Below, in pieces: positions 1 to 64,000 of a stretch of DNA of 64,000 bases. Position 1 is the first letter of the stretch, and each line of letters opens with the position of its first letter. This stretch comes from Escherichia phage I29. The position numbers and the translations under genes are program-made. The stretch is from the sequence record ON286975. The stretch is one strand, 5' to 3'. The notes beneath the pieces were generated by a model that did not search any database, was not told the origin of the DNA, and saw only the letters and a program-made list of their open reading frames with translations.

Positions 1-266
1 TTTTGTTTTCTTTATCCCAACATCTGCTGCAATTTTCCTTGTGCTTGGTGTGAAGCGTGAATTTCCTCCAAGCTTATACCAGTTGTGCAGGTAGCAGTAT
101 ACGATCTTGTCATACAAGTCAAGAACAACAACCTCCCCAGTTGTGTCATTCAAAACTTTTGACATAGATAGTATTTCAAGGGGGACTTTAAGATATAGCA
201 GCTTATCCCCATCTTTCATATCTCCTGATTCTCCTTGTGTGGCAATTTTCTTTAAAATAGCAGGGA

Positions 267-821
267 TTACTCCCTGCTGTCAATATCAAAACTCATTGCA
301 ATACGGTATGCCTCTTCTAATGGTAAGAGTCTCCCCCACACATCCCAACCGACATCAAGCTGCCTGCCAAACAACTGTTGTGTGGTTCCGTGAGCATGAC
401 CGAACAGTTGGACTGATCCGTGAGGCTTTCTGTTCCACTTTGCAAACTGGTAATGGCTCATACAGATCAAATTCTTGTTGTGGCGAAGCTCGTAATAATC
501 TACAACCTCATGACCGAACTCTTTCATAATTCTGACAGTCGTCCTTGTGTCATGGTTGCCACGAACAAGAATAATATGTCCGTTCAACATATTTAGAATA
601 TCTGGAAGTAAGTTGTTGATATTCTTATCATTAGTGCACGCAATATCTCCCAAGTGGAACACAGTGTCTGCAGGTGACACAACAGAGTTCCACTTGGCGA
701 TGATTCCCGCATTCATACTGTCAAGATTGTGATCATACTGAGATCTGTGTTTTTGACATGAATCAAACTCCATGACCCGCTGGTGGAGAAAGTGTGTGTC
801 GCTTGTTACAAAGTATTTCAT
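267..821 (-). CDS. calcineurin-like metallophosphoesterase (Ser/Thr phosphatase or polynucleotide 3'-phosphatase)
   Basis: Motifs SDTHF, HLGDI, RGNHD, FGHAHG; start taken at internal MKYFVTSDTH rather than the track start at 926. Confidence 0.6.
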   Translation of the reverse strand: MKYFVTSDTHFLHQRVMEFDSCQKHRSQYDHNLDSMNAGIIAKWNSVVSPADTVFHLGDIACTNDKNINNLLPDILNMLNGHIILVRGNHDTRTTVRIMKEFGHEVVDYYELRHNKNLICMSHYQFAKWNRKPHGSVQLFGHAHGTTQQLFGRQLDVGWDVWGRLLPLEEAYRIAMSFDIDSRE

Positions 822-828
822 ACATTCC

Positions 829-1239
829 TCATTTAAGTTTAATGCAGTTTTTAAGCTGGCGTTCCATACGATCCACAACCTTGTCTGGAACATCATGAAT
901 GCTTTTATTACCGTGGCGGTTTTCAACCACGATCACGGTATAACTATACCCATGACTGATTGCCATGTCAACATATTCCTGCACATGTTTTTCTTTTGTA
1001 AACGTATTACTTACCACGATACGGTCGTATCCCATACGCATCATATCTTCTACGTTATCTTTGCACCATTTTGCTGCGAGTGTTACTTTACTTGCATCCC
1101 AGTTGTAATTGCCGTCATCGTCATACCAGAACATGTCGTTCTCAAAATGTGGATACAGACCCTCTAAAGATAGCGCATTTGCCAGTGTTGATTTGCCAGA
1201 CCCTGGTAGACCACGCACGATATATAGCATTTTAGACAT
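829..1239 (-). CDS. P-loop polynucleotide kinase-like protein (Pnk kinase domain-like)
   Basis: Walker A GLPGSGKST at N-terminus, T4 Pnk-like layout; start taken at MSKMLYIV with GGAGG RBS. Confidence 0.55.
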   Translation of the reverse strand: MSKMLYIVRGLPGSGKSTLANALSLEGLYPHFENDMFWYDDDGNYNWDASKVTLAAKWCKDNVEDMMRMGYDRIVVSNTFTKEKHVQEYVDMAISHGYSYTVIVVENRHGNKSIHDVPDKVVDRMERQLKNCIKLK

Positions 1240-1267
1240 AGTGACCCTCCGTTTTAATTTCAACGGT

Positions 1268-1296
1268 AGTATACCTGACTGTTTTGTTAATTTCAA
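1268..1296 (-). promoter_or_regulatory. sigma70-like promoter for the leftward kinase/phosphatase unit
   Basis: TTGAAA-17-TATACT on the minus strand upstream of the RBS. Confidence 0.5.
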
Positions 1297-1339
1297 GTGT
1301 TGACACTAGGTTATTTGTGTGGCAGGATAGACTGACAAA

Positions 1340-2275
1340 ATGACAAATGAGGAACGTATGATGAAGTATTTTAATGCAGACGACCTAGTTGACAAAGGTC
1401 TTGTAACCAGTAGGTATTACCCAGATCTCGGGTTAAAGATCTATAAATATGCTAGAAAAGTATTTTACAACAATTTATGGCATTTGTCCCCTCGTTTACT
1501 GGAGTGCCGAGGCATTGTTGTAGGTAATGAAGGAAATGTTGTGGCATGGCCCTTCACAAAAGTGTTTAACTTGGGAGAAAACTCCACCAACCTGCCTGAC
1601 AATAAGCTTGTGACTGCGGTAGAGAAAAAGAACGGATTCCTTGGTGTGGTATCATCTCATAAAGGTGACCTATTGTTCTCAACAACCGGGTCTCTTGATT
1701 CTCCATATTGTAACCTTGCAAAGGAAACCATCCAAGAGCAATGTGGTAATTTAGATCTTATCAAGAAGGTTATGGGCAATGAAAACATGACATTCATGTT
1801 TGAAATTTGTCACCCTTCAGATCCGCATATTGTTCAAGAAGACCATGGCGCATATTTGATAGGTTGCAGATATAATGATTCTGGAATAATGCTACCAGAA
1901 GCAGCTTTAGATGGGATTGCCAAATACCTTGGTGCAAAACGTCCTCACACTGTGCGTGAAATCCCGTTCAGCTATGCAAAAGAATTAGCTGCAGAAACAA
2001 GGGGCGAAGGGTATATGATCCGTAAGCCTTACTACCCTTATGACCTGCAGCTGAAGATCAAGTCTCCATACTATTTGGCACGGAAGGCCGTAATGAGGGG
2101 TAAAGCTTGGAAGATTTGGGATGATGATATCTTTAAACGTATTGACGAAGAGTTTTATGGCATGGTAAACTTCATTCGTAGCAATTACACAGAAGATGTG
2201 TGGAACTGCCTCCTGGAGCAGGAACGCCGTGAGATACTTGATTGCTATTTTCACAACGAGGACTATATGCAATGA
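1340..2275 (+). CDS. RNA ligase, T4 Rnl1-like
   Basis: ECRGI, KVFNLGEN and nucleotidyltransferase motif I EKKNGFLG resemble T4 RNA ligase 1. Confidence 0.6.
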   Translation: MTNEERMMKYFNADDLVDKGLVTSRYYPDLGLKIYKYARKVFYNNLWHLSPRLLECRGIVVGNEGNVVAWPFTKVFNLGENSTNLPDNKLVTAVEKKNGFLGVVSSHKGDLLFSTTGSLDSPYCNLAKETIQEQCGNLDLIKKVMGNENMTFMFEICHPSDPHIVQEDHGAYLIGCRYNDSGIMLPEAALDGIAKYLGAKRPHTVREIPFSYAKELAAETRGEGYMIRKPYYPYDLQLKIKSPYYLARKAVMRGKAWKIWDDDIFKRIDEEFYGMVNFIRSNYTEDVWNCLLEQERREILDCYFHNEDYMQ

Positions 2276-2622
2276 AGAAGTTGATTGTGTGGCTAGATGA
2301 CTTGAGAGATCCGTCAAATTACGGAATCCAAGATGCTCTTTGGCTGAAGAACTCTTCTGAGTTCATGGATTTTATTAACGATAATAGAAAGCTCTACAGG
2401 CGCGTTTCTGAGTGGCATTTTGACAATGATCTAGGTGAAGTGCTTGAAGGGTACGACTGCTTCTCTGCGCTAGAGGAGAAACTTGTATTCGGAAAGCCAC
2501 CACTTATTGACAACGTGATTATTTTCGTGCATACTTCTAATCCATCGGCAGCTCGTAAATTTATGCTTGCTGCTGACTCATTCAAGAAGTTTGGAATAGA
2601 GATTAAACAAAACATCTACTGA
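2272..2622 (+). CDS. hypothetical protein
   Basis: ORF with GAGGA RBS, ATGA overlap with upstream stop. Confidence 0.4.
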   Translation: MKKLIVWLDDLRDPSNYGIQDALWLKNSSEFMDFINDNRKLYRRVSEWHFDNDLGEVLEGYDCFSALEEKLVFGKPPLIDNVIIFVHTSNPSAARKFMLAADSFKKFGIEIKQNIY

Positions 2623-2630
2623 GGACACTT

Positions 2631-3392
2631 ATGCGACGACTGATTATTATCTCCGGTGCTGGTTTGAGCGCTGAATCTGGTATTCCCACTTTCCGATCTG
2701 GTAGCACTGCAATGTGGGAGAATTTCAGCATCGATGAGGTGTGCAACATCCACACCTTTGCCAAGAACTACTATAAGGTGCATGACTTTTACAATGCACG
2801 TCGTGTAGCTCTGGGCAGTGTTGATCCTAACCTTGCACATCTTCGGATCGCTGAGTGGTATTCCCGCTGGTCTGGTCGTGTGATCAACCTTACTACCAAT
2901 GTAGATGATTTGCTGGAGCGTGCTGGTGTAAAACATGAAGATATTTTACATGTCCACGGGTATTTGCCTGAAATCACCTACGAAGATGCTGAAGGTAATG
3001 ATGTAATTAAAAATATCGGATACACGGAGGTAGATACAGGCAAGTATACCTGGGTTAAGCCCAATGTAGTGTTCTTCGGTGAGGTTGCTCCTAAGTATAC
3101 AGACATGTATGACCTGTTGACATCTCTCACAAGCAATGATATGGTGATCCTGGTAGGTTGTTCTAACACAGTTATTAATTTTAACTGGGAATTGTTTCCT
3201 GCTACTTGTAAAGGCACAAAACTGCTGATTGTAAACAAGTATGATTCGCAGAGTGCAGATGGAAGTGGCATTTCACGTAGCGACCTTTATCAATATGAGG
3301 ATCGCGGGATCCCTGTATGGTTTAACGGTGCTGTTGACGCTTTCTCTGATAAAGCATTTATTGAAACTGTAGAAAACTTTATGGAACTTTAA
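2631..3392 (+). CDS. Sir2-family NAD-dependent protein (sirtuin-like)
   Basis: GAGLSAESGIPTFRSG NAD-binding motif, HVHG catalytic His region, VVFFGE; no zinc-ribbon cysteines. Confidence 0.75.
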   Translation: MRRLIIISGAGLSAESGIPTFRSGSTAMWENFSIDEVCNIHTFAKNYYKVHDFYNARRVALGSVDPNLAHLRIAEWYSRWSGRVINLTTNVDDLLERAGVKHEDILHVHGYLPEITYEDAEGNDVIKNIGYTEVDTGKYTWVKPNVVFFGEVAPKYTDMYDLLTSLTSNDMVILVGCSNTVINFNWELFPATCKGTKLLIVNKYDSQSADGSGISRSDLYQYEDRGIPVWFNGAVDAFSDKAFIETVENFMEL

Positions 3393-3405
3393 AAGGAGAC
3401 CTTTA

Positions 3406-4119
3406 ATGCTGAATACTAAACTGATCGACAACCTGGAAAAACTGTCCCAGCCTGAAAACTACCTTTGGTCTGCCAACTGGGTGGAAAACTGGAACCGTGT
3501 GGCAGCTAAAGTGAAAAAATCATACACACCATTCGAATTACAGCTTAGCTTCATTGAGGAAGAGTTCAATGAGGTTTTGGAAGAGCTGGAGAAAGGTGAT
3601 GGTGGAGATCACCTGCTAAAAGAGGCCTGCGATCTTCACGTTGTCACAAGTTATGCAGCTTATCTTGTTAATGATAACCACGAAAAGTGGTCAAACCTGT
3701 TTGATAATCCGCGAGGTCTTAAGTTCAAGATCGGTGAGTTCTATGATACACTGATCGCTGCGAAAAACACATCCAAGCAAAGAGCGTCAGCTTACCGACT
3801 AGCGGAGTTATCAACAGCTTTGCTGTTCCAGCTTAGCGGGGATGTGTGTGGGATGATGCGGAAGGTTCTAAAATCTAATGACAGTAAGTTTGCACGGATC
3901 AACCATCTACGGCATTCACACGGTGCCAGTGCAGATATGCCTGCTGAACAACTCATCGAGTTGGAGATTAAAGATCTTGAGCGTCGTTTTGGTGGTCGCT
4001 ACGAAGGTTTCGTTGCTAAAGAGGAGTTCTACAACGGCAATAAAGTTATTATATTCCTTGACAGTAAAGGTAAGATTATGAAGCCTTCGAGCTTCAAGGA
4101 TGTAACAGAGTATATTTAA
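3406..4119 (+). CDS. MazG-like nucleotide pyrophosphohydrolase (tentative)
   Basis: Acidic helical EEEFNEVLEELEKGD motif. Confidence 0.35.
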   Translation: MLNTKLIDNLEKLSQPENYLWSANWVENWNRVAAKVKKSYTPFELQLSFIEEEFNEVLEELEKGDGGDHLLKEACDLHVVTSYAAYLVNDNHEKWSNLFDNPRGLKFKIGEFYDTLIAAKNTSKQRASAYRLAELSTALLFQLSGDVCGMMRKVLKSNDSKFARINHLRHSHGASADMPAEQLIELEIKDLERRFGGRYEGFVAKEEFYNGNKVIIFLDSKGKIMKPSSFKDVTEYI

Positions 4120-4125
4120 CAACAT

Positions 4126-4150
4126 AGCCGGGATTACCCGGCTTTACTTA
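4126..4150 (+). terminator. intrinsic terminator-like hairpin
   Basis: agccggg-atta-cccggct stem-loop then T-rich tail. Confidence 0.45.
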
Positions 4151-4181
4151 TTATGGAAAGTATGCAGTGAGGTAGTCAGTT

Positions 4182-4490
4182 ATGTACAAGCATTCCAGAG
4201 ATCTTGAAAAAGATGCTGTGTTTGGCGACCAGATGAAGGAGCTGATCAAACTTATTGGTAGAATGGAAGATAAGTTTGACACTAAAATCTACATCGATAG
4301 CAAGGTCTTCAACCACAAAATATGGACAAATGTGTGTGTTGGGCTACATGGTGATAAAGATATTGTAAATTTGGTTGTAATAAAGTTCATAGTGTGGCAG
4401 AATAGGACTATACGTTATTACGACCCACACTTACTTGTTTATCCTATAAAAGACCTACTACAGAAGGAGGACTGCAATGCCGTTATTTAA
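4182..4490 (+). CDS. hypothetical protein
   Basis: ORF in arm orientation. Confidence 0.4.
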   Translation: MYKHSRDLEKDAVFGDQMKELIKLIGRMEDKFDTKIYIDSKVFNHKIWTNVCVGLHGDKDIVNLVVIKFIVWQNRTIRYYDPHLLVYPIKDLLQKEDCNAVI

Positions 4491-4746
4491 TCTTGCTAAA
4501 CCTGTAGAAGCACATCAGTTTGACGGAAGCTCTTCATCAGTATCTGATCTGCAACGGTGGATTGATACAGGTGTGTTTACATCGTCACCTGTTCGGACCA
4601 GAGATCTTCGTCGCATGTGTGAGCTTGTCGAGCCTTTTGGTAACCTTGTCTTGTACCAGGGAGATTGGCTAGTTGACTTTATGGGAGACTGGTTGGTAAT
4701 GAGTAAAGAAGAGATGTTTAAAATTTTTAAGGAAGAGGCCGAGTAA
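4477..4746 (+). CDS. hypothetical protein
   Basis: ORF in arm orientation, overlapping starts/stops. Confidence 0.4.
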   Translation: MPLFNLAKPVEAHQFDGSSSSVSDLQRWIDTGVFTSSPVRTRDLRRMCELVEPFGNLVLYQGDWLVDFMGDWLVMSKEEMFKIFKEEAE

Positions 4747-6029
4747 TGCATCAGATCAAAACAACACTGTACGCACTGAATAAAGATGGCAGCTACCAAC
4801 AGTGGAAAGTATTCACGGATGGTGATAAGGTTATCGTAGAGTTTGGCAAGCTTGATGGTAAACTGCAGTACAAAGAGACGGTATGCACACCTAAGAACGT
4901 AGGTCGTGCCAACGAGACTACAGCTGAGCAACAGGCCGAGCTTGAGGCTATCAGCAAGTGGGAAAAACAAGTCCGTCTGGGGTATGTTGAAAACATGGAA
5001 GATTGCGAGCAGGGTGTTGATCTTTTACCCATGCTGGTGCATGACTACCTGAAGCGTGGCAAGGCACTTAAATTACCTTGCTGGATCTTGCGTAAGTTAG
5101 ATGGCCTTCGTCTGCTTGTTGTTTTCCAAAATGGTGAGCCTAAATTTATTTCCCGTGGTAATAAGTCCTACCCTATTCAAGGAAAGCTTTTAGAGCAACT
5201 TCGTTCTTTCCATTCTACCACTGGGATTAAACAACTTGATGGGGAACTATACATTCATGGTCTTCCTTTGCAGAAAATAGTGTCTCTTGCTAAACGGTGG
5301 CGCACACAGGAAGAGATTCAGGCCGAGATCGATAAAGACTATGAGGCAGATAAAAAACGCCGTCATGCAGCAATTAAGGCAGGTTTATCAACATACAAAA
5401 ACTTCAACAAGGTAGATATTCCTGTCGATGTTGAGCCTGTTCGTGATGATTTGCGTTACGGTGGGTACTGTAGCTACGATCTGGAGTATCACATTTTTGA
5501 TATTCCTAGCGACAAGGTGTGGTGGGATCCAGAAACAGAGTCTGGACGCTGCAAGGATCTTATGGATGCAGAGGATACCGTTACCACTCTGATGCTTGAC
5601 CATATCAAGGTTGTTGACGCAGAGCTTGCGTACACAGTTGATCATTGCGAAGAATCTGTTGGTATATTCATGTCCGAAGGATATGAAGGTACTATCATGC
5701 GTAATTTCTGCGGTAAATACGAGTACGGTCAGCGAACATCTGAAGCATTGAAATGGAAAAAGTTCAACGACGCAGAGGTGAAAGTTATTGACGTTGAGAA
5801 AGATAAGAATGATGAAGGTGTTCTTATCTGTGTTGACAAGGAAGGTGTTATTGTTAAAATGAAGATGAAAGGCACGCACGAGGAGCGTAGCTATGACAGG
5901 ATGCAGGAAATGATCGGCAAGTTTGTCACCTTCAAATATCAATCAAGGACAGAAGACAACAACTACCAATTCCCTGTCGGTATCTGCGTCCGAAATGTTG
6001 ACCCAGACACTTGGGAGGTTCTGGAATGA
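4746..6029 (+). CDS. ATP-dependent DNA ligase (T7-like)
   Basis: Motif I KLDGLR, EGTIMR and ALKWKK motifs as in T7 DNA ligase. Confidence 0.7.
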   Translation: MHQIKTTLYALNKDGSYQQWKVFTDGDKVIVEFGKLDGKLQYKETVCTPKNVGRANETTAEQQAELEAISKWEKQVRLGYVENMEDCEQGVDLLPMLVHDYLKRGKALKLPCWILRKLDGLRLLVVFQNGEPKFISRGNKSYPIQGKLLEQLRSFHSTTGIKQLDGELYIHGLPLQKIVSLAKRWRTQEEIQAEIDKDYEADKKRRHAAIKAGLSTYKNFNKVDIPVDVEPVRDDLRYGGYCSYDLEYHIFDIPSDKVWWDPETESGRCKDLMDAEDTVTTLMLDHIKVVDAELAYTVDHCEESVGIFMSEGYEGTIMRNFCGKYEYGQRTSEALKWKKFNDAEVKVIDVEKDKNDEGVLICVDKEGVIVKMKMKGTHEERSYDRMQEMIGKFVTFKYQSRTEDNNYQFPVGICVRNVDPDTWEVLE

Positions 6030-6153
6030 TGTAGGAAGGTTTAGTAGGTAACGGTAGCCAATCGAATGATGGTTTTTCAATTGGCACCTACATAACCACA
6101 CTGTGTAGTGTTGTTGATCTGGTTAGTTATGAGTAAACTGGAGAGTATGAAAA

Positions 6154-6624
6154 ATGAAACTTGATAAAAATGTTCAACGAAAAGCTTTCTTGGATATGAT
6201 CGCATATTCAGAAGGCACAGATAATGGTAGACAACCCACCAAGGATCGGGGCTATGATGTCATAGTTGGTGGCAAGCTGTTTAGCGATTACAGCAAGCAT
6301 CCAGGTGTGTACGTTAAGCTAAATGCTAAACTTACCTCCTCCGCTGCTGGGCGTTACCAGGTTTTGGAGAAGTTTGCTAAACACTACATGGAACAGTTAG
6401 GATTGCCAGATTTTGGCCCTGCCAGTCAGGACAAGATTGCGTTGCAACTGATCCGTGAGTGCAAGGCTCTCGCCGACATTGACGAAGGGCGTATCCACGA
6501 GGCTATCCATAAATGCCGTTCCCGCTGGGCTTCGTTACCTGGTGCTGGATATGGTCAGCATGAACAGAAGATTGAGAAGTTGATCGAGGTGTTTAAAAAG
6601 GCAGGCGGTGTTGTCCTTGATTGA
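6154..6624 (+). CDS. endolysin, lambda R-like lytic transglycosylase
   Basis: QRKAFLDMIAYSEGTDNGRQ, YDVIVGG, AGRYQ, ASLPGAGYGQHEQK closely match lambda R. Confidence 0.9.
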   Translation: MKLDKNVQRKAFLDMIAYSEGTDNGRQPTKDRGYDVIVGGKLFSDYSKHPGVYVKLNAKLTSSAAGRYQVLEKFAKHYMEQLGLPDFGPASQDKIALQLIRECKALADIDEGRIHEAIHKCRSRWASLPGAGYGQHEQKIEKLIEVFKKAGGVVLD

Positions 6625-6627
6625 TCA

Positions 6628-6656
6628 TTGACATAACCACACGGACGTGGTATTGT
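6628..6656 (+). promoter_or_regulatory. sigma70-like promoter
   Basis: TTGACA-17-TATTGT upstream of 6688 ORF. Confidence 0.5.
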
Positions 6657-6687
6657 TGCCTCATAGAATGTTCGAAAGGGTTTAACC

Positions 6688-6894
6688 ATGAAAGATTTTC
6701 TGTTGGCAATTTTGTTCATGGCAGCATGTCTGGCCTGTGGTGTCGTGTTTGCAGGTGAAACAGCGTATCTTGTCGATGTATATCGGGACAATGGTAAACG
6801 TATTTGCCTTTATGAGACAAGCCAAGGTGAGCTCTACGAGCTTGTGAAACAAGGCGAGGCTGGATCTTGTCCTCGCACCCATTTCTTTGAATGA
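6688..6894 (+). CDS. small putative lipoprotein or secreted protein
   Basis: N-terminal hydrophobic segment ending in Cys-containing lipobox-like AACLAC. Confidence 0.4.
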   Translation: MKDFLLAILFMAACLACGVVFAGETAYLVDVYRDNGKRICLYETSQGELYELVKQGEAGSCPRTHFFE

Positions 6895-6903
6895 GGAGAA
6901 TAC

Positions 6904-7368
6904 GTGGAAGACGGACGTTTAATGAAGTCTGAACGCAGGCTTATTGTGCAACTGATCCCAGAAACAGCTTGGTATAATAACCTACGAAACGCTGTGAAGA
7001 AGAGTGAGTGGGATAAGATCCGTAAGAAGTGCTACAGAGAAGCCAACTACACTTGTGAGGTGTGCGGAGGTAAAGGCAGCAAACATCCAGTGGAGTGTCA
7101 TGAACTTTACACTTTCGAAGAGGGAGTGATCCGGCTTGTCGGACTGATAGCGTTGTGCCCAGATTGTCACACATCTGTGCATCCTGGGTTAGCAAATATC
7201 CGTGGAAAGTATGCTCAGGCAGTTAATCAGTTGGCTAAGGTGAATAAGATCACCAAGGGTATGGCAGAGGCCTATTACCGAGACTGCTTTGCAGAGTGGC
7301 GTGAGCTTAGTAAAGTTCCAGAATGGAAGACTGACTTTTCGTGGATAGAAGGTTACCTTGATGGCTAA
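6904..7368 (+). CDS. HNH-family zinc-finger nuclease-like protein
   Basis: CEVCGG...ECHELY...CPDCHTSVH pattern. Confidence 0.4.
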   Translation: MEDGRLMKSERRLIVQLIPETAWYNNLRNAVKKSEWDKIRKKCYREANYTCEVCGGKGSKHPVECHELYTFEEGVIRLVGLIALCPDCHTSVHPGLANIRGKYAQAVNQLAKVNKITKGMAEAYYRDCFAEWRELSKVPEWKTDFSWIEGYLDG

Positions 7369-7651
7369 GAAACCTGCAAAAGAGAAATTTGATAAGACAG
7401 CTTTTGTATTCGATACACCTCTGGACGATATCATCAGAGGTATGCAAGCCTTGTATCGGAAGTCTGAATCTGAGCAGTTGTCGGAATCAGAGCTTTACTG
7501 GTTGGGTTGGTGGGAGCTTAATCTACCTAAAGCTGAAAGCTCTGATCTAAAAACCGTTAAAACGTGTGCCCAAGAAAATGCTGCACTTGGAATTTACCAC
7601 AAAAGAAAAAGATCAACAAAAAGCTCTCCAAGAAAGACTAAAAAGTCTTGA
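7358..7651 (+). CDS. hypothetical basic protein
   Basis: ORF in arm orientation. Confidence 0.35.
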   Translation: MMAKKPAKEKFDKTAFVFDTPLDDIIRGMQALYRKSESEQLSESELYWLGWWELNLPKAESSDLKTVKTCAQENAALGIYHKRKRSTKSSPRKTKKS

Positions 7652-7677
7652 CAAATGAGTCTCTGATCTGATATTAT
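7648..7677 (+). promoter_or_regulatory. sigma70-like promoter
   Basis: TTGACA-17/18-TATTAT. Confidence 0.55.
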
Positions 7678-7710
7678 CAGTTAACTATTTATTAACTAGG
7701 AGAACTAGGT

Positions 7711-8019
7711 ATGCTTAAAATTTTTATTGTTGAAGATAAAGATATCGTCCAGTTGTATGCAAATGAGAATCACAAAGGTATGATTCTGAAGAAGGCAAGC
7801 AACCTTCATGAAAACACAATTCAACCTGGCGATGTAATTAAGATCTGTGGCTATCTGATACCAGACTCCTTGATGAAAATAACCCACCACTGGGGGTCTA
7901 ATCCGTTCCTTTTTGAAAAGTATTGGGATGTTGAGTCACTTATTGCAGAAAGTGATGATGCATTTCATTACAGCATCCAACCATCTTGCAGAGTAACTAA
8001 CAGGAGGGGCTTTGAGTAG
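7711..8019 (+). CDS. hypothetical protein
   Basis: ORF downstream of promoter, AGGAGA RBS. Confidence 0.45.
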   Translation: MLKIFIVEDKDIVQLYANENHKGMILKKASNLHENTIQPGDVIKICGYLIPDSLMKITHHWGSNPFLFEKYWDVESLIAESDDAFHYSIQPSCRVTNRRGFE

Positions 8020-9151
8020 AGAATATCCACTTATTGAATCTGTAGATTGTCTTGCTGATCTTCTCGAACCTGACGCTATAGTTTATTATGACTTCGACCA
8101 GGTTGCATATCAAGCTGCGGCAAGTTGTGAAAAAAGGACAATTGAGGTAACACACAAAGCCTCCGGACGCAAGAAGATGTTTAAAACACGAACAGAGTTC
8201 TGGGGGCGGCAGAAGAACACCGTTGGTGGTTGGTTAAAAGCTGAGAATACCAACCGTGAAGCCGCATGTAAAAAGGCTGGAAAGGAGTTTATTCCGTGGA
8301 CACGCGAAGATTTCGATGTCTTGGATATCCAAACCCCTGATCCTGTAGAGAACTGCTTACACACAATTAAGTGTAAAGCTAATGCAGTTCTTAACTATCT
8401 AGGTATTCCGGAAGAGCGATGTGTCGGGGTGTTGGGAGGCACAGGTAACTTCAGACTAGATCTTCCAATGCCGGAAAGATACAAGGCCAACCGTAACAAT
8501 ACTCTTCGACCACTGCTGCTTGGAGATGCAAGACAGTATCTACAAAAGCAGTATAATGCTCAAGTGATCAACGGTATCGAGGCTGACGACTGGTTAGCTA
8601 TTCAGCAATTTGAAGGTTGGAACCACTACCAAAAAACAGGTAAGTTCAACAAGTTTATTATCTCTATTGATAAGGACCAAAGAACACTACCTGGGCTTGT
8701 GTTCGATCCCATGCGAAACGATAAGGGGGATTTTGTAAGGGAAACCCCTATGCTGATCGATAACGGTATGGGGAACATCTTCATGAAGCCTAATGGAGAG
8801 GTTGGTGGTTACGGAATGCTGTTCTTCGGATACCAAATGCTGTGTGGTGACTCTGCTGACAACATTAAGCCGTATCAAGGACTTATCGGTAAGGGTAAGT
8901 TCGGGGATGCCTCAGCATTCTACCTACTGTCTCAGTGCAGCACTCCAAAGGAGATGTGGGTGGCTATTATTGATCAGTACAAGAAGTGGTTCCCGAAAGG
9001 TGTTGTTAAGTATACTGACTTCAATGGTGTTGATCGTAGAATTTCCGTAGGTCAATGGATGAGTATAATTTTTGACTGTTTGTATATGAAGCGAACATTC
9101 AATGATCAAACAAAACTTGTTAACGTTCTTAGAAATGTTGGAGCAATTTGA
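8012..9151 (+). CDS. 5'-3' exonuclease / flap endonuclease (T4 RNase H-like)
   Basis: IVYYDFDQVAY, GIEADDWLAI, ISIDKDQRTL, GDSADNIKP resemble T4 RNase H / FEN. Confidence 0.75.
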   Translation: MSREYPLIESVDCLADLLEPDAIVYYDFDQVAYQAAASCEKRTIEVTHKASGRKKMFKTRTEFWGRQKNTVGGWLKAENTNREAACKKAGKEFIPWTREDFDVLDIQTPDPVENCLHTIKCKANAVLNYLGIPEERCVGVLGGTGNFRLDLPMPERYKANRNNTLRPLLLGDARQYLQKQYNAQVINGIEADDWLAIQQFEGWNHYQKTGKFNKFIISIDKDQRTLPGLVFDPMRNDKGDFVRETPMLIDNGMGNIFMKPNGEVGGYGMLFFGYQMLCGDSADNIKPYQGLIGKGKFGDASAFYLLSQCSTPKEMWVAIIDQYKKWFPKGVVKYTDFNGVDRRISVGQWMSIIFDCLYMKRTFNDQTKLVNVLRNVGAI

Positions 9152-9483
9152 TGACTAAAAATTCTGTAGATAATGCAATTATGGAAGCTGTTTTTGAGGA
9201 TGATCATACAACAGGGACCATTAAAACAAAAAATACATTTATTGTTGCCACAGGTATGTGGCGGTTGTATGAAGATGACACTATTTCATACATCCTGTAC
9301 ACGGATGATTACGCAGATGACCGTGTATGGTCTGCTGTTTTAAAAGAGGATTGTGAGCTGATTGAGGGCGAGCGGTTATGCATGTTCACCAGTGTGGAAA
9401 CAGATGTTAAGCTTTGCTCTCTCGTCCTGTTCAAAGATAAGGCTTATGCTCCTGATGAAGGAGAGGAGGATGAGGAAGCATGA
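9148..9483 (+). CDS. hypothetical acidic protein
   Basis: ORF with ATGA overlap. Confidence 0.45.
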   Translation: MMTKNSVDNAIMEAVFEDDHTTGTIKTKNTFIVATGMWRLYEDDTISYILYTDDYADDRVWSAVLKEDCELIEGERLCMFTSVETDVKLCSLVLFKDKAYAPDEGEEDEEA

Positions 9484-10109
9484 GAGAGCGTCTATTATCC
9501 ATAGACCAGTCGTTGACACACACAGCTTGCGTTGTATGGGACGATGGAAAGCCTGTTCACAAGGTTGTGTTACGAACTCAAAGCTCATCTGCAAAAGAGA
9601 AGAAACCAGGGACGGTTTCTTTTGCAACAGCTGCTGAGCGTATTGACTGGATCTGCAAACAGGTCAGATATTATATCCACACGCACCACGTTGACACCGT
9701 GGTTATGGAAGGGCTTTCCTTTGGATCACGCGGGGATGCCACACGTGAACTGGCTGGGTTGTTTTACGGTCTCGAAGTTATGCTTTGGGATGCTTTAGCT
9801 GATTGTGAAAATGACGGCCTGTTTAAGGTTCACACAGTGACACCAACAACTGCCAAAAAGTTTGCTCGTAGTCATCTTCCTGAGGAACTTGCTTTTGAGG
9901 AGAAGAAAAAGCTTGACAAAAGGACAGGTAAAGAGCATACTGTGAAGAAACCTGTTACGATGGATAAAAAGTTGATGGTTAAGGCCTGCGAAGTATCTGA
10001 ACCTGGGTTCCTAGATGGGATCAATTTGGTACAAGGTAAGGCCGATCTTGCAGATGCTTATTGGATAGGCAGGGCGCATCTGGAGGGATTATCGCAAAGC
10101 GTAAAATAA
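9480..10109 (+). CDS. RuvC-like Holliday junction resolvase (tentative)
   Basis: LSIDQS near N-terminus, VVMEG, ADLADAYWIG carboxylate pattern. Confidence 0.5.
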   Translation: MRERLLSIDQSLTHTACVVWDDGKPVHKVVLRTQSSSAKEKKPGTVSFATAAERIDWICKQVRYYIHTHHVDTVVMEGLSFGSRGDATRELAGLFYGLEVMLWDALADCENDGLFKVHTVTPTTAKKFARSHLPEELAFEEKKKLDKRTGKEHTVKKPVTMDKKLMVKACEVSEPGFLDGINLVQGKADLADAYWIGRAHLEGLSQSVK

Positions 10110-10666
10110 GAAAGAAAGCTGTCAAAGCTCCCGTTCATAACGGGTGGTTAAAAGATTCTAAGGACATAGCCAACTTTCGAAAAGAATTGTCAGAGGAGCA
10201 GGATGGTCTTGATCCAATCTTGTGCGAGCCACTTCGTAAGCCTTGTTTAGATCATGATCATCTGACTGGTCGTTGCAGGGGTGTTTTGTCTCAATGCACT
10301 AATACCTTTGAGGGGTATGTGCTTAAATACTGGATGAAATACTGTAACGAGTATACAGATTGCAGTTTATCAGAGGCGTTGCGCCGGATGGCTGACTATT
10401 TGGAGAAAGACTACAGCGACTTCCCGCTCCACAAAAACTACAGAGATGATATGACAAAGTTCTTGAGGAGATGCTCTAAAGCTACGATCATTGCACGAGC
10501 AGAATCAGATCTCAATCTTGTCATTAATCCGGAGTGCACCAAGCATGAGGCTATTGAGTTCTACATGCAGGAGTTTATAAAGAAAACTGAGGAGAGAGAT
10601 TTCTATGGGGATGAAAAAGGTATTCAATCCTTGCGACTCAGTCCTGATCAGGATGAAATACCGTAA
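10061..10666 (+). CDS. endonuclease VII-like junction resolvase (T4 gp49-like)
   Basis: CLDHDHLTGRCRGVLSQCTN...EGYVLKYW matches Endo VII zinc/HNH-like core; true start uncertain. Confidence 0.75.
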   Translation: MDRQGASGGIIAKRKIRKKAVKAPVHNGWLKDSKDIANFRKELSEEQDGLDPILCEPLRKPCLDHDHLTGRCRGVLSQCTNTFEGYVLKYWMKYCNEYTDCSLSEALRRMADYLEKDYSDFPLHKNYRDDMTKFLRRCSKATIIARAESDLNLVINPECTKHEAIEFYMQEFIKKTEERDFYGDEKGIQSLRLSPDQDEIP

Positions 10667-10838
10667 CTGGAAAGGTGTTGTTGCAGATCGCTGCGTTACT
10701 GAGCCTAATTTATGGTTTGGCTCTACAGAGTATCATAAAGAAGAGCAGTGGTTGATGCGTGCCTTCGATGTAGACAAGGGCGAATATCGTGACTTCGCTT
10801 TAAAAGACATTCTTCAGTTTTACTAAGGAATCTTAACG

Positions 10839-11822
10839 ATGATGACAAAGTTAACTCTTGAGCAAATTTTAACACTAAAGCAACAGGGATACACTAATAG
10901 ACAAATTGCTCGTGAATTTTTAGGCCGTGAGTCACGTGAGAGCTGGATCCGACTACAGCTTAAACGTGCACAAGAGAATATGTCAGAGATTGTAGGAGAA
11001 GCAACGGAGCGCTTCCTTGAAGAGCACAAAGGCGCTAAAGTTTGGGTGTATGATACAGAGACATCCCCAACAAACGGCTGGTTCTTTGGGCACTATAAGA
11101 CCAACATTCAAACCTGTGGTATTGAAGTTATGCCTTATATGCTAACTTTCGCAGGTAAGTGGTTAGACAGCCCTAGTGTGGTTGACTGCGCTCTTCCCGA
11201 TTACAAAATGTGGGATGAGGATATTCACAATGATCTCGAATTGATTCAGGATTTGTGGTATTATCTGGATAAATGCGATGTCGCAGTAGCCCACAATTCA
11301 GGTTTTGACTGCGGGTGGGCCAACCAACGATTTGCATTTCACGGGTTGCCTCCAACAAGCCCCTACAAAGAGGTTGACACCCTTAAAATGATCAAGAAGG
11401 CATTCCGTTTGAATGCAAACACTTTGGAGTATGCATGCAAATACTTCCAACTGGCCAGACAGAAACTGATTGATCACACATTTGAAATGTGGATCAAGTG
11501 TGTCCATGGCGATCTTGAGGCATTTAAACAGATGCGGGAGTATAATGTTGGTGATATCCTGTCTCTGGAAGGACTGTATTTGCTGGCTCGCCCGTTTGCT
11601 AAGCAGCACCCAAACATGTCATTGTACTACCAGGACGAGGAGCCAAAGGTTCGTTGCCCACGCTGTGGTGGAGAACACCTTCACGAGGAAGAAGCTTTGG
11701 CATATACTCAGCTGAGTGCATTTAAAACATACCGCTGCGAAGGTTGTGGATCTGTTGTTCGTGACCGTAACAACATCCGTACCAGAGAAGAAATGAAAAA
11801 CACCCTGATTCAGATAATCTAA
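10839..11822 (+). CDS. DEDD-family 3'-5' exonuclease with C-terminal zinc ribbon
   Basis: YDTETS, VAHNSGFD, Y...D motifs; CPRCGG...CEGCG. Confidence 0.55.
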   Translation: MMTKLTLEQILTLKQQGYTNRQIAREFLGRESRESWIRLQLKRAQENMSEIVGEATERFLEEHKGAKVWVYDTETSPTNGWFFGHYKTNIQTCGIEVMPYMLTFAGKWLDSPSVVDCALPDYKMWDEDIHNDLELIQDLWYYLDKCDVAVAHNSGFDCGWANQRFAFHGLPPTSPYKEVDTLKMIKKAFRLNANTLEYACKYFQLARQKLIDHTFEMWIKCVHGDLEAFKQMREYNVGDILSLEGLYLLARPFAKQHPNMSLYYQDEEPKVRCPRCGGEHLHEEEALAYTQLSAFKTYRCEGCGSVVRDRNNIRTREEMKNTLIQII

Positions 11823-11830
11823 CAATTATA

Positions 11831-11858
11831 GGGAGGCTTGCGCCTCCCTTTTCCTTTT
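11831..11858 (+). terminator. terminator-like hairpin (may double as 5'-UTR structure)
   Basis: gggaggc-ttgc-gcctccc then ttttcctttt. Confidence 0.45.
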
Positions 11859-11867
11859 GGAGGCACT

Positions 11868-12686
11868 TTGAGCAAGAAAGAGTCCAACGACAAATATTAC
11901 ACAAACCCTGAGTATGCAGAATATCTTGTTGGTAAAGTAAAAGATAAGTATGGAAATTGTGCATACGTTGAGCCTTCTGCTGGAAGAGGTTCTTTTTCAA
12001 AACTATTTTCAGAGATACTGTCGTACGATTTAGTACCAGATCCTGAATTTGAAGGGCCAACACCGTGCATTCAGGCAAACTTCTTGGAGGTGCACCCCAA
12101 GGCAGATGTCTTCATAGGTAACCCACCATTTGGCAAGAATTCATCTTTAGCTTGCAAATTCTTCAACCATTGTGCATCATTGCTAGAGCTTGGAGGGGCC
12201 ATAGCCTTCATCTTGCCACGGACATTTGAAAAAATATTTTTTGCAAACAAATTGGACATGTCGATGCACCTTGTCTACAGCGAAAGGTGCCCTAAGAATT
12301 CGTTTTTACTTAATGGCAAACCTTATGACGTGCCGTGTGTTTTCCAAATTTGGGAGAAAAAGGCGTGTAATAGGGATCCTGTAGAGATTGGAGAGAATAA
12401 GTTATTTTCTTTTAGCACTCCAGATGACTACGACTTCTGTGTAAGACGTGTTGGGTATAATGCTGGAAAAGTATTGGGGGATGATGACCCAAAATCTGAA
12501 GAATCGACATATTTCATAAAATCTTTAGTTGACGGTGTTGACAGAGTGTTTTCTGAATGCTATTCTTCTTTTCAAGAAGAAGCAGGTAAGACTGCCGGAA
12601 TGAAGAGTATAGGCAAGAAAGAACTACAATACATTTTGGAGACCAGGTATGATCAAAAGCATAGACTTGACCAAAGAACTCACTGA
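11868..12686 (+). CDS. DNA N6-adenine methyltransferase
   Basis: FIGNPPFG motif IV; no ATG, start placed at TTG after GGAGG RBS. Confidence 0.55.
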   Translation: MSKKESNDKYYTNPEYAEYLVGKVKDKYGNCAYVEPSAGRGSFSKLFSEILSYDLVPDPEFEGPTPCIQANFLEVHPKADVFIGNPPFGKNSSLACKFFNHCASLLELGGAIAFILPRTFEKIFFANKLDMSMHLVYSERCPKNSFLLNGKPYDVPCVFQIWEKKACNRDPVEIGENKLFSFSTPDDYDFCVRRVGYNAGKVLGDDDPKSEESTYFIKSLVDGVDRVFSECYSSFQEEAGKTAGMKSIGKKELQYILETRYDQKHRLDQRTH

Positions 12687-13107
12687 TGCGAAAGCTTTTG
12701 GTGAGACAGCGGTACAAAGGGGGCAGGCAATGGGACTGGCACTACCTTTCGTCTTAAAAGAGCACTTTACAGATTTTCAACTTATCAAGGGCGATAAGGG
12801 AATGCTTATCCTGGAGCATAAGTTGAGTAAGAAACGCTATAAAGTTGTTTTTAATTCTAAAGCTCCAACAAAACTGGGATTCAGAACTTACAATCTTAAC
12901 CCATCCTACACTAAGGGTGTTGGAAGGGTAGAACAACAGCATTTCAGTGCCAGAGCTTCTTTAGCCCCTTTGATGCTAAATTTCTCAGGGGTGGCTTTAG
13001 GATACCTTGATAAGAAAAGAGTTCTTCATGTCCGTTTCACAGACTTTGTAACGCTTTTAGCTAACAACGAGGTTGATGAAAAGGGACGTGTAAAAACAAA
13101 CTTCTAA
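12649..13107 (+). CDS. hypothetical protein
   Basis: ORF in arm orientation. Confidence 0.4.
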   Translation: MIKSIDLTKELTDAKAFGETAVQRGQAMGLALPFVLKEHFTDFQLIKGDKGMLILEHKLSKKRYKVVFNSKAPTKLGFRTYNLNPSYTKGVGRVEQQHFSARASLAPLMLNFSGVALGYLDKKRVLHVRFTDFVTLLANNEVDEKGRVKTNF

Positions 13108-13122
13108 TAACGCATAATATGA

Positions 13123-13326
13123 TTGGAGACCACAATGACACTAAAGTTAACAATTCCAGACAGCTTTTCAGAAAACTTTATCCCAGAAATGATGAGTAAG
13201 ATGCGATCATTGCTTGATCAGATTGAGGAGGCTGTTTGGGAAGACGATGCTGTAGTGGCTAACGAGCTGGTAGATAAGTGTAAAAGTATTATTGATGCAG
13301 TTGAAGAATACCACGGAGGTTTTTGA
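13123..13326 (+). CDS. hypothetical acidic protein
   Basis: ORF with GGAG RBS. Confidence 0.4.
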   Translation: METTMTLKLTIPDSFSENFIPEMMSKMRSLLDQIEEAVWEDDAVVANELVDKCKSIIDAVEEYHGGF

Positions 13327-13940
13327 TGGATATTATTGTTCTTAACGCCCCACCCAGCAGTGGTAAGGATCACATTGCAGATCTCTTGTTGGAAGCTATT
13401 CCTAACTCACACCACCGTGAGGTTAAGGAGATGCTCTTCAGTGTGGCAATTAAGGCAGCTGGTGTAACTCCTCAACTCTGGAATGCCCTTTATGACCGCC
13501 ACTACAAAGAAGAGCCTTGCCCTTTCTTAATGATAGACGGCAAGCATGTTTCTCCGCGAGAATGGATGATCCATTGTAGTGAAAATCTGATTAAACCTAT
13601 CTTTGGTGAAGATGCTTTCGGTAAAGCCGCAGTCACATCTTTGAAGAAAGATTTCCCTGAAGGTAAAGGGGTTATTGTTTACTCCGATGGGGGATTCAAA
13701 GAGGAGCTGGCATGCCTTAGTGAGTACGCATACAGTACAGGTGGAGATCTGTTGTTGTTCCGTATTCACCGTGTAGGATATGACTGGGGAAATGATTCCA
13801 GAACCTACCTAAGTCTGGAAAAGAACGGAATAAAAGGGGTTGAGTTTGATGTTGTAAACCCTGAAGGTGCACCTTGGGAGTGTGCATCGGAGATTGTGTG
13901 CAAGTATATTGATGCTAAAGAGGCCCAAGAAGAATGTTAA
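13323..13940 (+). CDS. dNMP kinase-like protein (T4 gp1-like, tentative)
   Basis: Unusual Walker A ending SGKD as in T4 gp1. Confidence 0.5.
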   Translation: MMDIIVLNAPPSSGKDHIADLLLEAIPNSHHREVKEMLFSVAIKAAGVTPQLWNALYDRHYKEEPCPFLMIDGKHVSPREWMIHCSENLIKPIFGEDAFGKAAVTSLKKDFPEGKGVIVYSDGGFKEELACLSEYAYSTGGDLLLFRIHRVGYDWGNDSRTYLSLEKNGIKGVEFDVVNPEGAPWECASEIVCKYIDAKEAQEEC

Positions 13941-14527
13941 TCGGAATTGATGTAGATCTGACACTGGTAGATTCAGGAACAGCATGGTGGGAGTGGTTGG
14001 AGCGTTTGTATGGTCCAGCCAGTAAGACAGTCGCTAAACCTTCTAATGGGTTAATGTATTACGATCTGTCAAAGTATTGGCCTGATCGCCCCAAAGAAAA
14101 CATCATAGGGCCTTTTGATTTCTGGAGTGACCCGTTCCTTTACGACTTTCTTAAGCCTGAAGAGGGGGCTATTGAGGTTATGAAAGATTTGGTGGCTCGT
14201 GGTCACAAGCTTGCGTTTATCTCGGTATGCAAGAAAGGTCACCTTGCATCTAAATCAAGGTTCTTAAAGCGTTGGACCAGTGATTTTATGGATCTGGACG
14301 ATCACACCCAGGGCCACGGATTCTACGCCACACATTTCAAAGGGAATGTGGCTGTAGATGTTATAATTGACGACAGGCATGAATACCTGAACCAATTCGC
14401 TTCACGACCTGAAGTTATTAAAATCCTAAAAGATACGCCTTATGAGCAATTCGAGGAGTTAAAGGTCAGTATTGACTATACCGCCAATAGCTGGTATAAA
14501 ATAGGAAAGTTTTTAGAAGGTATTTGA
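13934..14527 (+). CDS. HAD-superfamily phosphatase (5'-nucleotidase-like)
   Basis: DxDxT motif GIDVDLT at N-terminus. Confidence 0.5.
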   Translation: MLIGIDVDLTLVDSGTAWWEWLERLYGPASKTVAKPSNGLMYYDLSKYWPDRPKENIIGPFDFWSDPFLYDFLKPEEGAIEVMKDLVARGHKLAFISVCKKGHLASKSRFLKRWTSDFMDLDDHTQGHGFYATHFKGNVAVDVIIDDRHEYLNQFASRPEVIKILKDTPYEQFEELKVSIDYTANSWYKIGKFLEGI

Positions 14528-14528
14528 A

Positions 14529-14729
14529 ATGGGCAGATGTTCTAAAGGTGGCGATCCTGTAGTCAGATACGGAGACTGGCTAGAGGTATATAATCTGGAG
14601 GGAAAGCTAGTGTATGCTTCCAGGATCACCCAGGATATGTGCTCTGATATGTTTAACAGGTACCTTGCATTTAAGGCCAACATAAACCCAGACGAAATTT
14701 CCAAAATTAAAACAAGGAGAGCTAAATAA
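14529..14729 (+). CDS. hypothetical protein
   Basis: ORF in arm orientation. Confidence 0.4.
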   Translation: MGRCSKGGDPVVRYGDWLEVYNLEGKLVYASRITQDMCSDMFNRYLAFKANINPDEISKIKTRRAK

Positions 14730-15712
14730 TGCTAAAACTGTGCACTGCAAAGATTATTGCTGACAGCATTTCCGAGAAAGGTAAGCGTATAACCACTTTT
14801 GAGCTAGAGTATCCTAGAATCATTCACTCTGAACTCATGACACACCGAGTTTTCAGCAGAAACGCCATGTCCTCTCGTGCAGTACCTGTTAACAAAATGC
14901 TGCAGCAGGTTGTGGAAAATCCTGCAATGCCAGTTCGTTTTGGTGTAAACCAGCGAGGTATGGAGGATGGTGGCGATCACGATCAGAAGATCCGTGTAGA
15001 GTATACTGATCTTGAGTTCTCTCCTGAAGAGTTCTGGAAAGAAGCTGCCAAAAATGCAGCCTGGCATGCAGAGAAGTTCGCACTTGCTGGTTACCATAAG
15101 CAAGTATGTAACCGCTTAGTGGAGCCTTTTCAGCGCATGAAAACAGTTGTAACAAGCACCGAGTGGAATAATTTTTTCCACCTCCGTTGCTGGCACGATG
15201 CGGATCCTACGATTCAGATGTTGGCTAATTGTATGTGGGAGGCTCTTGGGAATAGCACTCCTGAAATCCTTAAACCGGGTCAATGGCACACCCCATATGT
15301 AGAGCACGTTTATTTGGACGGAGAGTTTAACTACGCTGTGCGTGACACAGAAGGAAAGCTCTGCATTCTCGATACTAAAGAAGCTCTGTCTATCAGTGCT
15401 AGTTGCTGTGCACAAGTATCTTATCGAAATATTGACAGCACGTTTGAAAAGGCAGACAGTGTGGCTAAAAAATTGATTGGTGGGGATCGTATTCATGCAA
15501 GCCCTTACGAGCACCAGGCAACACCTATGGATCACGATAACGCAATGGAACGTTTAAACTACTACCTGTCTTCATGTGAAATCACACAAGACATCAGTAC
15601 TTGGCAGGAAGGTGTAACCCATCAAGACCGTGATGGTAAATTCTGGTCTGCCAACTTTTGTGGGTGGGTTCAGCACAGACAACTGCTTAATAACCACTTC
15701 GTGAAAGGTTAA
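14729..15712 (+). CDS. thyX: ThyX-like flavin-dependent thymidylate synthase family protein
   Basis: ThyX signature region THRVFSRNAMSSRAV, with T where the canonical RHR has the first Arg. Confidence 0.6.
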   Translation: MLKLCTAKIIADSISEKGKRITTFELEYPRIIHSELMTHRVFSRNAMSSRAVPVNKMLQQVVENPAMPVRFGVNQRGMEDGGDHDQKIRVEYTDLEFSPEEFWKEAAKNAAWHAEKFALAGYHKQVCNRLVEPFQRMKTVVTSTEWNNFFHLRCWHDADPTIQMLANCMWEALGNSTPEILKPGQWHTPYVEHVYLDGEFNYAVRDTEGKLCILDTKEALSISASCCAQVSYRNIDSTFEKADSVAKKLIGGDRIHASPYEHQATPMDHDNAMERLNYYLSSCEITQDISTWQEGVTHQDRDGKFWSANFCGWVQHRQLLNNHFVKG

Positions 15713-15716
15713 TCCT

Positions 15717-15740
15717 ATCACAGCGATAGGTAACTTTTGT
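15717..15740 (+). terminator. terminator-like hairpin
   Basis: cctatc-acagc-gatagg then T-rich. Confidence 0.4.
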
Positions 15741-15741
15741 G

Positions 15742-15770
15742 TTGACTAATAGTATCAGATAATCTATAAT
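15742..15770 (+). promoter_or_regulatory. sigma70-like promoter
   Basis: TTGACT-17-TATAAT. Confidence 0.6.
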
Positions 15771-15810
15771 AATGGCTCACTTTGTTAGTGAGCCAGAAAT
15801 GGAGACAGAT

Positions 15811-16272
15811 ATGAGTAATGTTATGATTCCTAAAAAGACATTTATTTCAGTTACTTTGGATTTCCTATCTACCGTTCCCGGGTTTAACGTTCGCACACGA
15901 AACGGTCTCCGAGCTGCACTCTTTGCCGTAGGGTTCGATTTAAAAAGTATTGATGTTCTTCGTGGAAAAAACGTTCGATGCAAAAATAAGCCAACACATT
16001 ATCGAAAGGCAGATGTATTTGCTGGTGTCATGCGTGCAGACTTTAGATATCCGCAAATGTATAACGGTGTAGATATTTTAGATGTAGATAAAGCACCCGG
16101 TGAGGCAATGCTTGTTCAAGATCTTCCGTATGATATCCCTGTAGAGGATCGTGTTAATGTAAGAAAGTATACAAAACAATCTGAAAAGGCTGAAGATATT
16201 CATATTGTTGATGAACCTTTCAATTTTGAAGATCTGCATCGCCTGGAAAAATTATTCGGTATTGAAAGCTAA
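15811..16272 (+). CDS. hypothetical protein
   Basis: Start moved to ATG after GGAG because the track start lies inside the promoter. Confidence 0.45.
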   Translation: MSNVMIPKKTFISVTLDFLSTVPGFNVRTRNGLRAALFAVGFDLKSIDVLRGKNVRCKNKPTHYRKADVFAGVMRADFRYPQMYNGVDILDVDKAPGEAMLVQDLPYDIPVEDRVNVRKYTKQSEKAEDIHIVDEPFNFEDLHRLEKLFGIES

Positions 16273-16282
16273 GGTGGTGAAG

Positions 16283-16513
16283 ATGAGTCATAACTCCAAG
16301 TGGAAGGATCTTGGTTTTGCAAGCCGGGCAGAGTATGTTGGTTGGCTTTGGTTCAATGGCCTGACAAACGATATTAAAATGTATGATGATGTCTATTATG
16401 ACGAGTATACAGGTAAAATTATAAATATCTCTGTAGAAGAGGATACTTTTATCCAGCAAGATACTGATACCTGCCTTGATAAATACGTTAGTGAAGTGGA
16501 GGAAGCAAATTGA
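16283..16513 (+). CDS. hypothetical protein
   Basis: GGTGGTGAAG RBS then ATG. Confidence 0.4.
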   Translation: MSHNSKWKDLGFASRAEYVGWLWFNGLTNDIKMYDDVYYDEYTGKIINISVEEDTFIQQDTDTCLDKYVSEVEEAN

Positions 16514-18825
16514 TCACCAAGGTAATTAAAAGCAACGGATGTGAAGTGGCATTCGATCCAGAACGTTTAAATAAGGCAGCTATTTTCGGTGACGACGGTA
16601 ACGGCAATTGGTCACACATTGCACTGGATGCATACAAACGACTGTATGATGGATGTACAACCAAAGAAGTTAACCAAGCTATCATAGACTCCTGTGTTAG
16701 CCGTAAAGACGAAGCACATTCCCGTATGGCTGGTCGTGTTCTTATTGGTCAGATTTATAAAGAGGCTTTTGGAGGGTTTACAAAGATCCCTTCCTTACCA
16801 TCATTTTACAATACCATGGTTGAGAAAGGGTATTGGGAGGATATGGGCTATAGCTTTACCGAGCTAAACACTTTAGACGCTGTTATTGACCACAGTAAAG
16901 ATCTCGGTTATGGCTATGCAGTCCTTAAACAGTTTCGCGACAAATACGGGATCAAGGATACTCTTAAAGACACCCTGTTTGAATCTCCCCAGATGATGTT
17001 TATGGGGATAGCAATGGCTGTCATGAAGAATATGCCGAAAGAACGTCGTATCAACGATGTTGTAAAATTGTACACTTATCTGTCCGACTTAAAGATCAAT
17101 GCCCCGACACCGTACTTAAACGGGCTGCGCACAGGTAAGACAGGGTATGCATCTTGTTGTGTAATAAAAGCTGACGATACAGCAAAATCTATTGGTGTGG
17201 CACGTGAAGTTGCGTACACAATGACGGTTAACCAAGCAGGTATCGGCTACTATTTATCATCAAGATCTGCAGGCGATGGTGTTCGTGGTAACACTATTAA
17301 ACATATGGGTAAGATTCCATATTATCGAGGTATTGATGCTGGGGTTAAGGAGAACAGACAACAATCACGTGGCGGTTCTGCAACAGTATCATTCCTTGCA
17401 CTGGACCCGCAGATTGATGAGCTAATCCGTTTGAGAAACCCTATGACTGTTGCTTCAAAAAGAATCAACACCATGGACTACTCCATCGGTATTAATAGGT
17501 CGTTTATCAACCGTGTGGCTAAGAATTTGGATTGGATGCTTGTTTCTTATAAGCACGCGCCTCAACTGCATGAGGGTATCTTCACCATGTCTATGGAGGA
17601 GTTTGATGCAGAGGTTGATCGTATCGCTAAAGATGACAGTATTCCTAAAACATGGATCCGAGCTAGAGATCTTGCTGTTGAGCTGATCACGCAGCGTACC
17701 GAGGTGGGAAGACTGTACGTATACTGGACAGATGAGATGAATAGACATACACCTTTTAAAGATGTGATCTATTCAAGTAACCTGTGTGCAGAAATAGCTC
17801 TCCCGACAAAAGGCTATTCAGATATGCGTAATATCTTCAAGCACGATGTTGATGATGGCGAAGTTGCATTGTGCTTCCTGTCATCTCTTGTAGCTGGAAG
17901 GGTTACCCCAGAGGAGTATGAGGATGTTGCATACTACACGGTGCTTATGATTGACAATGTTATGGAAATCATGACATATCCGTATGAAAATATGGAAAGC
18001 ACAGTTAAAAAACGCAGATCCATCGGGGTTGGCCTTACCAATGTTGCACATTTTATTGCCAGCCACAAGGTTACTTACGGATCTCCTGAAAGTAAACAGC
18101 TCGTTCACGATCTTGCAGAACTTCACAGCTACAGCTTGCATAAGGCAAGTTTACGGTTGGCAAAAGAGCGTGGTGTCTGCGAGTGGATGCATAAAACAAA
18201 ATATCCAGAAGGTTGGTTACCAATCGACACCTACAACAAAGAGGTCGATAGCGTGGTGAAAGATCCTTCTCTTAAACAGGATTGGGAAGGGTTACGTAAA
18301 GAAATCATTGAAAATGGTGGGCTACGTAATAGCGTTCTTGAAGCATATATGCCTAATGAAAGCTCTTCGCTGGCAACAAACACCACTAACGGGGTTTATC
18401 CTGTCCGTGAGCACATTATCTTTAAAAAGTCGCCACAAGGGCAGGTGCTGTTTATCGTTCCTGACTATGATGAGTTGAAAGAGTATTACACCTCGGCTTG
18501 GGACGTTGATACTAACGACATGATCGATATGTATGCTGTAATTCAAAAATTCACAGGTCAGGCAATCAGCGCGGATTTATACATAGACTACACCAAGTTG
18601 AAAGATGGTAAAATTTCAATGAAGGAGCAGTTAGGGTACCTTATCCGTGCCACTAAATTCGGGATGAAGACATGGTATTATTTAAACTCTAGGGTTGGTG
18701 CTGGTGACTCCTTGGCAGAGGAACTTCATGCCAAGAAACAGGCTGAAGATGAAACCAGAAAGAACTATCCTTTGATTGCAGATAGTTCAGTTGAAGATCC
18801 GTATTGCGAAAGCTGTGCACTATAA
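16510..18825 (+). CDS. nrdA: ribonucleotide reductase class Ia alpha subunit
   Basis: 771 aa; active-site region SSNLCAEIALPT; directly upstream of nrdB. Confidence 0.9.
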   Translation: MITKVIKSNGCEVAFDPERLNKAAIFGDDGNGNWSHIALDAYKRLYDGCTTKEVNQAIIDSCVSRKDEAHSRMAGRVLIGQIYKEAFGGFTKIPSLPSFYNTMVEKGYWEDMGYSFTELNTLDAVIDHSKDLGYGYAVLKQFRDKYGIKDTLKDTLFESPQMMFMGIAMAVMKNMPKERRINDVVKLYTYLSDLKINAPTPYLNGLRTGKTGYASCCVIKADDTAKSIGVAREVAYTMTVNQAGIGYYLSSRSAGDGVRGNTIKHMGKIPYYRGIDAGVKENRQQSRGGSATVSFLALDPQIDELIRLRNPMTVASKRINTMDYSIGINRSFINRVAKNLDWMLVSYKHAPQLHEGIFTMSMEEFDAEVDRIAKDDSIPKTWIRARDLAVELITQRTEVGRLYVYWTDEMNRHTPFKDVIYSSNLCAEIALPTKGYSDMRNIFKHDVDDGEVALCFLSSLVAGRVTPEEYEDVAYYTVLMIDNVMEIMTYPYENMESTVKKRRSIGVGLTNVAHFIASHKVTYGSPESKQLVHDLAELHSYSLHKASLRLAKERGVCEWMHKTKYPEGWLPIDTYNKEVDSVVKDPSLKQDWEGLRKEIIENGGLRNSVLEAYMPNESSSLATNTTNGVYPVREHIIFKKSPQGQVLFIVPDYDELKEYYTSAWDVDTNDMIDMYAVIQKFTGQAISADLYIDYTKLKDGKISMKEQLGYLIRATKFGMKTWYYLNSRVGAGDSLAEELHAKKQAEDETRKNYPLIADSSVEDPYCESCAL

Positions 18826-18833
18826 TTTTAAAG

Positions 18834-18853
18834 GGGCTTCGGCCCCATTTTAG
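18834..18853 (+). other. intergenic GC hairpin between nrdA and nrdB
   Basis: ggggcttcggcccc then atttta. Confidence 0.4.
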
Positions 18854-18863
18854 AGGTAGAATA

Positions 18864-19952
18864 ATGGCTGTATTTAATGCTGAGAACACCGCTCATAAAA
18901 CTGGTGACTATCCGCTGTTTCTGGGACAGCAAATGGGTATGTACGACTCTATCAACAAAAAATATCCACAACTGTTTGAACTATACAAAAAACAAAAAGA
19001 GCAAGATTGGGCAGAGGATGAAGTGGATTTGTCGCAATCTATTTCAGATTTTGTAACATGCTCAAAGTCAACTTATGACGTGATGGTACAGACCTTGATG
19101 TGGCAATGGGAGGCTGATAGCGTTGCGGCAAGATCGATCATCTGCCTCTTTTCACCATTCATCACTAATAGTGAGCTTTTCACTCTATTGATGAAACAGT
19201 CAGAGATTGAAGTTCTTCACGCACTAACTTACTCAGAGATTGTTAGACAATGCCTCCCCAATGCCCGTGAGATTATAGAAGAGATTCAGGAAAACCAAAA
19301 CGTTCTGAGCAGATCCGGCGTTATTGTCAAATACATGCAAGAGCTTGAGGTTATTGGTGCAAAATACCGCCTGGATCCTTCTAGTGTTGAAGAAGATATT
19401 GTGCGGAAATGCATTCTTAGAGCGCTTTTTGCACTTTTAGCCCTGGAAAGTATTGAGTTTATTGCAAGTTTTGCATGCACTTTCGCAGTAGCTGAACAGG
19501 GTATTTTTGTTCAGGTGGCGCAGCTTGTTCAAAAAATCATGCTTGACGAAATGCTACATTCGAAAGGTGATTTTGCCATCATTGATATCTTGCTTAACGA
19601 TCCCGCATGGGAGAAAAGCTTCCTGGAGATAAAAGGGGAGTTAAAAGAGATTCTTGATGAAGTACGAACCAAAGAGTACGGTTGGAGTGACTATATTTTC
19701 AGCGAAGGAAGAGCGATTATAGGTCTTAACTCACCGTTGCTTAAAGAATGGGTTGACTATAACTGCTCACCGATTTATGATTACTACGACATCGACAAAG
19801 ACTTTGTGCCGCCAACAAAGGACCCGCTACCGTTTATGCAGGTGTGGATGAAACCTTCATTGCAACAGACGGCGAACCAAGAAATGTCGAACACTGACTA
19901 CCGCGTCAACACAACTGTTAACGACGCTGAAGAAGAAATTTGGGAGTTTTAA
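18864..19952 (+). CDS. nrdB: ribonucleotide reductase class Ia beta subunit
   Basis: ~360 aa ORF directly after nrdA; start at MAVFNAEN. Confidence 0.8.
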   Translation: MAVFNAENTAHKTGDYPLFLGQQMGMYDSINKKYPQLFELYKKQKEQDWAEDEVDLSQSISDFVTCSKSTYDVMVQTLMWQWEADSVAARSIICLFSPFITNSELFTLLMKQSEIEVLHALTYSEIVRQCLPNAREIIEEIQENQNVLSRSGVIVKYMQELEVIGAKYRLDPSSVEEDIVRKCILRALFALLALESIEFIASFACTFAVAEQGIFVQVAQLVQKIMLDEMLHSKGDFAIIDILLNDPAWEKSFLEIKGELKEILDEVRTKEYGWSDYIFSEGRAIIGLNSPLLKEWVDYNCSPIYDYYDIDKDFVPPTKDPLPFMQVWMKPSLQQTANQEMSNTDYRVNTTVNDAEEEIWEF

Positions 19953-19955
19953 TAT

Positions 19956-20234
19956 ATGAGCTGCGAAAAATCTTTTTTCATCATCATTTACGGTAAGGAT
20001 AACTGCCCACATTGTGTCAGAGCAAAAGAATTTGCAATCAGCAAAGGTCTGCCTTTTGTATATAAGACACTTGGCGAGGGCTACACAAAAGAAGAGCTTA
20101 TTGAGAAGTGTAGTCCAATCGTCCCCCGAACGTTGCCGCAGATCTTCTTAGAAAGCGATCTTGACAGTATCCATATAGGCGGTGCCGACGATTTCATCTC
20201 TTTTGTTAAGAATGGTTTTGGAGAGAAAAAGTGA
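19956..20234 (+). CDS. glutaredoxin/NrdH-like redoxin
   Basis: CPHC active site near N-terminus, 92 aa, between RNR genes. Confidence 0.7.
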   Translation: MSCEKSFFIIIYGKDNCPHCVRAKEFAISKGLPFVYKTLGEGYTKEELIEKCSPIVPRTLPQIFLESDLDSIHIGGADDFISFVKNGFGEKK

Positions 20235-22369
20235 AAGTTGTAAAACGGGACGGTAGAGAAGAGTTCTATAACGGAATTAAGGTGATCAAGGCGGCAGAGT
20301 CCGCCTTACTTGAGTCTGGACATACTGAAGAAGAAGCTTACCGGATCGCTTGTGCGGTTAATGAAGTTGTTGCTAACAATCTGCCAACCGACCAGTGCAC
20401 GATCTCTGTAAAAAATATCCATATCCTTGTTGAAGATGCTCTTATGGATATGGGTTTAAAATGTGCAGCCAGAGAATACATCCAGTATAGACAGACAAGA
20501 GATAATAACAGAGAGGCAGGTGGAAAACTGCTTGCAGATATTAGTGGCTTCTTGGATCGAACTTGTGATGAATTTACAAAAGAAAACGCAAATAAGCCCA
20601 CTAATCATGTACACACTCATCGTGACCTGCTTGCAGGCATCCTTAGCAAACACCTTGCATCAACACAGATCCTGCCAGACCGTGTCTCCGAAGAGCACAA
20701 TAAAGGCTTCATCCATGTGCATGATCTTGACTACTTGATCAGTCCGTTAACAAACTGTTGTTTGGTAAATTATCCAGATATGCTGGAAAACGGATTCAAC
20801 ATTGGTAACGCCCATGTCAGTAAGCCGAAGTCAATAGGGGTTGCAACAACAATCCTTAGCCAAATCTCCAGTGCGGTAGCTAGTGCTCAATATGGTGGTC
20901 AGACTATGAGCCATATTGATCATTATCTGGCACAGTATGCTGAAGCGACCTATGAGAAGAACCTTAAATTTTGCCAGGAACATTGGTTGCCAGATGCTGA
21001 GACCGTTGCAATGCAAATGACAGATAAAGACGTGTTTGACAGCATGCAGACTTTGCTCTATCAAATCAATACGTTAACCTCTGTCAACGGGCAAACTCCA
21101 TTCATCACATTAAGTTTAGGACTGGATACCTCGGTCTTTGGTAGAATGATTACCAAAAATTACTTGAAAGTCCACAAAATGGGTCTTGGTGAAGAACGGA
21201 TCACACCTGTGTTCCCTAAAGTGCTGTTCTTCCTAGAAGAGGGTGTCAACATGAGCCCTAGAGATCCTAACTATGATTTGAAACGATTAGCTCTGGAATG
21301 CTGTGCAGAACGTATCTATCCTGACTTCGTATCTGTACCACTAAATAGAAAAGTGACAGGCTCGACAGATGGCAAAGTAACGAGCATGGGTTGCCGGAGT
21401 TTTCTTAGCAAATACAATGACTTGGAAACAGGCGAGGAGAAATACCTTGGCAGATTTAACTTAGGCGTTGTTAGCCTTAACCTGCCAATGATTGCGGCAA
21501 AAGCTAAGACGGAAGGTGTTGATTTCTTTGCAGTTCTTGACGAATACTTAGATCTTGCATACGAGGCTCACCTTGTAAGGGTTAACCGTCTAAAAGGAAC
21601 AAAGGCAGGGCAGAACCCCATCATGTGGTGTGAAGGCGCTCTTGCTCGCCTGGATCCTGAAGAAAGTATTGATAAACTCTTCTATGACGGGTACGCTTCC
21701 ATCAGCATTGGGTACATTGGTGTGTATGAAACCTGTCAGATTTTGGGCAGAGAAGGTGACAAGGCTTTAGCTCTTGGAATCCTTCAGCACATGAGAGATG
21801 CTTGTGAGCGATACAAGAAGGAAAGTAGACTAGCATTTAGCTTGTACGGCACTCCTTCTGAGAGTCTATGCTATAAAGCTGCAACCTGTCTGGATCGTGA
21901 ATATCCAGAAGTGTTAAAGCACGAGCATGAATATCTCACCAACAGTTTCCATCAGCCAGTATGGATCAATAGCTCTCCTTTTGATAAGTGGGAGTATGAG
22001 GAAGGTTTTGCTATGATCTCCTCCGGTGGCAACATCGGATACGTAGAGACACCTAACCTGAAAAACAACCTTGATGCTTTAGAGGCTCTTGTTGACTTCG
22101 GGTATAAACACATTATGTATTTTGGTATTAACCAACCTGTGGATAAATGTCTCAAGTGTGGTTTCTCTGGTGAGTTCAGTGCAACAGCTAAAGGGTTCTG
22201 CTGCCCTGCGTGCGGATGCCACGATGAACAATATATCTCAGTGATCCGAAGAGTGTCTGGCTATCTCTCCAGCCCGAACAGTAGGCCGTATAACACAGGT
22301 AAACAAGCAGAGGTTATCGAACGTGTTAAACATGTTGGGAATGTAGACTGTTGTCCGTTGAGTAAATAA
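20231..22369 (+). CDS. nrdD: anaerobic ribonucleotide reductase (class III)
   Basis: 712 aa; C-terminal CLKCG...CPACG zinc ribbon and glycyl-radical RRVSGYLSS. Confidence 0.9.
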   Translation: MKVVKRDGREEFYNGIKVIKAAESALLESGHTEEEAYRIACAVNEVVANNLPTDQCTISVKNIHILVEDALMDMGLKCAAREYIQYRQTRDNNREAGGKLLADISGFLDRTCDEFTKENANKPTNHVHTHRDLLAGILSKHLASTQILPDRVSEEHNKGFIHVHDLDYLISPLTNCCLVNYPDMLENGFNIGNAHVSKPKSIGVATTILSQISSAVASAQYGGQTMSHIDHYLAQYAEATYEKNLKFCQEHWLPDAETVAMQMTDKDVFDSMQTLLYQINTLTSVNGQTPFITLSLGLDTSVFGRMITKNYLKVHKMGLGEERITPVFPKVLFFLEEGVNMSPRDPNYDLKRLALECCAERIYPDFVSVPLNRKVTGSTDGKVTSMGCRSFLSKYNDLETGEEKYLGRFNLGVVSLNLPMIAAKAKTEGVDFFAVLDEYLDLAYEAHLVRVNRLKGTKAGQNPIMWCEGALARLDPEESIDKLFYDGYASISIGYIGVYETCQILGREGDKALALGILQHMRDACERYKKESRLAFSLYGTPSESLCYKAATCLDREYPEVLKHEHEYLTNSFHQPVWINSSPFDKWEYEEGFAMISSGGNIGYVETPNLKNNLDALEALVDFGYKHIMYFGINQPVDKCLKCGFSGEFSATAKGFCCPACGCHDEQYISVIRRVSGYLSSPNSRPYNTGKQAEVIERVKHVGNVDCCPLSK

Positions 22370-22380
22370 GGAAAGAGGTG

Positions 22381-22416
22381 GAGAGCAAGGATGCTCTCAT
22401 TTTTTTTTTTTTTGTT
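22381..22416 (+). terminator. strong intrinsic terminator
   Basis: gagagcaaggatgctctc hairpin followed by a long T run. Confidence 0.7.
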
Positions 22417-22420
22417 TTTA

Positions 22421-22449
22421 TTGACTTCTATTCCTCTTTTCTATAGTAT
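22421..22449 (+). promoter_or_regulatory. sigma70-like promoter
   Basis: TTGACT-15/17-TATAGT. Confidence 0.5.
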
Positions 22450-22487
22450 GCAATATAAAGTGAATAGCGGAAGGGTCTGGTCTGGTA

Positions 22488-23420
22488 ATGAGAAGACTAA
22501 CAACCGAAGAGTTTATAGAAAAAGCTCAGACTATACATGGTGACAAATATGATTACTTCAAAGTGGAGTATAAAAACAACAAGACACCTGTGTGTATAAT
22601 TTGTCCTGAGCACGGTGAGTTCTGGCAAACCCCTGTGGCACATGCTTTCAAGAATCATGGTTGTCCAAGGTGTGGTGGGTCAGCGAAAAAGAACACTGAA
22701 GAGTTCATAAAAGAGGCTATGGCTGTTCATGGGGACAAGTACGATTACTCATTAGTCAAATATGCGAACATGAGAACGCCTGTAAAAATTGTTTGCCCTG
22801 AACACGGTGTGTTTGAACAATACCCTGAAAACCACTTATACCAAAGAAACGGCTGCCCAGAGTGCTATGACTTAAGACGTGGGCAAAGTCAAGCGTTAAC
22901 CCATAAGGAGCATGCTGCAATTATCCACAAAGCCAACCCAGACATAGAAATATTAGAGAAAATTGCCAATGATAACACAAAAGTGCAATGTAGGTGCAAA
23001 ATTTGTGGGTATAAGTGGTCTGCTAAACCTAATAACCTAAAAAGTGGTCGTGGCTGCTGTAAATGCGCACAAAATGGATTCTTATCTCATGAGTACGGTA
23101 AACTCTACATTATGGTTGATGACTTAGAAGTGCCAACACTTATGAAAATCGGTGTATGCGTTAAAATGCACAGGAGGAAAAATGAGGTGCTTAACAGTGC
23201 TCGTAAATCTGGCGCAGGTGTCCACACTCTTCACGTAGTAAAAACATGGAGCGGATCAACTCAAAACATGGTAGATTTAGAAAAATCTGTGCATAAGGCC
23301 TTGAGCAAGTATAAAATAAACTTTCCTGTAAAATTTGACGGTAGCACTGAGTTTTTCTACTACAGGCCTGAAGTGTTTGACACGGTAGAAGAGGTATACA
23401 AGAAGATTTGTGGTAAATGA
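22488..23420 (+). CDS. zinc-ribbon repeat protein with T5orf172/GIY-YIG-like C-terminal domain (homing endonuclease-like, tentative)
   Basis: Tandem CPEHG...NHGCPxC modules; sits between nrdD and nrdG. Confidence 0.35.
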   Translation: MRRLTTEEFIEKAQTIHGDKYDYFKVEYKNNKTPVCIICPEHGEFWQTPVAHAFKNHGCPRCGGSAKKNTEEFIKEAMAVHGDKYDYSLVKYANMRTPVKIVCPEHGVFEQYPENHLYQRNGCPECYDLRRGQSQALTHKEHAAIIHKANPDIEILEKIANDNTKVQCRCKICGYKWSAKPNNLKSGRGCCKCAQNGFLSHEYGKLYIMVDDLEVPTLMKIGVCVKMHRRKNEVLNSARKSGAGVHTLHVVKTWSGSTQNMVDLEKSVHKALSKYKINFPVKFDGSTEFFYYRPEVFDTVEEVYKKICGK

Positions 23421-23472
23421 TTGTAGAAAGATATGCATATCTTAAACATGCTATTAACTAAGGAGGTGCAGT

Positions 23473-23589
23473 ATGTCATCAGGTATTTATAAAATTTGCA
23501 AGTGCGGCTGTAGTTGCAATCTTCGTTGGTGCAAGGCACTAGACGATTTTATTTGGCATTGCCCTAAATGTGATGCGGAGTATCTATGA
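23473..23589 (+). CDS. small Cys-rich zinc-ribbon protein (38 aa)
   Basis: AAGGAGG RBS; CKCGCSCN...CPKCD; not in ORF track (below length cut-off). Confidence 0.4.
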   Translation: MSSGIYKICKCGCSCNLRWCKALDDFIWHCPKCDAEYL

Positions 23590-24059
23590 ACATTGTCGGA
23601 TACACAGAAATATCTTACACCGAAGGGCCAGGTATTAGAACTGCCTTGTGGGTATCTGGGTGCCCACACGCTTGCCCTGGTTGCTTTAATCAGGCATTTT
23701 GGTCAAAAGATAAGGGGAGGGAGTTCACTGAAGAAGACTTGCAAAAAATCTTGTCAGATTTAGATAACCCGTCTGTGTGCGGTATCTCTCTGCTGGGTGG
23801 AGAACCCTTAGCATACTATAATGAGCCAGATATTATTAGCCTGATGGAGAAAATTAAGGAAAAATTTGGTGACAAGAAAACTATTCTTGTATATACTGGG
23901 TTCACATTTGACCATATCTCTAGTGATGTTCTTAAACTGGCTGATATCATCATTGACGGTAAGTATGTAAAAGATTTACCAACCAAGAAACCGTTCCGAG
24001 GCAGTGATAACCAAAGAATGTTTAAAAAAGTATCAGGCGGTTGGGTTCAGGTAGACTAG
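23586..24059 (+). CDS. nrdG: anaerobic ribonucleotide reductase activating protein
   Basis: CPHACPGC radical-SAM-type cysteine cluster. Confidence 0.8.
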   Translation: MNIVGYTEISYTEGPGIRTALWVSGCPHACPGCFNQAFWSKDKGREFTEEDLQKILSDLDNPSVCGISLLGGEPLAYYNEPDIISLMEKIKEKFGDKKTILVYTGFTFDHISSDVLKLADIIIDGKYVKDLPTKKPFRGSDNQRMFKKVSGGWVQVD

Positions 24060-24063
24060 TTGT

Positions 24064-24093
24064 TGACAAAGCTTTGTTTAGATAGGTATAATT
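24064..24093 (+). promoter_or_regulatory. sigma70-like promoter
   Basis: TTGACA-18-TATAAT. Confidence 0.6.
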
Positions 24094-24233
24094 ATCGTAA
24101 AATGAAAGTAGAGGAGGTGCCAAATGGCTAAAAAAGCCTTGAAGAAGGCGTACAAGAAAGAGATTGCGCTTGAGCTTAAGAAAAAACACAAGCGTGAAAA
24201 GAAACATCATGGAGATGAAGAGGGGGTGCAACA

Positions 24234-24584
24234 GTGACACAAGAACGTATCGATTTGGCTAATAAGTTTGTAGATCTCATTTTGCCACGGTTAGTTACTC
24301 AACATGCAGATGCTATTTCTACTAATCTTGATGGCTTACGCCTAATGCTGAATCGCACAGATGACCCTCGTATTCGGGCTGATTTAGAAGCCTCTGCCAA
24401 CAAACTGGAAAAGTTCTTGCAAGTAGACACGCAAGAAGCCTTGCACAAGATTATGGTGGAAGGTTTCTCTAAAGAATTTACCATTAAAGAGCTTAAGGAG
24501 CTGATCCACCAAGAAGAGATGAATATCCGAGTTCAGGCTGTTGCAAGCAGCATGGAAGCGGCTATTGAAAAACTGTTGCAGTAA
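24234..24584 (+). CDS. hypothetical protein
   Basis: ORF in arm orientation. Confidence 0.4.
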   Translation: MTQERIDLANKFVDLILPRLVTQHADAISTNLDGLRLMLNRTDDPRIRADLEASANKLEKFLQVDTQEALHKIMVEGFSKEFTIKELKELIHQEEMNIRVQAVASSMEAAIEKLLQ

Positions 24585-24622
24585 AAGTACTTGGCACATC
24601 TCAATCTGAAAGGAGTCCCAAC

Positions 24623-25411
24623 ATGGGTCGAGCTAAAGAAACAAAACGCATGCGTGATGAAGCTAGAGAGGCTCGCAAATCTGATCGCTTGCGTAAGGCT
24701 GCTGAGAAATTTGCTGACGAAAGAGAGCACACCGCTCCAGCTCTCCGACCAATGAATAAGAAGCAGCAAAAGTATCTTGATTATCTAGGGTCACGTAAGA
24801 TTATTATTGTAAACGGTGTGTTTGGATCCGGTAAGACATTTATGGCATCTGCATATGCAGGTGATCTTCTGCGTAAGAACGAGATTGATAAGATCATTGT
24901 TGCACGTCCTTACGTCCAGACAGGAAAGACTTCAGGATTTAAACCCGGAAATGCAATTCAGAAACTGTGGCCCTATCTTCGAAGCATGATGGACACGATT
25001 TGTCGTCGTGTTGGCAAAGGTGCTTTTGCCGCAATGCTGGGAGACGGTCAGAACAGTCGTATCGAGATTTGTGAGGTTGAAAGCATTCGTGGTCGTAGTT
25101 TCGATGAGCGATGCTTTGTCCTGATTGACGAGGCACAGCAAACTAACCCTGAAGAAATGTTGTCAATTATCACAAGGATCTCTGATCAAGCCACCCTTGT
25201 AATTATGGGTGATAATAGCCAACGTGACATCCCTGGTAAATCTGGCCTTGCGTGGGTGACGGATTTCTTTACTCGTCATCCAGATCCTGAGGTTGGAATG
25301 ATCAGCTTTGATAGTCCAGACGATGTCGTTCGTTCCGGGTTGGGCCGTCAGATCGCACTCAATCTTATTGAGGATCGTGCAAATCATATTTGGACCCCTG
25401 TTTCCGAGTAA
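24623..25411 (+). CDS. phoH: PhoH-like ATPase
   Basis: Walker A GVFGSGKTF, Walker B VLIDEAQ. Confidence 0.85.
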   Translation: MGRAKETKRMRDEAREARKSDRLRKAAEKFADEREHTAPALRPMNKKQQKYLDYLGSRKIIIVNGVFGSGKTFMASAYAGDLLRKNEIDKIIVARPYVQTGKTSGFKPGNAIQKLWPYLRSMMDTICRRVGKGAFAAMLGDGQNSRIEICEVESIRGRSFDERCFVLIDEAQQTNPEEMLSIITRISDQATLVIMGDNSQRDIPGKSGLAWVTDFFTRHPDPEVGMISFDSPDDVVRSGLGRQIALNLIEDRANHIWTPVSE

Positions 25412-25455
25412 TACAGAAGGGTGGTTATTCCACCCTTAAATATCTAAAACAGTTG

Positions 25456-25484
25456 TTGACAAATAGGTAAGCTTTAGATATTAT
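25456..25484 (+). promoter_or_regulatory. sigma70-like promoter
   Basis: TTGACA-17-TATTAT. Confidence 0.55.
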
Positions 25485-25512
25485 TATCGGACAAAACAGA
25501 GAGAAGGACAGT

Positions 25513-25824
25513 ATGGCTACAATACAAGAGAAACTGAATAAAATATACTGCCTGTTTGTCTATAACGGCGAGACAATTTTGGCAAATAAAGGATCCAAGA
25601 ATGTGTGGACCAAGGACAGCGGTGGTAATATAATTAACTTAGCGTTGCTACGTGAGCGCCGACACAGATTCTTTATCGAGTCTCGAATTATTGAAAGCAG
25701 CACTTGCTACAGAACAGGCGATAAAGTAATTGTTGACAATGATACGTGGTATGTGGTAGATTGGCAATCATTGAGTTGTGATGCTTCTGACAATCGTAAG
25801 TACTCCATAGTGATTGCTAAATAA
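25513..25824 (+). CDS. hypothetical protein
   Basis: ORF downstream of promoter. Confidence 0.4.
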   Translation: MATIQEKLNKIYCLFVYNGETILANKGSKNVWTKDSGGNIINLALLRERRHRFFIESRIIESSTCYRTGDKVIVDNDTWYVVDWQSLSCDASDNRKYSIVIAK

Positions 25825-25884
25825 AGGTAAATGTGAATCAGGTTTAAATAAATAGCTTTCAACTTCCAATATTAAGGATTTCTC

Positions 25885-26934
25885 ATGAATTTAACACCTC
25901 GCAGCACCATGGTACACGGCATGAAAGAAAAACAGAACGGTTTCGAACCTATGAGTAATAAAATGTTTGGTATGCCGGGCGGTATCATGGAAACATACAG
26001 CTACCCAACACCTGTTGTTGACCACGTTCTTTATATCGACGATTTGGAGGACCTGCAGGATCATATGTCTCGTCTGCAGACGATCCGTATGGCTCAGCCG
26101 GAAGAAAGCATTCGTGTGATCATCAATAGCCCTGGTGGTTGCGTGCACATTGCAATGGCTTATCTGCAGGCATTCCGCGAGTCTCAGGCAAGCGTTGTTG
26201 CACATGCTGAAGGGATGTGCTGCTCTGCTGGAACAATCTTATGGCTTGGTTGCAAAGAACGTACTGTGGCTCCGGACACAGAATTTATGTTCCACTACTA
26301 TCAAGGTGGCACTTATGGTAACGGTGTTAACATGAATACTCAGGTCAGCTACTGGAAAAAACGTTTTGAACACCTGATCGAAAAATACTACGGTGGGGTG
26401 CTGACAGAAGATGAGATCGCATCCATCACAGCTGGTGGCGAAGTGTGGTTGGACGGAGAAGAGTTGGCAGCACGCACTGGAGCTATTATTCTGGATGAAG
26501 GCAACATACAACGCATCCAGAACGGACAAAAACCGAAAAAGCTTCTGGCAAAAGGTGATGAAGAAGGCGTGTTAGGTGAAGCAGGTCTTCCGGAGATTCA
26601 TCAGTGCACATCTTTAGATGAGTTAGTTCATGCTGTTGAATCTGCAAAAGCGGGTGGTTCGAAAGGTGATGTTCACACTGTGTTCCTGAATCTGCAGATG
26701 GAAAGTGGCGAGACCGTCCGAATTGCCCTGGGTGAGATTACTTCAGAAGATCTGCAGAGATTCTCTGTCGTTGAACTTCAGGATATTCTGTCTCAATTGA
26801 AGACTACTCTGAACGGCGGTGAAGAGGTTAAGGTGAAAGATAAGACTCGCAAGCGTCTTGTGGACAATATTATTAAAACAGCAAAAGAGCTCAATGAAAA
26901 AATCCTGGGTGCAGGAATTGTCGAAGAAGCTTAA
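25885..26934 (+). CDS. ClpP/S14-family serine peptidase-like protein with acidic C-terminal extension
   Basis: INSPGG, GMCCSAGT (Ser), FMFHYYQGG (His) in ClpP-like order. Confidence 0.6.
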   Translation: MNLTPRSTMVHGMKEKQNGFEPMSNKMFGMPGGIMETYSYPTPVVDHVLYIDDLEDLQDHMSRLQTIRMAQPEESIRVIINSPGGCVHIAMAYLQAFRESQASVVAHAEGMCCSAGTILWLGCKERTVAPDTEFMFHYYQGGTYGNGVNMNTQVSYWKKRFEHLIEKYYGGVLTEDEIASITAGGEVWLDGEELAARTGAIILDEGNIQRIQNGQKPKKLLAKGDEEGVLGEAGLPEIHQCTSLDELVHAVESAKAGGSKGDVHTVFLNLQMESGETVRIALGEITSEDLQRFSVVELQDILSQLKTTLNGGEEVKVKDKTRKRLVDNIIKTAKELNEKILGAGIVEEA

Positions 26935-26946
26935 ACATTAATTCTA

Positions 26947-26970
26947 AAGCCCTCTTCGGAGGGCTTTTAT
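26947..26970 (+). terminator. intrinsic terminator-like hairpin
   Basis: aagccctc-ttcg-gagggctt then ttat. Confidence 0.5.
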
Positions 26971-26985
26971 GATCTGGAGATTTGC

Positions 26986-27519
26986 ATGACTTGTGCTAGA
27001 AAACCTGATGAACAACGTAACGCCTACGATGAGTATGTGACACCGGAGTGGTGTGCAGAAGGGCTGTATGACCTTATTCCGTTCCCAGAAGACTGGACCT
27101 ACTTAGAGCCTTGCAGGAATAGTGCCTCAGGTGTGTTCTACTCCCGTATGCCGTTAGGATCTGCATGGGGAGAAATCCAAGAAGGTGTTGACTATCTGAA
27201 TACAGAATACAACCATGTTGACTGTATTATCACCAACCCGCCGTACAGCCTGGCTCGTGAGTTTGTGGACAAGGCGTTGAAAGATGCCGACGTAGTTATT
27301 ATGCTTTTGCGTCTTAATTTTCTGGAAAGCAAGGCCAGATTTGAATGGTGGCTTGATAATGCACCTACCACTGTGATCACAATATCTAAGCGTCCGTCAT
27401 TCCAATCTAATGGTAGAACGGATGGGCAGGCATATGCATATTTTGTGTGGGATAAGAAAAACCGTTTAGACTTGCCGCCATTTATGTGGTTGGCACCCCC
27501 AGAGGTAGACCTGAAATGA
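26986..27519 (+). CDS. small phage-type DNA N6-adenine methyltransferase
   Basis: DCIITNPPYS motif IV. Confidence 0.6.
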   Translation: MTCARKPDEQRNAYDEYVTPEWCAEGLYDLIPFPEDWTYLEPCRNSASGVFYSRMPLGSAWGEIQEGVDYLNTEYNHVDCIITNPPYSLAREFVDKALKDADVVIMLLRLNFLESKARFEWWLDNAPTTVITISKRPSFQSNGRTDGQAYAYFVWDKKNRLDLPPFMWLAPPEVDLK

Positions 27520-27800
27520 AAATGAGTGCTAAGGACAAATTACACCAGTTAGCGCTAAAACGTCCTGTAACGCTCCCTGACGAGCTTAACTCCATTTATG
27601 ATGCGATTGTAGGGGAGATACAAAATAAAGCGTTAGCAGGCTTTCTGGGATGCGGATTTTCGATAAATCTACCGTCGCATCTCTCAGATTACTTCCCGCA
27701 CATTGTTGGAGATTTAAGGGCAGGAGGTTTGCAGGTAGATGTTGTCGGCATCTCTCCAGAGAAAAATAACACGGTTGCCTACTTGACAGTAACCTGGTAG
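27486..27800 (+). CDS. hypothetical protein
   Basis: ORF in arm orientation. Confidence 0.35.
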   Translation: MVGTPRGRPEMKMSAKDKLHQLALKRPVTLPDELNSIYDAIVGEIQNKALAGFLGCGFSINLPSHLSDYFPHIVGDLRAGGLQVDVVGISPEKNNTVAYLTVTW

Positions 27801-27834
27801 TTGTGTATTGTTGTTCTCAACAAGGGGGTCATTT

Positions 27835-28074
27835 ATGTACAAGTCATTCTCAATTTACTCAAGACAGGCGAAACACTACACAGAGATCCTGATTACTCAG
27901 AAAAAATCTGTAGAAGGTGAGTGGGAATATCACCATAAAATGTTGCGTCCAGATTGGGTTTTTGATAGACTTATTGCCATGATCCCTCTTGGGGAAGTAT
28001 ACCCTCTGACAGCCCATCGCGATGCTTGGGATTTAATTGATTACATAGATTCATTTAAGGAGCCTAGATTATGA
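27835..28074 (+). CDS. hypothetical protein
   Basis: Start at MYKSF after AAGGGGG RBS. Confidence 0.35.
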   Translation: MYKSFSIYSRQAKHYTEILITQKKSVEGEWEYHHKMLRPDWVFDRLIAMIPLGEVYPLTAHRDAWDLIDYIDSFKEPRL

Positions 28075-28472
28075 AGATTGAGATTACTAAAGAAGGTAAG
28101 AAAGTGTCCGGCAACTATGCAACAGTAATTCGGGATTTAATGTTTGAAGCCACCAAGATAGGTACATCTAAAGTTGGTCAAACTGTTAGTGTGAAAAGTA
28201 ATATCGCCACAGGAGAGAAGGTATTCATTGTGGTCAAAGGGCAGGATCCTGTGGAAGGAACAGTGGGCCGAGGAGGTTACCTGTGCATTTCTGAAGAGCC
28301 TCGTATGCTAGTGGCTGACTCCGCTACTATAGGTGGGAAACGTGTGTGCGAGGCGGATGAGGTAATGATTATCCAGCCTGTTGACCCAGATGATCCAGCA
28401 ACTTGGGTGGTAGGAAATGAAATCTTCTCTTTAGAAGAGTTATCCTTCCCAGCCCCGCGCTCTGTTCAGTAA
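28071..28472 (+). CDS. hypothetical small acidic protein
   Basis: Tandem small-gene array. Confidence 0.45.
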   Translation: MKIEITKEGKKVSGNYATVIRDLMFEATKIGTSKVGQTVSVKSNIATGEKVFIVVKGQDPVEGTVGRGGYLCISEEPRMLVADSATIGGKRVCEADEVMIIQPVDPDDPATWVVGNEIFSLEELSFPAPRSVQ

Positions 28473-28511
28473 TAATTTATCTTACCAGGGACGGTAGAAG
28501 CAGGAGGTAGC

Positions 28512-28745
28512 ATGAAAGTTAAATTTCTTACAGATTTAGGGTACCCTTCCTTGGTTGACTGTGTTGGTAAAATTGTGGAAGCAAAACGGCTATCTGCAAA
28601 CGAGAATGTTGTCCTGGTTAAAGGGAAGGATTTACTAGCTGCAGGTGCAGAGTCTGGCAGGATCTCTCCTGATTATATGTATTACCTATCTTTAAGTAAT
28701 CTGCCAGAGCGAGGCGGTAAAGGCCTTGAAGTTGTGGAGGAGTGA
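28512..28745 (+). CDS. small acidic protein, MKVKxL paralog family
   Basis: MKVKFLTDLGYP, VKGKDLLAAGA, C-terminal EVVEE. Confidence 0.5.
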   Translation: MKVKFLTDLGYPSLVDCVGKIVEAKRLSANENVVLVKGKDLLAAGAESGRISPDYMYYLSLSNLPERGGKGLEVVEE

Positions 28746-29275
28746 CAGGTATGCTTCTGATTAACTGGGAAGACCTCTATGGGGACAAAGACCCTGTTGC
28801 GTTTGTTGATCGTAGGTGGAGATACACTGAAGAACAACTGGCGGCAAAAAATTTAACTGCAAAACGCAGAAAGATCATCCAGTGCAAGTACAAATACGCA
28901 CAGTTTGCTGCAAAAGTGTCTCCACAAATCGAGAGCTTTGTGCTTAAATTGTATGACGAGTACCTCAAATTCAAATTGGATTTTGTACAGGTGTACCGTG
29001 CACAGGTACGACCAGATACCAACATATGTAGATGGAAGGTTGTTTGTGACGGTAAAGATTTGCCGCTCAGCTTGACAATTGAGTGGCGTTATGGGTATCA
29101 TGAGTGTGGTCTGTATGATATTTGGGATGTCATTGTAGATCCTGCTAAGCATCTGAACACAGAGGAGCTGGAATATATCAATAAGGTTATTCTCGATATG
29201 TTTTTCAGCTACACCCATGAAAACTCTGAGAAAGAACGGGATAATTTTCTTGACACCCTCAGCTGCCATTTGTAG
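28742..29275 (+). CDS. hypothetical protein
   Basis: ORF in arm orientation. Confidence 0.45.
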   Translation: MTGMLLINWEDLYGDKDPVAFVDRRWRYTEEQLAAKNLTAKRRKIIQCKYKYAQFAAKVSPQIESFVLKLYDEYLKFKLDFVQVYRAQVRPDTNICRWKVVCDGKDLPLSLTIEWRYGYHECGLYDIWDVIVDPAKHLNTEELEYINKVILDMFFSYTHENSEKERDNFLDTLSCHL

Positions 29276-29305
29276 TATACAATTTAACCTACAAAGGGAG
29301 GACCA

Positions 29306-29542
29306 ATGAGTATAAATGTTGTGCTAATAGGTTACCTGGTAATGTCCGTTATAACAGCGGTATTCTTGACAGGTGTATGCATCGTGTCCAGACGAAGGGT
29401 GAAGTTTGATGATTTTATCACCATCATCACTGCTGCACCTTTTTGGCCTGTTGTTATCTTCATCGTGATAATGTGCCTGGTTGATTACTACAAGAATATC
29501 CGTAAGGAGAAAAAGGAGGGTAGGGATGGAGACCGCACCTAA
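29306..29542 (+). CDS. small membrane protein
   Basis: Two hydrophobic segments, basic C-terminus. Confidence 0.4.
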   Translation: MSINVVLIGYLVMSVITAVFLTGVCIVSRRRVKFDDFITIITAAPFWPVVIFIVIMCLVDYYKNIRKEKKEGRDGDRT

Positions 29543-29743
29543 AACTGTTTATACTGTTCTTAAAGAGATTGCGTTCTACGCAGATCTTAGTCAGGCACCT
29601 TTATGGGAAAAGAACATGTATTTAAAATGGTGCGTTAATTTAGGGAGACCTTCCAGTGTTTCAAGCCATGTTTATTGAGATGCTATCTGGGGTATTGTTA
29701 CTGGTAGCCATCTTAGGTGGTGCAGTTCTGATGTATAACTATC

Positions 29744-29947
29744 TTGAAAAAGGAGACAGTAATGGCAAAAAATAAATCTTTAGAGCAGGCTGAAAACCTT
29801 CTCCACGAGCTGGTAAAGGAGTGGAAAGTCGAATACTCAGATTTTAATGCACGAGAGGGTGAAGATTATTGGCCTACGGAGCGCTCCGAGGGTGAATGGT
29901 ATCAAGATTTTATAGAGTGGTTATATCAGACGTGCGATGAGGGGTGA
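29744..29947 (+). CDS. hypothetical protein
   Basis: ORF in arm orientation. Confidence 0.4.
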   Translation: MKKETVMAKNKSLEQAENLLHELVKEWKVEYSDFNAREGEDYWPTERSEGEWYQDFIEWLYQTCDEG

Positions 29948-30414
29948 CGATGTTTGTTAAATATGTAAAAACGTGCCTCAACAGCCTTGGCAGAGAGCAT
30001 TGGTACACCTTGCTTGAAAAAGGAGAAATTTTAACAAAATCTGGAAAGATAACTTTGATACCTCTTGATAGTAAAGGTAAAGACCCGTCACGACTTGTTA
30101 TAGATGATTACGTTACAGGTGTGACGTTCGAGGTCTCTGTGGAGAGGTTAATACGCAGAGCTGGCGGCCCTTATGACCGAAGAGAGTATGTTTTCGATTC
30201 CGTTACAGAGATGGGGGAGCATCCGTCTTTAATGTTCAGGATGGTAATCAGAGATATGAGGTCATCTATAGATAGGATCGTAAAGGACATTAAGGAACCT
30301 TTTAGAGTAAAAGTTAAGAAGTTTTTCGATTCTAAGATTAACATACTCGCCGTTGCACTAGGTGTAGTTCAACTTCTGTTAATTTTGCACTATTTTGAAC
30401 TGTTGTTTAAGTAG
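29944..30414 (+). CDS. hypothetical protein with C-terminal hydrophobic segment
   Basis: ORF in arm orientation. Confidence 0.4.
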   Translation: MTMFVKYVKTCLNSLGREHWYTLLEKGEILTKSGKITLIPLDSKGKDPSRLVIDDYVTGVTFEVSVERLIRRAGGPYDRREYVFDSVTEMGEHPSLMFRMVIRDMRSSIDRIVKDIKEPFRVKVKKFFDSKINILAVALGVVQLLLILHYFELLFK

Positions 30415-30474
30415 TGTGCAACAAGGCACAAAGGATGTGCCATAATTAAACAAATTAAGAAAGAGGTAGAGAGA

Positions 30475-30822
30475 ATGTCAAAGATTAAATCGATATTAAT
30501 GTGGGTAGCTGTTGTGGCTTTTGTAGGATACTGGACTTGGGAAACTGAATTAAAAGATATCGGATATACCAGTCTTGAGAGCAAGGCGTGCATTGGCATA
30601 ACCGATGCATTCAGGCAAAATGCTATGGATCACGAATGTGTCGATGCAGATATAGATGAGAAACTGTCTAAGGACAAGGATTTTTACCATGGTCATGCCT
30701 TGCTTGATAGTGGTGACACTGTAGAATTCTGGTCGTGGTTCCGTGAAGATGGAACAATAAAGACAGCAGTAAAGATTTCCAACAAAGAGTTAATGCTGTT
30801 GCAGCAGAAGGAGGTGCAATGA
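30475..30822 (+). CDS. hypothetical membrane-anchored or secreted protein
   Basis: N-terminal hydrophobic helix. Confidence 0.4.
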   Translation: MSKIKSILMWVAVVAFVGYWTWETELKDIGYTSLESKACIGITDAFRQNAMDHECVDADIDEKLSKDKDFYHGHALLDSGDTVEFWSWFREDGTIKTAVKISNKELMLLQQKEVQ

Positions 30823-31106
30823 TTTGGATATCCTACACTGATGGCACCATGCTGTATACTGCAGGTACCAGATATGAAGTTCAGGAGAACGATAAAAAAT
30901 TTATCGTAAAAACATTTGACAAGGACGACAACCTTTTGCTAGAATTGACTTACAAAGTTGGAGAGGTATCCAATATCCAGTTGGATTGTGGTCATAAAGA
31001 TAATCCACTCAAAAAACCTGGAGTAGGTAAGGCTTCAGAAGAACGTCTGTCTCGTATTGCAGAAAGCGTTTCTCCCCAAAAATCTAAGAAGAGGACTAGA
31101 AAATGA
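30819..31106 (+). CDS. hypothetical protein
   Basis: ATGA-coupled ORF. Confidence 0.4.
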   Translation: MIWISYTDGTMLYTAGTRYEVQENDKKFIVKTFDKDDNLLLELTYKVGEVSNIQLDCGHKDNPLKKPGVGKASEERLSRIAESVSPQKSKKRTRK

Positions 31107-31297
31107 AAAACTTACGTTTTAACACTTATTACTACAACACATTGAATGATTTGTATTATATTGTTCGAAGTAAAAGTCCTGAAACAGTCCTATTCTGCCG
31201 CGAACCTTTCAAAGGGGAGGAAGTAGAGTCTGAGATGAATGTTAGCCAGATCACCTCTTTGTTGCTCTCAGGCGCAATGGAAGAAGCAATATTCTAA
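31103..31297 (+). CDS. hypothetical protein
   Basis: ATGA-coupled ORF. Confidence 0.35.
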   Translation: MKNLRFNTYYYNTLNDLYYIVRSKSPETVLFCREPFKGEEVESEMNVSQITSLLLSGAMEEAIF

Positions 31298-31315
31298 ACC
31301 AGGCGGGAGGGTTTT

Positions 31316-31501
31316 ATGAAGCACTATTGCCTGTCTGGTAGAATGGGTGCAGATTGTGATTGGGTTTTCTTAAAACTTGTCAGCATTCGAGAGTTCATCC
31401 CAGAGGAAGAGCAAGAAAGCGAGCTGATGTCATGGATCAACCATTACGGTAACACTTTTCGGCATGTTAAGGTGGAAGAGTTGCCAAGCGAGGCTGATTG
31501 A
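31316..31501 (+). CDS. hypothetical protein
   Basis: ORF in arm orientation. Confidence 0.35.
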   Translation: MKHYCLSGRMGADCDWVFLKLVSIREFIPEEEQESELMSWINHYGNTFRHVKVEELPSEAD

Positions 31502-31596
31502 CTATGATTGCATCAATATTAACGTTTATGGGTGGCGTGGCATTCGGATTCATTGTTTGCCTGTTTATAGTGATTATGTCTATGCGAGGCTGAATT

Positions 31597-31893
31597 ATGA
31601 AACTTTTTGAGTGGTTTAAAAAGTTTAAATATAAAGCTGTAGCCATCGTGCCGTGGTCCATTCAGTGGGTTGATGAAGGTGGTCTACCAATACCTGGTGA
31701 CAAAGATACTGGGTACTGGATTATGATGGAGAACGGGTTTGGAAAGCGAAAGTATACGTGCACAAACTCTACTCGATCTGCACTTAATAGAGTGCCTGGT
31801 TACAAACTTATGGTTGTGTGGAAAATGTCAGGTGTGCCTCCAGCTAATGCTCAATTTCTTACTGACAATCCGACCACGGTGGAGGGAGATTGA
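31597..31893 (+). CDS. hypothetical protein
   Basis: ORF in arm orientation. Confidence 0.4.
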   Translation: MKLFEWFKKFKYKAVAIVPWSIQWVDEGGLPIPGDKDTGYWIMMENGFGKRKYTCTNSTRSALNRVPGYKLMVVWKMSGVPPANAQFLTDNPTTVEGD

Positions 31894-32177
31894 TAATGAA
31901 AAAGATTAACAGTGGTGAAGTTGAGTTTAAACTTGTCGGGAAAGGCACTTACTGGGAAGTTCGTCAAAAGGTATATTTGTTCGGTCTTATTCCCTATTGG
32001 TCTAAATTCTACTGGGGAGCTAACGAGTGGGGAAGATACGCCACCAAATCAATGGCACTTATTGGTATAGCAGAGTACATTGCAGCCAGAGATAGGGTTG
32101 GAGACACTTATTACTATACTGCGGACGATATTCGTAACAGTGTTTACGTCCCACAACCACCTGATGGAGACCGTTGA
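31890..32177 (+). CDS. hypothetical protein
   Basis: ATGA-coupled ORF. Confidence 0.4.
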   Translation: MIMKKINSGEVEFKLVGKGTYWEVRQKVYLFGLIPYWSKFYWGANEWGRYATKSMALIGIAEYIAARDRVGDTYYYTADDIRNSVYVPQPPDGDR

Positions 32178-32401
32178 TGAAAGTTAAAGTTTTAGATTCA
32201 AGCTTCTATATTGGTCAGGAGCCTTTAGTAGGGAAATTGTTTACTGCTGTCCCTAACGAAGATTACCCTGACCTTTTAAAAATAAAAGGGGCAGATCTTA
32301 TTGCCGCTGGTGCATCTCAGGAATGCTTTGACAGTCAGTGGACCTACAACTTTGCCCTAGGTGAGGATGTAGAGGTAGTGGAGGACGATCATGAAGGTTA
32401 A
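32174..32401 (+). CDS. small acidic protein, MKVKxL paralog family
   Basis: MKVKVLDSSFYIGQ, IKGADLIAAGA, VEVVED. Confidence 0.5.
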   Translation: MMKVKVLDSSFYIGQEPLVGKLFTAVPNEDYPDLLKIKGADLIAAGASQECFDSQWTYNFALGEDVEVVEDDHEG

Positions 32402-32645
32402 AATTCTTGATTCTAACGTCTACTTGGGACAATCCTTCCTGAATGGAAAGGTCGTTCCTGCGGTATACTTTGAAGGGTTGCCGTGGGATGATCCTGTGCG
32501 GCAACATCACAGTTATGTAGGCCACAACGTGGTGTTTATCTTGGGATCAGACCTGATCACCGCTGGTGCACCTGAATATTATTTCGGGGAAGAGTCCTAC
32601 TATGCCTTTGGGGTAGGGTCAGATGCAGATATTGTAGAGCTGTGA
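32391..32645 (+). CDS. small acidic protein, MKVKxL paralog family
   Basis: MKVKILDSNVYLGQ, LGSDLITAGA, DIVEL. Confidence 0.5.
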   Translation: MKVKILDSNVYLGQSFLNGKVVPAVYFEGLPWDDPVRQHHSYVGHNVVFILGSDLITAGAPEYYFGEESYYAFGVGSDADIVEL

Positions 32646-32657
32646 TGGGTAACCGTT

Positions 32658-33056
32658 GTGAAAAATAAACTGTTTAAAGTTACAATGAAAATTCGCGGGG
32701 CTTGGAGCGTAAAGCAAGGGCGTATTCCAGAATTTGAGAAGGACTTCTACGTAGTCTCCACCTCGGAGGAGGCTGCATGCTGGCAGGCTGGCTATGCCTA
32801 TGCAAGAACCTGGTACGAAGGATACCAGACTGGGGGCTATGACGGAGAAATTATCAGCAAGGGTGTAGAAGAAATTAATGTGTTGACAAGTGAAAAAGTT
32901 TTTGTTATAGTGCATCCAGATTCCAGAGTGAAGCATTACTGGAATTCCAGAACAAAAACTTGGACACCGTTTGCAGATTCTGCTACACCACTTTTAAACC
33001 AGAAAGCTCTTGATTCTGTCCCAAGCTATGGGGTTGTTGAAGAAAAGCTAAACTGA
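32658..33056 (+). CDS. hypothetical protein
   Basis: ORF in arm orientation. Confidence 0.4.
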   Translation: MKNKLFKVTMKIRGAWSVKQGRIPEFEKDFYVVSTSEEAACWQAGYAYARTWYEGYQTGGYDGEIISKGVEEINVLTSEKVFVIVHPDSRVKHYWNSRTKTWTPFADSATPLLNQKALDSVPSYGVVEEKLN

Positions 33057-33073
33057 AACAGTGAGGTGCCACT

Positions 33074-33364
33074 ATGATGGATTTAGTTCTGAATATTGAT
33101 AACGCAGGAGAGGTTAAAGACGATGGTGTAACAAGCATGGACCAGCCATGCCCTGCCAAGATTGACTCAAAATGGACCTATAAGTTTGACGGAGAGATCT
33201 TTGCAAATGATGAAAAGGTTGTAGATGCTGCAGCCATTTTGAACGCTCTAGGGTACGACCCTGTAAATTCTTTGATCAAGGATCCTGTTGAGTTTGCAGA
33301 GTATGTTCGAAAAATGGCAGATCTTGCTGTAGATATTTTAAATACTATCGACAACAATCTGTAA
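33074..33364 (+). CDS. hypothetical acidic protein
   Basis: ORF in arm orientation. Confidence 0.4.
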   Translation: MMDLVLNIDNAGEVKDDGVTSMDQPCPAKIDSKWTYKFDGEIFANDEKVVDAAAILNALGYDPVNSLIKDPVEFAEYVRKMADLAVDILNTIDNNL

Positions 33365-33370
33365 AAACTG

Positions 33371-33399
33371 TTGACACAACGCTTCAGATTTAGTATCAT
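33371..33399 (+). promoter_or_regulatory. sigma70-like promoter with 5'-UTR hairpin, upstream of the HPF-like gene
   Basis: TTGACA-17-TATCAT, then agaggg-tttggtt-ccctct hairpin and AAAAGGA RBS. Confidence 0.55.
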
Positions 33400-33446
33400 T
33401 GTTTTCAAAGAGGGTTTGGTTCCCTCTTCTTTAAAAGGAACACGTT

Positions 33447-33764
33447 ATGCAAATTGAAATCACTGGCAACGTAGAAATCACTGAAGGTATGGTGTCTTTC
33501 ATTTCCCACAAAATGTCTAAGCTGGAGCGTTTGCACCCCTCTGCCAACTATGCACGTGTGAGTGTAAAAGTTGAAAATGATCACCAGGAAGTTATGGCGT
33601 TCATTTTTGACAATTCTGGAAAAGAAGTTATTGCCAAAGCTAAAGGCAGTGATGCTTACGAGGCAACTGACCGTATGGTAGATGTTGCAGCACGTCAGCT
33701 GGCTAAATGTGGTGGAAAGAAAGGTAAGGGGAAAGGCAAAGTAAAGATTGACTTTGGAGAATGA
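33447..33764 (+). CDS. ribosome hibernation promoting factor / RaiA (YfiA-HPF family) homolog
   Basis: MQIEITGNVEITEGM...KLERL...VSVKVE...GSDAYEATDRMVDVAARQLAK follows E. coli HPF/YfiA. Confidence 0.75.
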   Translation: MQIEITGNVEITEGMVSFISHKMSKLERLHPSANYARVSVKVENDHQEVMAFIFDNSGKEVIAKAKGSDAYEATDRMVDVAARQLAKCGGKKGKGKGKVKIDFGE

Positions 33765-33901
33765 GGTGCTACAATGGGTGTGATTAAGAAATTAGTCCCA
33801 AATGTAGAGATTGCATGCTTTGAAATTATGTTTGCAATCGCAGTTGTAGTTAATGTGTTAGGTTACGGCTATTAATATCAAATAATTGAGGAGACCTCTA
33901 A

Positions 33902-34171
33902 ATGAAAATTAAATTATTCAAAACTGAGCTGGCAGACAAAAACTGTGGACTGGTTGAAGGCATGATTGTCGAAGCACAACCAGTTGACTATATGAAGGTG
34001 GTTCGTGATGCCCTGGGTGAAGGTTTTGATCTGATGGAGCCAGCTCTGCGCGAAGATGTTATCGAGATGGCTAAAAAGCACACACCTGAAGGTTTGGTGG
34101 TGTTTGTTGCACCGGGTAACGGAGAAGAGTTGATTGTAACTCCTGATGTGTATGAGATTGTAGAGGAATAA
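33902..34171 (+). CDS. small acidic protein (MKIKL/MKVKxL-like)
   Basis: MKIKLFKTEL..., C-terminal EIVEE. Confidence 0.45.
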   Translation: MKIKLFKTELADKNCGLVEGMIVEAQPVDYMKVVRDALGEGFDLMEPALREDVIEMAKKHTPEGLVVFVAPGNGEELIVTPDVYEIVEE

Positions 34172-34262
34172 TCCTGCTTGGATTAGCATACTTCCTCGAT
34201 AAGGAAGATTTGTAATTATTTGTGGGAAAGGAATCCCAATCTCTTACCAGAGGTGATACTAT

Positions 34263-34526
34263 ATGATTGTTTATTTTAAAACTTCAGGTGGATACCCTGA
34301 TTCTCAAAGCTTGATCGGAAAAACGTGCACAGCATACTCACCTCTTGATGAGGAGGTAAGCGATATTCTACGAAATATGTATCGGATTGATCCCCAAGAA
34401 GCTTTTGATCAAAACCTTGTATTTGTCAAGGGCTCAGACATGAAGTCTTTGGGAGCATTCCCTGAAGCAGATGATGATGCCGTTTATTCGTTCATGACCC
34501 CTTTTGAAGCTATGGTTGTTGGGTGA
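34263..34526 (+). CDS. small acidic protein, MKVKxL paralog family (divergent)
   Basis: GYPDSQSLIGK, VKGSDMKSLGA. Confidence 0.45.
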   Translation: MIVYFKTSGGYPDSQSLIGKTCTAYSPLDEEVSDILRNMYRIDPQEAFDQNLVFVKGSDMKSLGAFPEADDDAVYSFMTPFEAMVVG

Positions 34527-34530
34527 TAAT

Positions 34531-34863
34531 ATGAAAGTACGCTTTATTGGTGAAACAATTCCTGTGCATCTCCGGTCGCCTGAAGATTCTGCGGATCTTG
34601 CATCTCAGAAGGCGAGAGGTTATGATAAGAAAGTAATCTCAACCGATGTAGAACTTGAGGCTACTAGTCTACCTGACCCTGCTGCATTCTTCAATCATTA
34701 TGGATACTATTTCAGCAATCTGATGAATATCGGTGAGCTTGTGTTTATTAGTGGTGGAGAGATTGTTAGCAAGCTTGGCGGCGATCCAGATGTCTTTCAT
34801 GAAACCTGTCCTTTTGCATTTGTGGTAGGTTCAGATGTGGAAGTTATTGAGGAGGTGCGGTAA
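34531..34863 (+). CDS. small acidic protein (paralog family, divergent)
   Basis: MKVRFIGE start, FISGGEIVSKLGG, VEVIEE. Confidence 0.45.
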   Translation: MKVRFIGETIPVHLRSPEDSADLASQKARGYDKKVISTDVELEATSLPDPAAFFNHYGYYFSNLMNIGELVFISGGEIVSKLGGDPDVFHETCPFAFVVGSDVEVIEEVR

Positions 34864-35258
34864 TGGTAAGCCTATACCGTGTTGAGTATAGCTCAGATAC
34901 TGTATACAACGTAAGAAGCAAAGATCGCAGCGACAGAGTGCAAGAAATGTATGTTCTTGCCGACAGTCCGTTATCTGCAGCGTTCAAGGCAGGGGCTCTT
35001 GCATCTCGTTGGAAATTTGAAGGCGGATCTTTCTATGAAGAAACCCTTGAAGATTCTGTTGTTATTTCTTCTGTAGAGGTTTCAGACGACTACGAAGGGA
35101 AAAAGTTCGTAATGCGGCACCCACACAGCAACATTGCGTACTACTGGGATGTTCTGAACAACGAGTGGACCCCAGATCTTCAGAAGGCTACTGTGCTAAC
35201 ACCGTTTTTGGCAGATAAGTTCCCACCAGAAGGTAATTTATCCGCACTGTTTCAGTAA
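34863..35258 (+). CDS. hypothetical protein
   Basis: ATGG-coupled ORF. Confidence 0.4.
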   Translation: MVSLYRVEYSSDTVYNVRSKDRSDRVQEMYVLADSPLSAAFKAGALASRWKFEGGSFYEETLEDSVVISSVEVSDDYEGKKFVMRHPHSNIAYYWDVLNNEWTPDLQKATVLTPFLADKFPPEGNLSALFQ

Positions 35259-35275
35259 TTTTCTTGCACACAGGT

Positions 35276-35306
35276 GTTGACAACGCCAACCCTGTGTGAA
35301 ATAATA
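35276..35306 (+). promoter_or_regulatory. sigma70-like promoter
   Basis: TTGACA then A/T-rich -10 region. Confidence 0.45.
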
Positions 35307-35334
35307 CCTTCATCTTAACAAGACAGGAGACCGA

Positions 35335-35595
35335 TTGATGAAGATTAAATTGAAAAACCTTGAAACGGCAGAGATTCAGGACGGTGTTGATTTCCGTTCT
35401 AAAGATGGTGACATCTTAGAGGTAAATATTCCAACCTACGAGCTGATTAAAGGTTTTGGCAACGTTCCGGAAGAGGATATTACAGAAATTCTTATGATGT
35501 TGATTCTTGACGGAACTGTGTTTGTAGGTGAAGGTGAGAACGCTATTGCAATCCCAGGCCATTTTTATGAAGTAGTTGACGAAGAGGTGCTGTAA
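35335..35595 (+). CDS. small acidic protein
   Basis: MMKIKLKNL start, C-terminal EVVDEEVL. Confidence 0.45.
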   Translation: MMKIKLKNLETAEIQDGVDFRSKDGDILEVNIPTYELIKGFGNVPEEDITEILMMLILDGTVFVGEGENAIAIPGHFYEVVDEEVL

Positions 35596-35946
35596 ATGAA
35601 AGTAGAAATTACCGGTTTTGATGTGAATGTGGTTCCGGAAGATATTTTAGCTAAACTTCCAGAAGGTTTTGGTAACGGCGTTGTGGTGGATGCTGTTCCT
35701 CCTACCAAAGACATTCTGCTGCAGTATGGTGTAGCAGAGGAAGATGTCGATAAAGTTCTTACAATGATGGCAATCGATCGTGTTGTCGTTGTTAAAGGTC
35801 TCGATAATTTTGAGAGTGATCCCCTGATTATTCGTGGAGATGACTACAAAATCATCGATAATGAAGGCCAAGAGTTCTATGAACCTTGTGCAGAAGATAT
35901 TCTTAACTTATTACTGGAAGCAGGTACCGAAGAGGAGGACGAATAA
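35596..35946 (+). CDS. small acidic protein
   Basis: MKVEITGFD start, acidic tail. Confidence 0.45.
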   Translation: MKVEITGFDVNVVPEDILAKLPEGFGNGVVVDAVPPTKDILLQYGVAEEDVDKVLTMMAIDRVVVVKGLDNFESDPLIIRGDDYKIIDNEGQEFYEPCAEDILNLLLEAGTEEEDE

Positions 35947-36275
35947 TGAAGATTGACCCGTTACTGAAGGCTCGTGCAGAAAAAGCGTACACCATTAAGC
36001 TGACCAACCTGGTTCCTACTTGTCATCCAGATGTAGGTTGGCCTGAAGGTCTGGTAGAGGGGACTGTAACAGCTGCATACCTCCCTAACATCAAATACCT
36101 TATGGAAATCTTGGAGCTGGATGAGGAAACGGCAGAAGAGTTACAGTTGGACATGAAACAAAGTGGGACTCTGGTTATTCACGGGTGGTATAATACTAAA
36201 GACGCAGAAGACCCTCTTGTAACTTCTAATCTGGCATATGAAATCTTAGGACCTTTGAACCTGGGGGAAGACTAA
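35946..36275 (+). CDS. small acidic protein
   Basis: ATGA-coupled ORF. Confidence 0.45.
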   Translation: MKIDPLLKARAEKAYTIKLTNLVPTCHPDVGWPEGLVEGTVTAAYLPNIKYLMEILELDEETAEELQLDMKQSGTLVIHGWYNTKDAEDPLVTSNLAYEILGPLNLGED

Positions 36276-36568
36276 TGAAAGATCTGGTTAAGATTAAGAT
36301 TAAGATTAAAGATACCAACGGCGAACTCAGCCATTTTGGAATTAATGATGGTGACGAGCTGATCGCACACCTTCCTACCAAGGAAGTTGTAAGCAAGGCG
36401 GTTGCCGGAGAAGAAGATGCAATGCAGGCTGCAGGTGTGGATGAAAACTATGTAGCCATGTGCATGTGCCGAGATCAGGTTGTTCTGTATAAAGCGTATC
36501 GACCAAACGGAGCCACGGAGTGGCTTGTATTCCGACCAGAAGGATATGAAATCTTAGAGGCACTATGA
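36275..36568 (+). CDS. small acidic protein
   Basis: ATGA-coupled ORF. Confidence 0.45.
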   Translation: MKDLVKIKIKIKDTNGELSHFGINDGDELIAHLPTKEVVSKAVAGEEDAMQAAGVDENYVAMCMCRDQVVLYKAYRPNGATEWLVFRPEGYEILEAL

Positions 36569-36657
36569 TAAATCTTGCCAAGGTTGCAACGGCACTATTA
36601 ATTATTTGCTGGTCAGTAACCTTAACACTGTGTCTTGTATTTCAGTAAGGTGCTTGT

Positions 36658-36921
36658 ATGAACATCCTGATGTGGGTTATAGCAGTGGCGTTTGTTGCAT
36701 GTTTTTGCTGCTGGGTTGCGGTGAGGATTTCTGTAGCTACCCTTCGGAAGTTGGGGTTCTCAGAATGGGATATTAATATCCTTTCTTTTCGCAATGAAAC
36801 AATCTCAGCCGCCCTGCTTTGTAAGAAATTTAAGTGGGAACCTTGTGAGGTCATGAGCTATCTAAGAACAGGCGATATCCCTGAAAGATTTAAAAAAGTT
36901 CTTGACGGCAAGGATAAATAA
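36658..36921 (+). CDS. small membrane protein
   Basis: N-terminal hydrophobic helix. Confidence 0.4.
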   Translation: MNILMWVIAVAFVACFCCWVAVRISVATLRKLGFSEWDINILSFRNETISAALLCKKFKWEPCEVMSYLRTGDIPERFKKVLDGKDK

Positions 36922-37076
36922 CAGTATAGTGACTAACAAGAGGTGAGGGGTGACTGATTTTACTGAAGCTTTAATGATGGCCTTGTCTGTTTTAGCGCTA
37001 TCGGTGTGTTTTGGGGCGTTATTCACATCTCTGGTTAAAGTTTTACATACAGTATTATTACCCAAGGAGCGCAGTA

Positions 37077-37328
37077 ATGACGAAGATTGACTTGAATGCT
37101 GGTGATCATGTTGTTGTCAAATGCATTGGAGATTATCTTGGATTCACAATCGGCAATACTTATGAGGCGGTAGTGGCGAAGGTTTATCATGATAAAGTCC
37201 TCAGTCTTGTATTTGACTGCGATGATGATGGGGATGACCGATACGTCTGTGAGGTGCTGGCACGAGACGATAGTGAAGACCAGAAATTCCTGGTTATTGA
37301 ACTGAACGGTATTTTTGTAGAACGTTAA
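37077..37328 (+). CDS. hypothetical acidic protein
   Basis: Start at MTKIDL after AAGGAG RBS. Confidence 0.4.
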   Translation: MTKIDLNAGDHVVVKCIGDYLGFTIGNTYEAVVAKVYHDKVLSLVFDCDDDGDDRYVCEVLARDDSEDQKFLVIELNGIFVER

Positions 37329-37356
37329 TTTAAAACAACATAAGGAGACTCTTACT

Positions 37357-37662
37357 ATGGCTAAATCTAAAGTTGAACTGTTCACCTCTCTTCCTTCTGA
37401 CACTGCAGAACGTGATCGCCTTCGCAAAACAATCGAAGAACTGGTGGAACTCCAGCTTCAGATTAAAGACCTGAAAGATGCCATCAAGGATATCATTCTC
37501 GTTGAGAAGCAGGATCATCTGTATTCTCCTAAATTCATCAAATCTCTGGTGGCTACAGAGTTCGATATTCGCTATGAGGCTGAAAAACGTCGCGCTAAAA
37601 TCGAAGAAGAGGTTGAGCACATGTCTGAGGCAGACATTCTGTTCAAACGCTCTGTAGAATAA
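37357..37662 (+). CDS. hypothetical coiled-coil protein
   Basis: AAGGAGA RBS; charged helical sequence. Confidence 0.45.
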   Translation: MAKSKVELFTSLPSDTAERDRLRKTIEELVELQLQIKDLKDAIKDIILVEKQDHLYSPKFIKSLVATEFDIRYEAEKRRAKIEEEVEHMSEADILFKRSVE

Positions 37663-37670
37663 TGACAAAG

Positions 37671-37697
37671 AGAGGGGCTTGGGCCCCTCTTTTTACT
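37671..37697 (+). terminator. intrinsic terminator
   Basis: agaggggc-ttg-ggcccctct then ttttact. Confidence 0.6.
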
Positions 37698-37717
37698 ATC
37701 TATGAAGGAGATTTGAG

Positions 37718-38044
37718 ATGGGTATACCGATCACTGTAAAAGAATTGAATGAGCGTGATGCAGGCGGTCTATGGCCTGCACGAAAAATACGCTGCGTCCG
37801 TATGAAAGAGAATCTTGAACATCTTGATCAACAGATCAAGGTAGGTGATATTTTTGAGGTCTTCTATTCCAATCGTCGCAACTGGGAAACCATTCAGCCT
37901 TCTGGTTTTGTTCTTGCCAAACTTGACACCGGAGAAGTGATTATCCCTGGGTTAGATATTGTCTTCGAAATTATCCAGGAGTGGGATCCGGATAAGATTA
38001 GATACGAAGAGTTATTCGGTAAAGGTATTATCAAACCTGTGTGA
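37718..38044 (+). CDS. hypothetical protein
   Basis: ORF in arm orientation. Confidence 0.4.
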   Translation: MGIPITVKELNERDAGGLWPARKIRCVRMKENLEHLDQQIKVGDIFEVFYSNRRNWETIQPSGFVLAKLDTGEVIIPGLDIVFEIIQEWDPDKIRYEELFGKGIIKPV

Positions 38045-38352
38045 GGTGGATTATGTCTACAAAGGCGGCTAAATACTCTTACATGCCATCAACCTCTGCA
38101 GAGGTAGACTTTAGTTTCGATGTGTTTCCACTGTTTGAGGTGGTTCTGGCATACCCAACAATACTATCTACTCCTGAATCACTTGTGCCTGTTAAGTTGC
38201 AGAACGCTATGCATTCTATGCACTACAACAATAAATGTAGGCACAGATGGTGTCAGGACGAGGAAAAAGATTTGGATAGTTTGAGAGATTTTGACAGTCA
38301 CCTTTTGACACCTTTCAGCTACTCCAACCTTGATAAGCCCTCATGGGTATAG
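38041..38352 (+). CDS. hypothetical protein
   Basis: ATGA-coupled ORF. Confidence 0.4.
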   Translation: MRWIMSTKAAKYSYMPSTSAEVDFSFDVFPLFEVVLAYPTILSTPESLVPVKLQNAMHSMHYNNKCRHRWCQDEEKDLDSLRDFDSHLLTPFSYSNLDKPSWV

Positions 38353-38376
38353 CAAAATATCAAATTTAAGACACCT

Positions 38377-38404
38377 AGGACGCTCTGTGGCGTCCTTTTC
38401 TTTA
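38377..38404 (+). terminator. intrinsic terminator
   Basis: aggacgc-tctgtg-gcgtcct then ttttctttatc. Confidence 0.6.
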
Positions 38405-38565
38405 TCTGGTGCACGATTGCATACCTTGGACAGATAATCTCATTACAGAGCGTTTAAGAGCTTCCTACAAACAAATCTCTCTTTCGAGCGTAGCGAGAAC
38501 GCACGTCCGTTTTGACCCAAATCACCATACGCTCGGATTTTAACCAAACCCTCGCGGCGTTTCTG

Positions 38566-38594
38566 TTGACACATTACCGATCCAGTGATAGTAT
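38566..38594 (+). promoter_or_regulatory. sigma70-like promoter
   Basis: TTGACA-17-TAGTAT, upstream of a 29-aa hydrophobic ORF at about 38627-38716. Confidence 0.5.
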
Positions 38595-39045
38595 CCACAC
38601 ATAGTTTGTAGAATATGGAGTACACAATGAGAACATTGTCCGAAGTTTTAGTGGTGATCCTGATGATCATTACGTCCATAGCGGCTGTTGCCGGAATACT
38701 CACGGGTGGAACATGATAAACACACATGCATCTGAAGAGACATCCAAAGGAGTGACTATATGTCCCTTGGCTGAGCCAGTGAAAGAGGAAAACTTAGATT
38801 CTGAAGATTCTCCATCTTCGCTCCAGGTAGATCCTGAGGCTGATGACCTAACGTGGGAAGACATCGTAGACATCTGGTTCTCCATTATGCCTGAGCACGA
38901 AGAGTTCAGAGGTGGTAGACTATGAAGCACCGAGCCCACACAGGTTCCTCATGCTAAAGCATGGCCTGAAGAGGCAAACGTGCATAATTCCTGTGCATTG
39001 TGACGTATAAAACCCGTTCACACTCTCATTTCCAGAGGAGATTTT

Positions 39046-39261
39046 ATGAAGATAGAAATATTTGGTGGAGCTGACAACACTCGTGGCCTGATTTACCTGG
39101 AATTCGATGAATCATACCTGCCAGAGGTGTTAAATATAGACTCTGTTGCTGAGGCTTTGGGAGTAAACCCTAAAGAACTCCACTCTTGTGCTGAGATCGA
39201 TGGTTGGGAAGAGACCATGAACATTGATTTCAGTGAAGTAGAGGATGAACCGCTGGACTGA
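39046..39261 (+). CDS. small acidic protein, last gene of the rightward arm
   Basis: MKIEIFGG start, GGAG RBS. Confidence 0.45.
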   Translation: MKIEIFGGADNTRGLIYLEFDESYLPEVLNIDSVAEALGVNPKELHSCAEIDGWEETMNIDFSEVEDEPLD

Positions 39262-39388
39262 CACACAATTAGCTGCCCGACTAAAGGGCTGGAAGCACCT
39301 ATAACACATCTTTCAACTAAATTTCCTACCACCACAATCACTTACCTCCCACACATGACTGTTTGCTTGTTTAGTGAGCAGTCATGCC

Positions 39389-39416
39389 TTGACATTCTTG
39401 CCTATCCTGATAAAAT
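39389..39416 (+). promoter_or_regulatory. sigma70-like promoter facing a non-coding region
   Basis: TTGACA-16-TAAAAT just after an 8-bp-stem hairpin (catgactg...cagtcatg); no convincing ORF downstream. Confidence 0.45.
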
Positions 39417-39894
39417 TAAGTTCTTCTCTTTTCTTTTACCGAGTAATTCGGGTTTTCTGTTCTCTTCGGTTTGAAGGGGTATGGAGATACACCTGAGTGA
39501 ACAGGGTGAACAACCGAACATTTGGCTATGGCATTAGCATGGCGAAGCGGACGGGTGACGAAAGAGGGGCCGGAGGACACCAGTCACTGCCATATGATAT
39601 ATGGGTGATAACCTGAAGAGTCTGAATAAGTGTTTAAGTACCAGTCAGAGGAAAAGGTGAATGGTAGCCGAAGGGGGAGGGGGGTTTCTTGTATCTTTAA
39701 TTTGTATATTATGTATACACTCGTAAACCAATCTCATCTGAATCTGTTTACCACACAAAGTAGATAGGGACAAATATCACCTATTAAACTTGAATTATTT
39801 ATAGAAAATACCACAACACCACTTAAGTCTTTGATTTTACACACAAATTCTACAGATATTCAACCTCCATATTTAACATACTTGTAACATATTC

Positions 39895-40440
39895 CATACT
39901 CTACCTGTCTGATCAATTTCCCCAACCACATCCTCCATATTTTCCCTGTCTGTACTACCCCTGCCCCGCCGTGAGTCCCGTCATATCTGGCTTTCCAGCA
40001 AATATCACACCCACAAATATCATTGCCTGAAGAGGGTTTCATCTCATAATATATGCCTTACCTGAAGAGCGCTTCATACACCACGTAATTTTTTTTTTAA
40101 TTGACCCCCTCCCCGCCGCTGGAGAGGTTGGCTTTTCCCACACAGACCTGAAGAGTCAGCCAGAAATATCTGAACAGGCCCAATTCTACCACGATTTTGA
40201 CCTGACCTACAGGAGTGCTGCCAGGCGGACGAAATGGGAATCATTCTCATTCTTATAACAATTCTCAAATATCGAGGCAGTGAGGCAAATTAATAGGTGA
40301 GGCCGTTCACACAATGGCACAACATTTGCAACCTATCTTGTGGGAGTGAATGAGAATACCTATCATTGTGAGAATAGTTATCATTACGGGCAATTTAACA
40401 TAATACCCATTATGCGCACCGCTGGTGATACATACAGGGA
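39895..40440. repeat. direct repeat copy 1 (546 bp)
   Basis: Identical to 40489-41034 as far as compared; track ORFs inside the two copies translate identically. Confidence 0.85.
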
Positions 40441-40543
40441 AAATATGGAGGATGTGGTTGGGGAAATTGATCAGACAGGTAGAGTATGCATACTCTACCT
40501 GTCTGATCAATTTCCCCAACCACATCCTCCATATTTTCCCTGT
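40434..40543. repeat. 110-bp perfect palindrome at the junction of the two repeat copies
   Basis: 40441-40488 is the exact reverse complement of 40489-40536, and the match extends 7 bp further on each side; centre gtatg|catac. Confidence 0.85.
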
Positions 40544-41034
40544 CTGTACTACCCCTGCCCCGCCGTGAGTCCCGTCATATCTGGCTTTCCAGCAAATATC
40601 ACACCCACAAATATCATTGCCTGAAGAGGGTTTCATCTCATAATATATGCCTTACCTGAAGAGCGCTTCATACACCACGTAATTTTTTTTTTAATTGACC
40701 CCCTCCCCGCCGCTGGAGAGGTTGGCTTTTCCCACACAGACCTGAAGAGTCAGCCAGAAATATCTGAACAGGCCCAATTCTACCACGATTTTGACCTGAC
40801 CTACAGGAGTGCTGCCAGGCGGACGAAATGGGAATCATTCTCATTCTTATAACAATTCTCAAATATCGAGGCAGTGAGGCAAATTAATAGGTGAGGCCGT
40901 TCACACAATGGCACAACATTTGCAACCTATCTTGTGGGAGTGAATGAGAATACCTATCATTGTGAGAATAGTTATCATTACGGGCAATTTAACATAATAC
41001 CCATTATGCGCACCGCTGGTGATACATACAGGGA
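40489..41034. repeat. direct repeat copy 2 (546 bp)
   Basis: Period 594 bp relative to copy 1. Confidence 0.85.
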
Positions 41035-41325
41035 TTGATAACATGAGTTACAGTTTACACACATAACAATTATATTTCTTACTATTTGTGTGGGATATAG
41101 TTAGCAACCAATAGATTAGATATTGACCTGTAGACTTCCAACCGTCTAGACGTCTAAACGCCCACACAACAAGGCTTATACATACACAACTGAATGTAAA
41201 CAGGGCCGCAAAAATGCTACCATACCAGATTGTAAATTTTCATGCAGCACTTGACAAAGAGGAGAAAAACTTGTCTGACATAATGGTGACACTGAACATA
41301 ATTGACATGCCTGACTGTTTACGCT

Positions 41326-41420
41326 ATCACTATTCACTCCCTTTACTGTTTACATTCTCAATAGTTTACATGTCTAATAGTTTACATAGCTAACTGTTCA
41401 CGCATAGATTGTTTACTCAA
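41326..41420. repeat. iteron-like array of GTTTACA motifs at ~17-bp spacing
   Basis: ctgtttacat, aatagtttacatg, aatagtttacata, actgttcacg, gattgtttactc; further copies in both orientations across 41050-41930. Confidence 0.6.
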
Positions 41421-41491
41421 AAATGATAAGCCATGCCATTCGTTTGCATGATAAAGATTAGCAAGTTAATAATCTTTCGCTGGCTATGCCA

Positions 41492-41709
41492 GGTGACTAG
41501 GTCACCCCTTCGGGCGTTCCTATGACATAATATAAAAGCAGGGCAACTATTAGCAGATCTATAGTTGCCTTGCTTGTTATGTCATGATTAACTAAATACA
41601 AGGCAACTATGATCTGATTAATAGATTGCAGACAAACTATCACGGGGGTGATGGTTACTGCTTTTATATTATGTCGCGACTCCGTCGCGCCATGCCATTC
41701 GTTTGCATA
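41492..41709. repeat. nested inverted and direct repeats
   Basis: 18-bp inverted arms gacataatataaaagcag / ctgcttttatattatgtc; palindromes ggtgactaggtcacc, ggcaactat...atagttgcc, cgcgactccgtcgcg; flanked by direct repeats of ccatgccattcgtttgcat at 41431 and 41691. Confidence 0.7.
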
Positions 41710-42320
41710 GTTGCCTTATTGTTACAGATAAAATAATTGTATTGTTAATTATTTCTTATCTTTCTCTTAGTCATCTAATGATTCCAGTCAGTATAGTAAT
41801 GTACAGTAAACATTAGACGACTAAAGATTTCTCTGTTTATGATAACTCACCGTGATAATTTCAGACTGTTTACGAAAAATGTTGACACCTAAGCTGATTT
41901 ATGCTATGCAGTTTACACGAATAATTATTTTATGCAGGTATTGACTATTCCGTTATTCTATGGTTGGAATAAATACTTAGTAGGCTATAGAATGGCGAGC
42001 GTACGTAAATTCTGAGATCTGGCGGCTATAGTTATACTCGATTTTTCACGTAGAACACGCTTTTGTGGTTATGTAAGTGTATGACTTATAAAGATTTTTA
42101 GTTGTTGACAAGATACTGAAGATGTGCATCAGGTTAAATTTTATGCAATAGCTGCATTACGTGCAATTTTGGAAGGAAAAACGTGTAAAAATGGCCCTGC
42201 TACCACACAATGAAAGATTATGCAATAGCTATTTTACATGTATATTTGTACAGTGTGTGGGATTGATGGCTAGTCAATTATTCCACTTGCCAGGTAGGGC
42301 CGTTTATGGTAGGAGAAGAG

Positions 42321-42352
42321 CAGACAAAAAGAAAGGGGCCTTTAAGCCCCTT
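42321..42352 (-). terminator. intrinsic terminator ending the leftward arm
   Basis: aaggggc-ctttaa-gcccctt hairpin with a U-tract on the minus strand. Confidence 0.6.
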
Positions 42353-42370
42353 GATAATTCAGTTAAGAAA

Positions 42371-42790
42371 TTATAATGATTCGTATATTTCAAAAATCCG
42401 ATTTGCCAGGTCGTTACGGTAGCGGAATTTTTCCTCACGTTTGATCATCAGATCTTTAAAGCCATATTCTTTAAGCACTTCATTAACTTTATGGCGGCAC
42501 ACCTTCATATTATCTTGAGCGTCACCAATAAACTTGTTGCTGTGGTGCATTGCTTTAATTTCTTCTTCCAGGACCAGGGCAACTACCCGGACCGGATCAA
42601 GCTGGTAGGCGGTAACATCGATGCGGCATTGTAGACGGCTTTTAACGTCTGCCACCGGATATACTGCAACCTCTTCCCCGTCAACATTGACAATAACTAG
42701 TTTACCATCGATTTCGAATCCTTTCGCCGCCGGACCGTGACAAAAAGCGTTATCAAAGCTATATGCCGGATTATTAGATTTAATGTTCAT
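42371..42790 (-). CDS. hypothetical protein
   Basis: ORF in arm orientation, AGAGG RBS. Confidence 0.45.
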   Translation of the reverse strand: MNIKSNNPAYSFDNAFCHGPAAKGFEIDGKLVIVNVDGEEVAVYPVADVKSRLQCRIDVTAYQLDPVRVVALVLEEEIKAMHHSNKFIGDAQDNMKVCRHKVNEVLKEYGFKDLMIKREEKFRYRNDLANRIFEIYESL

Positions 42791-42934
42791 GGTGTTTTTA
42801 CCTCTTAGTTAATTTTCTTACAACTTCCCTTCAAAAAAGAATATAGCAAAACTGCCGATCCCTGTCAACCAAGGATGGCATAATTTTTATGTGATCAAGG
42901 GGCTTTATTGCCCCTGACCATGTAACTTGTTGTA

Positions 42935-43198
42935 TTATTTGTTATTCATCCAGTTTTCCCAAGCTGCCTGATAATCTGCCTCACTGCGGCGGATCTCTTC
43001 TTGCTCTTCAAGCCGGATCTCTTCTTCCAGGTACCCCAAGATATCGGCTTTTTTGGTCTGGCGTAACATCCAATCATCTTTTTTGCGAGTGAAGATCTTA
43101 TAAGCTTTCTCGCAAACCTCTTTTTTGCTACCTTTCTGGACTTCAAGAACACGATAAGCCATATATTGAACTAATTTGAGCTGATCAAGACGTTTCAT
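42935..43198 (-). CDS. hypothetical protein
   Basis: AAGAGG RBS, upstream hairpin. Confidence 0.45.
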   Translation of the reverse strand: MKRLDQLKLVQYMAYRVLEVQKGSKKEVCEKAYKIFTRKKDDWMLRQTKKADILGYLEEEIRLEEQEEIRRSEADYQAAWENWMNNK

Positions 43199-43260
43199 GA
43201 TGTTTTTCCTCTTTATGTGGTTTTTGTTTAGTGGGCCTTTTGGCCCGTGTCATTATCTTA

Positions 43261-43533
43261 TTACTTACGGCGGCAGAATTCAAGCGTTTTTAATTGATAA
43301 TCTTCCTCAGCCTGGAGTACAACCGCCTCGATCATTTCGTTGGCATTGTTGAAGCCATATCCTTTAGCGAATTCATCCGCACCACCTTCGTGATCATGTT
43401 CTGCGTTCATCGCTTCCACAAAATGGAATTCAAGATTATTGAGGTAGGGGCTTGATGTTCCGTCCTCTTTTTCAATGAGATCCCAAATAGCATTAAAACG
43501 TGATTCGACTTCTTGGTTAATCCAACTTGACAC
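43261..43533 (-). CDS. hypothetical acidic protein
   Basis: GTG start with AGAGAGG RBS; promoter TTGACA-17-TAACAT at ~43585-43613 and 5'-UTR hairpin. Confidence 0.45.
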   Translation of the reverse strand: MSSWINQEVESRFNAIWDLIEKEDGTSSPYLNNLEFHFVEAMNAEHDHEGGADEFAKGYGFNNANEMIEAVVLQAEEDYQLKTLEFCRRK

Positions 43534-43747
43534 GGCGTTTTCCTCTCTTCTGGTTGTGTGGGCACTTTTGCCCTTTCAAGATAAATGTTACCTCACCCCA
43601 TGGCAGATGTCAACGGTTTTTATAGTTCTTATATGACAGGCAGGCCCGGTGATTGTCTCCCCCTGTTCCCAAGTGCCGCCCGTTTAATAAGAATAGCAAA
43701 AGGGGCCGAACAAGTCAACCCCAAAATCAGTACCAAAACACTTTTAT

Positions 43748-44059
43748 TTATACGGTCCGATCATTGGCCTTTGTCCAGGACCTGGCGATCCGTTTCCCGG
43801 TCACCTGGAACGGAGGCTGCATTGTGTGTAATGAGTCCAGCGTAAGGGAGGACCGTTTACGGCGTATCTTCAGGATCGCTAACGTATTGTCCATCTCACG
43901 GCCAGGTCCTGGGCGGTATGGTGTGCCTCCAGCGTTAAGGTTGATGATCTCATGTATTGAGATCCGGCGTTGTTTTGCTTCCGCATCTTTGAAGATAGCC
44001 AGCGGAGGCGCTATGCGTTGCCGATACCAATCTAAAACGGTTGGCGTAATAGCGATCAT
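43748..44059 (-). CDS. hypothetical protein
   Basis: ORF coupled to upstream stop; weak. Confidence 0.3.
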   Translation of the reverse strand: MIAITPTVLDWYRQRIAPPLAIFKDAEAKQRRISIHEIINLNAGGTPYRPGPGREMDNTLAILKIRRKRSSLTLDSLHTMQPPFQVTGKRIARSWTKANDRTV

Positions 44060-44247
44060 ATTTTACCCCCTATGTAGTCCGGTCGGTTTTTCTCTGTCAT
44101 GCGCTTTAGCAATTCTTGAATAATCCCTATTGCGGTCAATGTCTCATCTTCACGCTTTGAGTCAACATAATCAGGATCGTTTATAACTTTTGTCTGATTA
44201 TGATATCTCAATACCGCCAACACTTTTACAGCTTCATCAGTGGTCAT
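44056..44247 (-). CDS. hypothetical protein
   Basis: ORF in arm orientation. Confidence 0.35.
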   Translation of the reverse strand: MTTDEAVKVLAVLRYHNQTKVINDPDYVDSKREDETLTAIGIIQELLKRMTEKNRPDYIGGKI

Positions 44248-44392
44248 TATCGCACCTAAAACAGTAAGTTAATATATAACACCAGATCGCTGACCACTAG
44301 AACAGCACGGATCAGCACATACCTAACCATAAGGGGAAAGAGCGCCAATATTGCCACCACAATCCCAAAGGTGATGATTATCTTTCTCATGG

Positions 44393-44677
44393 TTAACGGT
44401 TTACGTAAGCTTTACCGTTTACGGTGATGGGCAAATCTTCCAGGTCTGGATCTTCCTTAAGGTCGCGAGCAAGCTCACCGCACCGGACACCCTCGAATCC
44501 GTAGTACTCTGTTGTGCCGTCCTTAAAAGTTTTAGCGGCAAGGCATAAGCGATAAGTAACCCCGATTCGATTGACGGCATGAATATCCGTTAGATTAACC
44601 TCTTTTGCCAGCTCTTTAGCCATTACAGGCGCATTAAGTCCAACAACCAGGGCAACCACTGCGATCATCTTTTTCAT
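44393..44677 (-). CDS. small secreted/periplasmic protein
   Basis: Signal peptide MKKMIAVVALVVGLNAPVMA. Confidence 0.5.
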   Translation of the reverse strand: MKKMIAVVALVVGLNAPVMAKELAKEVNLTDIHAVNRIGVTYRLCLAAKTFKDGTTEYYGFEGVRCGELARDLKEDPDLEDLPITVNGKAYVNR

Positions 44678-44768
44678 TGTGTCTATCCTCTTTCTGCTAC
44701 GTTTAAGGCGGCGGTAACCGTCTGTTTATGCCTTGTTGGTTAATTTTCGGGTATCGGTATAAATTAAA

Positions 44769-44984
44769 CTATGCTGTACGCTCAACTATAACAACGGTTT
44801 GAGGGATCTCACCTTCCACCACTATCAAGGCTTTTTTCTGCGTGATGGATATCTTTACCCGTTGCAGCGTGGCGGTGAAGTCTTTCATTTCGTCACGTGG
44901 TGTTTTAGTGCAATACCAGATCTCAGGCTTGCCGATCTGCAAGTTGCGTAAAAATTCTGTTTTGCCTGTTTTGTTAGTGATCAT
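44769..44984 (-). CDS. hypothetical protein
   Basis: ORF in arm orientation. Confidence 0.4.
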   Translation of the reverse strand: MITNKTGKTEFLRNLQIGKPEIWYCTKTPRDEMKDFTATLQRVKISITQKKALIVVEGEIPQTVVIVERTA

Positions 44985-44993
44985 TTGCCAACC

Positions 44994-45098
44994 TCACCCG
45001 ATACCGTTGGAAGATAAGATCACATTAGCCATGGTTGCAATCAGGCCAATACCCAGGGCAATAACCAGGATCACCGCATCAATTAATTTCTGTTTCAT
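44994..45098 (-). CDS. small hydrophobic peptide (34 aa)
   Basis: AGAGGAAAA RBS; single predicted transmembrane helix; below ORF-track cut-off. Confidence 0.4.
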   Translation of the reverse strand: MKQKLIDAVILVIALGIGLIATMANVILSSNGIG

Positions 45099-45187
45099 TT
45101 TGTTTTCCTCTTCTTGTTCCAGGTGGCGGACCATTCCACCGCCTTATGTATTATGCTTTGTAAGATGGTTGTTTGTTTTCAAACTAT

Positions 45188-45368
45188 TTTAACGATAATC
45201 ATCGTACGCTTTATTAACCTGGCGAATATAACATTCAAAAGCCAGATCAATAGATTTATATTCACGGATATACTCACCATAGGAAACCACATACATTTCT
45301 ATAGCTTCCTCATATGCGAGGAGAATAGAATCCAAGCCTACGATCTCAGTCTTTGCAATAATAGCCAT
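45188..45368 (-). CDS. hypothetical small protein (59 aa)
   Basis: AAGAGGATAAAA RBS; own promoter and 5'-UTR hairpin. Confidence 0.4.
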
Positions 45369-45415
45369 GATTTTTATCCTCTTTGTGGTTGGTGGGGCTT
45401 GCCCCTTTGATTTAT

Positions 45416-45443
45416 ATACTACAGTCTTATATGGTCATGTCAA
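45416..45443 (-). promoter_or_regulatory. sigma70-like promoter
   Basis: TTGACA-16-TAGTAT on the minus strand. Confidence 0.5.
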
Positions 45444-45673
45444 CTATTTTCAAAAAATTTTTCTGCTGTGATATTTTTCCCGGTAGGATTGGCTACTTTT
45501 AAAATTCTATCATGCACCGGACGCCCGAAAGAATAAGATCCGTATACAGTAAACCAATAATCGCCGTCAGGTTGTACTATTACCGCCGCATATGGTACGC
45601 CTTTTTCGTTTTTGCTGACAAAATAGATCACATTGCCATTAATAGCCTCAGCGCGTTTAATTTGTTCCATCAT
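45440..45673 (-). CDS. hypothetical protein
   Basis: ORF in arm orientation. Confidence 0.4.
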   Translation of the reverse strand: MMEQIKRAEAINGNVIYFVSKNEKGVPYAAVIVQPDGDYWFTVYGSYSFGRPVHDRILKVANPTGKNITAEKFFENS

Positions 45674-45727
45674 GATGATTTACCTCTCTTTATTTTCATA
45701 ATTGGGGCCTTTTCGGCCCCGCCAGGT

Positions 45728-46012
45728 TTATTTATTGATAGCGTGCAGCGGGAAAGGTACGCCAGGTTGATAGATAACTTTTACAACCTCATCAGGGCAA
45801 AAGAAATTGCAGAATTCACCCTGATAAGCCTCATCCTCTTTTAATTCTTCATCAACATACTGGAAAAAGTAGTCAATGCTTGGATAATCCTGACCGGGAT
45901 TATATTCAACCATGGTTAATAACAATTCTTGATCATTCCGTACGATATGCATACCAGCTTTTAAGTATTTGGCTTCCATTTCTACTACATCGCCAACGGT
46001 AACAATAGCCAT
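45728..46012 (-). CDS. hypothetical acidic protein
   Basis: ORF in arm orientation. Confidence 0.4.
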   Translation of the reverse strand: MAIVTVGDVVEMEAKYLKAGMHIVRNDQELLLTMVEYNPGQDYPSIDYFFQYVDEELKEDEAYQGEFCNFFCPDEVVKVIYQPGVPFPLHAINK

Positions 46013-46217
46013 GGTTTTAACTCCTATCTATCCGGTTAATGATTGGAGGCCTCACCGCCCCCGACACCCTTTATTATCCATATTGTAGGACTTGATGCAA
46101 GTACTTCTTTAAAAATTTTTTAAGCGCCTTGGGGGCCGCTGTAACGCCAAAATAATAAAGGCTATGCAACCGCATAGCCTTTATGTGATTATATCGCTGC
46201 AGGCCCTGCCAGGGGCC

Positions 46218-46568
46218 TTATTTTGCATTCTTTCCTATATTGCCGCTACGGTACCAGCGTTTACGGTGAAAATGGTAATAATCACCATCGGCATTAAACA
46301 TCAGATGATTTTCAATAACCAGCTTACGAAGGTGGGCCGGATCTTGTTCCATTCTTGCCAGATTCTGGCGGCTGTTACGTAAGCGGATAAATTCCATATT
46401 CAGGCCGTTGATTGCAGCATGGATGTCAAAGTAACCACCTTTGAGACGTTCACGCATGGCGTTAAGCTCAACACAATATACAGATTTCTCACAAATCAAG
46501 GTATTAGCCAGGGCGCGGACCTGGGCAAGGGGGTTAAGCTCATTAAGGTAATATAGTTTTACTTTCAT
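46218..46568 (-). CDS. hypothetical protein
   Basis: ORF in arm orientation. Confidence 0.4.
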   Translation of the reverse strand: MKVKLYYLNELNPLAQVRALANTLICEKSVYCVELNAMRERLKGGYFDIHAAINGLNMEFIRLRNSRQNLARMEQDPAHLRKLVIENHLMFNADGDYYHFHRKRWYRSGNIGKNAK

Positions 46569-46585
46569 AAAATCACCTGCTGAAA

Positions 46586-46891
46586 TTAGTTTGAGAAAAC
46601 ATCGTTCACAATAGCGATCACAATGCCGCCCACCTTGTCACGGTCAACAATGCACAAATCACCATAGATCATGTGGTAGTCTGGATGATCTTTGACGGAA
46701 TAGTCGATAAGTGTTTTCTTGTCATCCAGCTTACTAACTTCCATTCTCATAACGATATGAGAATCATCAAAGGCATTATTCCGAAAAGTCATAACCTGAC
46801 CGCCAGGGCACCCGGTGATTTCCACCTCCACGCCGTCTACGATCTGACCATCAAAGAAATAAAGATTATTAGCCTGGATAAACATGATCAT
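46586..46891 (-). CDS. hypothetical protein
   Basis: Start at MIMFIQ after AAAGGAG RBS. Confidence 0.4.
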   Translation of the reverse strand: MIMFIQANNLYFFDGQIVDGVEVEITGCPGGQVMTFRNNAFDDSHIVMRMEVSKLDDKKTLIDYSVKDHPDYHMIYGDLCIVDRDKVGGIVIAIVNDVFSN

Positions 46892-46930
46892 TACTCCTTT
46901 TTGCACTGATTATTTTAACAGGGTTTAAAT

Positions 46931-46974
46931 TTACTTTATTGATGGCCCTGGAGTCAAGGCCATCTAAAAATAAA
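46931..46974 (-). promoter_or_regulatory. conserved 44-bp promoter/palindrome element, copy 1
   Basis: Minus strand TTGACT-18-TAAATT with embedded palindrome gatggcc...ggccatc. Confidence 0.5.
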
Positions 46975-46976
46975 TT

Positions 46977-47177
46977 TTACAGGCCTACAATCTCTTTAAT
47001 TCGTTTTACTGCTGCCTCAGCGCCTTGAGGGTAAAAATTATGGTAACCAATCACGCGAGTGATACTAATCGCCGTTTGATGATCTTCATAATCACCTTTA
47101 AAGATTTCTTGACCGTCAATCAGCACGGCAATTTTTTCTTCTTTTTTGAAGTTAATAACGCGGATATTGTTGCTCAT
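46977..47177 (-). CDS. hypothetical protein
   Basis: ORF with promoter TTGCAA-18-TAATAT and 5'-UTR hairpin. Confidence 0.4.
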   Translation of the reverse strand: MSNNIRVINFKKEEKIAVLIDGQEIFKGDYEDHQTAISITRVIGYHNFYPQGAEAAVKRIKEIVGL

Positions 47178-47279
47178 TTTGTTTCTCCTTTTGGAACTTT
47201 GTCTATGCGGTGGGGAGTGTCTCCCCGTTGATTGATATTATCCATATTCTGGATCGGATTGCAACACTCAGGGAGAAAA

Positions 47280-47312
47280 AATTTGAAAAGTTAGGCCCCA
47301 GGGATCGGGGCC
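47280..47312 (-). terminator. terminator-like hairpin
   Basis: ggcccc-agggatc-ggggcc with U-rich tail on the minus strand. Confidence 0.4.
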
Positions 47313-47655
47313 GTTATCAGTTACTTACAGCGATAAAATACATCCCTACGCCTAACAATATTTCAAGGGCGATGATCTCAAGCCATACCATAACACGGCG
47401 CGCCTTATCGGTGCGGGGCTTATCCTTGGGTGTCATCGTCTCCCCCTTTCCTCCTGTTAGCAGTGACGTGGTTTGCAATGGCCCCCAGGAGTATTATCAC
47501 CACGCACATTACAAGAAAAATTATCTCTGTCGTTGTTCGATCCATTGTTATAAAATTCCTTAAGATCAGGCCTGAAAATAAAGCTTTCGTTATTGAATCC
47601 ATCCCGCCAGGCGGCTGGCTTCAAATCTTCACTAAAGGGGTTAATTAACGTGGCA

Positions 47656-48027
47656 TTATTTAAACGGCTGGTCCACATATTTTCTATTCCTCTCAAATAG
47701 GCGATCCGCCTCAGTTAAACAAATCTCATGGGCGTGATCTCTGGTTTTAGCTTCATCGAAAACCTGTTGTGCAAGGCTGCAACGTAGGGAGACTGGAAGA
47801 TCGCTGTAGTAGGCGTTGACAAATGTTTGAGCGTCGTACAGGTCTGAAAATACTTTACCCTTTCTATTATTCCCCTTGTCAACAATTGCAAGGATAACCA
47901 ATACAATAGTTGCAACCACTCCCAGGAAAATAGATATAACAAACCATAGAAAAGCGGATCTACCCATCTTGCCAGCGATCCAGGCGTTGAACAAGGCAAC
48001 TACTACAGCCAAAATAATAAATTCCAT
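47656..48027 (-). CDS. membrane protein (two predicted TM helices)
   Basis: Start at MEFIIL after AAGAGG RBS. Confidence 0.45.
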   Translation of the reverse strand: MEFIILAVVVALFNAWIAGKMGRSAFLWFVISIFLGVVATIVLVILAIVDKGNNRKGKVFSDLYDAQTFVNAYYSDLPVSLRCSLAQQVFDEAKTRDHAHEICLTEADRLFERNRKYVDQPFK

Positions 48028-48091
48028 TCTATGTACCTCTTTTGCAGTTCTGTTTAACAATAAGGCGGCAAATATGCCGCCTGTTACCTGA

Positions 48092-48472
48092 TTAAAAATT
48101 ATCGCCGTAAATCTTTCCGCTTTCTGCCCACACCACCACGCGGGGCATGTTATCCCATACGTCTTGTTTTAGATTTAACGCGTGCAATTCTTCTGTGGTG
48201 CTCATACCAGGCACGGGCTGATTGTATACTGCAAAACGACCACCTGCATAATCATAAGCTAAAGTCAAATCGCACTGAATCATTTTCTTGATCATGGCGT
48301 TAAGCATAGCGTTAGCCGCGTACTGGTCACGTTTTAAAGGCAACTCTTTGATTAGTTTGCGATAGTTTTCGATATGGTCGCACACTGTTTCACGTGGAAG
48401 ATCTTTCATATCTTCACGGAATGTAACCAGGTTAAACATAACGGTGTCAATAGCTTTAGTAGTGTTTTTCAT
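48092..48472 (-). CDS. hypothetical protein
   Basis: AAGAGGAAAA RBS. Confidence 0.45.
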   Translation of the reverse strand: MKNTTKAIDTVMFNLVTFREDMKDLPRETVCDHIENYRKLIKELPLKRDQYAANAMLNAMIKKMIQCDLTLAYDYAGGRFAVYNQPVPGMSTTEELHALNLKQDVWDNMPRVVVWAESGKIYGDNF

Positions 48473-48527
48473 GATGTTTTCCTCTTTGTTTTGTGTGGGG
48501 GCAAGTCATCTCGCCCCCTTAAGTTTT

Positions 48528-48555
48528 AATATAGCAGGTTTTTAGATTATTGCAA
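48528..48555 (-). promoter_or_regulatory. sigma70-like promoter with 5'-UTR hairpin
   Basis: TTGCAA-16-TATATT, then gggggc...gccccc hairpin at 48496-48517. Confidence 0.5.
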
Positions 48556-48563
48556 CACTTTAT

Positions 48564-49187
48564 TTATGAAAAACTCATCTCTCCATATTCATCCACATCA
48601 AACCGCCAATCATTGGCTTCAATAAGGCCGATCAAGTTTTCGGTAGTAAACTGTTCAAGATAGGCCTCCTCCAGGTCTACATAAACCTTGCGGGATAGCT
48701 CCCGTACCGTCTCGGTGATCAGCTCTTCCAGATCTTCCACTTTATTTTCTTGTTTTGCGGTCAGATCTAGCCAGGTAGTATCAATATATCCGCTTACAGT
48801 GTTTTCATGGCTGTAATGGCTGTACTTGTCGCGTTCAACACTGGCTGATAGTTCGCCATCGTGCATTGTGCCGAACAAGTGACGAATTGATCGGAACTTG
48901 GTCAGGGCCTTGACTTTACGCAAGAATTTCTCTAAGTCTACATTTTCAGCACTAATTGACGCGCCATCGCCTTGACACCAAAAGCCGGACCAATGTACAT
49001 CGGTATCTTCAAGGCCGTACTCTGGAAAAACTTGTTCTTTATAATATTCAATTACACTTTCTGCGAAAAAATCCTCTCCGCTGTGTTCTTCTCTTTCGCG
49101 GACCATTTCAATAGCTTTTTCTTTTTGTTCGTCGGTCAGCACGTCGAAAGATAAATTGCAACCTGTGGTAATGTTAACGGTAGTCAT
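48564..49187 (-). CDS. hypothetical acidic protein
   Basis: ORF in arm orientation. Confidence 0.45.
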   Translation of the reverse strand: MTTVNITTGCNLSFDVLTDEQKEKAIEMVREREEHSGEDFFAESVIEYYKEQVFPEYGLEDTDVHWSGFWCQGDGASISAENVDLEKFLRKVKALTKFRSIRHLFGTMHDGELSASVERDKYSHYSHENTVSGYIDTTWLDLTAKQENKVEDLEELITETVRELSRKVYVDLEEAYLEQFTTENLIGLIEANDWRFDVDEYGEMSFS

Positions 49188-49244
49188 GATATTTTCTCCT
49201 ATTTTCTTTGTTAGTGGCGGGAAGTTTTCTCGCCTGTGTGTTTA

Positions 49245-49272
49245 AGTATACTTATTGAGGCTTACTTGTCAA
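49245..49272 (-). promoter_or_regulatory. sigma70-like promoter with 5'-UTR hairpin
   Basis: TTGACA-16-TATACT, hairpin at 49217-49235. Confidence 0.55.
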
Positions 49273-49522
49273 CACTATTTTTTAAATTATTGTGGCGTAA
49301 AATGTTTAGAATCTCTTCAACGTCATCAACACGGCGGCAATTTTTAAACGCTACCAATTGCCCCATGATTTTAATCACTGGGCGGCCTTGCCAGTGCCCC
49401 TGGAGAAAGCGCGCCTTGACTTTATCGGTGGAACTATCACGCCACCAAATGGCCTTGTTGTTGCAGTAGTAAAAATTATTCAGGACAACATCAACTTTAT
49501 CAAAATTTTTTAATTTACGCAT
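49262..49522 (-). CDS. hypothetical protein
   Basis: ORF with promoter TTGACA-16-TATACT at ~49556-49582. Confidence 0.4.
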   Translation of the reverse strand: MRKLKNFDKVDVVLNNFYYCNNKAIWWRDSSTDKVKARFLQGHWQGRPVIKIMGQLVAFKNCRRVDDVEEILNILRHNNLKNSVDK

Positions 49523-49724
49523 GGCGTTTACTCCTTTCTCTCTTTGATGTGGTTAGTATAGCTAACCTGTTTAAGATGTCAAGCTTTAAATAAAATCACT
49601 GTCAATGATATTTTTAACGCCATAAAACGGCCCTAAGCGATGTTTTCAGGTTAAAGGGGGGCGATTGCATAGGTGGGGCCTTTTTGGCGCTTACAGGGCC
49701 AACCAGGGGCGCTATTCGTAGGAT

Positions 49725-49755
49725 AGAAATAAAAAGCCCCGCACAATGGCGGGGC
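49725..49755 (-). terminator. intrinsic terminator
   Basis: gccccgc-cattgt-gcggggc with U-tract on the minus strand. Confidence 0.55.
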
Positions 49756-49763
49756 GTTGGTTG

Positions 49764-49961
49764 TTATTTGTCTTTATGGCGGTATCGTTCTGCCTGTCGT
49801 TCACGTTCCAAAAGTAGGCCAGGCAATTTACGATCATAATGATTCCGCCAGATCTTCCCAAATCTTTTTGGCTTATTCAGTTTATTGTTGCGCTGGCGAC
49901 GTTCCGGCAACTCTTCGGAATCATGAGGGCGCTTTACAATTTTTTCGAAATTAATTTTCAT
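49764..49961 (-). CDS. hypothetical basic protein
   Basis: Start at MKINFEK assumed. Confidence 0.35.
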   Translation of the reverse strand: MKINFEKIVKRPHDSEELPERRQRNNKLNKPKRFGKIWRNHYDRKLPGLLLERERQAERYRHKDK

Positions 49962-50322
49962 AACTTCCCCCCTTACTGATCTCAATATTTGCCTGAATCG
50001 CCCGGATACGCCGTTTTATAACCTCCTGATCCTTGCAATCATATCCCCAAAAGTCTACGATTTTTGCGCCTCCAGCCTTTAGGCGGTATAGTGTTTCTTG
50101 CATCTTGTAGGCCGGGATCGGTCGCGGTGTTACCTGGTCGCCCTTCTCATTCTTGTACTTGATAATGTAGTCTTCATTGTCGTTGAATACCCAAAATGGG
50201 TATTCTGTGAGCGCGTTGCTCTCTTTTTCGTTTTTAGATTGGATCTTGTTTACAATTAAAGCCGTAGCAATAGCGCCAATAATAAAACTTGCCCCACTGA
50301 TCATGTTACTTTCTCCTTTCAT
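49951..50322 (-). CDS. hypothetical membrane-anchored protein
   Basis: N-terminal hydrophobic helix. Confidence 0.4.
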   Translation of the reverse strand: MKGESNMISGASFIIGAIATALIVNKIQSKNEKESNALTEYPFWVFNDNEDYIIKYKNEKGDQVTPRPIPAYKMQETLYRLKAGGAKIVDFWGYDCKDQEVIKRRIRAIQANIEISKGGSYEN

Positions 50323-50380
50323 TGTATTGATAAACTATCTTTATAGATGGCCCTGCTACCAGGACCACCGAAAAAACAGT

Positions 50381-50626
50381 TTATTTGACGATACCGACAA
50401 AACAGATCCCGCCTTCCCCTATATAGGCAATATCGGTAATTTTATAATTTGTCAAGATCCGCGTGTTCAGCTCATTAATAAAATCTGTCATCGCGTTGGT
50501 GTAGTTGTCTTCCGTGTCTAAGGCATAATCCCAGGTGTAAACCTTTTTACGTCCGAAGCCTTTTACCATGATACGGGCGCTTTTGGTGTTGGTAGGGGCA
50601 TAATATTTGGTGATTAGTGCTGCCAT
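50381..50626 (-). CDS. hypothetical protein
   Basis: AGGAG RBS. Confidence 0.45.
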   Translation of the reverse strand: MAALITKYYAPTNTKSARIMVKGFGRKKVYTWDYALDTEDNYTNAMTDFINELNTRILTNYKITDIAYIGEGGICFVGIVK

Positions 50627-50670
50627 GGTTTTAACTCCTATGCATTAGTTCAGTGTTAACAGTATAAAGT

Positions 50671-50714
50671 TTACTTTATTGATGGCCCTGGAGTCAAGGC
50701 CATCTAAAAATAAT
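50671..50714 (-). promoter_or_regulatory. conserved 44-bp promoter/palindrome element, copy 2
   Basis: TTGACT-18-TAAACT with the same palindrome. Confidence 0.5.
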
Positions 50715-50715
50715 C

Positions 50716-51066
50716 TTACTCGTTTTCTTCCAGCTCCGCAAGCTCTTCTTTTGCTTCTTCCAACTCTGTCTGTAATTCCTGGTATTCTTCATCGTCCTCA
50801 ATATCCAGGCTGTCGATGTAGTCGCTAAATCCGCAGCGGTAAGCGATAGGATCTAGCTCTTTGAGGATACGCGACGGAAGAAAAGAAATGTTTCCGATCA
50901 TAATTTCGCCGTAGATCTCGTCTAACCATTCATCATAGTTTTCGTCGTACTTGTCCTCGTCGATTTCAAAGTTATCGATCTTGTCTTCAAGTTCTGCAAT
51001 CTGTTTTTTCAGGGCGGCGATCTGCAGGGCTTTTTCTTCGGCGGTCATAGTGATGGAAGTATTCAT
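50716..51066 (-). CDS. hypothetical acidic coiled-coil protein
   Basis: ORF in arm orientation. Confidence 0.45.
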   Translation of the reverse strand: MNTSITMTAEEKALQIAALKKQIAELEDKIDNFEIDEDKYDENYDEWLDEIYGEIMIGNISFLPSRILKELDPIAYRCGFSDYIDSLDIEDDEEYQELQTELEEAKEELAELEENE

Positions 51067-51118
51067 AATGTTTTCTCCTTTTGGTGTTCTGGGAAGTTTT
51101 CCCGTTTATGTGCTTAGT

Positions 51119-51146
51119 ATTATACTGATTTAAGTTAGCTTGTCAA
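51119..51146 (-). promoter_or_regulatory. sigma70-like promoter with 5'-UTR hairpin
   Basis: TTGACA-16-TATAAT, gggaaaacttccc hairpin, AAAAGGAG RBS. Confidence 0.6.
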
Positions 51147-51258
51147 TTAAAAGTTTAAGAAAAATTTTGCGAAATCATTGGCGCTACTCATCAACATTTG
51201 CGCCAGGATGTAACCAATGATGCAAACGATAATAGTTACCTTTGTGTGCTGGCGTGTA
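51139..51258 (-). CDS. small hydrophobic peptide (39 aa)
   Basis: AAGGAGG RBS; one predicted TM helix; below ORF-track cut-off. Confidence 0.4.
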
Positions 51259-51295
51259 GTGCTCATCTTCAAGCCTCCTTTTTAACTGGGATTAG

Positions 51296-51340
51296 TTTAC
51301 TTTACTGATGGCCCTGGAGTCAAGGCCATCTAAAAATAAA
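51296..51340 (-). promoter_or_regulatory. conserved 44-bp promoter/palindrome element, copy 3
   Basis: TTGACT-18-TAAACT, near-identical to copies 1 and 2. Confidence 0.5.
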
Positions 51341-51341
51341 C

Positions 51342-51737
51342 TCAATAAGTTTTTAGTACTTTCCCGTCCAATCTGTCAAGCTGGATCTCGATAGCTGCAG
51401 AAAACCTATTGTAAACCACATCGCCCAAGGAGTCCAGCCAATCTATGACGTTATACACCTGCTCTTTATTCTTGCAAGTCCGGATCCGTTTCATTACGTA
51501 AGACGGATCAATATTAGCGCTCTCGTTGTTGTGGTCATGCTCCTGGCCTGCTGCATTAGTTATAGATTTTACAACCACCTGAAAAGGCTTTAAGGTGCCT
51601 TTTGCGTTCATCTCACGCGCTTTTGCGGCGCGGTTGTTATATGTTACACAACGGCGGCAAATGTTGACCAAATGCATGTCAATAATTTTTTCATCGTTTG
51701 CCAGTTCGTTCATGATGCGGCGTACGTTCTTATTCAT
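51342..51737 (-). CDS. hypothetical protein
   Basis: ORF in arm orientation. Confidence 0.45.
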   Translation of the reverse strand: MNKNVRRIMNELANDEKIIDMHLVNICRRCVTYNNRAAKAREMNAKGTLKPFQVVVKSITNAAGQEHDHNNESANIDPSYVMKRIRTCKNKEQVYNVIDWLDSLGDVVYNRFSAAIEIQLDRLDGKVLKTY

Positions 51738-51785
51738 GATCTTTTTCCTTTGTGTTGGCGGGAAACATTCCCGCCTTTTGTGATT

Positions 51786-51813
51786 AGTTTACTTGAATTT
51801 TGCAGCGTGTCAA
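51786..51813 (-). promoter_or_regulatory. sigma70-like promoter with 5'-UTR hairpin
   Basis: TTGACA-16-TAAACT, hairpin ggcggga...tcccgcc at 51751-51769. Confidence 0.55.
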
Positions 51814-51819
51814 CAATTT

Positions 51820-52218
51820 TTATTCGTGGGCGCATGTTACAATGTGCTTTTTATAGCCCAGGTGGTTAGCAAGTGCCGACAAAAACTCTTCTTCATAGAT
51901 CCAGCCGTTGGCAGTGATCCCCATAGCATTTAATGCGCTCTCAAGTGCTGCATTAGCTTTATCGTAACCGTGACCGCTCGCCTTCCCGCCAGTATAACCG
52001 TACTTATTGTTCTTGTTGTCGTGAATCCAAAAAACGCAGTATTGAGTGTTCCCGCTGGCGGCGGCATAATACCGGATCTCAGCTACTTCGTGCAAATTAT
52101 TGTCATCGTCCAGGCCCACCAGATTATAAGCCTTGTAAAATCCACGATCCCGGCGGCAGTTCTTGACATCAGAAAAAGAAAAGTCCGCATTATCAAAATT
52201 AAAGGTAGTGGTTTTCAT
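51820..52218 (-). CDS. hypothetical protein
   Basis: Promoter TTGACA-18-TACACT upstream. Confidence 0.45.
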   Translation of the reverse strand: MKTTTFNFDNADFSFSDVKNCRRDRGFYKAYNLVGLDDDNNLHEVAEIRYYAAASGNTQYCVFWIHDNKNNKYGYTGGKASGHGYDKANAALESALNAMGITANGWIYEEEFLSALANHLGYKKHIVTCAHE

Positions 52219-52282
52219 GATTTTATCCTCTTAGTGTCTTTTGTGCTTTTAGTGTATTTGGTGTCAGACTATATGTCAATAC

Positions 52283-52480
52283 TTATTTTTTATTAAACCA
52301 GTGGTTGATCTGGCCTTTTGTCAGGGCGCAACGATTAAGCTGTTGCCGGGTATAGCTCTGACCGCGACGGAATTTATAAAGGCCTTGCCCGTTGTTGATG
52401 GTTACGTCCACCTGGCAAACCATTTGATCGGTGACGGCCTGGTAAGTGTTGCGACGTACTTTAATTCCGTAGGCGTTCAT
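52283..52480 (-). CDS. hypothetical protein
   Basis: AGAGAGG RBS. Confidence 0.4.
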   Translation of the reverse strand: MNAYGIKVRRNTYQAVTDQMVCQVDVTINNGQGLYKFRRGQSYTRQQLNRCALTKGQINHWFNKK

Positions 52481-52857
52481 GATTTTTTATCCTCTCTGTT
52501 AATTAGTGTGGTGTTGTTCACCTTGCGAGGATAAGAATAACAGAACTCTCCGAGCTGTCAACCATTAGTTAGAATTATTTTTTGGGAAGAATTCTCCAGC
52601 CGCCGCCCCTGCCAGGTTAACCATCATTTTTCGTACTCTTCTTTATGTTCCAACGCTCCCGCCATAGCCTTTTCAACCAGGGTGATAACTTCAGCGGCGT
52701 TGATCGCTACATTTTCCAGGGGATTATATTACTTTTCATTTTTGTACCTCCTCTTCAATTGTTACCTGCCCTGTAGCATAGGCCTGCCAGGCTGGCCCCG
52801 CCAGGTTGCAACGGTTAGCGCATCAGGTTAGAAAAATTTTTTGAAAAGTGTTGACAG

Positions 52858-53115
52858 CGGCCCCGCCAGGTGGCACAATATACCTATCGAAAGGACGGCA
52901 GGCACCGGTGACGGGGGAGACAACCACCGGGGATGGGCGCTGCATAAAATGAGAACGGTTATCATTATCATTTAAAAATTTATGCAAAAAATCCTTGCTT
53001 TCTTTGTCCTGTGTGATACTATAATAACAAGCCGGGGCAACAGGGGCCGGGAGACAATCACCGGGGGTGCCCGTTATTCTGCAAACGAGAATGATTATCA
53101 TTCAAAATTCTAAAT
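52858..53115 (+). other. two paralogous sRNA-like elements, each with an upstream promoter-like sequence
   Basis: Two ~60-bp imperfectly matching units (gggagacaaCcaccgggg... / gggagacaaTcaccgggg...) each ending in an ...atcattatcatt... / ...attatcattc... A/T stretch; TTGACA and TTGCTT-16-TACTAT upstream; strand assignment uncertain. Confidence 0.3.
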
Positions 53116-53228
53116 GAGAACTCCTCGCATTTAATAAATTTAATTAGCGTGCTAATTACCCTCCGTAACAATTTCCTATAAAACAGTATCCCATAAAATA
53201 TTCCCATATAGAAATTTTAAAAATCCAT

Positions 53229-53395
53229 TTCTGAAAACGAAAAATCGATTTCGTTCCCAAAAATTTCAGGTCGAGCTCCGGAACGATTTCCAGAAAATCC
53301 GATTCAGAAAACGAAAAACAGATCGAGTACTGAGAAATTTATCGAGAAAAATTTTCAGAAAATTCAATCTTTGAAACGAAAAACAGATCGAGTAC
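53229..53395. repeat. three tandem ~60-bp iterons
   Basis: Consensus ttcaGAAAACGAAAAAcaGATCGAGTAC repeated three times. Confidence 0.6.
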
Positions 53396-53640
53396 CCGGA
53401 AAGCTGTACCGCAACCTCAAGATAGTGGTTAGACTATTACCATAAAAAGTCAAGGGTAAGTGGAGGAAGTTCTAGTAGAAGGATGTGAGCATGTGCGGGA
53501 AATCTGTAGTGGTGGTCTGGAATATGGTGCAAACGATAGGATGAGCGATTCAGCTTGTCGCGCCTACTCTGAAAAATCCATTTTAGTTTTCGATCCATTT
53601 TCTGATTTTCTAAGAATTTTAAAATATCTGGTCCGGTGAA

Positions 53641-53677
53641 ATATCAAAAGGAGGAAATCCATTTTAGAAATCCTCCT
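53641..53677 (-). terminator. terminator-like hairpin ending the polymerase-side operon
   Basis: aggagga...tcctcct stem with U-rich tail on the minus strand. Confidence 0.4.
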
Positions 53678-53707
53678 GATCTCTAGCAACCTGATAACTT
53701 AAAAATA

Positions 53708-54040
53708 TCAGGTGCCCAGTTTGTTCTTTCCTTTATACAACCGTAAGGGTATAGTTTTTGTAACAGTCCATCTCCCCAGCCCTTCCCAGTTCCAGTTGTA
53801 GGCATGGTACCCGGTTACGCATGCACTGCTAGAGTGGTCATAGGCATAAGAGAACGCTATACGCACCAAATGGAACCAGTCTTTCCACGGTTGTGGTCCG
53901 TAAGCTTTTCTCCAACACCGACACAAACTAAATGTCTCAAGAATAGGTAGGATAACAAATCCATACACCGCCACCAGAATAGCCAGCGCAATGATTGTCA
54001 GGAATACATACCCTGCAGTTGAAACGATGATCTCTGTCAT
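53708..54040 (-). CDS. membrane protein
   Basis: N-terminal hydrophobic helix. Confidence 0.4.
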   Translation of the reverse strand: MTEIIVSTAGYVFLTIIALAILVAVYGFVILPILETFSLCRCWRKAYGPQPWKDWFHLVRIAFSYAYDHSSSACVTGYHAYNWNWEGLGRWTVTKTIPLRLYKGKNKLGT

Positions 54041-54240
54041 TTGTCGTCCCCTTTCTTACGGATATAGATGTGAGAGCCTGCCTGTATATAAATTTCTCGA
54101 CCATCTTCTGCAAAGATATGAAATACACGATCACCTTCATACTCGATACGTGATATCTTCATAATGGTCTTTCCACCTGGGATGCGGATCTCGTCCCCCA
54201 CAGCGATGTTCCATGCAGATTTAAGCTTAAACATCTGCAC
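54037..54240 (-). CDS. hypothetical protein
   Basis: ATGA-coupled ORF. Confidence 0.4.
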   Translation of the reverse strand: MQMFKLKSAWNIAVGDEIRIPGGKTIMKISRIEYEGDRVFHIFAEDGREIYIQAGSHIYIRKKGDDK

Positions 54241-54472
54241 CCTCCTTTGGGAGCTCTAACTCTGGCATAGCCATATACGCCACAACAGGGTTGTAATCAA
54301 AGTAGAAATGACCGTTAATTATCCCAGTTTTGTGAGCATAGTCACCAGATCCTGCAAGAACAACCTCGCAAACTCCGAAATCCACCTTGCCATTCTCATC
54401 TGCCATGGCTACAATATACTTTCCTAGAGGCATGTTTTTAACGCCGTCTACAAATGTCCACCCTTTGTTCAT
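54227..54472 (-). CDS. hypothetical protein
   Basis: ORF in arm orientation. Confidence 0.4.
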   Translation of the reverse strand: MNKGWTFVDGVKNMPLGKYIVAMADENGKVDFGVCEVVLAGSGDYAHKTGIINGHFYFDYNPVVAYMAMPELELPKEGADV

Positions 54473-54492
54473 ACTTTATCTCCTGCATTCTC

Positions 54493-54825
54493 TTAAGGTA
54501 ACCAGTAAACAATCTCGCCTTTCAGCTTCATGTCGTTTCCAACATAAATTTGCCAGCCATCCATCTTAGCAGCTGCAGGCCCAAAGTCATCCGCACCCCT
54601 TACCTCTTTCCAGGTCCCGTAGTCAGGTTGCCAGATGTAAAATCCACCTTCTTTGTCCCATGCTCCATACACTACGTTTAACAAGTTTCCCATTGCAACA
54701 ATAGTGGGCCGTGGGAACAATGCATCTACAGATGCGCCACAATATTTGGTATCTTTTAAATTGCACTCCCAAAAGATGTCTGCCAGTGTGGCGGCGATAG
54801 CTTTACGTCTTTCTAATGTTACCAT
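54493..54825 (-). CDS. hypothetical protein
   Basis: ORF in arm orientation. Confidence 0.4.
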   Translation of the reverse strand: MVTLERRKAIAATLADIFWECNLKDTKYCGASVDALFPRPTIVAMGNLLNVVYGAWDKEGGFYIWQPDYGTWKEVRGADDFGPAAAKMDGWQIYVGNDMKLKGEIVYWLP

Positions 54826-54832
54826 ATCATAC

Positions 54833-55024
54833 TCACTTGTTGTTAATAAGTTCTAAAACTTTCTGTCTTACCTTATCAATATCTGTTGATTCAAAAACTG
54901 TACGATATCCCCAACTTTGCCCATAAGAATGGCTGCAATCACCATAACACCATTGCTCAATTTGATAGTATTCAAGGAACGGGTGCTGTCTAACTATGAT
55001 ACCGTCCCGGTTAAAAATTACCAT
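54833..55024 (-). CDS. hypothetical protein
   Basis: ORF in arm orientation. Confidence 0.35.
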   Translation of the reverse strand: MVIFNRDGIIVRQHPFLEYYQIEQWCYGDCSHSYGQSWGYRTVFESTDIDKVRQKVLELINNK

Positions 55025-55087
55025 AATACATCACTCTCTGTTAGTTTATGCGTATATTATACACTGCAGTTTTCAGATGTCAACCTC

Positions 55088-55339
55088 TTACAGATTGCTC
55101 CAGTACAATCGGCATTTACATTTTGGGCAATGAGGTTCTTTTATGTAATAACCGTCAGTCTTTGGAACACTTTTTGGTGCAGTTTTAAGATTGTACCTGG
55201 TAAAACATCGGAAGCAGGTTACCTCTCCCACCTGTTGATCGTTGATCCACTCACCAGAGTAAAGTTCTTTCTTGTTTCTCATAATTCTCTCCCAAATCCT
55301 CTGCAATCTTATACCAAAATCTCCAGCCAGAAAGCACAC
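55088..55339 (-). CDS. hypothetical zinc-ribbon protein
   Basis: CFRCF...CPKCKC. Confidence 0.4.
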   Translation of the reverse strand: MCFLAGDFGIRLQRIWERIMRNKKELYSGEWINDQQVGEVTCFRCFTRYNLKTAPKSVPKTDGYYIKEPHCPKCKCRLYWSNL

Positions 55340-55533
55340 GGGAACACTTTGAGGATTGAATCTTTACTTGGCTCGGAAGTTCTTTTTCCGTATGGTAGGT
55401 AGAAATACCCTCCTGCAGATTCGAATATAGCTCCTTCGGTTGTATCTACCACAGCAAGAATTAAGATTTTAGTCTCCACAGTGCTCTCCTCTCTTAGTTG
55501 TCGTGGAAACTATATCACCTCAGAAGATGGTCG

Positions 55534-55990
55534 TCAACACTTTTTGTACTCCACCACGACAATATCTATGTCGAAAGTGGCAAGGTTAATAACGTCCTCT
55601 ACGTGTTCCCACTTCAAACCGCCTATGCCGCACCCGATCTTAGGTATGTAGAATGGTAAAGTCGATCCGCTGAATACTTCATTGACTAGCTCAAAGCCTT
55701 TCAGGATTGAGAAATACTCAGCATTAGGTCCTGGGTAGAACTGGGTATATAGATTGATTCCGTAGACAATACCTATCGGAGATAAGTGCTCCCATCGGGA
55801 GAACGCACCCAGTTTACTTAGGCAACCGTATCTAGTCTCTTTGTCGGCTGACAGTGCTTGAGGAAACTCACGGGCAATCTGTTTTGCTATACCCTTGCCC
55901 ATTGTGTGGAAGCAGTTACAACCGTGGATCAGGTGACCAGCACCGCTCTTAAAAAGGGAGATTAAATCTCCCTCTACAGTATCAATAATC
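55534..55990 (-). CDS. macro-domain protein (ADP-ribose binding/processing)
   Basis: IIDTVEGDL, HGCNCFHTMGKGIAKQI, IPKIGCGIGG follow the macro-domain pattern; GTG start assumed after upstream gene. Confidence 0.6.
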
Positions 55991-56407
55991 ACGGTAAGCC
56001 AGCTCCTCTTCCGCAATTTCAAAAAACTCAGTCCAGCACTGTGGCATATTGGAGTTACCGAAGTGGCTTTCATAGTAAAGGTTCTTACCGCTAGGAAGGT
56101 AGAAATCTGTTACCTCATAAAATCCACAATCGTCGCACTCACCTTCTTCAAACTTGGCCTTAACCTTAATACCGAGGAAGGTGAAAAGTTTATGGACATC
56201 TTCAGTTTCGAACTCCCAGGGAATGTTGTTTTCCGCATCGGTGTAGAACTGGATCAGCAGACCATTGTCCAGTTTACCAAAATACTCTGTGAAGTAACTT
56301 CCTTCCCAGAAATCTTTATGACAAATAATATCCATGCGTTTGCCCATAATAATGGTGTGAGCGTTTTGGGCATCGTCACGAATCAGTTTTGGCATTTCAT
56401 AGATCAT
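55982..56407 (-). CDS. hypothetical protein
   Basis: ORF in arm orientation. Confidence 0.4.
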   Translation of the reverse strand: MIYEMPKLIRDDAQNAHTIIMGKRMDIICHKDFWEGSYFTEYFGKLDNGLLIQFYTDAENNIPWEFETEDVHKLFTFLGIKVKAKFEEGECDDCGFYEVTDFYLPSGKNLYYESHFGNSNMPQCWTEFFEIAEEELAYRDY

Positions 56408-56475
56408 CTTAGTTCTCCTGGTTCAACAGGTGGTGGCGCTACAGGAAGATCATAAAACATAGCTATCACAGTCTC

Positions 56476-56673
56476 TTACACAGGAATTGCTTCAAACAGG
56501 CCGTTATCTATACCGTCCTTCAGATAGAGATTATATTCTATGTCGGTATCTGTGTAAAGGGCAGCATCCAGCATTCTATCTGTGAGTCCATCCATTGGGT
56601 GGAGAAACCACCACCCACGCCAGTCAAAGTAACAGCCTGGTGCATCTTCTCTTACACGGATTCGATAAATCAT
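56476..56673 (-). CDS. hypothetical protein
   Basis: ORF in arm orientation. Confidence 0.35.
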   Translation of the reverse strand: MIYRIRVREDAPGCYFDWRGWWFLHPMDGLTDRMLDAALYTDTDIEYNLYLKDGIDNGLFEAIPV

Positions 56674-56769
56674 GGGCAGTGGCCTCCTGTTAGTTATACA
56701 TCCCAGTTTTCTTCGTTCATCACGTCCTCCCGTTCTATGAAGTTATAATTGCACACCTTTCAATCTGTG

Positions 56770-57186
56770 TCAACAGAAAACTTCAACAAATTCTTCCACA
56801 GTTTTAATGTCGTGGGAAAAAGGTTTACGGCTATAACGGGCAATAGCACTATCAACCACCGCCCGGTACTCCAAATCTTCAGAATATTTCATGAAGCATT
56901 GTAGCGTCTCTGGACAGATAGCTAAATAGCTCCACCACCCCTCTTCAGATTGGTAGTCGAATCCCATACTCTCCAACCATGAAGCATATACGCCTGCACC
57001 CTCAAGCCAGTGAGTATTTTCATCCAGAAACTTGTTAATAGACATGTGAGCTTCTAAGCATTTATCCAGCTCCTTTCCGTTAACCAGCCACGCACTGACC
57101 GTGGCGCATCCAAGGTCTACAGATTGAGTTGACAGGTTGTATTGGTCATAGTTCTCAGGCTTAACAATGATATCTTCTAATGTCAT
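56770..57186 (-). CDS. hypothetical protein
   Basis: ORF in arm orientation. Confidence 0.4.
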   Translation of the reverse strand: MTLEDIIVKPENYDQYNLSTQSVDLGCATVSAWLVNGKELDKCLEAHMSINKFLDENTHWLEGAGVYASWLESMGFDYQSEEGWWSYLAICPETLQCFMKYSEDLEYRAVVDSAIARYSRKPFSHDIKTVEEFVEVFC

Positions 57187-57248
57187 TTTTCAGATCTCCT
57201 TATACAAAAATGCCCCACCCTTTCGGGCAGGGCTATGTCAGTTAGGTG

Positions 57249-57871
57249 CTAAAAGTATTCATAGAGGTATCCATCGGGAGCTGGAATTTTTTCATGAATG
57301 TAGTAATCAACACATATTCCGGTTTCTCTTCTACAAGAATTGTGGGATACCCATTCTTTAAGAACGTTGCCATTCATGTCCAGCCTCCTTACATTTTTAC
57401 ACCGTCTACCGCTGGTGCTTCTATGCAACAGAATATCCTCCGTCTGCTTGTCTTTATTTTCTCCCCAGGTCGTTAAACGGATATTATCAAAAGAGTACCC
57501 TTTGAAATCATCTATCCTATCACAAGAAGGCTTTTTCCTTTTGTCGTATCCGCTGGCTACCCACTGATCATACAACTCTTTGTAACCGTTCAGGTATAGC
57601 CACTCCTTAAACTCCTTTTTGGTGTAAGTAGGAGGCGGGTGACCTCTCTTCTTACTGTTGCACTTTTGAGTCTTGTACAACACGCGGATAACACCTTTTT
57701 CTGAAGAGTCGTGGGAAAATTGGTCAGCCTCCCTGCTGGCCTTCTTACAACACTCTTTGCACTTATTAAGATGACCGTCAGACATCTTTGGGTGTTTGTA
57801 GAACTCGGAGAGGTTTTTCACCTCTCCGCACTTGATGCACCTCTTACAATGCGTGGATTCTACTTTTGCCA
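57249..57871 (-). CDS. zinc-finger/HNH-like homing endonuclease candidate
   Basis: CKRCIKCGE...HLNKCKECC near N-terminus, basic; start at MAKVESTHC assumed; overlaps 3' end of upstream gene. Confidence 0.35.
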
Positions 57872-59115
57872 TATTGCAAACCCACCGGAGCGAAAGGTAT
57901 GTCATCACAGAAGTCATACTGTGCTGGATTCTGATCCATTGGGTCATCTTCCTCATCATTTACAGGAGGAGCGTCTACAGTGTTTTGCTGTGGAGCTGCT
58001 TCCTGTTTGGCAGCCTGGGGTTCTTGATAGTCAGTTGACCCAGCACCGTTCTTGATCCAATCGTACAACGGCTCAGCCAGATTAGTCAAGACATCTTTTG
58101 CTTCTGCAGTAATTGCCGCTGCAAAATCATCAACTTTCGTTTTCTTGTCAATACGGCGACAAGCGTTCAACACCGCATTGCCGACACTGGCACCTACTTC
58201 ATCTTCAGTTCGGTTGGTGGCTTGAGCATACTCTTTCTTAAGCTCAATGGTGACTACGTGCAGTGTTTTAGCCACGCCTAGTGGGTCGTCCACCTTAAAC
58301 CCGCGATCCAGGATGATCTGCAACGCATTGATGCTATGTCCCGTCTCCACACCGATAGGGTCGTAAGAGGATTTACGCTTGCCACCAGAGCCTTGAGTGC
58401 CGTTCTCTGCCTTAGGAGGATAGGCCTTGAAACCACTGATAATGTTTCCGGTGTCTTTGTCAACAATGGCTGCAACACGACCACCTACCACCAGGTCTTT
58501 AAGCTGCTCATCAGTGACAACCATAGCACCTTCGCCAATCTTGTGGTCATTAACAGTAACCACGTTGCCAACAATCTGAGTCACATCACCATAGATGCGT
58601 AAAACGTCTTGATTGGCATTCTGCTGAGGTTTCTGCTTCTGGCCTTGTGATTGTGCACCTTGTTGCTGTTTTTGCTGCTGAGTCGCTGCTGGAGCCTCTC
58701 CTGCACCCAGCTTAACCATCTTAGCCAGTGAGCCTTTGTAATAGGTCTTACCGTTATGCTCGTTTGCCTTCAAAGGGATATTTACGATCCATCCTGGCGT
58801 TACGGTTTCCCACTTGTCATCAATCTTAACAGAGACAGAGTCTTGATGACCCGGTTTAAGCAGTTTATCACCCATGCTGATCCAGACTTCTTCACCACCT
58901 TGAAGCAGGTTATCAGAGGAATCCAGTTCAGAAATCAGTAAAGAGATGGTGTGGCTGGATTCAATTTTCTTACCTTGCCACACAGTGGTTTTAATACCTG
59001 TTGTAGGATCAGCACCTTTGATAGGCTTGATGCTGACACGTTTAATCATGCCGTGAGCCAGTAAAACAGTTTCACGCGGATTCATCGGGTTAGCGAATTG
59101 TTGAATAACGCTCAT
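57844..59115 (-). CDS. putative DNA-binding protein with Q-rich linker and SSB-like acidic C-terminal region
   Basis: Gln-rich linker and acidic DEEDDP...DFCDDIPF segment resembling an SSB tail, but followed by 15 more residues. Confidence 0.3.
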
Positions 59116-59480
59116 TATTTGTCTCCTTGTTCTTCGTTAGTGTTTGCCGTGTGTGCAAACCCTGCTTGAATTAATTTGTCCTGAACTTGAGCCAACAGCC
59201 CCATTGCAAAACTTGTGGTCCCAGAGAGGGCCATCAGCATATCTCGTTGTTGAGCTACCCAACCTAAGGCATAGTCCAAACGACGATATTTTTCTTCTTC
59301 ACGCAGAGCTTGAAATAATTGTTCAGCCTCTGGTTGTTGTGTGAGCTCCTGAAGTCTTCCCATGAAAGAAGAAAGCACTAGCAGAAGAGACACTTGATCT
59401 TTACTTAACCCTAAGAAAAATTCTTGAGGTTGTTCTTGCTCGTTCATCGCAACCGACGCTTGATCGTTCATTTGTTCCAT
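59115..59480 (-). CDS. hypothetical protein
   Basis: ATGA-coupled ORF. Confidence 0.4.
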   Translation of the reverse strand: MEQMNDQASVAMNEQEQPQEFFLGLSKDQVSLLLVLSSFMGRLQELTQQPEAEQLFQALREEEKYRRLDYALGWVAQQRDMLMALSGTTSFAMGLLAQVQDKLIQAGFAHTANTNEEQGDK

Positions 59481-59563
59481 TATGGAATCTCCGATTTTAT
59501 TTGAACAACATAGAAGGAGACACTATTTTAGCATCCCCTTCTGCAAATTACAATAGGTATTTG

Positions 59564-59809
59564 TTAGCCAATCACTTCGAAAGTTCCCCAATTCCCGTCC
59601 AGCAGGCAGGTGATCGGATCCCCATCGTCGTCAAAGATTTCAAAGTTTTCAGCATCCAGGATGTGGCCCTCGAACACAATACTTTCGTCGCCACCACCAG
59701 AAATAACAGCGTATTCCTTACCTTGAGTCAAGTTTTGACACCCTTTGCCACCAAAACCTACTTCCACACAACGTACTTTCTGTCCTGCGCGAGCAACTAC
59801 TTCAGCCAT
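59564..59809 (-). CDS. hypothetical protein
   Basis: GGAGA RBS. Confidence 0.4.
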   Translation of the reverse strand: MAEVVARAGQKVRCVEVGFGGKGCQNLTQGKEYAVISGGGDESIVFEGHILDAENFEIFDDDGDPITCLLDGNWGTFEVIG

Positions 59810-59826
59810 CTTAAGGTCTCCTGATA

Positions 59827-60147
59827 TTAATCGTCAAGTTCAAAATAGATTTTAACAGCTTCATCAAAGATTGGAATCCCGATGTTGTTGATAAGCTGCC
59901 AAACTACCATATCTTTACCTGGGTCTGGGAGAATGTCAACCTTTCTCCATGCGCTGTATATCCAGTTCGGACCACCTTCTGCACTAACTGGCAGATTTTC
60001 ACCAGCCTCCTGCAGATACTTATACAGCAAAAGATACTCTGGATACTCTAGAACACTGTCCTCTGTAGTATATAGCAGTTCACGGTATACTTTTAAGAAC
60101 CCTGCTGGGGTAATGTTTTCAGTCTTCATTTGCCGCTTCTCCTGCAT
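59827..60147 (-). CDS. hypothetical protein
   Basis: ORF in arm orientation. Confidence 0.4.
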   Translation of the reverse strand: MQEKRQMKTENITPAGFLKVYRELLYTTEDSVLEYPEYLLLYKYLQEAGENLPVSAEGGPNWIYSAWRKVDILPDPGKDMVVWQLINNIGIPIFDEAVKIYFELDD

Positions 60148-60511
60148 TCATCAGGTCTGCCATAGCGTCACCCACGAAGAGAACAACCACATCGTTGACA
60201 GCGTCAGCATCATCTTTGTTGACGTTGCTGAATTTAGGACACACAGCAATGATCATATAGACACCGTTACCCACCTGAACTGTCTGTGTGGTGCACATCA
60301 TGGCTGTATTTGTGCCTTCTTTGAAGGCGAAGCCTTGAAGACGCTCCTCTAAAGTGTTACCGGTAGATTTCAGAAGCGCCAGCTCGTCCAAGGCATAGAT
60401 GATATCTCCTGAAGTTAGTGTTGCCTTGCCATCAGACACCATAATCACTCCATCAGCACCGTCAAGCTTAGAGGCTTCAAAGATATCAATATCCCAAATA
60501 TTTTTCATCAC
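60119..60511 (-). CDS. hypothetical protein
   Basis: ORF in arm orientation. Confidence 0.4.
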   Translation of the reverse strand: MMKNIWDIDIFEASKLDGADGVIMVSDGKATLTSGDIIYALDELALLKSTGNTLEERLQGFAFKEGTNTAMMCTTQTVQVGNGVYMIIAVCPKFSNVNKDDADAVNDVVVLFVGDAMADLMNAGEAANED

Positions 60512-60840
60512 GCTTCCTCGTCGTCTAAGTAATCATCAAGAGAGGTGAAGATTTCACCGAAGTATTCTAAGATTTCTAGCTCACGTGTGGTGCAGAAAAC
60601 ACAGTCACCGTTGTCATCCTCGATAACGGCCTTTTTACCCAGCACATCTACTTCAAGTTTATCGTTCAACAGGACAGCTCCTGTGTAAACTTTGTCGGCT
60701 GTACAGTCCCGAAAAGCAGAATCCTTCTCCAGATAGTCTGGCTTAACCTTGGCTTTAATTCGTTGATATTGTTTAGTCATTGCTGTGGTCCCCTTTCGTT
60801 TTGATAGGGCCATTATATTAGGCCCCATCACTGTTGTCAA
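60508..60840 (-). CDS. hypothetical protein
   Basis: ATGA-coupled ORF. Confidence 0.4.
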   Translation of the reverse strand: MTTVMGPNIMALSKRKGTTAMTKQYQRIKAKVKPDYLEKDSAFRDCTADKVYTGAVLLNDKLEVDVLGKKAVIEDDNGDCVFCTTRELEILEYFGEIFTSLDDYLDDEEA

Positions 60841-60843
60841 GTA

Positions 60844-61098
60844 TTAATGTTCAGGTTTTACAAAAACTACTTCGTTAACAGTGCACCAGACAGAATCTCC
60901 TTCGTCATCTTTAAAGGTAAGGCACTGGGCTGAGTTTTCCAGCTCATCAATCTCTTCTTGTGATAAAGGAGCCCCTTCTTCCAAAAGGGCTTTTACTAAA
61001 GGGTTCTCACAAAACTCTGCTTCATAAATAGCACCAAGCGTGCAATCTTTAAAAGCTCGGTCATTTGCAACGCATGCTGGTTTCAACATGATTTTCAT
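60844..61098 (-). CDS. hypothetical protein
   Basis: GGAGA RBS. Confidence 0.4.
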   Translation of the reverse strand: MKIMLKPACVANDRAFKDCTLGAIYEAEFCENPLVKALLEEGAPLSQEEIDELENSAQCLTFKDDEGDSVWCTVNEVVFVKPEH

Positions 61099-61174
61099 TT
61101 TAGCAGTCTCCTCAATTATTTAAAAATCAACTCTCTGTTTGTGTGAAGCATCTTATATCTAATCTTACTTCTTG

Positions 61175-61573
61175 TCAATGACTATTTTCAATCAGCCACA
61201 CAGGGTCGAGGTAAATTTGTTGGCGTGTTGCCCAATGACAAACTTCATTGTACGTCTGAACCTCTTTGTCTGTCAATTCACGAATAGGCTCATCTATACC
61301 CTCATTTTTGTGGTAATCCCAGTCGGCATCGATTTCCCACAGCCATGACTTGTTGTCACCACGCTTACGCACACAGAAGTCACCAGGACGGCCTGCCAGT
61401 GCATTTAAGAACTCGTTCTCTGCTCGCTCCTGAAGAATGCTAAGGAGCAAAACGTTGGAGCATGACCGTAAAATATGCTTCAGCTCGCAGTCATCAATCT
61501 CAACTTCAATACGTTGTTTGACTGTGTGGGTACCTTTTACTAACATTCTACCTCCTCTATACAAACTCTGCAA
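61175..61573 (-). CDS. hypothetical protein
   Basis: ORF in arm orientation. Confidence 0.4.
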   Translation of the reverse strand: MQSLYRGGRMLVKGTHTVKQRIEVEIDDCELKHILRSCSNVLLLSILQERAENEFLNALAGRPGDFCVRKRGDNKSWLWEIDADWDYHKNEGIDEPIRELTDKEVQTYNEVCHWATRQQIYLDPVWLIENSH

Positions 61574-61751
61574 GTGTTGTGTTGTTCACTGCACCGCAGT
61601 AAATGGAGTATCCCAGCCCATTAGGGTGCAGAAACCACGGCGTGCCGAAATTATCTTTCACGTAGACATCGCCGTTGCTTGTAAAGGGCCAATATTCTTC
61701 ACCAAGGGTGAAATACCTACTCATACCCTCAGCCAGATACTTTACTTTCAT
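61557..61751 (-). CDS. hypothetical protein
   Basis: ORF in arm orientation. Confidence 0.35.
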   Translation of the reverse strand: MKVKYLAEGMSRYFTLGEEYWPFTSNGDVYVKDNFGTPWFLHPNGLGYSIYCGAVNNTTLAEFV

Positions 61752-61975
61752 AGGTCCTCTTCAACAGCTACAAACTTGGCAAGCAGGGTGGTTCCGTAGA
61801 TATGATACTCACCGTTTGCCAGATGGGAGATAAACCAGGCAATCCCTTCCTCGTCTTTAATCATCTTGTTTGCACGAGCTTTATCGTAATAAACCTCGTA
61901 GGTCTTTCCTTCTTTAAAGAATGACAGGTCTGTCATCTTTTCTTCTACAAAGGTAGCTTTAACCAAAGTCGTCAT
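61748..61975 (-). CDS. hypothetical protein
   Basis: ATGA-coupled ORF. Confidence 0.4.
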   Translation of the reverse strand: MTTLVKATFVEEKMTDLSFFKEGKTYEVYYDKARANKMIKDEEGIAWFISHLANGEYHIYGTTLLAKFVAVEEDL

Positions 61976-62289
61976 TGATCAGTCTCCTTCTTGTTAAGTC
62001 TGAATACTGCAATAATAGCATTCCCAAGGTGCAGTGTCAAATCATTTCCAAGATACCACAGCATTCCACGGTCATCTTTGATGAAAGGGTGACAATCTGG
62101 TGCCTTCCAGACATTGTACACTTTCCCAACCTGAAAGAAATCAGGCCCTGTTGGGATTTTAGTGCCTGGCCACACTTGAGATACCTGAACACACTCCACC
62201 TGCATAATAACAGGGATAGTCATGGATGTAAATGTTTTTGTTGGTTCTACTACCATAAAAGTCTCCTCTTTGCTCAACAACACTTCCAT
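61972..62289 (-). CDS. hypothetical protein
   Basis: Start trimmed to MEVLL to avoid overlap with polymerase exon 2. Confidence 0.35.
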   Translation of the reverse strand: MEVLLSKEETFMVVEPTKTFTSMTIPVIMQVECVQVSQVWPGTKIPTGPDFFQVGKVYNVWKAPDCHPFIKDDRGMLWYLGNDLTLHLGNAIIAVFRLNKKETDQ

Positions 62290-62305
62290 GTGTTGATAGT
62301 TTACA

Positions 62306-62659
62306 TTAGTGACAATCACCCCAATTACGACCACACAGGTATTCACCTGTGATCTGGAACGGGACGCCCATCATTTTAGAAGCTTGCCAGAAGCAATGCA
62401 CCACCATTTCACCCACAGGGCTCCAGATAAGTTCAAGCTTTCCGTCATCGTTCAGGATAGGATCGTACACCGTGTTTCCGTCTCTGTCAACCACTTCGTT
62501 TCCGTCCTCATCCTTGCGTGCCTTTTTGTACTTATGACCGTCGAACACATGAAGTTTGGCCTCCTGCTCTGCCTTAAATGCTTCCAGTTCTTCGATTGTG
62601 TCGAAGGTGTACACAGTCTTATACTTAGGCGTGTCAGGGACCTGAAGTTGGTACTCATC
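62306..62659 (-). CDS. DNA polymerase I family (family A), 3' exon
   Basis: Begins DEYQLQV, which completes an HDE motif with exon 1; ends GRNWGDCH like the Pol I C-terminus GENWDQAH. Confidence 0.75.
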   Translation of the reverse strand, partial: DEYQLQVPDTPKYKTVYTFDTIEELEAFKAEQEAKLHVFDGHKYKKARKDEDGNEVVDRDGNTVYDPILNDDGKLELIWSPVGEMVVHCFWQASKMMGVPFQITGEYLCGRNWGDCH

Positions 62660-63501
62660 CAATAGTTCAGGTAGGTCGTTAAGCTACCCCGCACCATTAC
62701 GTGCACAGCCATACGGTTTCCTGTATGGATCGGACTATCTCATTACCTTGTTACCAAGGCACCTCTCATTTCGACCGCACTTGCTGGCCTACTCTACTCG
62801 CTTCTTCACACCAAACTATGTTGGAGCTATGCTTTCGATAGTCTCTGAACGTTACTACCAGGTGTAGTTTTTAGAGATATGTTTCCACTGTCTTCTTTGC
62901 TTTATGGCTCTGACCGTCTCATAAGGATACCCAAGATCCCTAATCTCGCATTGTCGTAGACCACTCTGCAACAGTTCGCAAATCTCCGTTACCTCATCCT
63001 CGGTCAGCACAGCGTTGGCATTATACTCACCGACTGGCCTTACTCTGAGTTCATTATCGTAGGCGTGTTTGATATTTCCACCAGGGGTAGTCCATTCCAG
63101 GTTCCAGTGTGCATTGTTGTACTTATTTCCATCCTTATGGTTCACCCATGTGAGCTTTTCAGGATCAGGGTTCGGTACAAAGCATTCAGCAACCAAGTGG
63201 TGGACACCTTTTGTGCACTGCTTCCCCTCGATGAGCATGGTTACGCAAAGGTAACCTCTACCATTATCAAAACAAAACATTGTTGTATGATCACGTTTCG
63301 ATAAAGGTATTGTTCCATCATCAAACACGGTATACCCGTGATAATCAGCTGATCTAGCCATTTTAACTACACCCCTTTAGTCTTCGCTGCGGATTAGCAT
63401 ATTGAGCTTTTACCATGTTCAGGTGTAAAAGTCAACTTAGCCTTCCCGTCAATTAAAGAGGTTTTCGACGTGCATCACTGCACGAAGCCACAATGTTATT
63501 T
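62660..63501 (-). mobile_element. group I intron (~840 nt) carrying an HNH homing endonuclease ORF
   Basis: Core elements P aattgacgggaagg (63441-63454), Q aatccgcagc (63386-63395), R gttcagagacta (62839-62850), S gagatagtcc (62732-62741) on the minus strand; exon 1 ends in T, intron ends in G. Confidence 0.8.
62855..63361 (-). CDS. HNH homing endonuclease (intron-encoded)
   Basis: HHLVAECFVPNP...VNHKDGNKYNNAHWNLEW HNH motif; ORF lies between Q and R elements. Confidence 0.8.
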   Translation of the reverse strand: MARSADYHGYTVFDDGTIPLSKRDHTTMFCFDNGRGYLCVTMLIEGKQCTKGVHHLVAECFVPNPDPEKLTWVNHKDGNKYNNAHWNLEWTTPGGNIKHAYDNELRVRPVGEYNANAVLTEDEVTEICELLQSGLRQCEIRDLGYPYETVRAIKQRRQWKHISKNYTW

Positions 63502-64000
63502 ATGGTAATAGATAATACGACGAACACCTTCATCGTACCACCCACGCTTCACCATTTGATGGTGCATGAGTATCCCAACTAAGTCACACAACGATGCGCC
63601 GCCATTTTGTTGGTATGCATTAAGTAAAGAGTGTTTAGATCGGGTCCAGATAGCATGACCATCAAAAGAGTAGATAAACTTCTTACCCGTTGCTTCCCAG
63701 AATTTCTCCAGATCTTCTTTACGCCCCTTAAGACCAGGGTTGGCATCCCAGAGTGCATCGATTACCCTTTGTCCCAACTCTGGAGAGATGTCCAGCATAT
63801 CTGCAACTTTATCTTTTTGTGCCCCATACATAACCCCATACGTGATAGGTTTACCGTCGTTACGAGACACCTCTCTACCTGCTACTTTTGTATATGCCTC
63901 AGCATTGTTTTGGTGTGCGTCCCCGTTACTTACAACATCGTAATACAGGCCGTTGTCGAACTCAAAGGCACCCCAAGCCCCGATAAGCTGCTCTAAGTTG
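63502..64000 (-). CDS. DNA polymerase I family (family A), 5' exon, partial (continues past window end)
   Basis: Open frame to the window edge; motif-B-like RNDGKPITYGVMYG and NAYQQNGGASLCDL; ends ...RRIIYYH before the intron. Confidence 0.75.

Follow-up and report, generated by a model that had tools for sequence, protein, structure and literature searches.

A Gln-type macrodomain protein of an rV5-like coliphage shares its family with T4 Tk.4 and may act against DarT2

Introduction

What does a small macrodomain protein do in an rV5-like coliphage, and which ADP-ribose linkage would it act on? The question is raised by a gene of Escherichia phage I29 (record ON286975), from which we analysed a stretch of 64,000 nt, here called the window. 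It belongs to a Vequintavirus, an rV5-like coliphage, and shares 99.9% identity with Shigella phage CM1. An earlier note, made from the letters alone, had described a macro-domain gene in a replication-gene operon, proposed that its product could reverse ADP-ribosylation imposed by host defence or toxin systems, and linked it to a Sir2-like protein of the same phage.

Results

Gene, start codon and transcription unit

The macrodomain gene lies on the minus strand at 55534..55992: 459 nt that run from a GTG start (55992..55990) to a TGA stop (55536..55534) and encode a Gln-type protein of 152 aa from the phage Tk.4/Poa1p-like family (PHROG 335). The earlier note had found the right gene but had set its 5' boundary at 55990, 2 nt short. 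Close homologs all begin MII(D/G/N)T at the codon of GTG 55992, the homolog of phage GEC-3S has an ATG at the matching codon, and the corresponding CDS, also of 459 nt, is annotated in phages rV5_ev168 and JeffSchatz. A putative Shine-Dalgarno-like GAGGAG, read by eye (56003..56008, minus strand), sits 10 nt 5' of the GTG, within the 3' end of the upstream ORF. The enclosing ORF (55534..56073, minus strand) also contains an ATG at 56073 from which a 179-aa product could be read. We reject this version, since homologs begin at the codon equivalent to 55992 (GTG or ATG) and its 27 additional residues would run into a conserved upstream ORF. In phage 241Ecol014PP the gene looks truncated only because an internal ATG was annotated as its start; the ORF is intact. 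With a dN/dS of 0.105 against the 82%-identical JeffSchatz allele, the gene is under purifying selection; it is real and conserved, and GenBank records of related phages already name it a macro-domain protein, the label 'Poa1p_like' also being in use.

Its assignment to a replication-gene operon held only in part. The macro, polymerase and helicase-primase genes do have a leftward early arm in common, and the DNA polymerase gene is encoded on the same strand as the macro gene, about 6.3 kb upstream of it, but a single operon is too strong a description: the interval contains some 16 ORFs, a number of promoter-like sites and a strong terminator-like hairpin, and the macro gene probably has a short transcription unit of its own. 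A GC-rich terminator-like hairpin with a T run (57212..57233, minus strand; 9 pairs, 7 of them G-C; tail ATTTTTGTAT) parts an endonuclease VII-like gene from this unit. Just 3' of the hairpin, a sigma-70-like promoter match at 56745..56773 (minus strand; TTGACA-17-AATTAT with a TG extension, 10/12, a consensus match only) is a candidate start of the unit, the first gene of which is probably a small ORF of 65 aa (56476..56673, minus strand; phrog_9903). A second sigma-70-like match, again by consensus only, lies at 56530..56558 (minus strand; TTTACA-17-TATAAT, 11/12), and another with a TG extension (55509..55537, minus strand; 10/12) overlaps the macro stop codon and probably serves the next small genes. 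Over the 52-64 kb region, 42 promoter matches were counted vs 20.9 ± 4.8 expected.

Directly upstream of the macro gene lies an ORF of 141 aa (ORF141; 55982..56407, minus strand; phrog_8157, function not assigned). Its 3' end overlaps the macro start by 11 nt, an overlap of stop and start that suggests translational coupling. The same arrangement is annotated in rV5_ev168 and JeffSchatz, and ORF141 does not adjoin the macro gene in PVP-SE1, phAPEC8 or T4; as a conserved partner of the macrodomain, it is unsupported beyond the genus Vequintavirus.

Fold and active site

Both macro motifs that the earlier note had listed are literally present in the 152-aa ORF: G8-D9 ... H23-G-C-N-C-F-H-T-M-G-K-G-I-A36 and I116-P-K-I-G-C-G-I-G-G125. 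The fold itself is borne out by several kinds of comparison. Pfam Macro (PF01661) matches with 28 bits (cut-off 22), the aligned part being limited to residues 22-52, and the match to PHROG 335 reaches 2e-59. The family profile aligns full length with seven groups of PDB macrodomains at 5.5e-16 to 1e-10. An AlphaFold2 model (pLDDT 97.0, pTM 0.91) retrieves TARG1, Poa1p, DarG of T. aquaticus and M. tuberculosis, BT1257 and SCO6735 as the top Foldseek matches in the PDB (probability 1.00, TM up to 0.78); there are 164 matches at E <= 0.001, and the best 50 of the 164 are nearly all macrodomains or macrodomain-based designs. The glycine-rich loops G32-K-G-I-A36 and G120-C-G-I-G-G125 are conserved in the family and predicted to bind ADP-ribose. 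From sequence and model, the product is a free-standing, single-domain macrodomain of the TARG1/DarG/Poa1p ('ALC1-like') class and a predicted hydrolase.

Among 55 family members, G24, N26, G34, A36, N80, Q84, P117, I119, G120 and G125 are invariant and H23 is nearly so. The Q84 column corresponds to K80 of DarG and K84 of TARG1, and to Gln85 of SCO6735 and BT1257 in a motif N-x-x-x-Q; N80, Q84, H23 and N26 align with the NMIGQ and H.CN motifs of these two proteins, placing the phage protein with the Gln-type macrodomains. That Q84, N80, N26 and H23 are invariant or nearly so at identities of 33-100% indicates a conserved catalytic centre. SCO6735 can rescue cells from DarT, and it no longer hydrolyses thymidine-linked ADPr-DNA once Gln85 is changed to Ala (Q85A; PMC9411070). 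Hydrolysis of thymidine-ADPr is common to DarG, TARG1, SCO6735 and fly Targ1/3 (PMC12879935).

Relation to T4 Tk.4

The family HMM has a sole match in the window, the macro gene (3e-63). Homologs occur in 2771 of 50,697 phage records; members compared here share 33-100% identity. The closest characterised relative is Tk.4 of phage T4 (39% identity over residues 1-150, i.e. full length; BLASTP E 3e-41), while the Krischvirus GEC-3S protein, encoded in the tk.4 slot between vs and tk, is 70% identical. In a neighbour-joining tree, the window protein groups with GEC-3S at 96% bootstrap and with the Tk.4 proteins of T4 and UFV-AREG1 at 56%; shallow nodes reach 96-100%, and the deep ones (0-21%) are unsupported.

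Tk.4 brings a phenotype with it. A transposon screen of T4 on DarTG2 yielded this gene as its only hit, a clean tk.4 knockout sensitises T4 to DarTG2, and the gene was named adfM (bioRxiv 10.1101/2025.11.20.689424, a preprint whose evidence on this point is genetic only). Phage T5 is DarTG2-sensitive, and neither tblastn nor the family HMM found a member of the macro family in it. The proposal that a phage macrodomain reverses ADP-ribosylation imposed by a defence or toxin system fits this nearest characterised relative, which is needed against DarTG2. Because it is of the same family, the window protein most likely strips defence-imposed ADP-ribose from phage DNA. An AdfM-like, anti-DarT2 role, in which thymidine-linked ADPr on phage ssDNA would be the substrate, is the reading we favour, with a confidence that we set at about even. 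The position of the gene in a promoter-rich early region is consistent with it. In the literature we found no report on DarTG2 restriction of Vequintavirinae. Another counter-defence is known from BASEL phages Bas60-62, which encode a NADAR acting against DarTG1; a tblastn search with one metagenomic phage NADAR query, of low sensitivity, gave no match to a NADAR (AdfN-like) gene in the phage.

Some features point away from DNA. With a pI of 5.9 the window protein is slightly acidic; in place of the long mobile loop with which SCO6735 engages DNA (lysines K89 and K93), it has a short QFYPGPN loop with no Lys; and K33, the equivalent of SCO6735 K34, is mostly Ala or Ser in the family. The acidic pI, the missing Lys loop and the unconserved K33 all count against a DNA substrate. 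The 56% node and the unsupported deep nodes make for a weak phylogeny, which counts against a firm placement with AdfM. One distant homolog directly follows a primase gene in a phage replication module, but several others lie near RNA ligase, kinase, Thg1, RtcB, NADAR, or NAMPT and Nudix genes rather than replication genes, and such contexts near RNA and NAD genes count against a role on replicating DNA.

A phosphatase in the same family

The same family also contains an enzyme with another substrate. Adpp of Vibrio phage Gary is an ADPR-1''-phosphate phosphatase that converts ADPR-1P to ADPR in vitro, and it is required for the Adps-Adpp-Namat operon to overcome aRES, derived from E. coli UC5 (bioRxiv 10.64898/2026.01.28.702374). 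Other members lie within or beside NARP1 in Vibrio Demerecviridae and in Pakpunavirus PA10. The main job of the window protein could then be that of a Poa1p/Adpp-like phosphatase acting on a small molecule and not on DNA, which we regard as unlikely. Its substrate might come from the phage's own NAD-dependent RNA repair, where the Sir2 protein is predicted to be KptA/Tpt1-like and cREC would open ADPr>P to ADPR-1''-P, or from RES-type phosphorolysis of NAD+ by the host (aRES). The first source fits the gene content of the phage, which has a cluster of Rnl1-like ligase, cREC, Sir2, kinase and phosphoesterase genes for which Iyer et al. 2022 predict an ADPr>P product, and distant homologs of the macrodomain occur near RNA ligase, Thg1, NADAR, RtcB or NAMPT genes. 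Moreover, H23 and T30 align with H23 and S30 of Poa1p, the residues mutated in PDB 6lfs and 6lft, and GenBank and PHROG use the labels 'Poa1p_like' and 'phosphatase'.

Against this stand the missing partners. On the window and on the complete genome of rV5_ev168, a 98%-identical relative, tblastn with the Gary proteins Adps and Namat and with PA10 Namat gave nothing better than an E of 0.76; positive controls worked. No such annotation appears in the rV5-type phage records examined. Membership of the window protein in NARP1-AP is rejected on the absence of Adps and Namat: in a phage type without these genes a NARP1-linked role has no partners, and the phage could not rebuild NAD+ from ADPR derived from ADPR-1P. 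As for RNA repair, 52 kb and a change of strand separate the macro gene from the Sir2 cluster, the KptA-like role of the sirtuin is itself a prediction, and phages separate the two, T5 having Sir2 without a macro gene and T4 a macro gene with the tk.4 phenotype on DarTG2. By sequence identity, too, the window protein is nearer to the Tk.4 group (39-70%) than to Adpp (34.5%). This proximity, in a phage type without the NARP1 genes, makes an AdfM-like, anti-DarT2 role the most likely one.

The residues themselves do not separate the two activities: among H23, N26, T30, K33, N80, Q84, G124 and G125, none discriminates AdfM-type from Adpp-type proteins. This leaves room for a Gln-type phage macrodomain that acts as a general 'C1''-eraser', a single site serving both thymidine-linked ADPr on DNA (DarT2 damage) and ADPR-1''-phosphate, an idea that we consider rather improbable. 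If it were true, a single type of enzyme would account for the functions reported separately for T4 AdfM and for Vibrio phage Adpp, and the rV5-type protein would also finish the branch of phage RNA repair predicted to run from Sir2 (KptA-like) through cREC to ADPR-1''-P, making for a real, trans-acting connection between Sir2 and the macrodomain.

Sir2 and binding-only alternatives

A more direct link between the macrodomain and the Sir2-like protein, centred on NAD and ADP-ribose, had been suggested by their presence in one genome, and it did not survive. The Sir2 gene (2631..3392; Pfam SIR2 7e-28) lies on the opposite strand, 52 kb away and in a different module, within the RNA ligase/cREC/kinase/phosphoesterase cluster. 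In phage V5 the cluster is an RNA-repair system according to Iyer et al. 2022, who also state that its sirtuin clade is not coupled to an adjacent Macro gene. The two families are not co-distributed either: Sir2 occurs in 1022 phage records vs 2771 for the macro family, and the hosts and genera represented differ; T5 encodes a 57%-identical Sir2 without a macro family member, and in T4, which has the macro gene, neighbourhood and literature show no dependence on Sir2. We reject functional coupling as it had been put forward on distance, strand, module and the T5 case. A role in which the protein removes ADPr from proteins or RNA, or deacetylates O-acetyl-ADP-ribose made by Sir2 as its partner in a host-takeover circuit, can draw on TARG1/OARD1, the top structural match, which is a protein Glu-ADPr hydrolase and OAADPr deacetylase, on the activity of SCO6735 on proteins, and on the Sir2 family protein in the same genome. 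The TARG1 dyad K84/D125 is, however, replaced by Q84/G124, and with the lack of genomic linkage and co-distribution we find this role improbable. Least credible of all is a non-catalytic sponge for ADP-ribose or one of its derivatives, or a DarT inhibitor that works by binding alone: the canonical catalytic Lys is missing, and in vitro even inactive forms of SCO6735, DarG and TARG1 inhibit DarT through interaction (PMC9411070), but the near-invariant centre, the Gln essential for catalysis in SCO6735 and the turnover of substrate by Gary Adpp all speak against it.

Discussion

Proposed mechanism and meaning

In the AdfM-like role that we favour, the protein would probably be an early product of host-type promoters, in the arm shared with the replication genes. 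Its glycine-rich loops GKGIA and GCGIGG would bind the ADP-ribose moiety, while H23, N26, N80 and the invariant Q84 would position the distal ribose and a water, and cleavage would take place at the C1'' bond of that ribose. The likeliest substrate would be ADP-ribose placed by host DarT2 on thymidine of single-stranded phage DNA, and removal of the mark would restore replication and packaging. Like T4 AdfM, the protein would thus substitute for the enzymatic activity of the DarG2 antitoxin while lacking DarG's DarT-binding domain.

If this is right, rV5-like phages come equipped with an enzyme that counters DarTG2. They are broad-host-range coliphages, present in biocontrol and therapy collections, and since DarTG2 is found in pathogenic E. 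coli such a role would help host-range prediction. Judged by its residues, T4-type AdfM is Gln-type like SCO6735, not Lys-type like DarG, which would make it mechanistically distinct from the chimallivirus protein of the same name. T4 AdfM and the NARP1-associated phosphatase Adpp form, by sequence, one family with the same predicted active-site residues, so that homology annotation alone cannot tell which defence a phage copy counters.

Comparison with known macrodomains

TARG1/OARD1 of humans (PDB 4j5r/4j5s) is the best structural match (TMq 0.78, rmsd 2.6 Å, 152 alignment columns); it also cleaves thymidine-linked ADPr (PMC12879935), and shares 24-25% identity with the window protein. Yeast Poa1p, an ADP-ribose-1''-phosphate phosphatase (PDB 6lfq-6lfu), has the motif IH(S/G)CNC....G.GIA, with H23 and S/T30 numbered identically; its Foldseek E is about 1e-9 with a TM of only 0.69-0.74. 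It differs in F152, which is not conserved in the window protein (Gly124), and in long insertions (PDB chains of 180 vs 152 aa); native Poa1p has 177 residues, and at the position equivalent to Q84 it presumably carries an FTSS motif.

The macrodomain of DarG2 (PDB 5m3i, 5m31/5m3e, 7omu) has the same fold class, 5m3i being the best single-sequence match in the PDB (1e-6), and the job proposed for the window protein, taking DarT2 marks off ssDNA thymidine, is also that of DarG2 and of the chimallivirus AdfM (phiKZ gp104; PMC13309987). DarG2 and gp104 are, however, Lys-type (FPTK), whereas the window protein has Gln at the column of T. aquaticus DarG K80 and shares 20% identity with gp104. We rejected membership in DarG on score, catalytic residue and domain architecture: the PADLOC DarG model (PDLC02990) gives 48 bits, for the macro part only, vs 133 bits for gp104; NCBIfam DarG (NF048014) gives 46.8 bits against a cut-off of 250, at model positions 3-141 of 338; and in this single-domain protein of 152 aa, with small phage ORFs as neighbours, the C-terminal DarT-binding domain and an adjacent darT are absent.

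SCO6735 (PDB 5e3b) and BT1257 (2fg1/2afc) come closer in the active site: an ALC1-like fold with Gln at the position of the DarG/TARG1 Lys, Asn four residues before it and His at H23, matched full length by the profile at about 2e-15 to 3e-15, at an identity of only 23-26%. These are cellular, DNA-damage-inducible proteins and the window protein is viral; the mobile loop of SCO6735 is 5 residues longer than in DarG/TARG1 and carries Lys89 and Lys93, with Lys34 also important, in contrast to the short QF.PGPN loop of the phage family.

Within the family, Gary Adpp (158 aa; 34.5% identity, E 4e-16) agrees at H23, N26, N80 and Q84, and differs at three positions: T30, K33 and G124 of the window protein are Arg, Arg and Ala in Adpp. 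Its gene lies between Adps and Namat in one operon, and the rV5-type genome has neither. T4 Tk.4 belongs to Straboviridae instead of Vequintavirinae and has vs and tk.3 as neighbours, where ORF141 lies upstream here. Yet both are single macro domains of about 150 aa from PHROG 335, with identical HGCNCFHTMG.G.A, NLYTQF.PGPN and P.IG.GIG motifs and Gln in place of the DarG Lys, and both are encoded by early or accessory genes of large virulent coliphages.

A Vequintavirus macrodomain gene

The macro gene lies on the minus strand, within an open reading frame running from 56073 to 55534, and starts at the GTG at 55992, the codon at which the MII(D/G/N)T that begins all close homologs is found. 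The annotations of rV5_ev168 and JeffSchatz contain a CDS of identical extent (459 nt), in the Krischvirus homolog this codon reads ATG instead of GTG, and GAGGAG can be read 10 nt 5' of the start. There is an 11-nt overlap between this start and the stop of the preceding ORF141 (minus strand, 55982..56407). In the 152-residue product both macro-domain motifs quoted in the earlier note occur literally: HGCNCFHTMGKGIA spans residues 23-36 and IPKIGCGIGG residues 116-125.

The protein is a macrodomain, as had been claimed for the gene at 55534, and Pfam, PHROG, the PDB profile search, the AlphaFold2 model and Foldseek agree on this. Pfam Macro gave 28 bits (cut-off 22) over residues 22-52 only, and PHROG 335 ('phosphatase') matched the whole length at 2e-59. 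A single-sequence PDB search retrieved the M. tuberculosis DarG macrodomain (5m3i, 1e-6) together with Poa1p, BT1257, SCO6735 and TARG1, and a 55-member family profile matched DarG and these same proteins over the full length at 5.5e-16 to 1e-10. The AlphaFold2 model built on the 55-member alignment (pLDDT 97.0, pTM 0.91) had TARG1 as its top Foldseek hit in the PDB (TM 0.78), followed by Poa1p, DarG of T. aquaticus and M. tuberculosis, T. africanus DarTG, BT1257 and SCO6735, all at probability 1.00. Existing GenBank labels in related records read 'macro domain-containing protein' or 'Macro domain, Poa1p_like family, T4 GC 1557'.

Similarity of the 3-kb stretch around the gene identifies the phage as a Vequintavirus, an rV5-like myovirus: Shigella phage CM1 is 99.9% identical there, and more than 100 Escherichia phages of the genus share 90-98% identity. 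Compared with the JeffSchatz allele (82% identical), dN/dS is 0.105, which indicates purifying selection. Among Vequintavirus-like metagenome contigs (13-135 kb) we observed disrupted alleles: a fusion of ORF141 to the macro gene via deletion of residues 1-84 (P0017), an internal in-frame deletion (P0019), and frameshifts (P0037 and P0052). These would be compatible with a dispensable accessory gene; each is one sequence, so assembly error is possible. Sixteen to twenty-five GenBank records under the name 'Campylobacter phage' (MG0656xx; host given as C. jejuni) match this E. coli Vequintavirus at 95-100% identity; a 100% identical Sir2 is present in one of them, and they are probably mislabelled or contaminant genomes.

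Transcription context

The gene shares a promoter-rich leftward arm with the helicase-primase and DNA polymerase genes, and to that extent the 'replication-gene operon' of the earlier note stands. The word operon is too strong: between the macro gene and the polymerase gene, which begins beyond the window end and has its 3' end near 62.3 kb, lie about 16 small ORFs, a strong terminator-like hairpin (57233..57212) and several matches to the sigma-70 promoter pattern. Promoter-like matches at 56773..56745 and 56558..56530 suggest instead a short transcription unit of ORF65 (minus strand, 56476..56673), ORF141 and the macro gene. Across 52000..64000 we counted 42 sigma-70-like matches (20.9 +/- 4.8 expected from shuffles), nearly all on the coding (minus) strand; two of them (60840..60812 and 55083..55056) are perfect, at 12/12. 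This excess fits early transcription by the host polymerase, without proving it.

Further up the arm, a 423-aa minus-strand ORF (57844..59115, phrog_4477) has a Gln-rich central stretch and, near its C-terminus, DFCDDIPF; from its likeness to the acidic tail at the C-terminus of bacterial SSB, the ORF may encode the phage single-strand DNA-binding protein. Its 3' end is overlapped for about 115 nt by an endonuclease VII/HNH-like ORF (57249..57959, minus strand; phrog_1035, 1.6e-41), which is annotated in a shorter form in related records. On the downstream side of the macro gene, a small minus-strand ORF (55088..55339) matches Pfam Phage_zn_bind_2 at 1.6e-22.

The Sir2 gene belongs to a distant RNA-repair-like cluster

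A Sir2-family gene (2631..3392, plus strand; Pfam SIR2 7e-28) is indeed present, at a distance of 52 kb from the macro gene. It belongs to an RNA-repair-like cluster (267..4119), which also comprises two minus-strand genes, for a metallophosphoesterase (267..926) and an AAA_33 kinase (829..1296), as well as genes for an Rnl1-like RNA ligase (1340..2275) and for cREC, a 'cyclic-phosphate processing receiver' protein (2242..2622), and a 237-aa ORF without Pfam match (3406..4119). The cluster matches the 'Escherichia phage V5' sirtuin neighbourhood of Iyer et al. 2022, who predicted an NAD-dependent RNA-repair system with a KptA-like role and stated that its sirtuin shows no coupling to an adjacent Macro gene (PMC9503650). 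Homologs of Sir2 were found in 1022 phage records (Vequintavirinae, T5-like, Seunavirus, KVP40-like and jumbo phages), a distribution unlike that of the macro family, and T5 has a 57%-identical Sir2 and no macro gene. Neither linkage nor co-occurrence thus supports the proposed functional pairing with Sir2. A putative connection in trans is conceivable, leading from Sir2 through ADPr>P to cREC and from there through ADPR-1''-P to the macro protein.

Relatives of the macro protein and its likely function

Family homologs were found by tblastn in 2771 of 50,697 phage records, T-even tk.4 included, with query coverage of at least 80% in 2486 of them. T4 Tk.4 is 39% identical over the full length (E 3e-41) and has the motifs in common, Gln included; in Krischvirus GEC-3S, the protein encoded between vs and tk, in the position of tk.4, is 70% identical. 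In T4, tk.4 was the single hit of a transposon screen on DarTG2, its clean knockout made the phage sensitive to DarTG2, and the gene received the name adfM (bioRxiv 10.1101/2025.11.20.689424). Other relatives lie inside or beside NARP1 (PRPS-like Adps plus NAMPT-like Namat) in the NARP1-AP arrangement (L008:3135-6149, L014:1629-4659, L016:1-3480); they come from Vibrio Demerecviridae, namely Ceto, Gary and the majority of about 60 related records, and from Pseudomonas Pakpunavirus PA10. In Gary, the macrodomain Adpp, encoded between Adps and Namat, dephosphorylates ADPR-1''-phosphate, which lets NARP1 restore NAD+ once the RES-domain defence aRES has struck (bioRxiv 10.64898/2026.01.28.702374).

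An AdfM-like, anti-DarT role is the likeliest reading for the window protein, at about even odds, and several lines of evidence favour it. In a neighbour-joining tree the protein groups with JeffSchatz and GEC-3S (96-100% bootstrap) and next with T4/UFV-AREG1 Tk.4 (56%), and NARP1-linked proteins fall elsewhere, deep nodes being unsupported. T5, in which tblastn and the family HMM found no member, is sensitive to DarTG2, and T4 resists it through tk.4. The replication-arm location also points this way, as do a distant homolog directly preceded by a primase gene in the replication module of another phage and the absence of the partner genes that an Adpp role would call for (below). Against this role count the mildly acidic pI of 5.9 (T4 Tk.4 is alike), the lack, among H23, N26, T30, K33, N80, Q84, G124 and G125, of any residue separating AdfM-type from Adpp-type sequences, and the surroundings of several distant homologs, which adjoin RNA ligase, kinase, Thg1, NADAR or RtcB, or NAMPT and Nudix genes.

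That the protein is instead an ADPR-1''-P phosphatase seems doubtful. Gary Adpp is 34.5% identical (E 4e-16) and has H23, N26, N80 and Q84 in common with it, but the partners that such a role needs are missing: Adps from Gary and Namat from Gary and PA10, used as queries, gave a best E of 0.76 in the window and the full genome of rV5_ev168 (98% identical), with positive controls that worked, and neither gene is annotated. The most interesting possibility is a bifunctional enzyme that would have both activities. A DarG identity is ruled out by scores of 46.8 bits with NCBIfam DarG (cut-off 250) and 48 bits with PADLOC DarG (133 for phiKZ gp104), and by the missing DarT-binding domain in these model comparisons. 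The earlier interpretation is supported in part: a role against host defence or toxin systems fits the closest characterised relative, T4 Tk.4, and the link to Sir2 is unsupported.

Some relatives have other settings. A 45%-identical homolog on a 59.6-kb metagenomic phage contig (L023:1390-5737) is flanked by Rnl2 RNA ligase and Thg1-like genes on one side and NADAR on the other, which puts both known kinds of DNA-ADPr eraser in one cluster beside tRNA-repair genes. In Felixounavirus OPT-SAL01 (L015:2995-3780), an annotated 261-aa protein carries the macro domain in its N-terminal ~160 residues, followed by a ~100-residue extension. A 42%-identical homolog in a cellular-looking Pseudomonadota MAG (L021:5528-7223) has housekeeping neighbours, an Exo_endo_phos (EEP) family gene directly after it and no DarT nearby.

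Active site and comparison with known macrodomains

In the family alignment G24, N26, G34, A36, N80, Q84, P117, I119, G120 and G125 are invariant, and H23, C27, M31, D50, Y82, T83, G88 and G122 nearly so. At the Q84 column, DarG (K80), TARG1 (K84) and phiKZ gp104 have their catalytic Lys, and SCO6735 and BT1257 have Gln85, in a motif, NMIGQH, that is the counterpart of NLYTQF in the phage family; the second catalytic residue of TARG1, D125, is Gly124 here. The name AdfM was given independently to chimallivirus phiKZ gp104 (PMC13309987), which is a Lys-type, DarG-like macrodomain with 20% identity to the window protein. SCO6735 carrying Q85A or Q85E no longer hydrolyses ADP-ribose linked to thymidine in DNA; the wild-type protein can rescue both E. 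coli and Streptomyces from the action of DarT, and the mechanism proposed for it is water-mediated (PMC9411070). Compared with SCO6735, the phage family has a shorter post-Gln loop without lysine and mostly Ala or Ser at the K34 position. What our analysis adds is that the AdfM family of T4 belongs with SCO6735 to the Gln type, that it forms one family with the NARP1 phosphatase Adpp, with one active site in common, and that the rV5-type copy occurs without NARP1 and groups with Tk.4.

Follow-up and report, generated by a model that had tools for sequence, protein, structure and literature searches.

A probably mobile group I intron with a nested HNH endonuclease gene in motif C of the DNA polymerase gene of Escherichia phage I29

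The window, as the term is used here, is the whole stretch of DNA analysed: 64,000 nucleotides of Escherichia phage I29 (sequence record ON286975). The region of interest is 95-99% identical to rV5-like coliphages (Vequintavirus), and over positions 62200-64000 the closest records are Shigella phage CM1 (99.1% identity) and Escherichia phage APECc02 (98.7%). Near the end of the window lies a family A DNA polymerase gene in two pieces, with an endonuclease gene between them; every gene discussed here is read from the minus strand. A first-pass annotation, made from the letters alone, had proposed that the polymerase frame, broken off after RRIIYYH and resumed at DEYQLQV, is interrupted by a group I intron that encodes an HNH homing endonuclease. 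The break and the resumption were found, and the insert between them is exactly 62660-63501, that is, 842 nt read from 63501 to 62660. It is 100% identical to the insert of APECc02. The principal features are:

63502..64000, minus strand: exon 1 of the family A DNA polymerase gene, truncated by the window end (Pfam DNA_pol_A; aligned with T7 gp5 residues 490-653)
62660..63501, minus strand: group I intron, assigned to type IA, 842 nt (full-length RF00028 match, intron-less alleles, covariation)
62855..63361, minus strand: predicted HNH homing endonuclease gene, 168 aa, I-HmuI-like (phrog_59, PDB 1U3E)
62306..62659, minus strand: exon 2 of the DNA polymerase gene, DEYQLQV...GRNWGDCH plus stop (contiguous with exon 1 in slur16 and JeffSchatz)

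Exon 1 ends with ...GVRRIIYYH, the final CAT lying at 63504-63502 with its last base, U, at 63502; read on without splicing, the frame meets AAA TAA, a lysine and a stop. Exon 2 starts at 62659 with GAT GAG TAC (DEYQLQV) and ends at 62306 with ...GRNWGDCH and a stop codon, and the exon junction reads ...TAT TAC CAT / GAT GAG TAC.... The intron begins with AAAUAACAUUGUGG and ends with ...CUAUUG; the final U of the exon (63502) and the final G of the intron (62660), both expected from the initial reading, are present.

Natural alleles without the insert place the junction. The last 300 nt of exon 1 and the first 300 nt of exon 2, joined as a 600-nt query, gave one unbroken match in many Vequintavirus genomes, slur16, nom, JES2013 and JeffSchatz among them. 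In the intron-less JeffSchatz and slur16, ...TATTACCAT is followed directly by GATGAGTAC..., so that comparison with intron-less relatives defines the same CAT / GAT junction. The uninterrupted gene of slur16 measures 2778 nt, and the joined coding sequence annotated in phage AlexBoehm comes to the same length once the intron is taken out (3620 - 842 = 2778 nt).

The protein that splicing would yield tells the same story. Its C-terminal fragment aligned with residues 490-658 of structures of T7 DNA polymerase, gp5 (E 4.5e-11), and the alignment spans the junction: ...RIIYYHDEYQL in the query stands opposite ...YMAWVHDEIQV in T7, with HDE matched. The claim that removal of the insert restores an HDE motif, in a protein ending in GRNWGDCH, is thus borne out. 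The Pfam DNA_pol_A score of the 283-aa fragment within the window, 32.5 bits, falls just below the cut-off of 34.3 because the polymerase gene is truncated by the window end. Motif C of family A polymerases contains a catalytic aspartate; as the spliced protein aligns with T7 across the junction, the insert lies between the His and Asp codons of that motif (HDE). Its excision restores an unbroken polymerase frame, as both the intron-less alleles and the gp5 alignment across HDE attest. An intein was considered as well, and is ruled out by the in-frame stop (AAA TAA) and by the ribozyme fold.

The insert carries the four conserved core elements of a group I intron on the minus strand, in the order first claimed: P, aattgacgggaagg, at 63454-63441; Q, aatccgcagc, at 63395-63386; R, gttcagagacta, at 62850-62839; and S, gagatagtcc, at 62741-62732. 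A scan with the Rfam group I model had been suggested as a check. At the default gathering threshold, a scan of the whole window gave no match; this is judged a false negative, as a relaxed scan folded the core and matched RF00028 over its full length (model positions 1-253) at 62710-63511, with 41.1 bits and an E-value of 8.9e-9 in a local scan, or 4.7e-7 over the whole window. The gathering threshold is 50 bits, and the alignment of the window copy is opened in P6, the place of the ORF, by an insertion of 510 nt. ORF-less alleles at the identical site exceed 50 bits: 91.2 for Avunavirus 19-1-2, 77.3 for Vibrio phage K460, 73.7 for JEP1, 72.5 for JLBYU08 and 64.7 for rV5. The cores of JEP1 and JLBYU08 are about 97% identical to that of the window, and the ORF-less alleles, at 254-329 nt, retain the full core. 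The intron-less locus of slur16 gave no RF00028 match, and the relaxed scan of the window found no second group I intron at E <= 0.01. The only other Rfam matches in the window are spurious, miRNA-like hits on a palindrome.

Comparison among relatives also supports the core. Twelve introns were assembled, from the window, rV5, JEP1, JLBYU08, Av-05, 19-1-2, SSE121, Csp-D17, A5-4, phiTE, CB7 and Vibrio K460; all 12 lie at ...Y-H / D-E..., in phages from at least five genera. The interiors of the ORFs were cut out, the cores were aligned with MAFFT, and the P1-P9.2 structure, including the P3/P7 pseudoknot, was scored. Standard pairs occupy 96.5% of cells, as opposed to 35-41% when the partners are slid by 1-3 columns; compensatory changes on both sides occur at 25/64 pairs, as opposed to 0-5 in the slid structures; the covariation score is 0.39, as opposed to 0.03-0.09 slid, and a score of 0.39 was reached by 0/500 shuffles. 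Compensatory changes fall in P2, P3, P7, P7.2, P8, P9, P9.1 and P9.2. RNAalifold, run with no structure supplied, recovers P1, P2, P3, P6, P7.2, P8, P9, P9.1 and P9.2. Comparative covariation supports nearly every helix. The elements of the ribozyme, from 5' to 3', are:

63488..63505, minus strand: P1 (Rfam alignment; 6/6 pairs invariant in 12/12 introns)
63469..63484, minus strand: P2 hairpin with GUGA loop (6/6 pairs with compensatory double changes; 100% of cells paired)
63456..63462, minus strand: 5' strand of P3 (partner 62761-62767; also found by RNAalifold)
63386..63454, minus strand: P4-P5-P4' domain including the P and Q elements and the 5' strand of P6 at 63387-63386 (Rfam alignment)
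62851..63385, minus strand: P6a extension with the endonuclease cassette (duplex prediction, comparison with ORF-less JEP1)
62839..62850, minus strand: R element, with the 3' strand of P6 (62850-62849) and the 5' strand of P7 (62845-62839, A62844 bulged)
62773..62838, minus strand: P7.1 (62838-62798) and P7.2 (62789-62773), peripheral stems typical of IA
62745..62767, minus strand: 3' strand of P3 (62767-62761) and P8 hairpin (62760-62745, GUAA loop)
62732..62741, minus strand: S element, holding the 3' strand of P7 at 62737-62732 (Rfam alignment, covariation)
62670..62728, minus strand: P9 (62728-62709, GAAA loop), P9.1 (62705-62690) and P9.2 (62688-62670)

In P1, exon CCAU (63505-63502) and intron AA (63501-63500) pair with the guide UUGUGG (63493-63488), and the wobble at the 5' splice site, U63502-G63491, is U.G in 12/12 introns. 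Just 5' of the guide, CAUU (63495-63492) could pair with GAUG of the 3' exon (62659-62656), a candidate P10 read from the sequence. Two pairs of P3 covary between CG and UA in 6/12 sequences. P4 is paired in 93% of cells, in an alignment that is imperfect here, as MAFFT misplaces a bulge. P7 is paired in 100% of cells, with double changes at 2 pairs; its pair G62843-C62733, which adjoins the bulged A62844, is invariant across the 12 introns, and pair 176-289 is switched from G-C to A-U. P7.2 is likewise 100% paired, with CG, GC and AU all occurring at one pair, and RNAalifold agrees; P7.1 is weaker (81% paired) and in relatives shrinks to a GAAA-capped hairpin. Double changes occur at 4/6 pairs in P8, 4/8 in P9, 1/5 in P9.1 and 3/5 in P9.2, the last three helices being 99-100% paired, with one P9 pair of the window copy an A.C. 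The terminal G of the intron precedes GATGA in 12/12 aligned introns. In the scheme of Michel and Westhof (1990), subgroup IA (IA2-like) is said to be marked by two extra stems, P7.1 and P7.2, that follow P7 and precede the 3' strand of P3; on these two stems the intron is assigned to subgroup IA, as other phage introns are.

Between Q and R, where an HNH ORF of 168 aa had been reported, there is indeed one at 63361-62855. It matches the phrog_59 family, 'HNH endonuclease' (PHROG 59; E 8e-38), and, over the HNH core, the structure of I-HmuI (PDB 1U3E; E 2.8e-5). His75, Asn87 and Asn96 are aligned in the latter match, with ...VNHKDGNKYNNAHWNLEW...GGN of the window ORF opposite ...VDHKDGNKDNNLSTNLRW...KIN of I-HmuI; the paper on that structure reportedly describes the roles of the HNH residues, a general-base His and a metal-binding Asn. 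Related endonucleases occur in 763 phage records.

The cassette occupies precisely P6a. ORF-less JEP1 has a 14-nt hairpin in place of the window's 528 nt and is otherwise the same, the cassette being the sole difference. The extension is closed by a duplex, predicted at -18 kcal/mol, in which ACUA..GGGGUGUAGU, the Shine-Dalgarno region of the endonuclease, pairs with ACUACACCU..UAGU, its last codons and stop; equivalent closing stems of different sequence occur in Av-05, SSE121, A5-4 and CB7. Judged from these predicted pairings, the stem probably holds the ribozyme in a compact form and reduces the translation of the ORF from the folded RNA. Comparable translational control has been described for the intron endonucleases of T4. 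A search of the coding strand in the part of the intron that precedes the ORF turned up neither a sigma-70-like promoter nor a terminator for the endonuclease.

The distribution of the insert is uneven. The junction was matched in 116 Vequintavirus-like records, 32 of which have the long, endonuclease-bearing insert; a spread sample of the remainder yielded 28 uninterrupted genes, 13 with an intron of about 276 nt and 2 with one of about 328 nt. Four states of one site (empty, 276, 328 and 842 nt) thus occur among phages whose exons are 95-99% identical. The 276-nt intron, found in rV5 itself, has no ORF, and its ends are like those of the window while its centre diverges; the 328-nt intron, also ORF-less, is that of JEP1 and JLBYU08. 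In further genera of the Vequintavirinae, an ORF of the same family (163 aa) lies in the intron of Seunavirus SSE121 and of Klebsiella phage K54_rec4, and Klebsiella phage vB_Kpn_K54_rec6 has a homologous endonuclease (56% identity) at the same intron position; Certrevirus phiTE and CB7 have the same intron with an unrelated HNH protein of 127 aa. The patchwork of alleles fits a history of homing, ORF loss and re-invasion. Exon co-conversion tracts beside the intron showed no clear pattern among the few loci compared. One 43-kb phage, ECO104 4-5-2, matched the 3' domain but has its intron at another site in the polymerase gene, and was set aside as not orthologous.

Much of this has precedent. 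In Pectobacterium phage CB7, introns of the polymerase gene, including the one with CB7_50, were found to be spliced, by RT-PCR and Sanger sequencing (PMC7344957). The intron with CB7_50 occupies exactly the same position (...TAT TAC CAT / GAT GAA TAC...) in a phage of the same subfamily, and its ribozyme is homologous: P1, P2, P3, P7, P7.2, P8, P9, P9.1 and P9.2 align and covary with those of the window. It differs in its shorter HNH ORF (127 aa), the start of which overlaps the P5/P4' core, and in a longer P5 extension; CB7 also has a second intron upstream in the polymerase gene. Closer still is AlexBoehm (BASEL, MZ501048), whose 842-nt intron lies at the same site, is 96.4% identical and presents no biological difference; its annotation gives a joined DNA polymerase CDS and a nested 'putative homing endonuclease', the intron boundaries having been set by comparative genomics (PMC8594841). 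CM1, APECc02 and FV3, the records that most resemble the window, enter the halves of the polymerase as separate CDSs. The paper on the rV5 genome, which reports introns for the terminase gene alone, gives the polymerase as 775 aa (PMC3606486). Two publications on retrons in which Vequintavirinae and introns both come up have no bearing on this element.

More distant phages have related arrangements. In the T7-like phages PhiI and W31 an IA2 intron is placed at 'site 881' of the polymerase (PMC3428280). T7-like K1F has an intron at the same motif C site (...TGG GTG CAT / GAT GAG TTA...) of the same host gene family, also group I (RF00028, 35.7 bits, full length) and with an internal HNH ORF; its likeness to the window's intron does not, however, extend beyond R and S, which are universal elements of the core, and its HNH protein is of another subfamily. 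Common descent of the two same-site introns is unsupported, R and S being all that they share. The polymerase introns of SPO1 and the Bastillevirinae are likewise group I introns in a phage family A polymerase, and the nicking endonuclease of the SPO1 intron, I-HmuI, belongs to the same family as the window ORF; phrog_59 is also the PHROG to which the HNH genes of the Bastillevirinae polymerase introns belong (PMC11878797). The SPO1-type site differs, at 674 in the fingers subdomain as opposed to 881 in motif C (PMC3428280), as do the hosts, which are Gram-positive; and nicking has been demonstrated for the SPO1-type enzymes, whereas the activity of the window enzyme is predicted.

One way to understand the locus, and the one in which we have great confidence, is as a mobile self-splicing group I intron of the IA type, with its HNH endonuclease, in motif C of the polymerase of an rV5-like phage (Vequintavirus). 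From the analysis as a whole we infer that it would splice in I29. The pre-mRNA would fold into the P1-P9.2 core; exogenous guanosine would attack just behind U63502, the uridine of the P1 U.G pair; exon 1, once released, would attack after the terminal G (62660), with P10 as guide; and the ligated product would encode ...YYH-DEYQ..., a polymerase of 925 aa. On unspliced RNA, ribosomes would halt two codons into the intron, at AAA UAA. The 168-aa I-HmuI-like HNH enzyme, for its part, may nick or cut, close to the insertion site, the polymerase gene carried by relatives in the same infected cell, and recombinational repair would then copy the intron, or the endonuclease cassette alone, into the cut relatives, thereby accomplishing homing. 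Meanwhile, pairing between the ribosome-binding site of the endonuclease and the 3' end of the same ORF would form the stem that closes P6a and would limit translation of the endonuclease.

A second perspective supposes that the insert is a remnant that does not splice, or a free-standing endonuclease cassette, and that the polymerase is translated as two separate chains, which then assemble. A case of this kind is reported for Aeromonas phage Aeh1, in which NrdA is split by mobE. For the present gene, the halves are entered as separate CDSs in many GenBank records, an in-frame TTG (the last three bases of the intron) gives a mechanical ORF of 118 aa for exon 2, and CB7 has one HNH-containing insertion, in another gene, that does not splice (PMC7344957). 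That TTG, however, has no Shine-Dalgarno sequence upstream, and the break would fall between the His and the Asp of catalytic motif C. A complete core upheld by compensatory changes across genera is not what would be expected of a dead remnant; the full core is present also in the ORF-less alleles of 254-329 nt, and the orthologous intron of CB7 splices (PMC7344957). A split gene is therefore unlikely, given the compensatory evolution of the ribozyme, a TTG without a ribosome-binding site, the break in a catalytic motif and the splicing of the orthologue; to the two-polypeptide account we assign next to no probability.

A milder departure accepts splicing and denies mobility: the HNH ORF would be inactive, or kept as a maturase, as a nuclease against competitors or as an HNH protein of the packaging type. 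The I-HmuI residue Asp74 is Asn in the window protein, the Pfam HNH_3 score is under its cut-off (19.8 bits as opposed to 24.8), and the ORF-less alleles indicate that the endonuclease can be lost without loss of the intron. Yet the protein retains the catalytic His together with both Asn, and its ORF, which has its full length, is 95-100% conserved across some 30 phage records. Its patchy spread among near-identical genomes fits recent mobility; the 56% identical homolog of vB_Kpn_K54_rec6 stands at the same position in the intron, and the 163-aa ORFs of SSE121 and K54_rec4 are likewise placed. An immobile intron is accordingly a very slight probability.

The mobile, self-splicing intron can be placed in a bolder scenario, in which the His / Asp junction is a hotspot of repeated homing, contested by several ribozyme lineages and at least three types of endonuclease, and in which the cassette moves alone between ORF-less introns (intron-to-intron homing). 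The lineages would be that of the window, that of rV5, that of SSE121 and CB7, and the unrelated one of T7-like K1F. Movement of the cassette alone is conceivable because enzymes of the I-HmuI type are able to nick intron-containing DNA. Forms with and without the ORF are both found in two genera, the ORF-less form with the same P6a hairpin; such pairs hint at movement of the cassette from intron to intron. The scenario as a whole is nevertheless doubtful. A further possibility is that splicing, being dependent on GTP and situated inside a catalytic motif, gates production of the polymerase.

Group I introns of this kind are common in phages. The intron of I29 is confirmed as real, ordinary and already known: it is annotated in close relatives, and splicing of the CB7 orthologue has been demonstrated. 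Its interest is low for these same reasons, and it opens no new question. The practical consequences lie in annotation and in material. Many public rV5-like genomes (CM1, APECc02, FV3 and rV5 among them) carry the polymerase as two or three separate genes; they should instead show one joined CDS of 925 aa, interrupted by an intron in which a homing endonuclease is nested; and ORF-bearing group I introns escape Rfam scans at the default gathering threshold. The locus also provides, in easily grown coliphages, a natural series made up of the empty site, two ORF-less ribozyme lineages and the endonuclease-bearing form, which is usable for studies of the homing cycle and of marker exclusion.

The last three bases of the group I intron, UUG, are in frame with polymerase exon 2; mechanical ORF callers therefore yield a 118-aa ‘gene’ (62306-62662, minus strand) that begins inside the intron. 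In rV5, FV3, JLBYU08 and others, this exon 2 product is recorded as a separate ‘DNA polymerase’ or as a hypothetical protein. A second spurious ORF, 62452-62712, crosses the same 3' splice site. Immediately downstream of the polymerase lies a series of small genes (60508-62256, minus strand), with tandem paralogues among them:

Tandem paralogue pairs downstream of the polymerase gene
60844-61098 and 60508-60840, minus strand: 30% identity, E 3e-8
61748-61975 and 61972-62256, minus strand: 29% identity, E 3e-7

Elsewhere in the window, overlapping mechanical ORFs cover a near-perfect palindrome of 130 bp at 40424-40553, whose two 65-nt arms are 95% complementary and abut without a spacer. Rfam matches to miRNA precursors on both strands at this position are spurious, being produced by the palindrome itself. 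The element is a candidate that could serve as an origin, or as a recombination or hairpin site.

At the polymerase locus, 14-16 GenBank ‘Campylobacter phage’ records (MG0656xx, with C. jejuni given as host) share 96-97% identity with the rV5-like phages of E. coli, a resemblance that suggests mislabelled or contaminant genomes.

Group I introns also interrupt the polymerase genes of other phages. In the Certrevirus examples, CB7 (locus L015, 950-1636) and phiTE (locus L011), a 127-aa HNH ORF begins within P5 and continues across the P4'/Q element (ATGGGTAATCAGCAGG), so that ribozyme core and coding sequence overlap. The polymerases of both phages are interrupted upstream by a second intron as well, and the polymerase gene has free-standing HNH genes as neighbours. 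Escherichia phage ECO104 4-5-2 (43 kb; OR844702, locus L018) has a group I intron with a 180-aa ORF at 846-1590 (51 bits). Its insertion site in the family A polymerase (...SASNP | ... QQLPRES) is not the one used by the I29 intron. The 3' domain of the ECO104 4-5-2 intron is ~77% similar to the P9-P9.2 region of the I29 intron.

At the I29 insertion site itself, rV5 (NC_011041, locus L004) carries an ORF-less group I intron of 276 nt (601-876; 64.7 bits), which goes unmentioned in the rV5 genome paper (PMC3606486). The rV5 and I29 introns are nearly identical over the first ~27 nt and the last ~70 nt; P2, P5, P6a, P7.1 and P8 have diverged. The rV5 intron looks like a mosaic in which two intron lineages have been combined.
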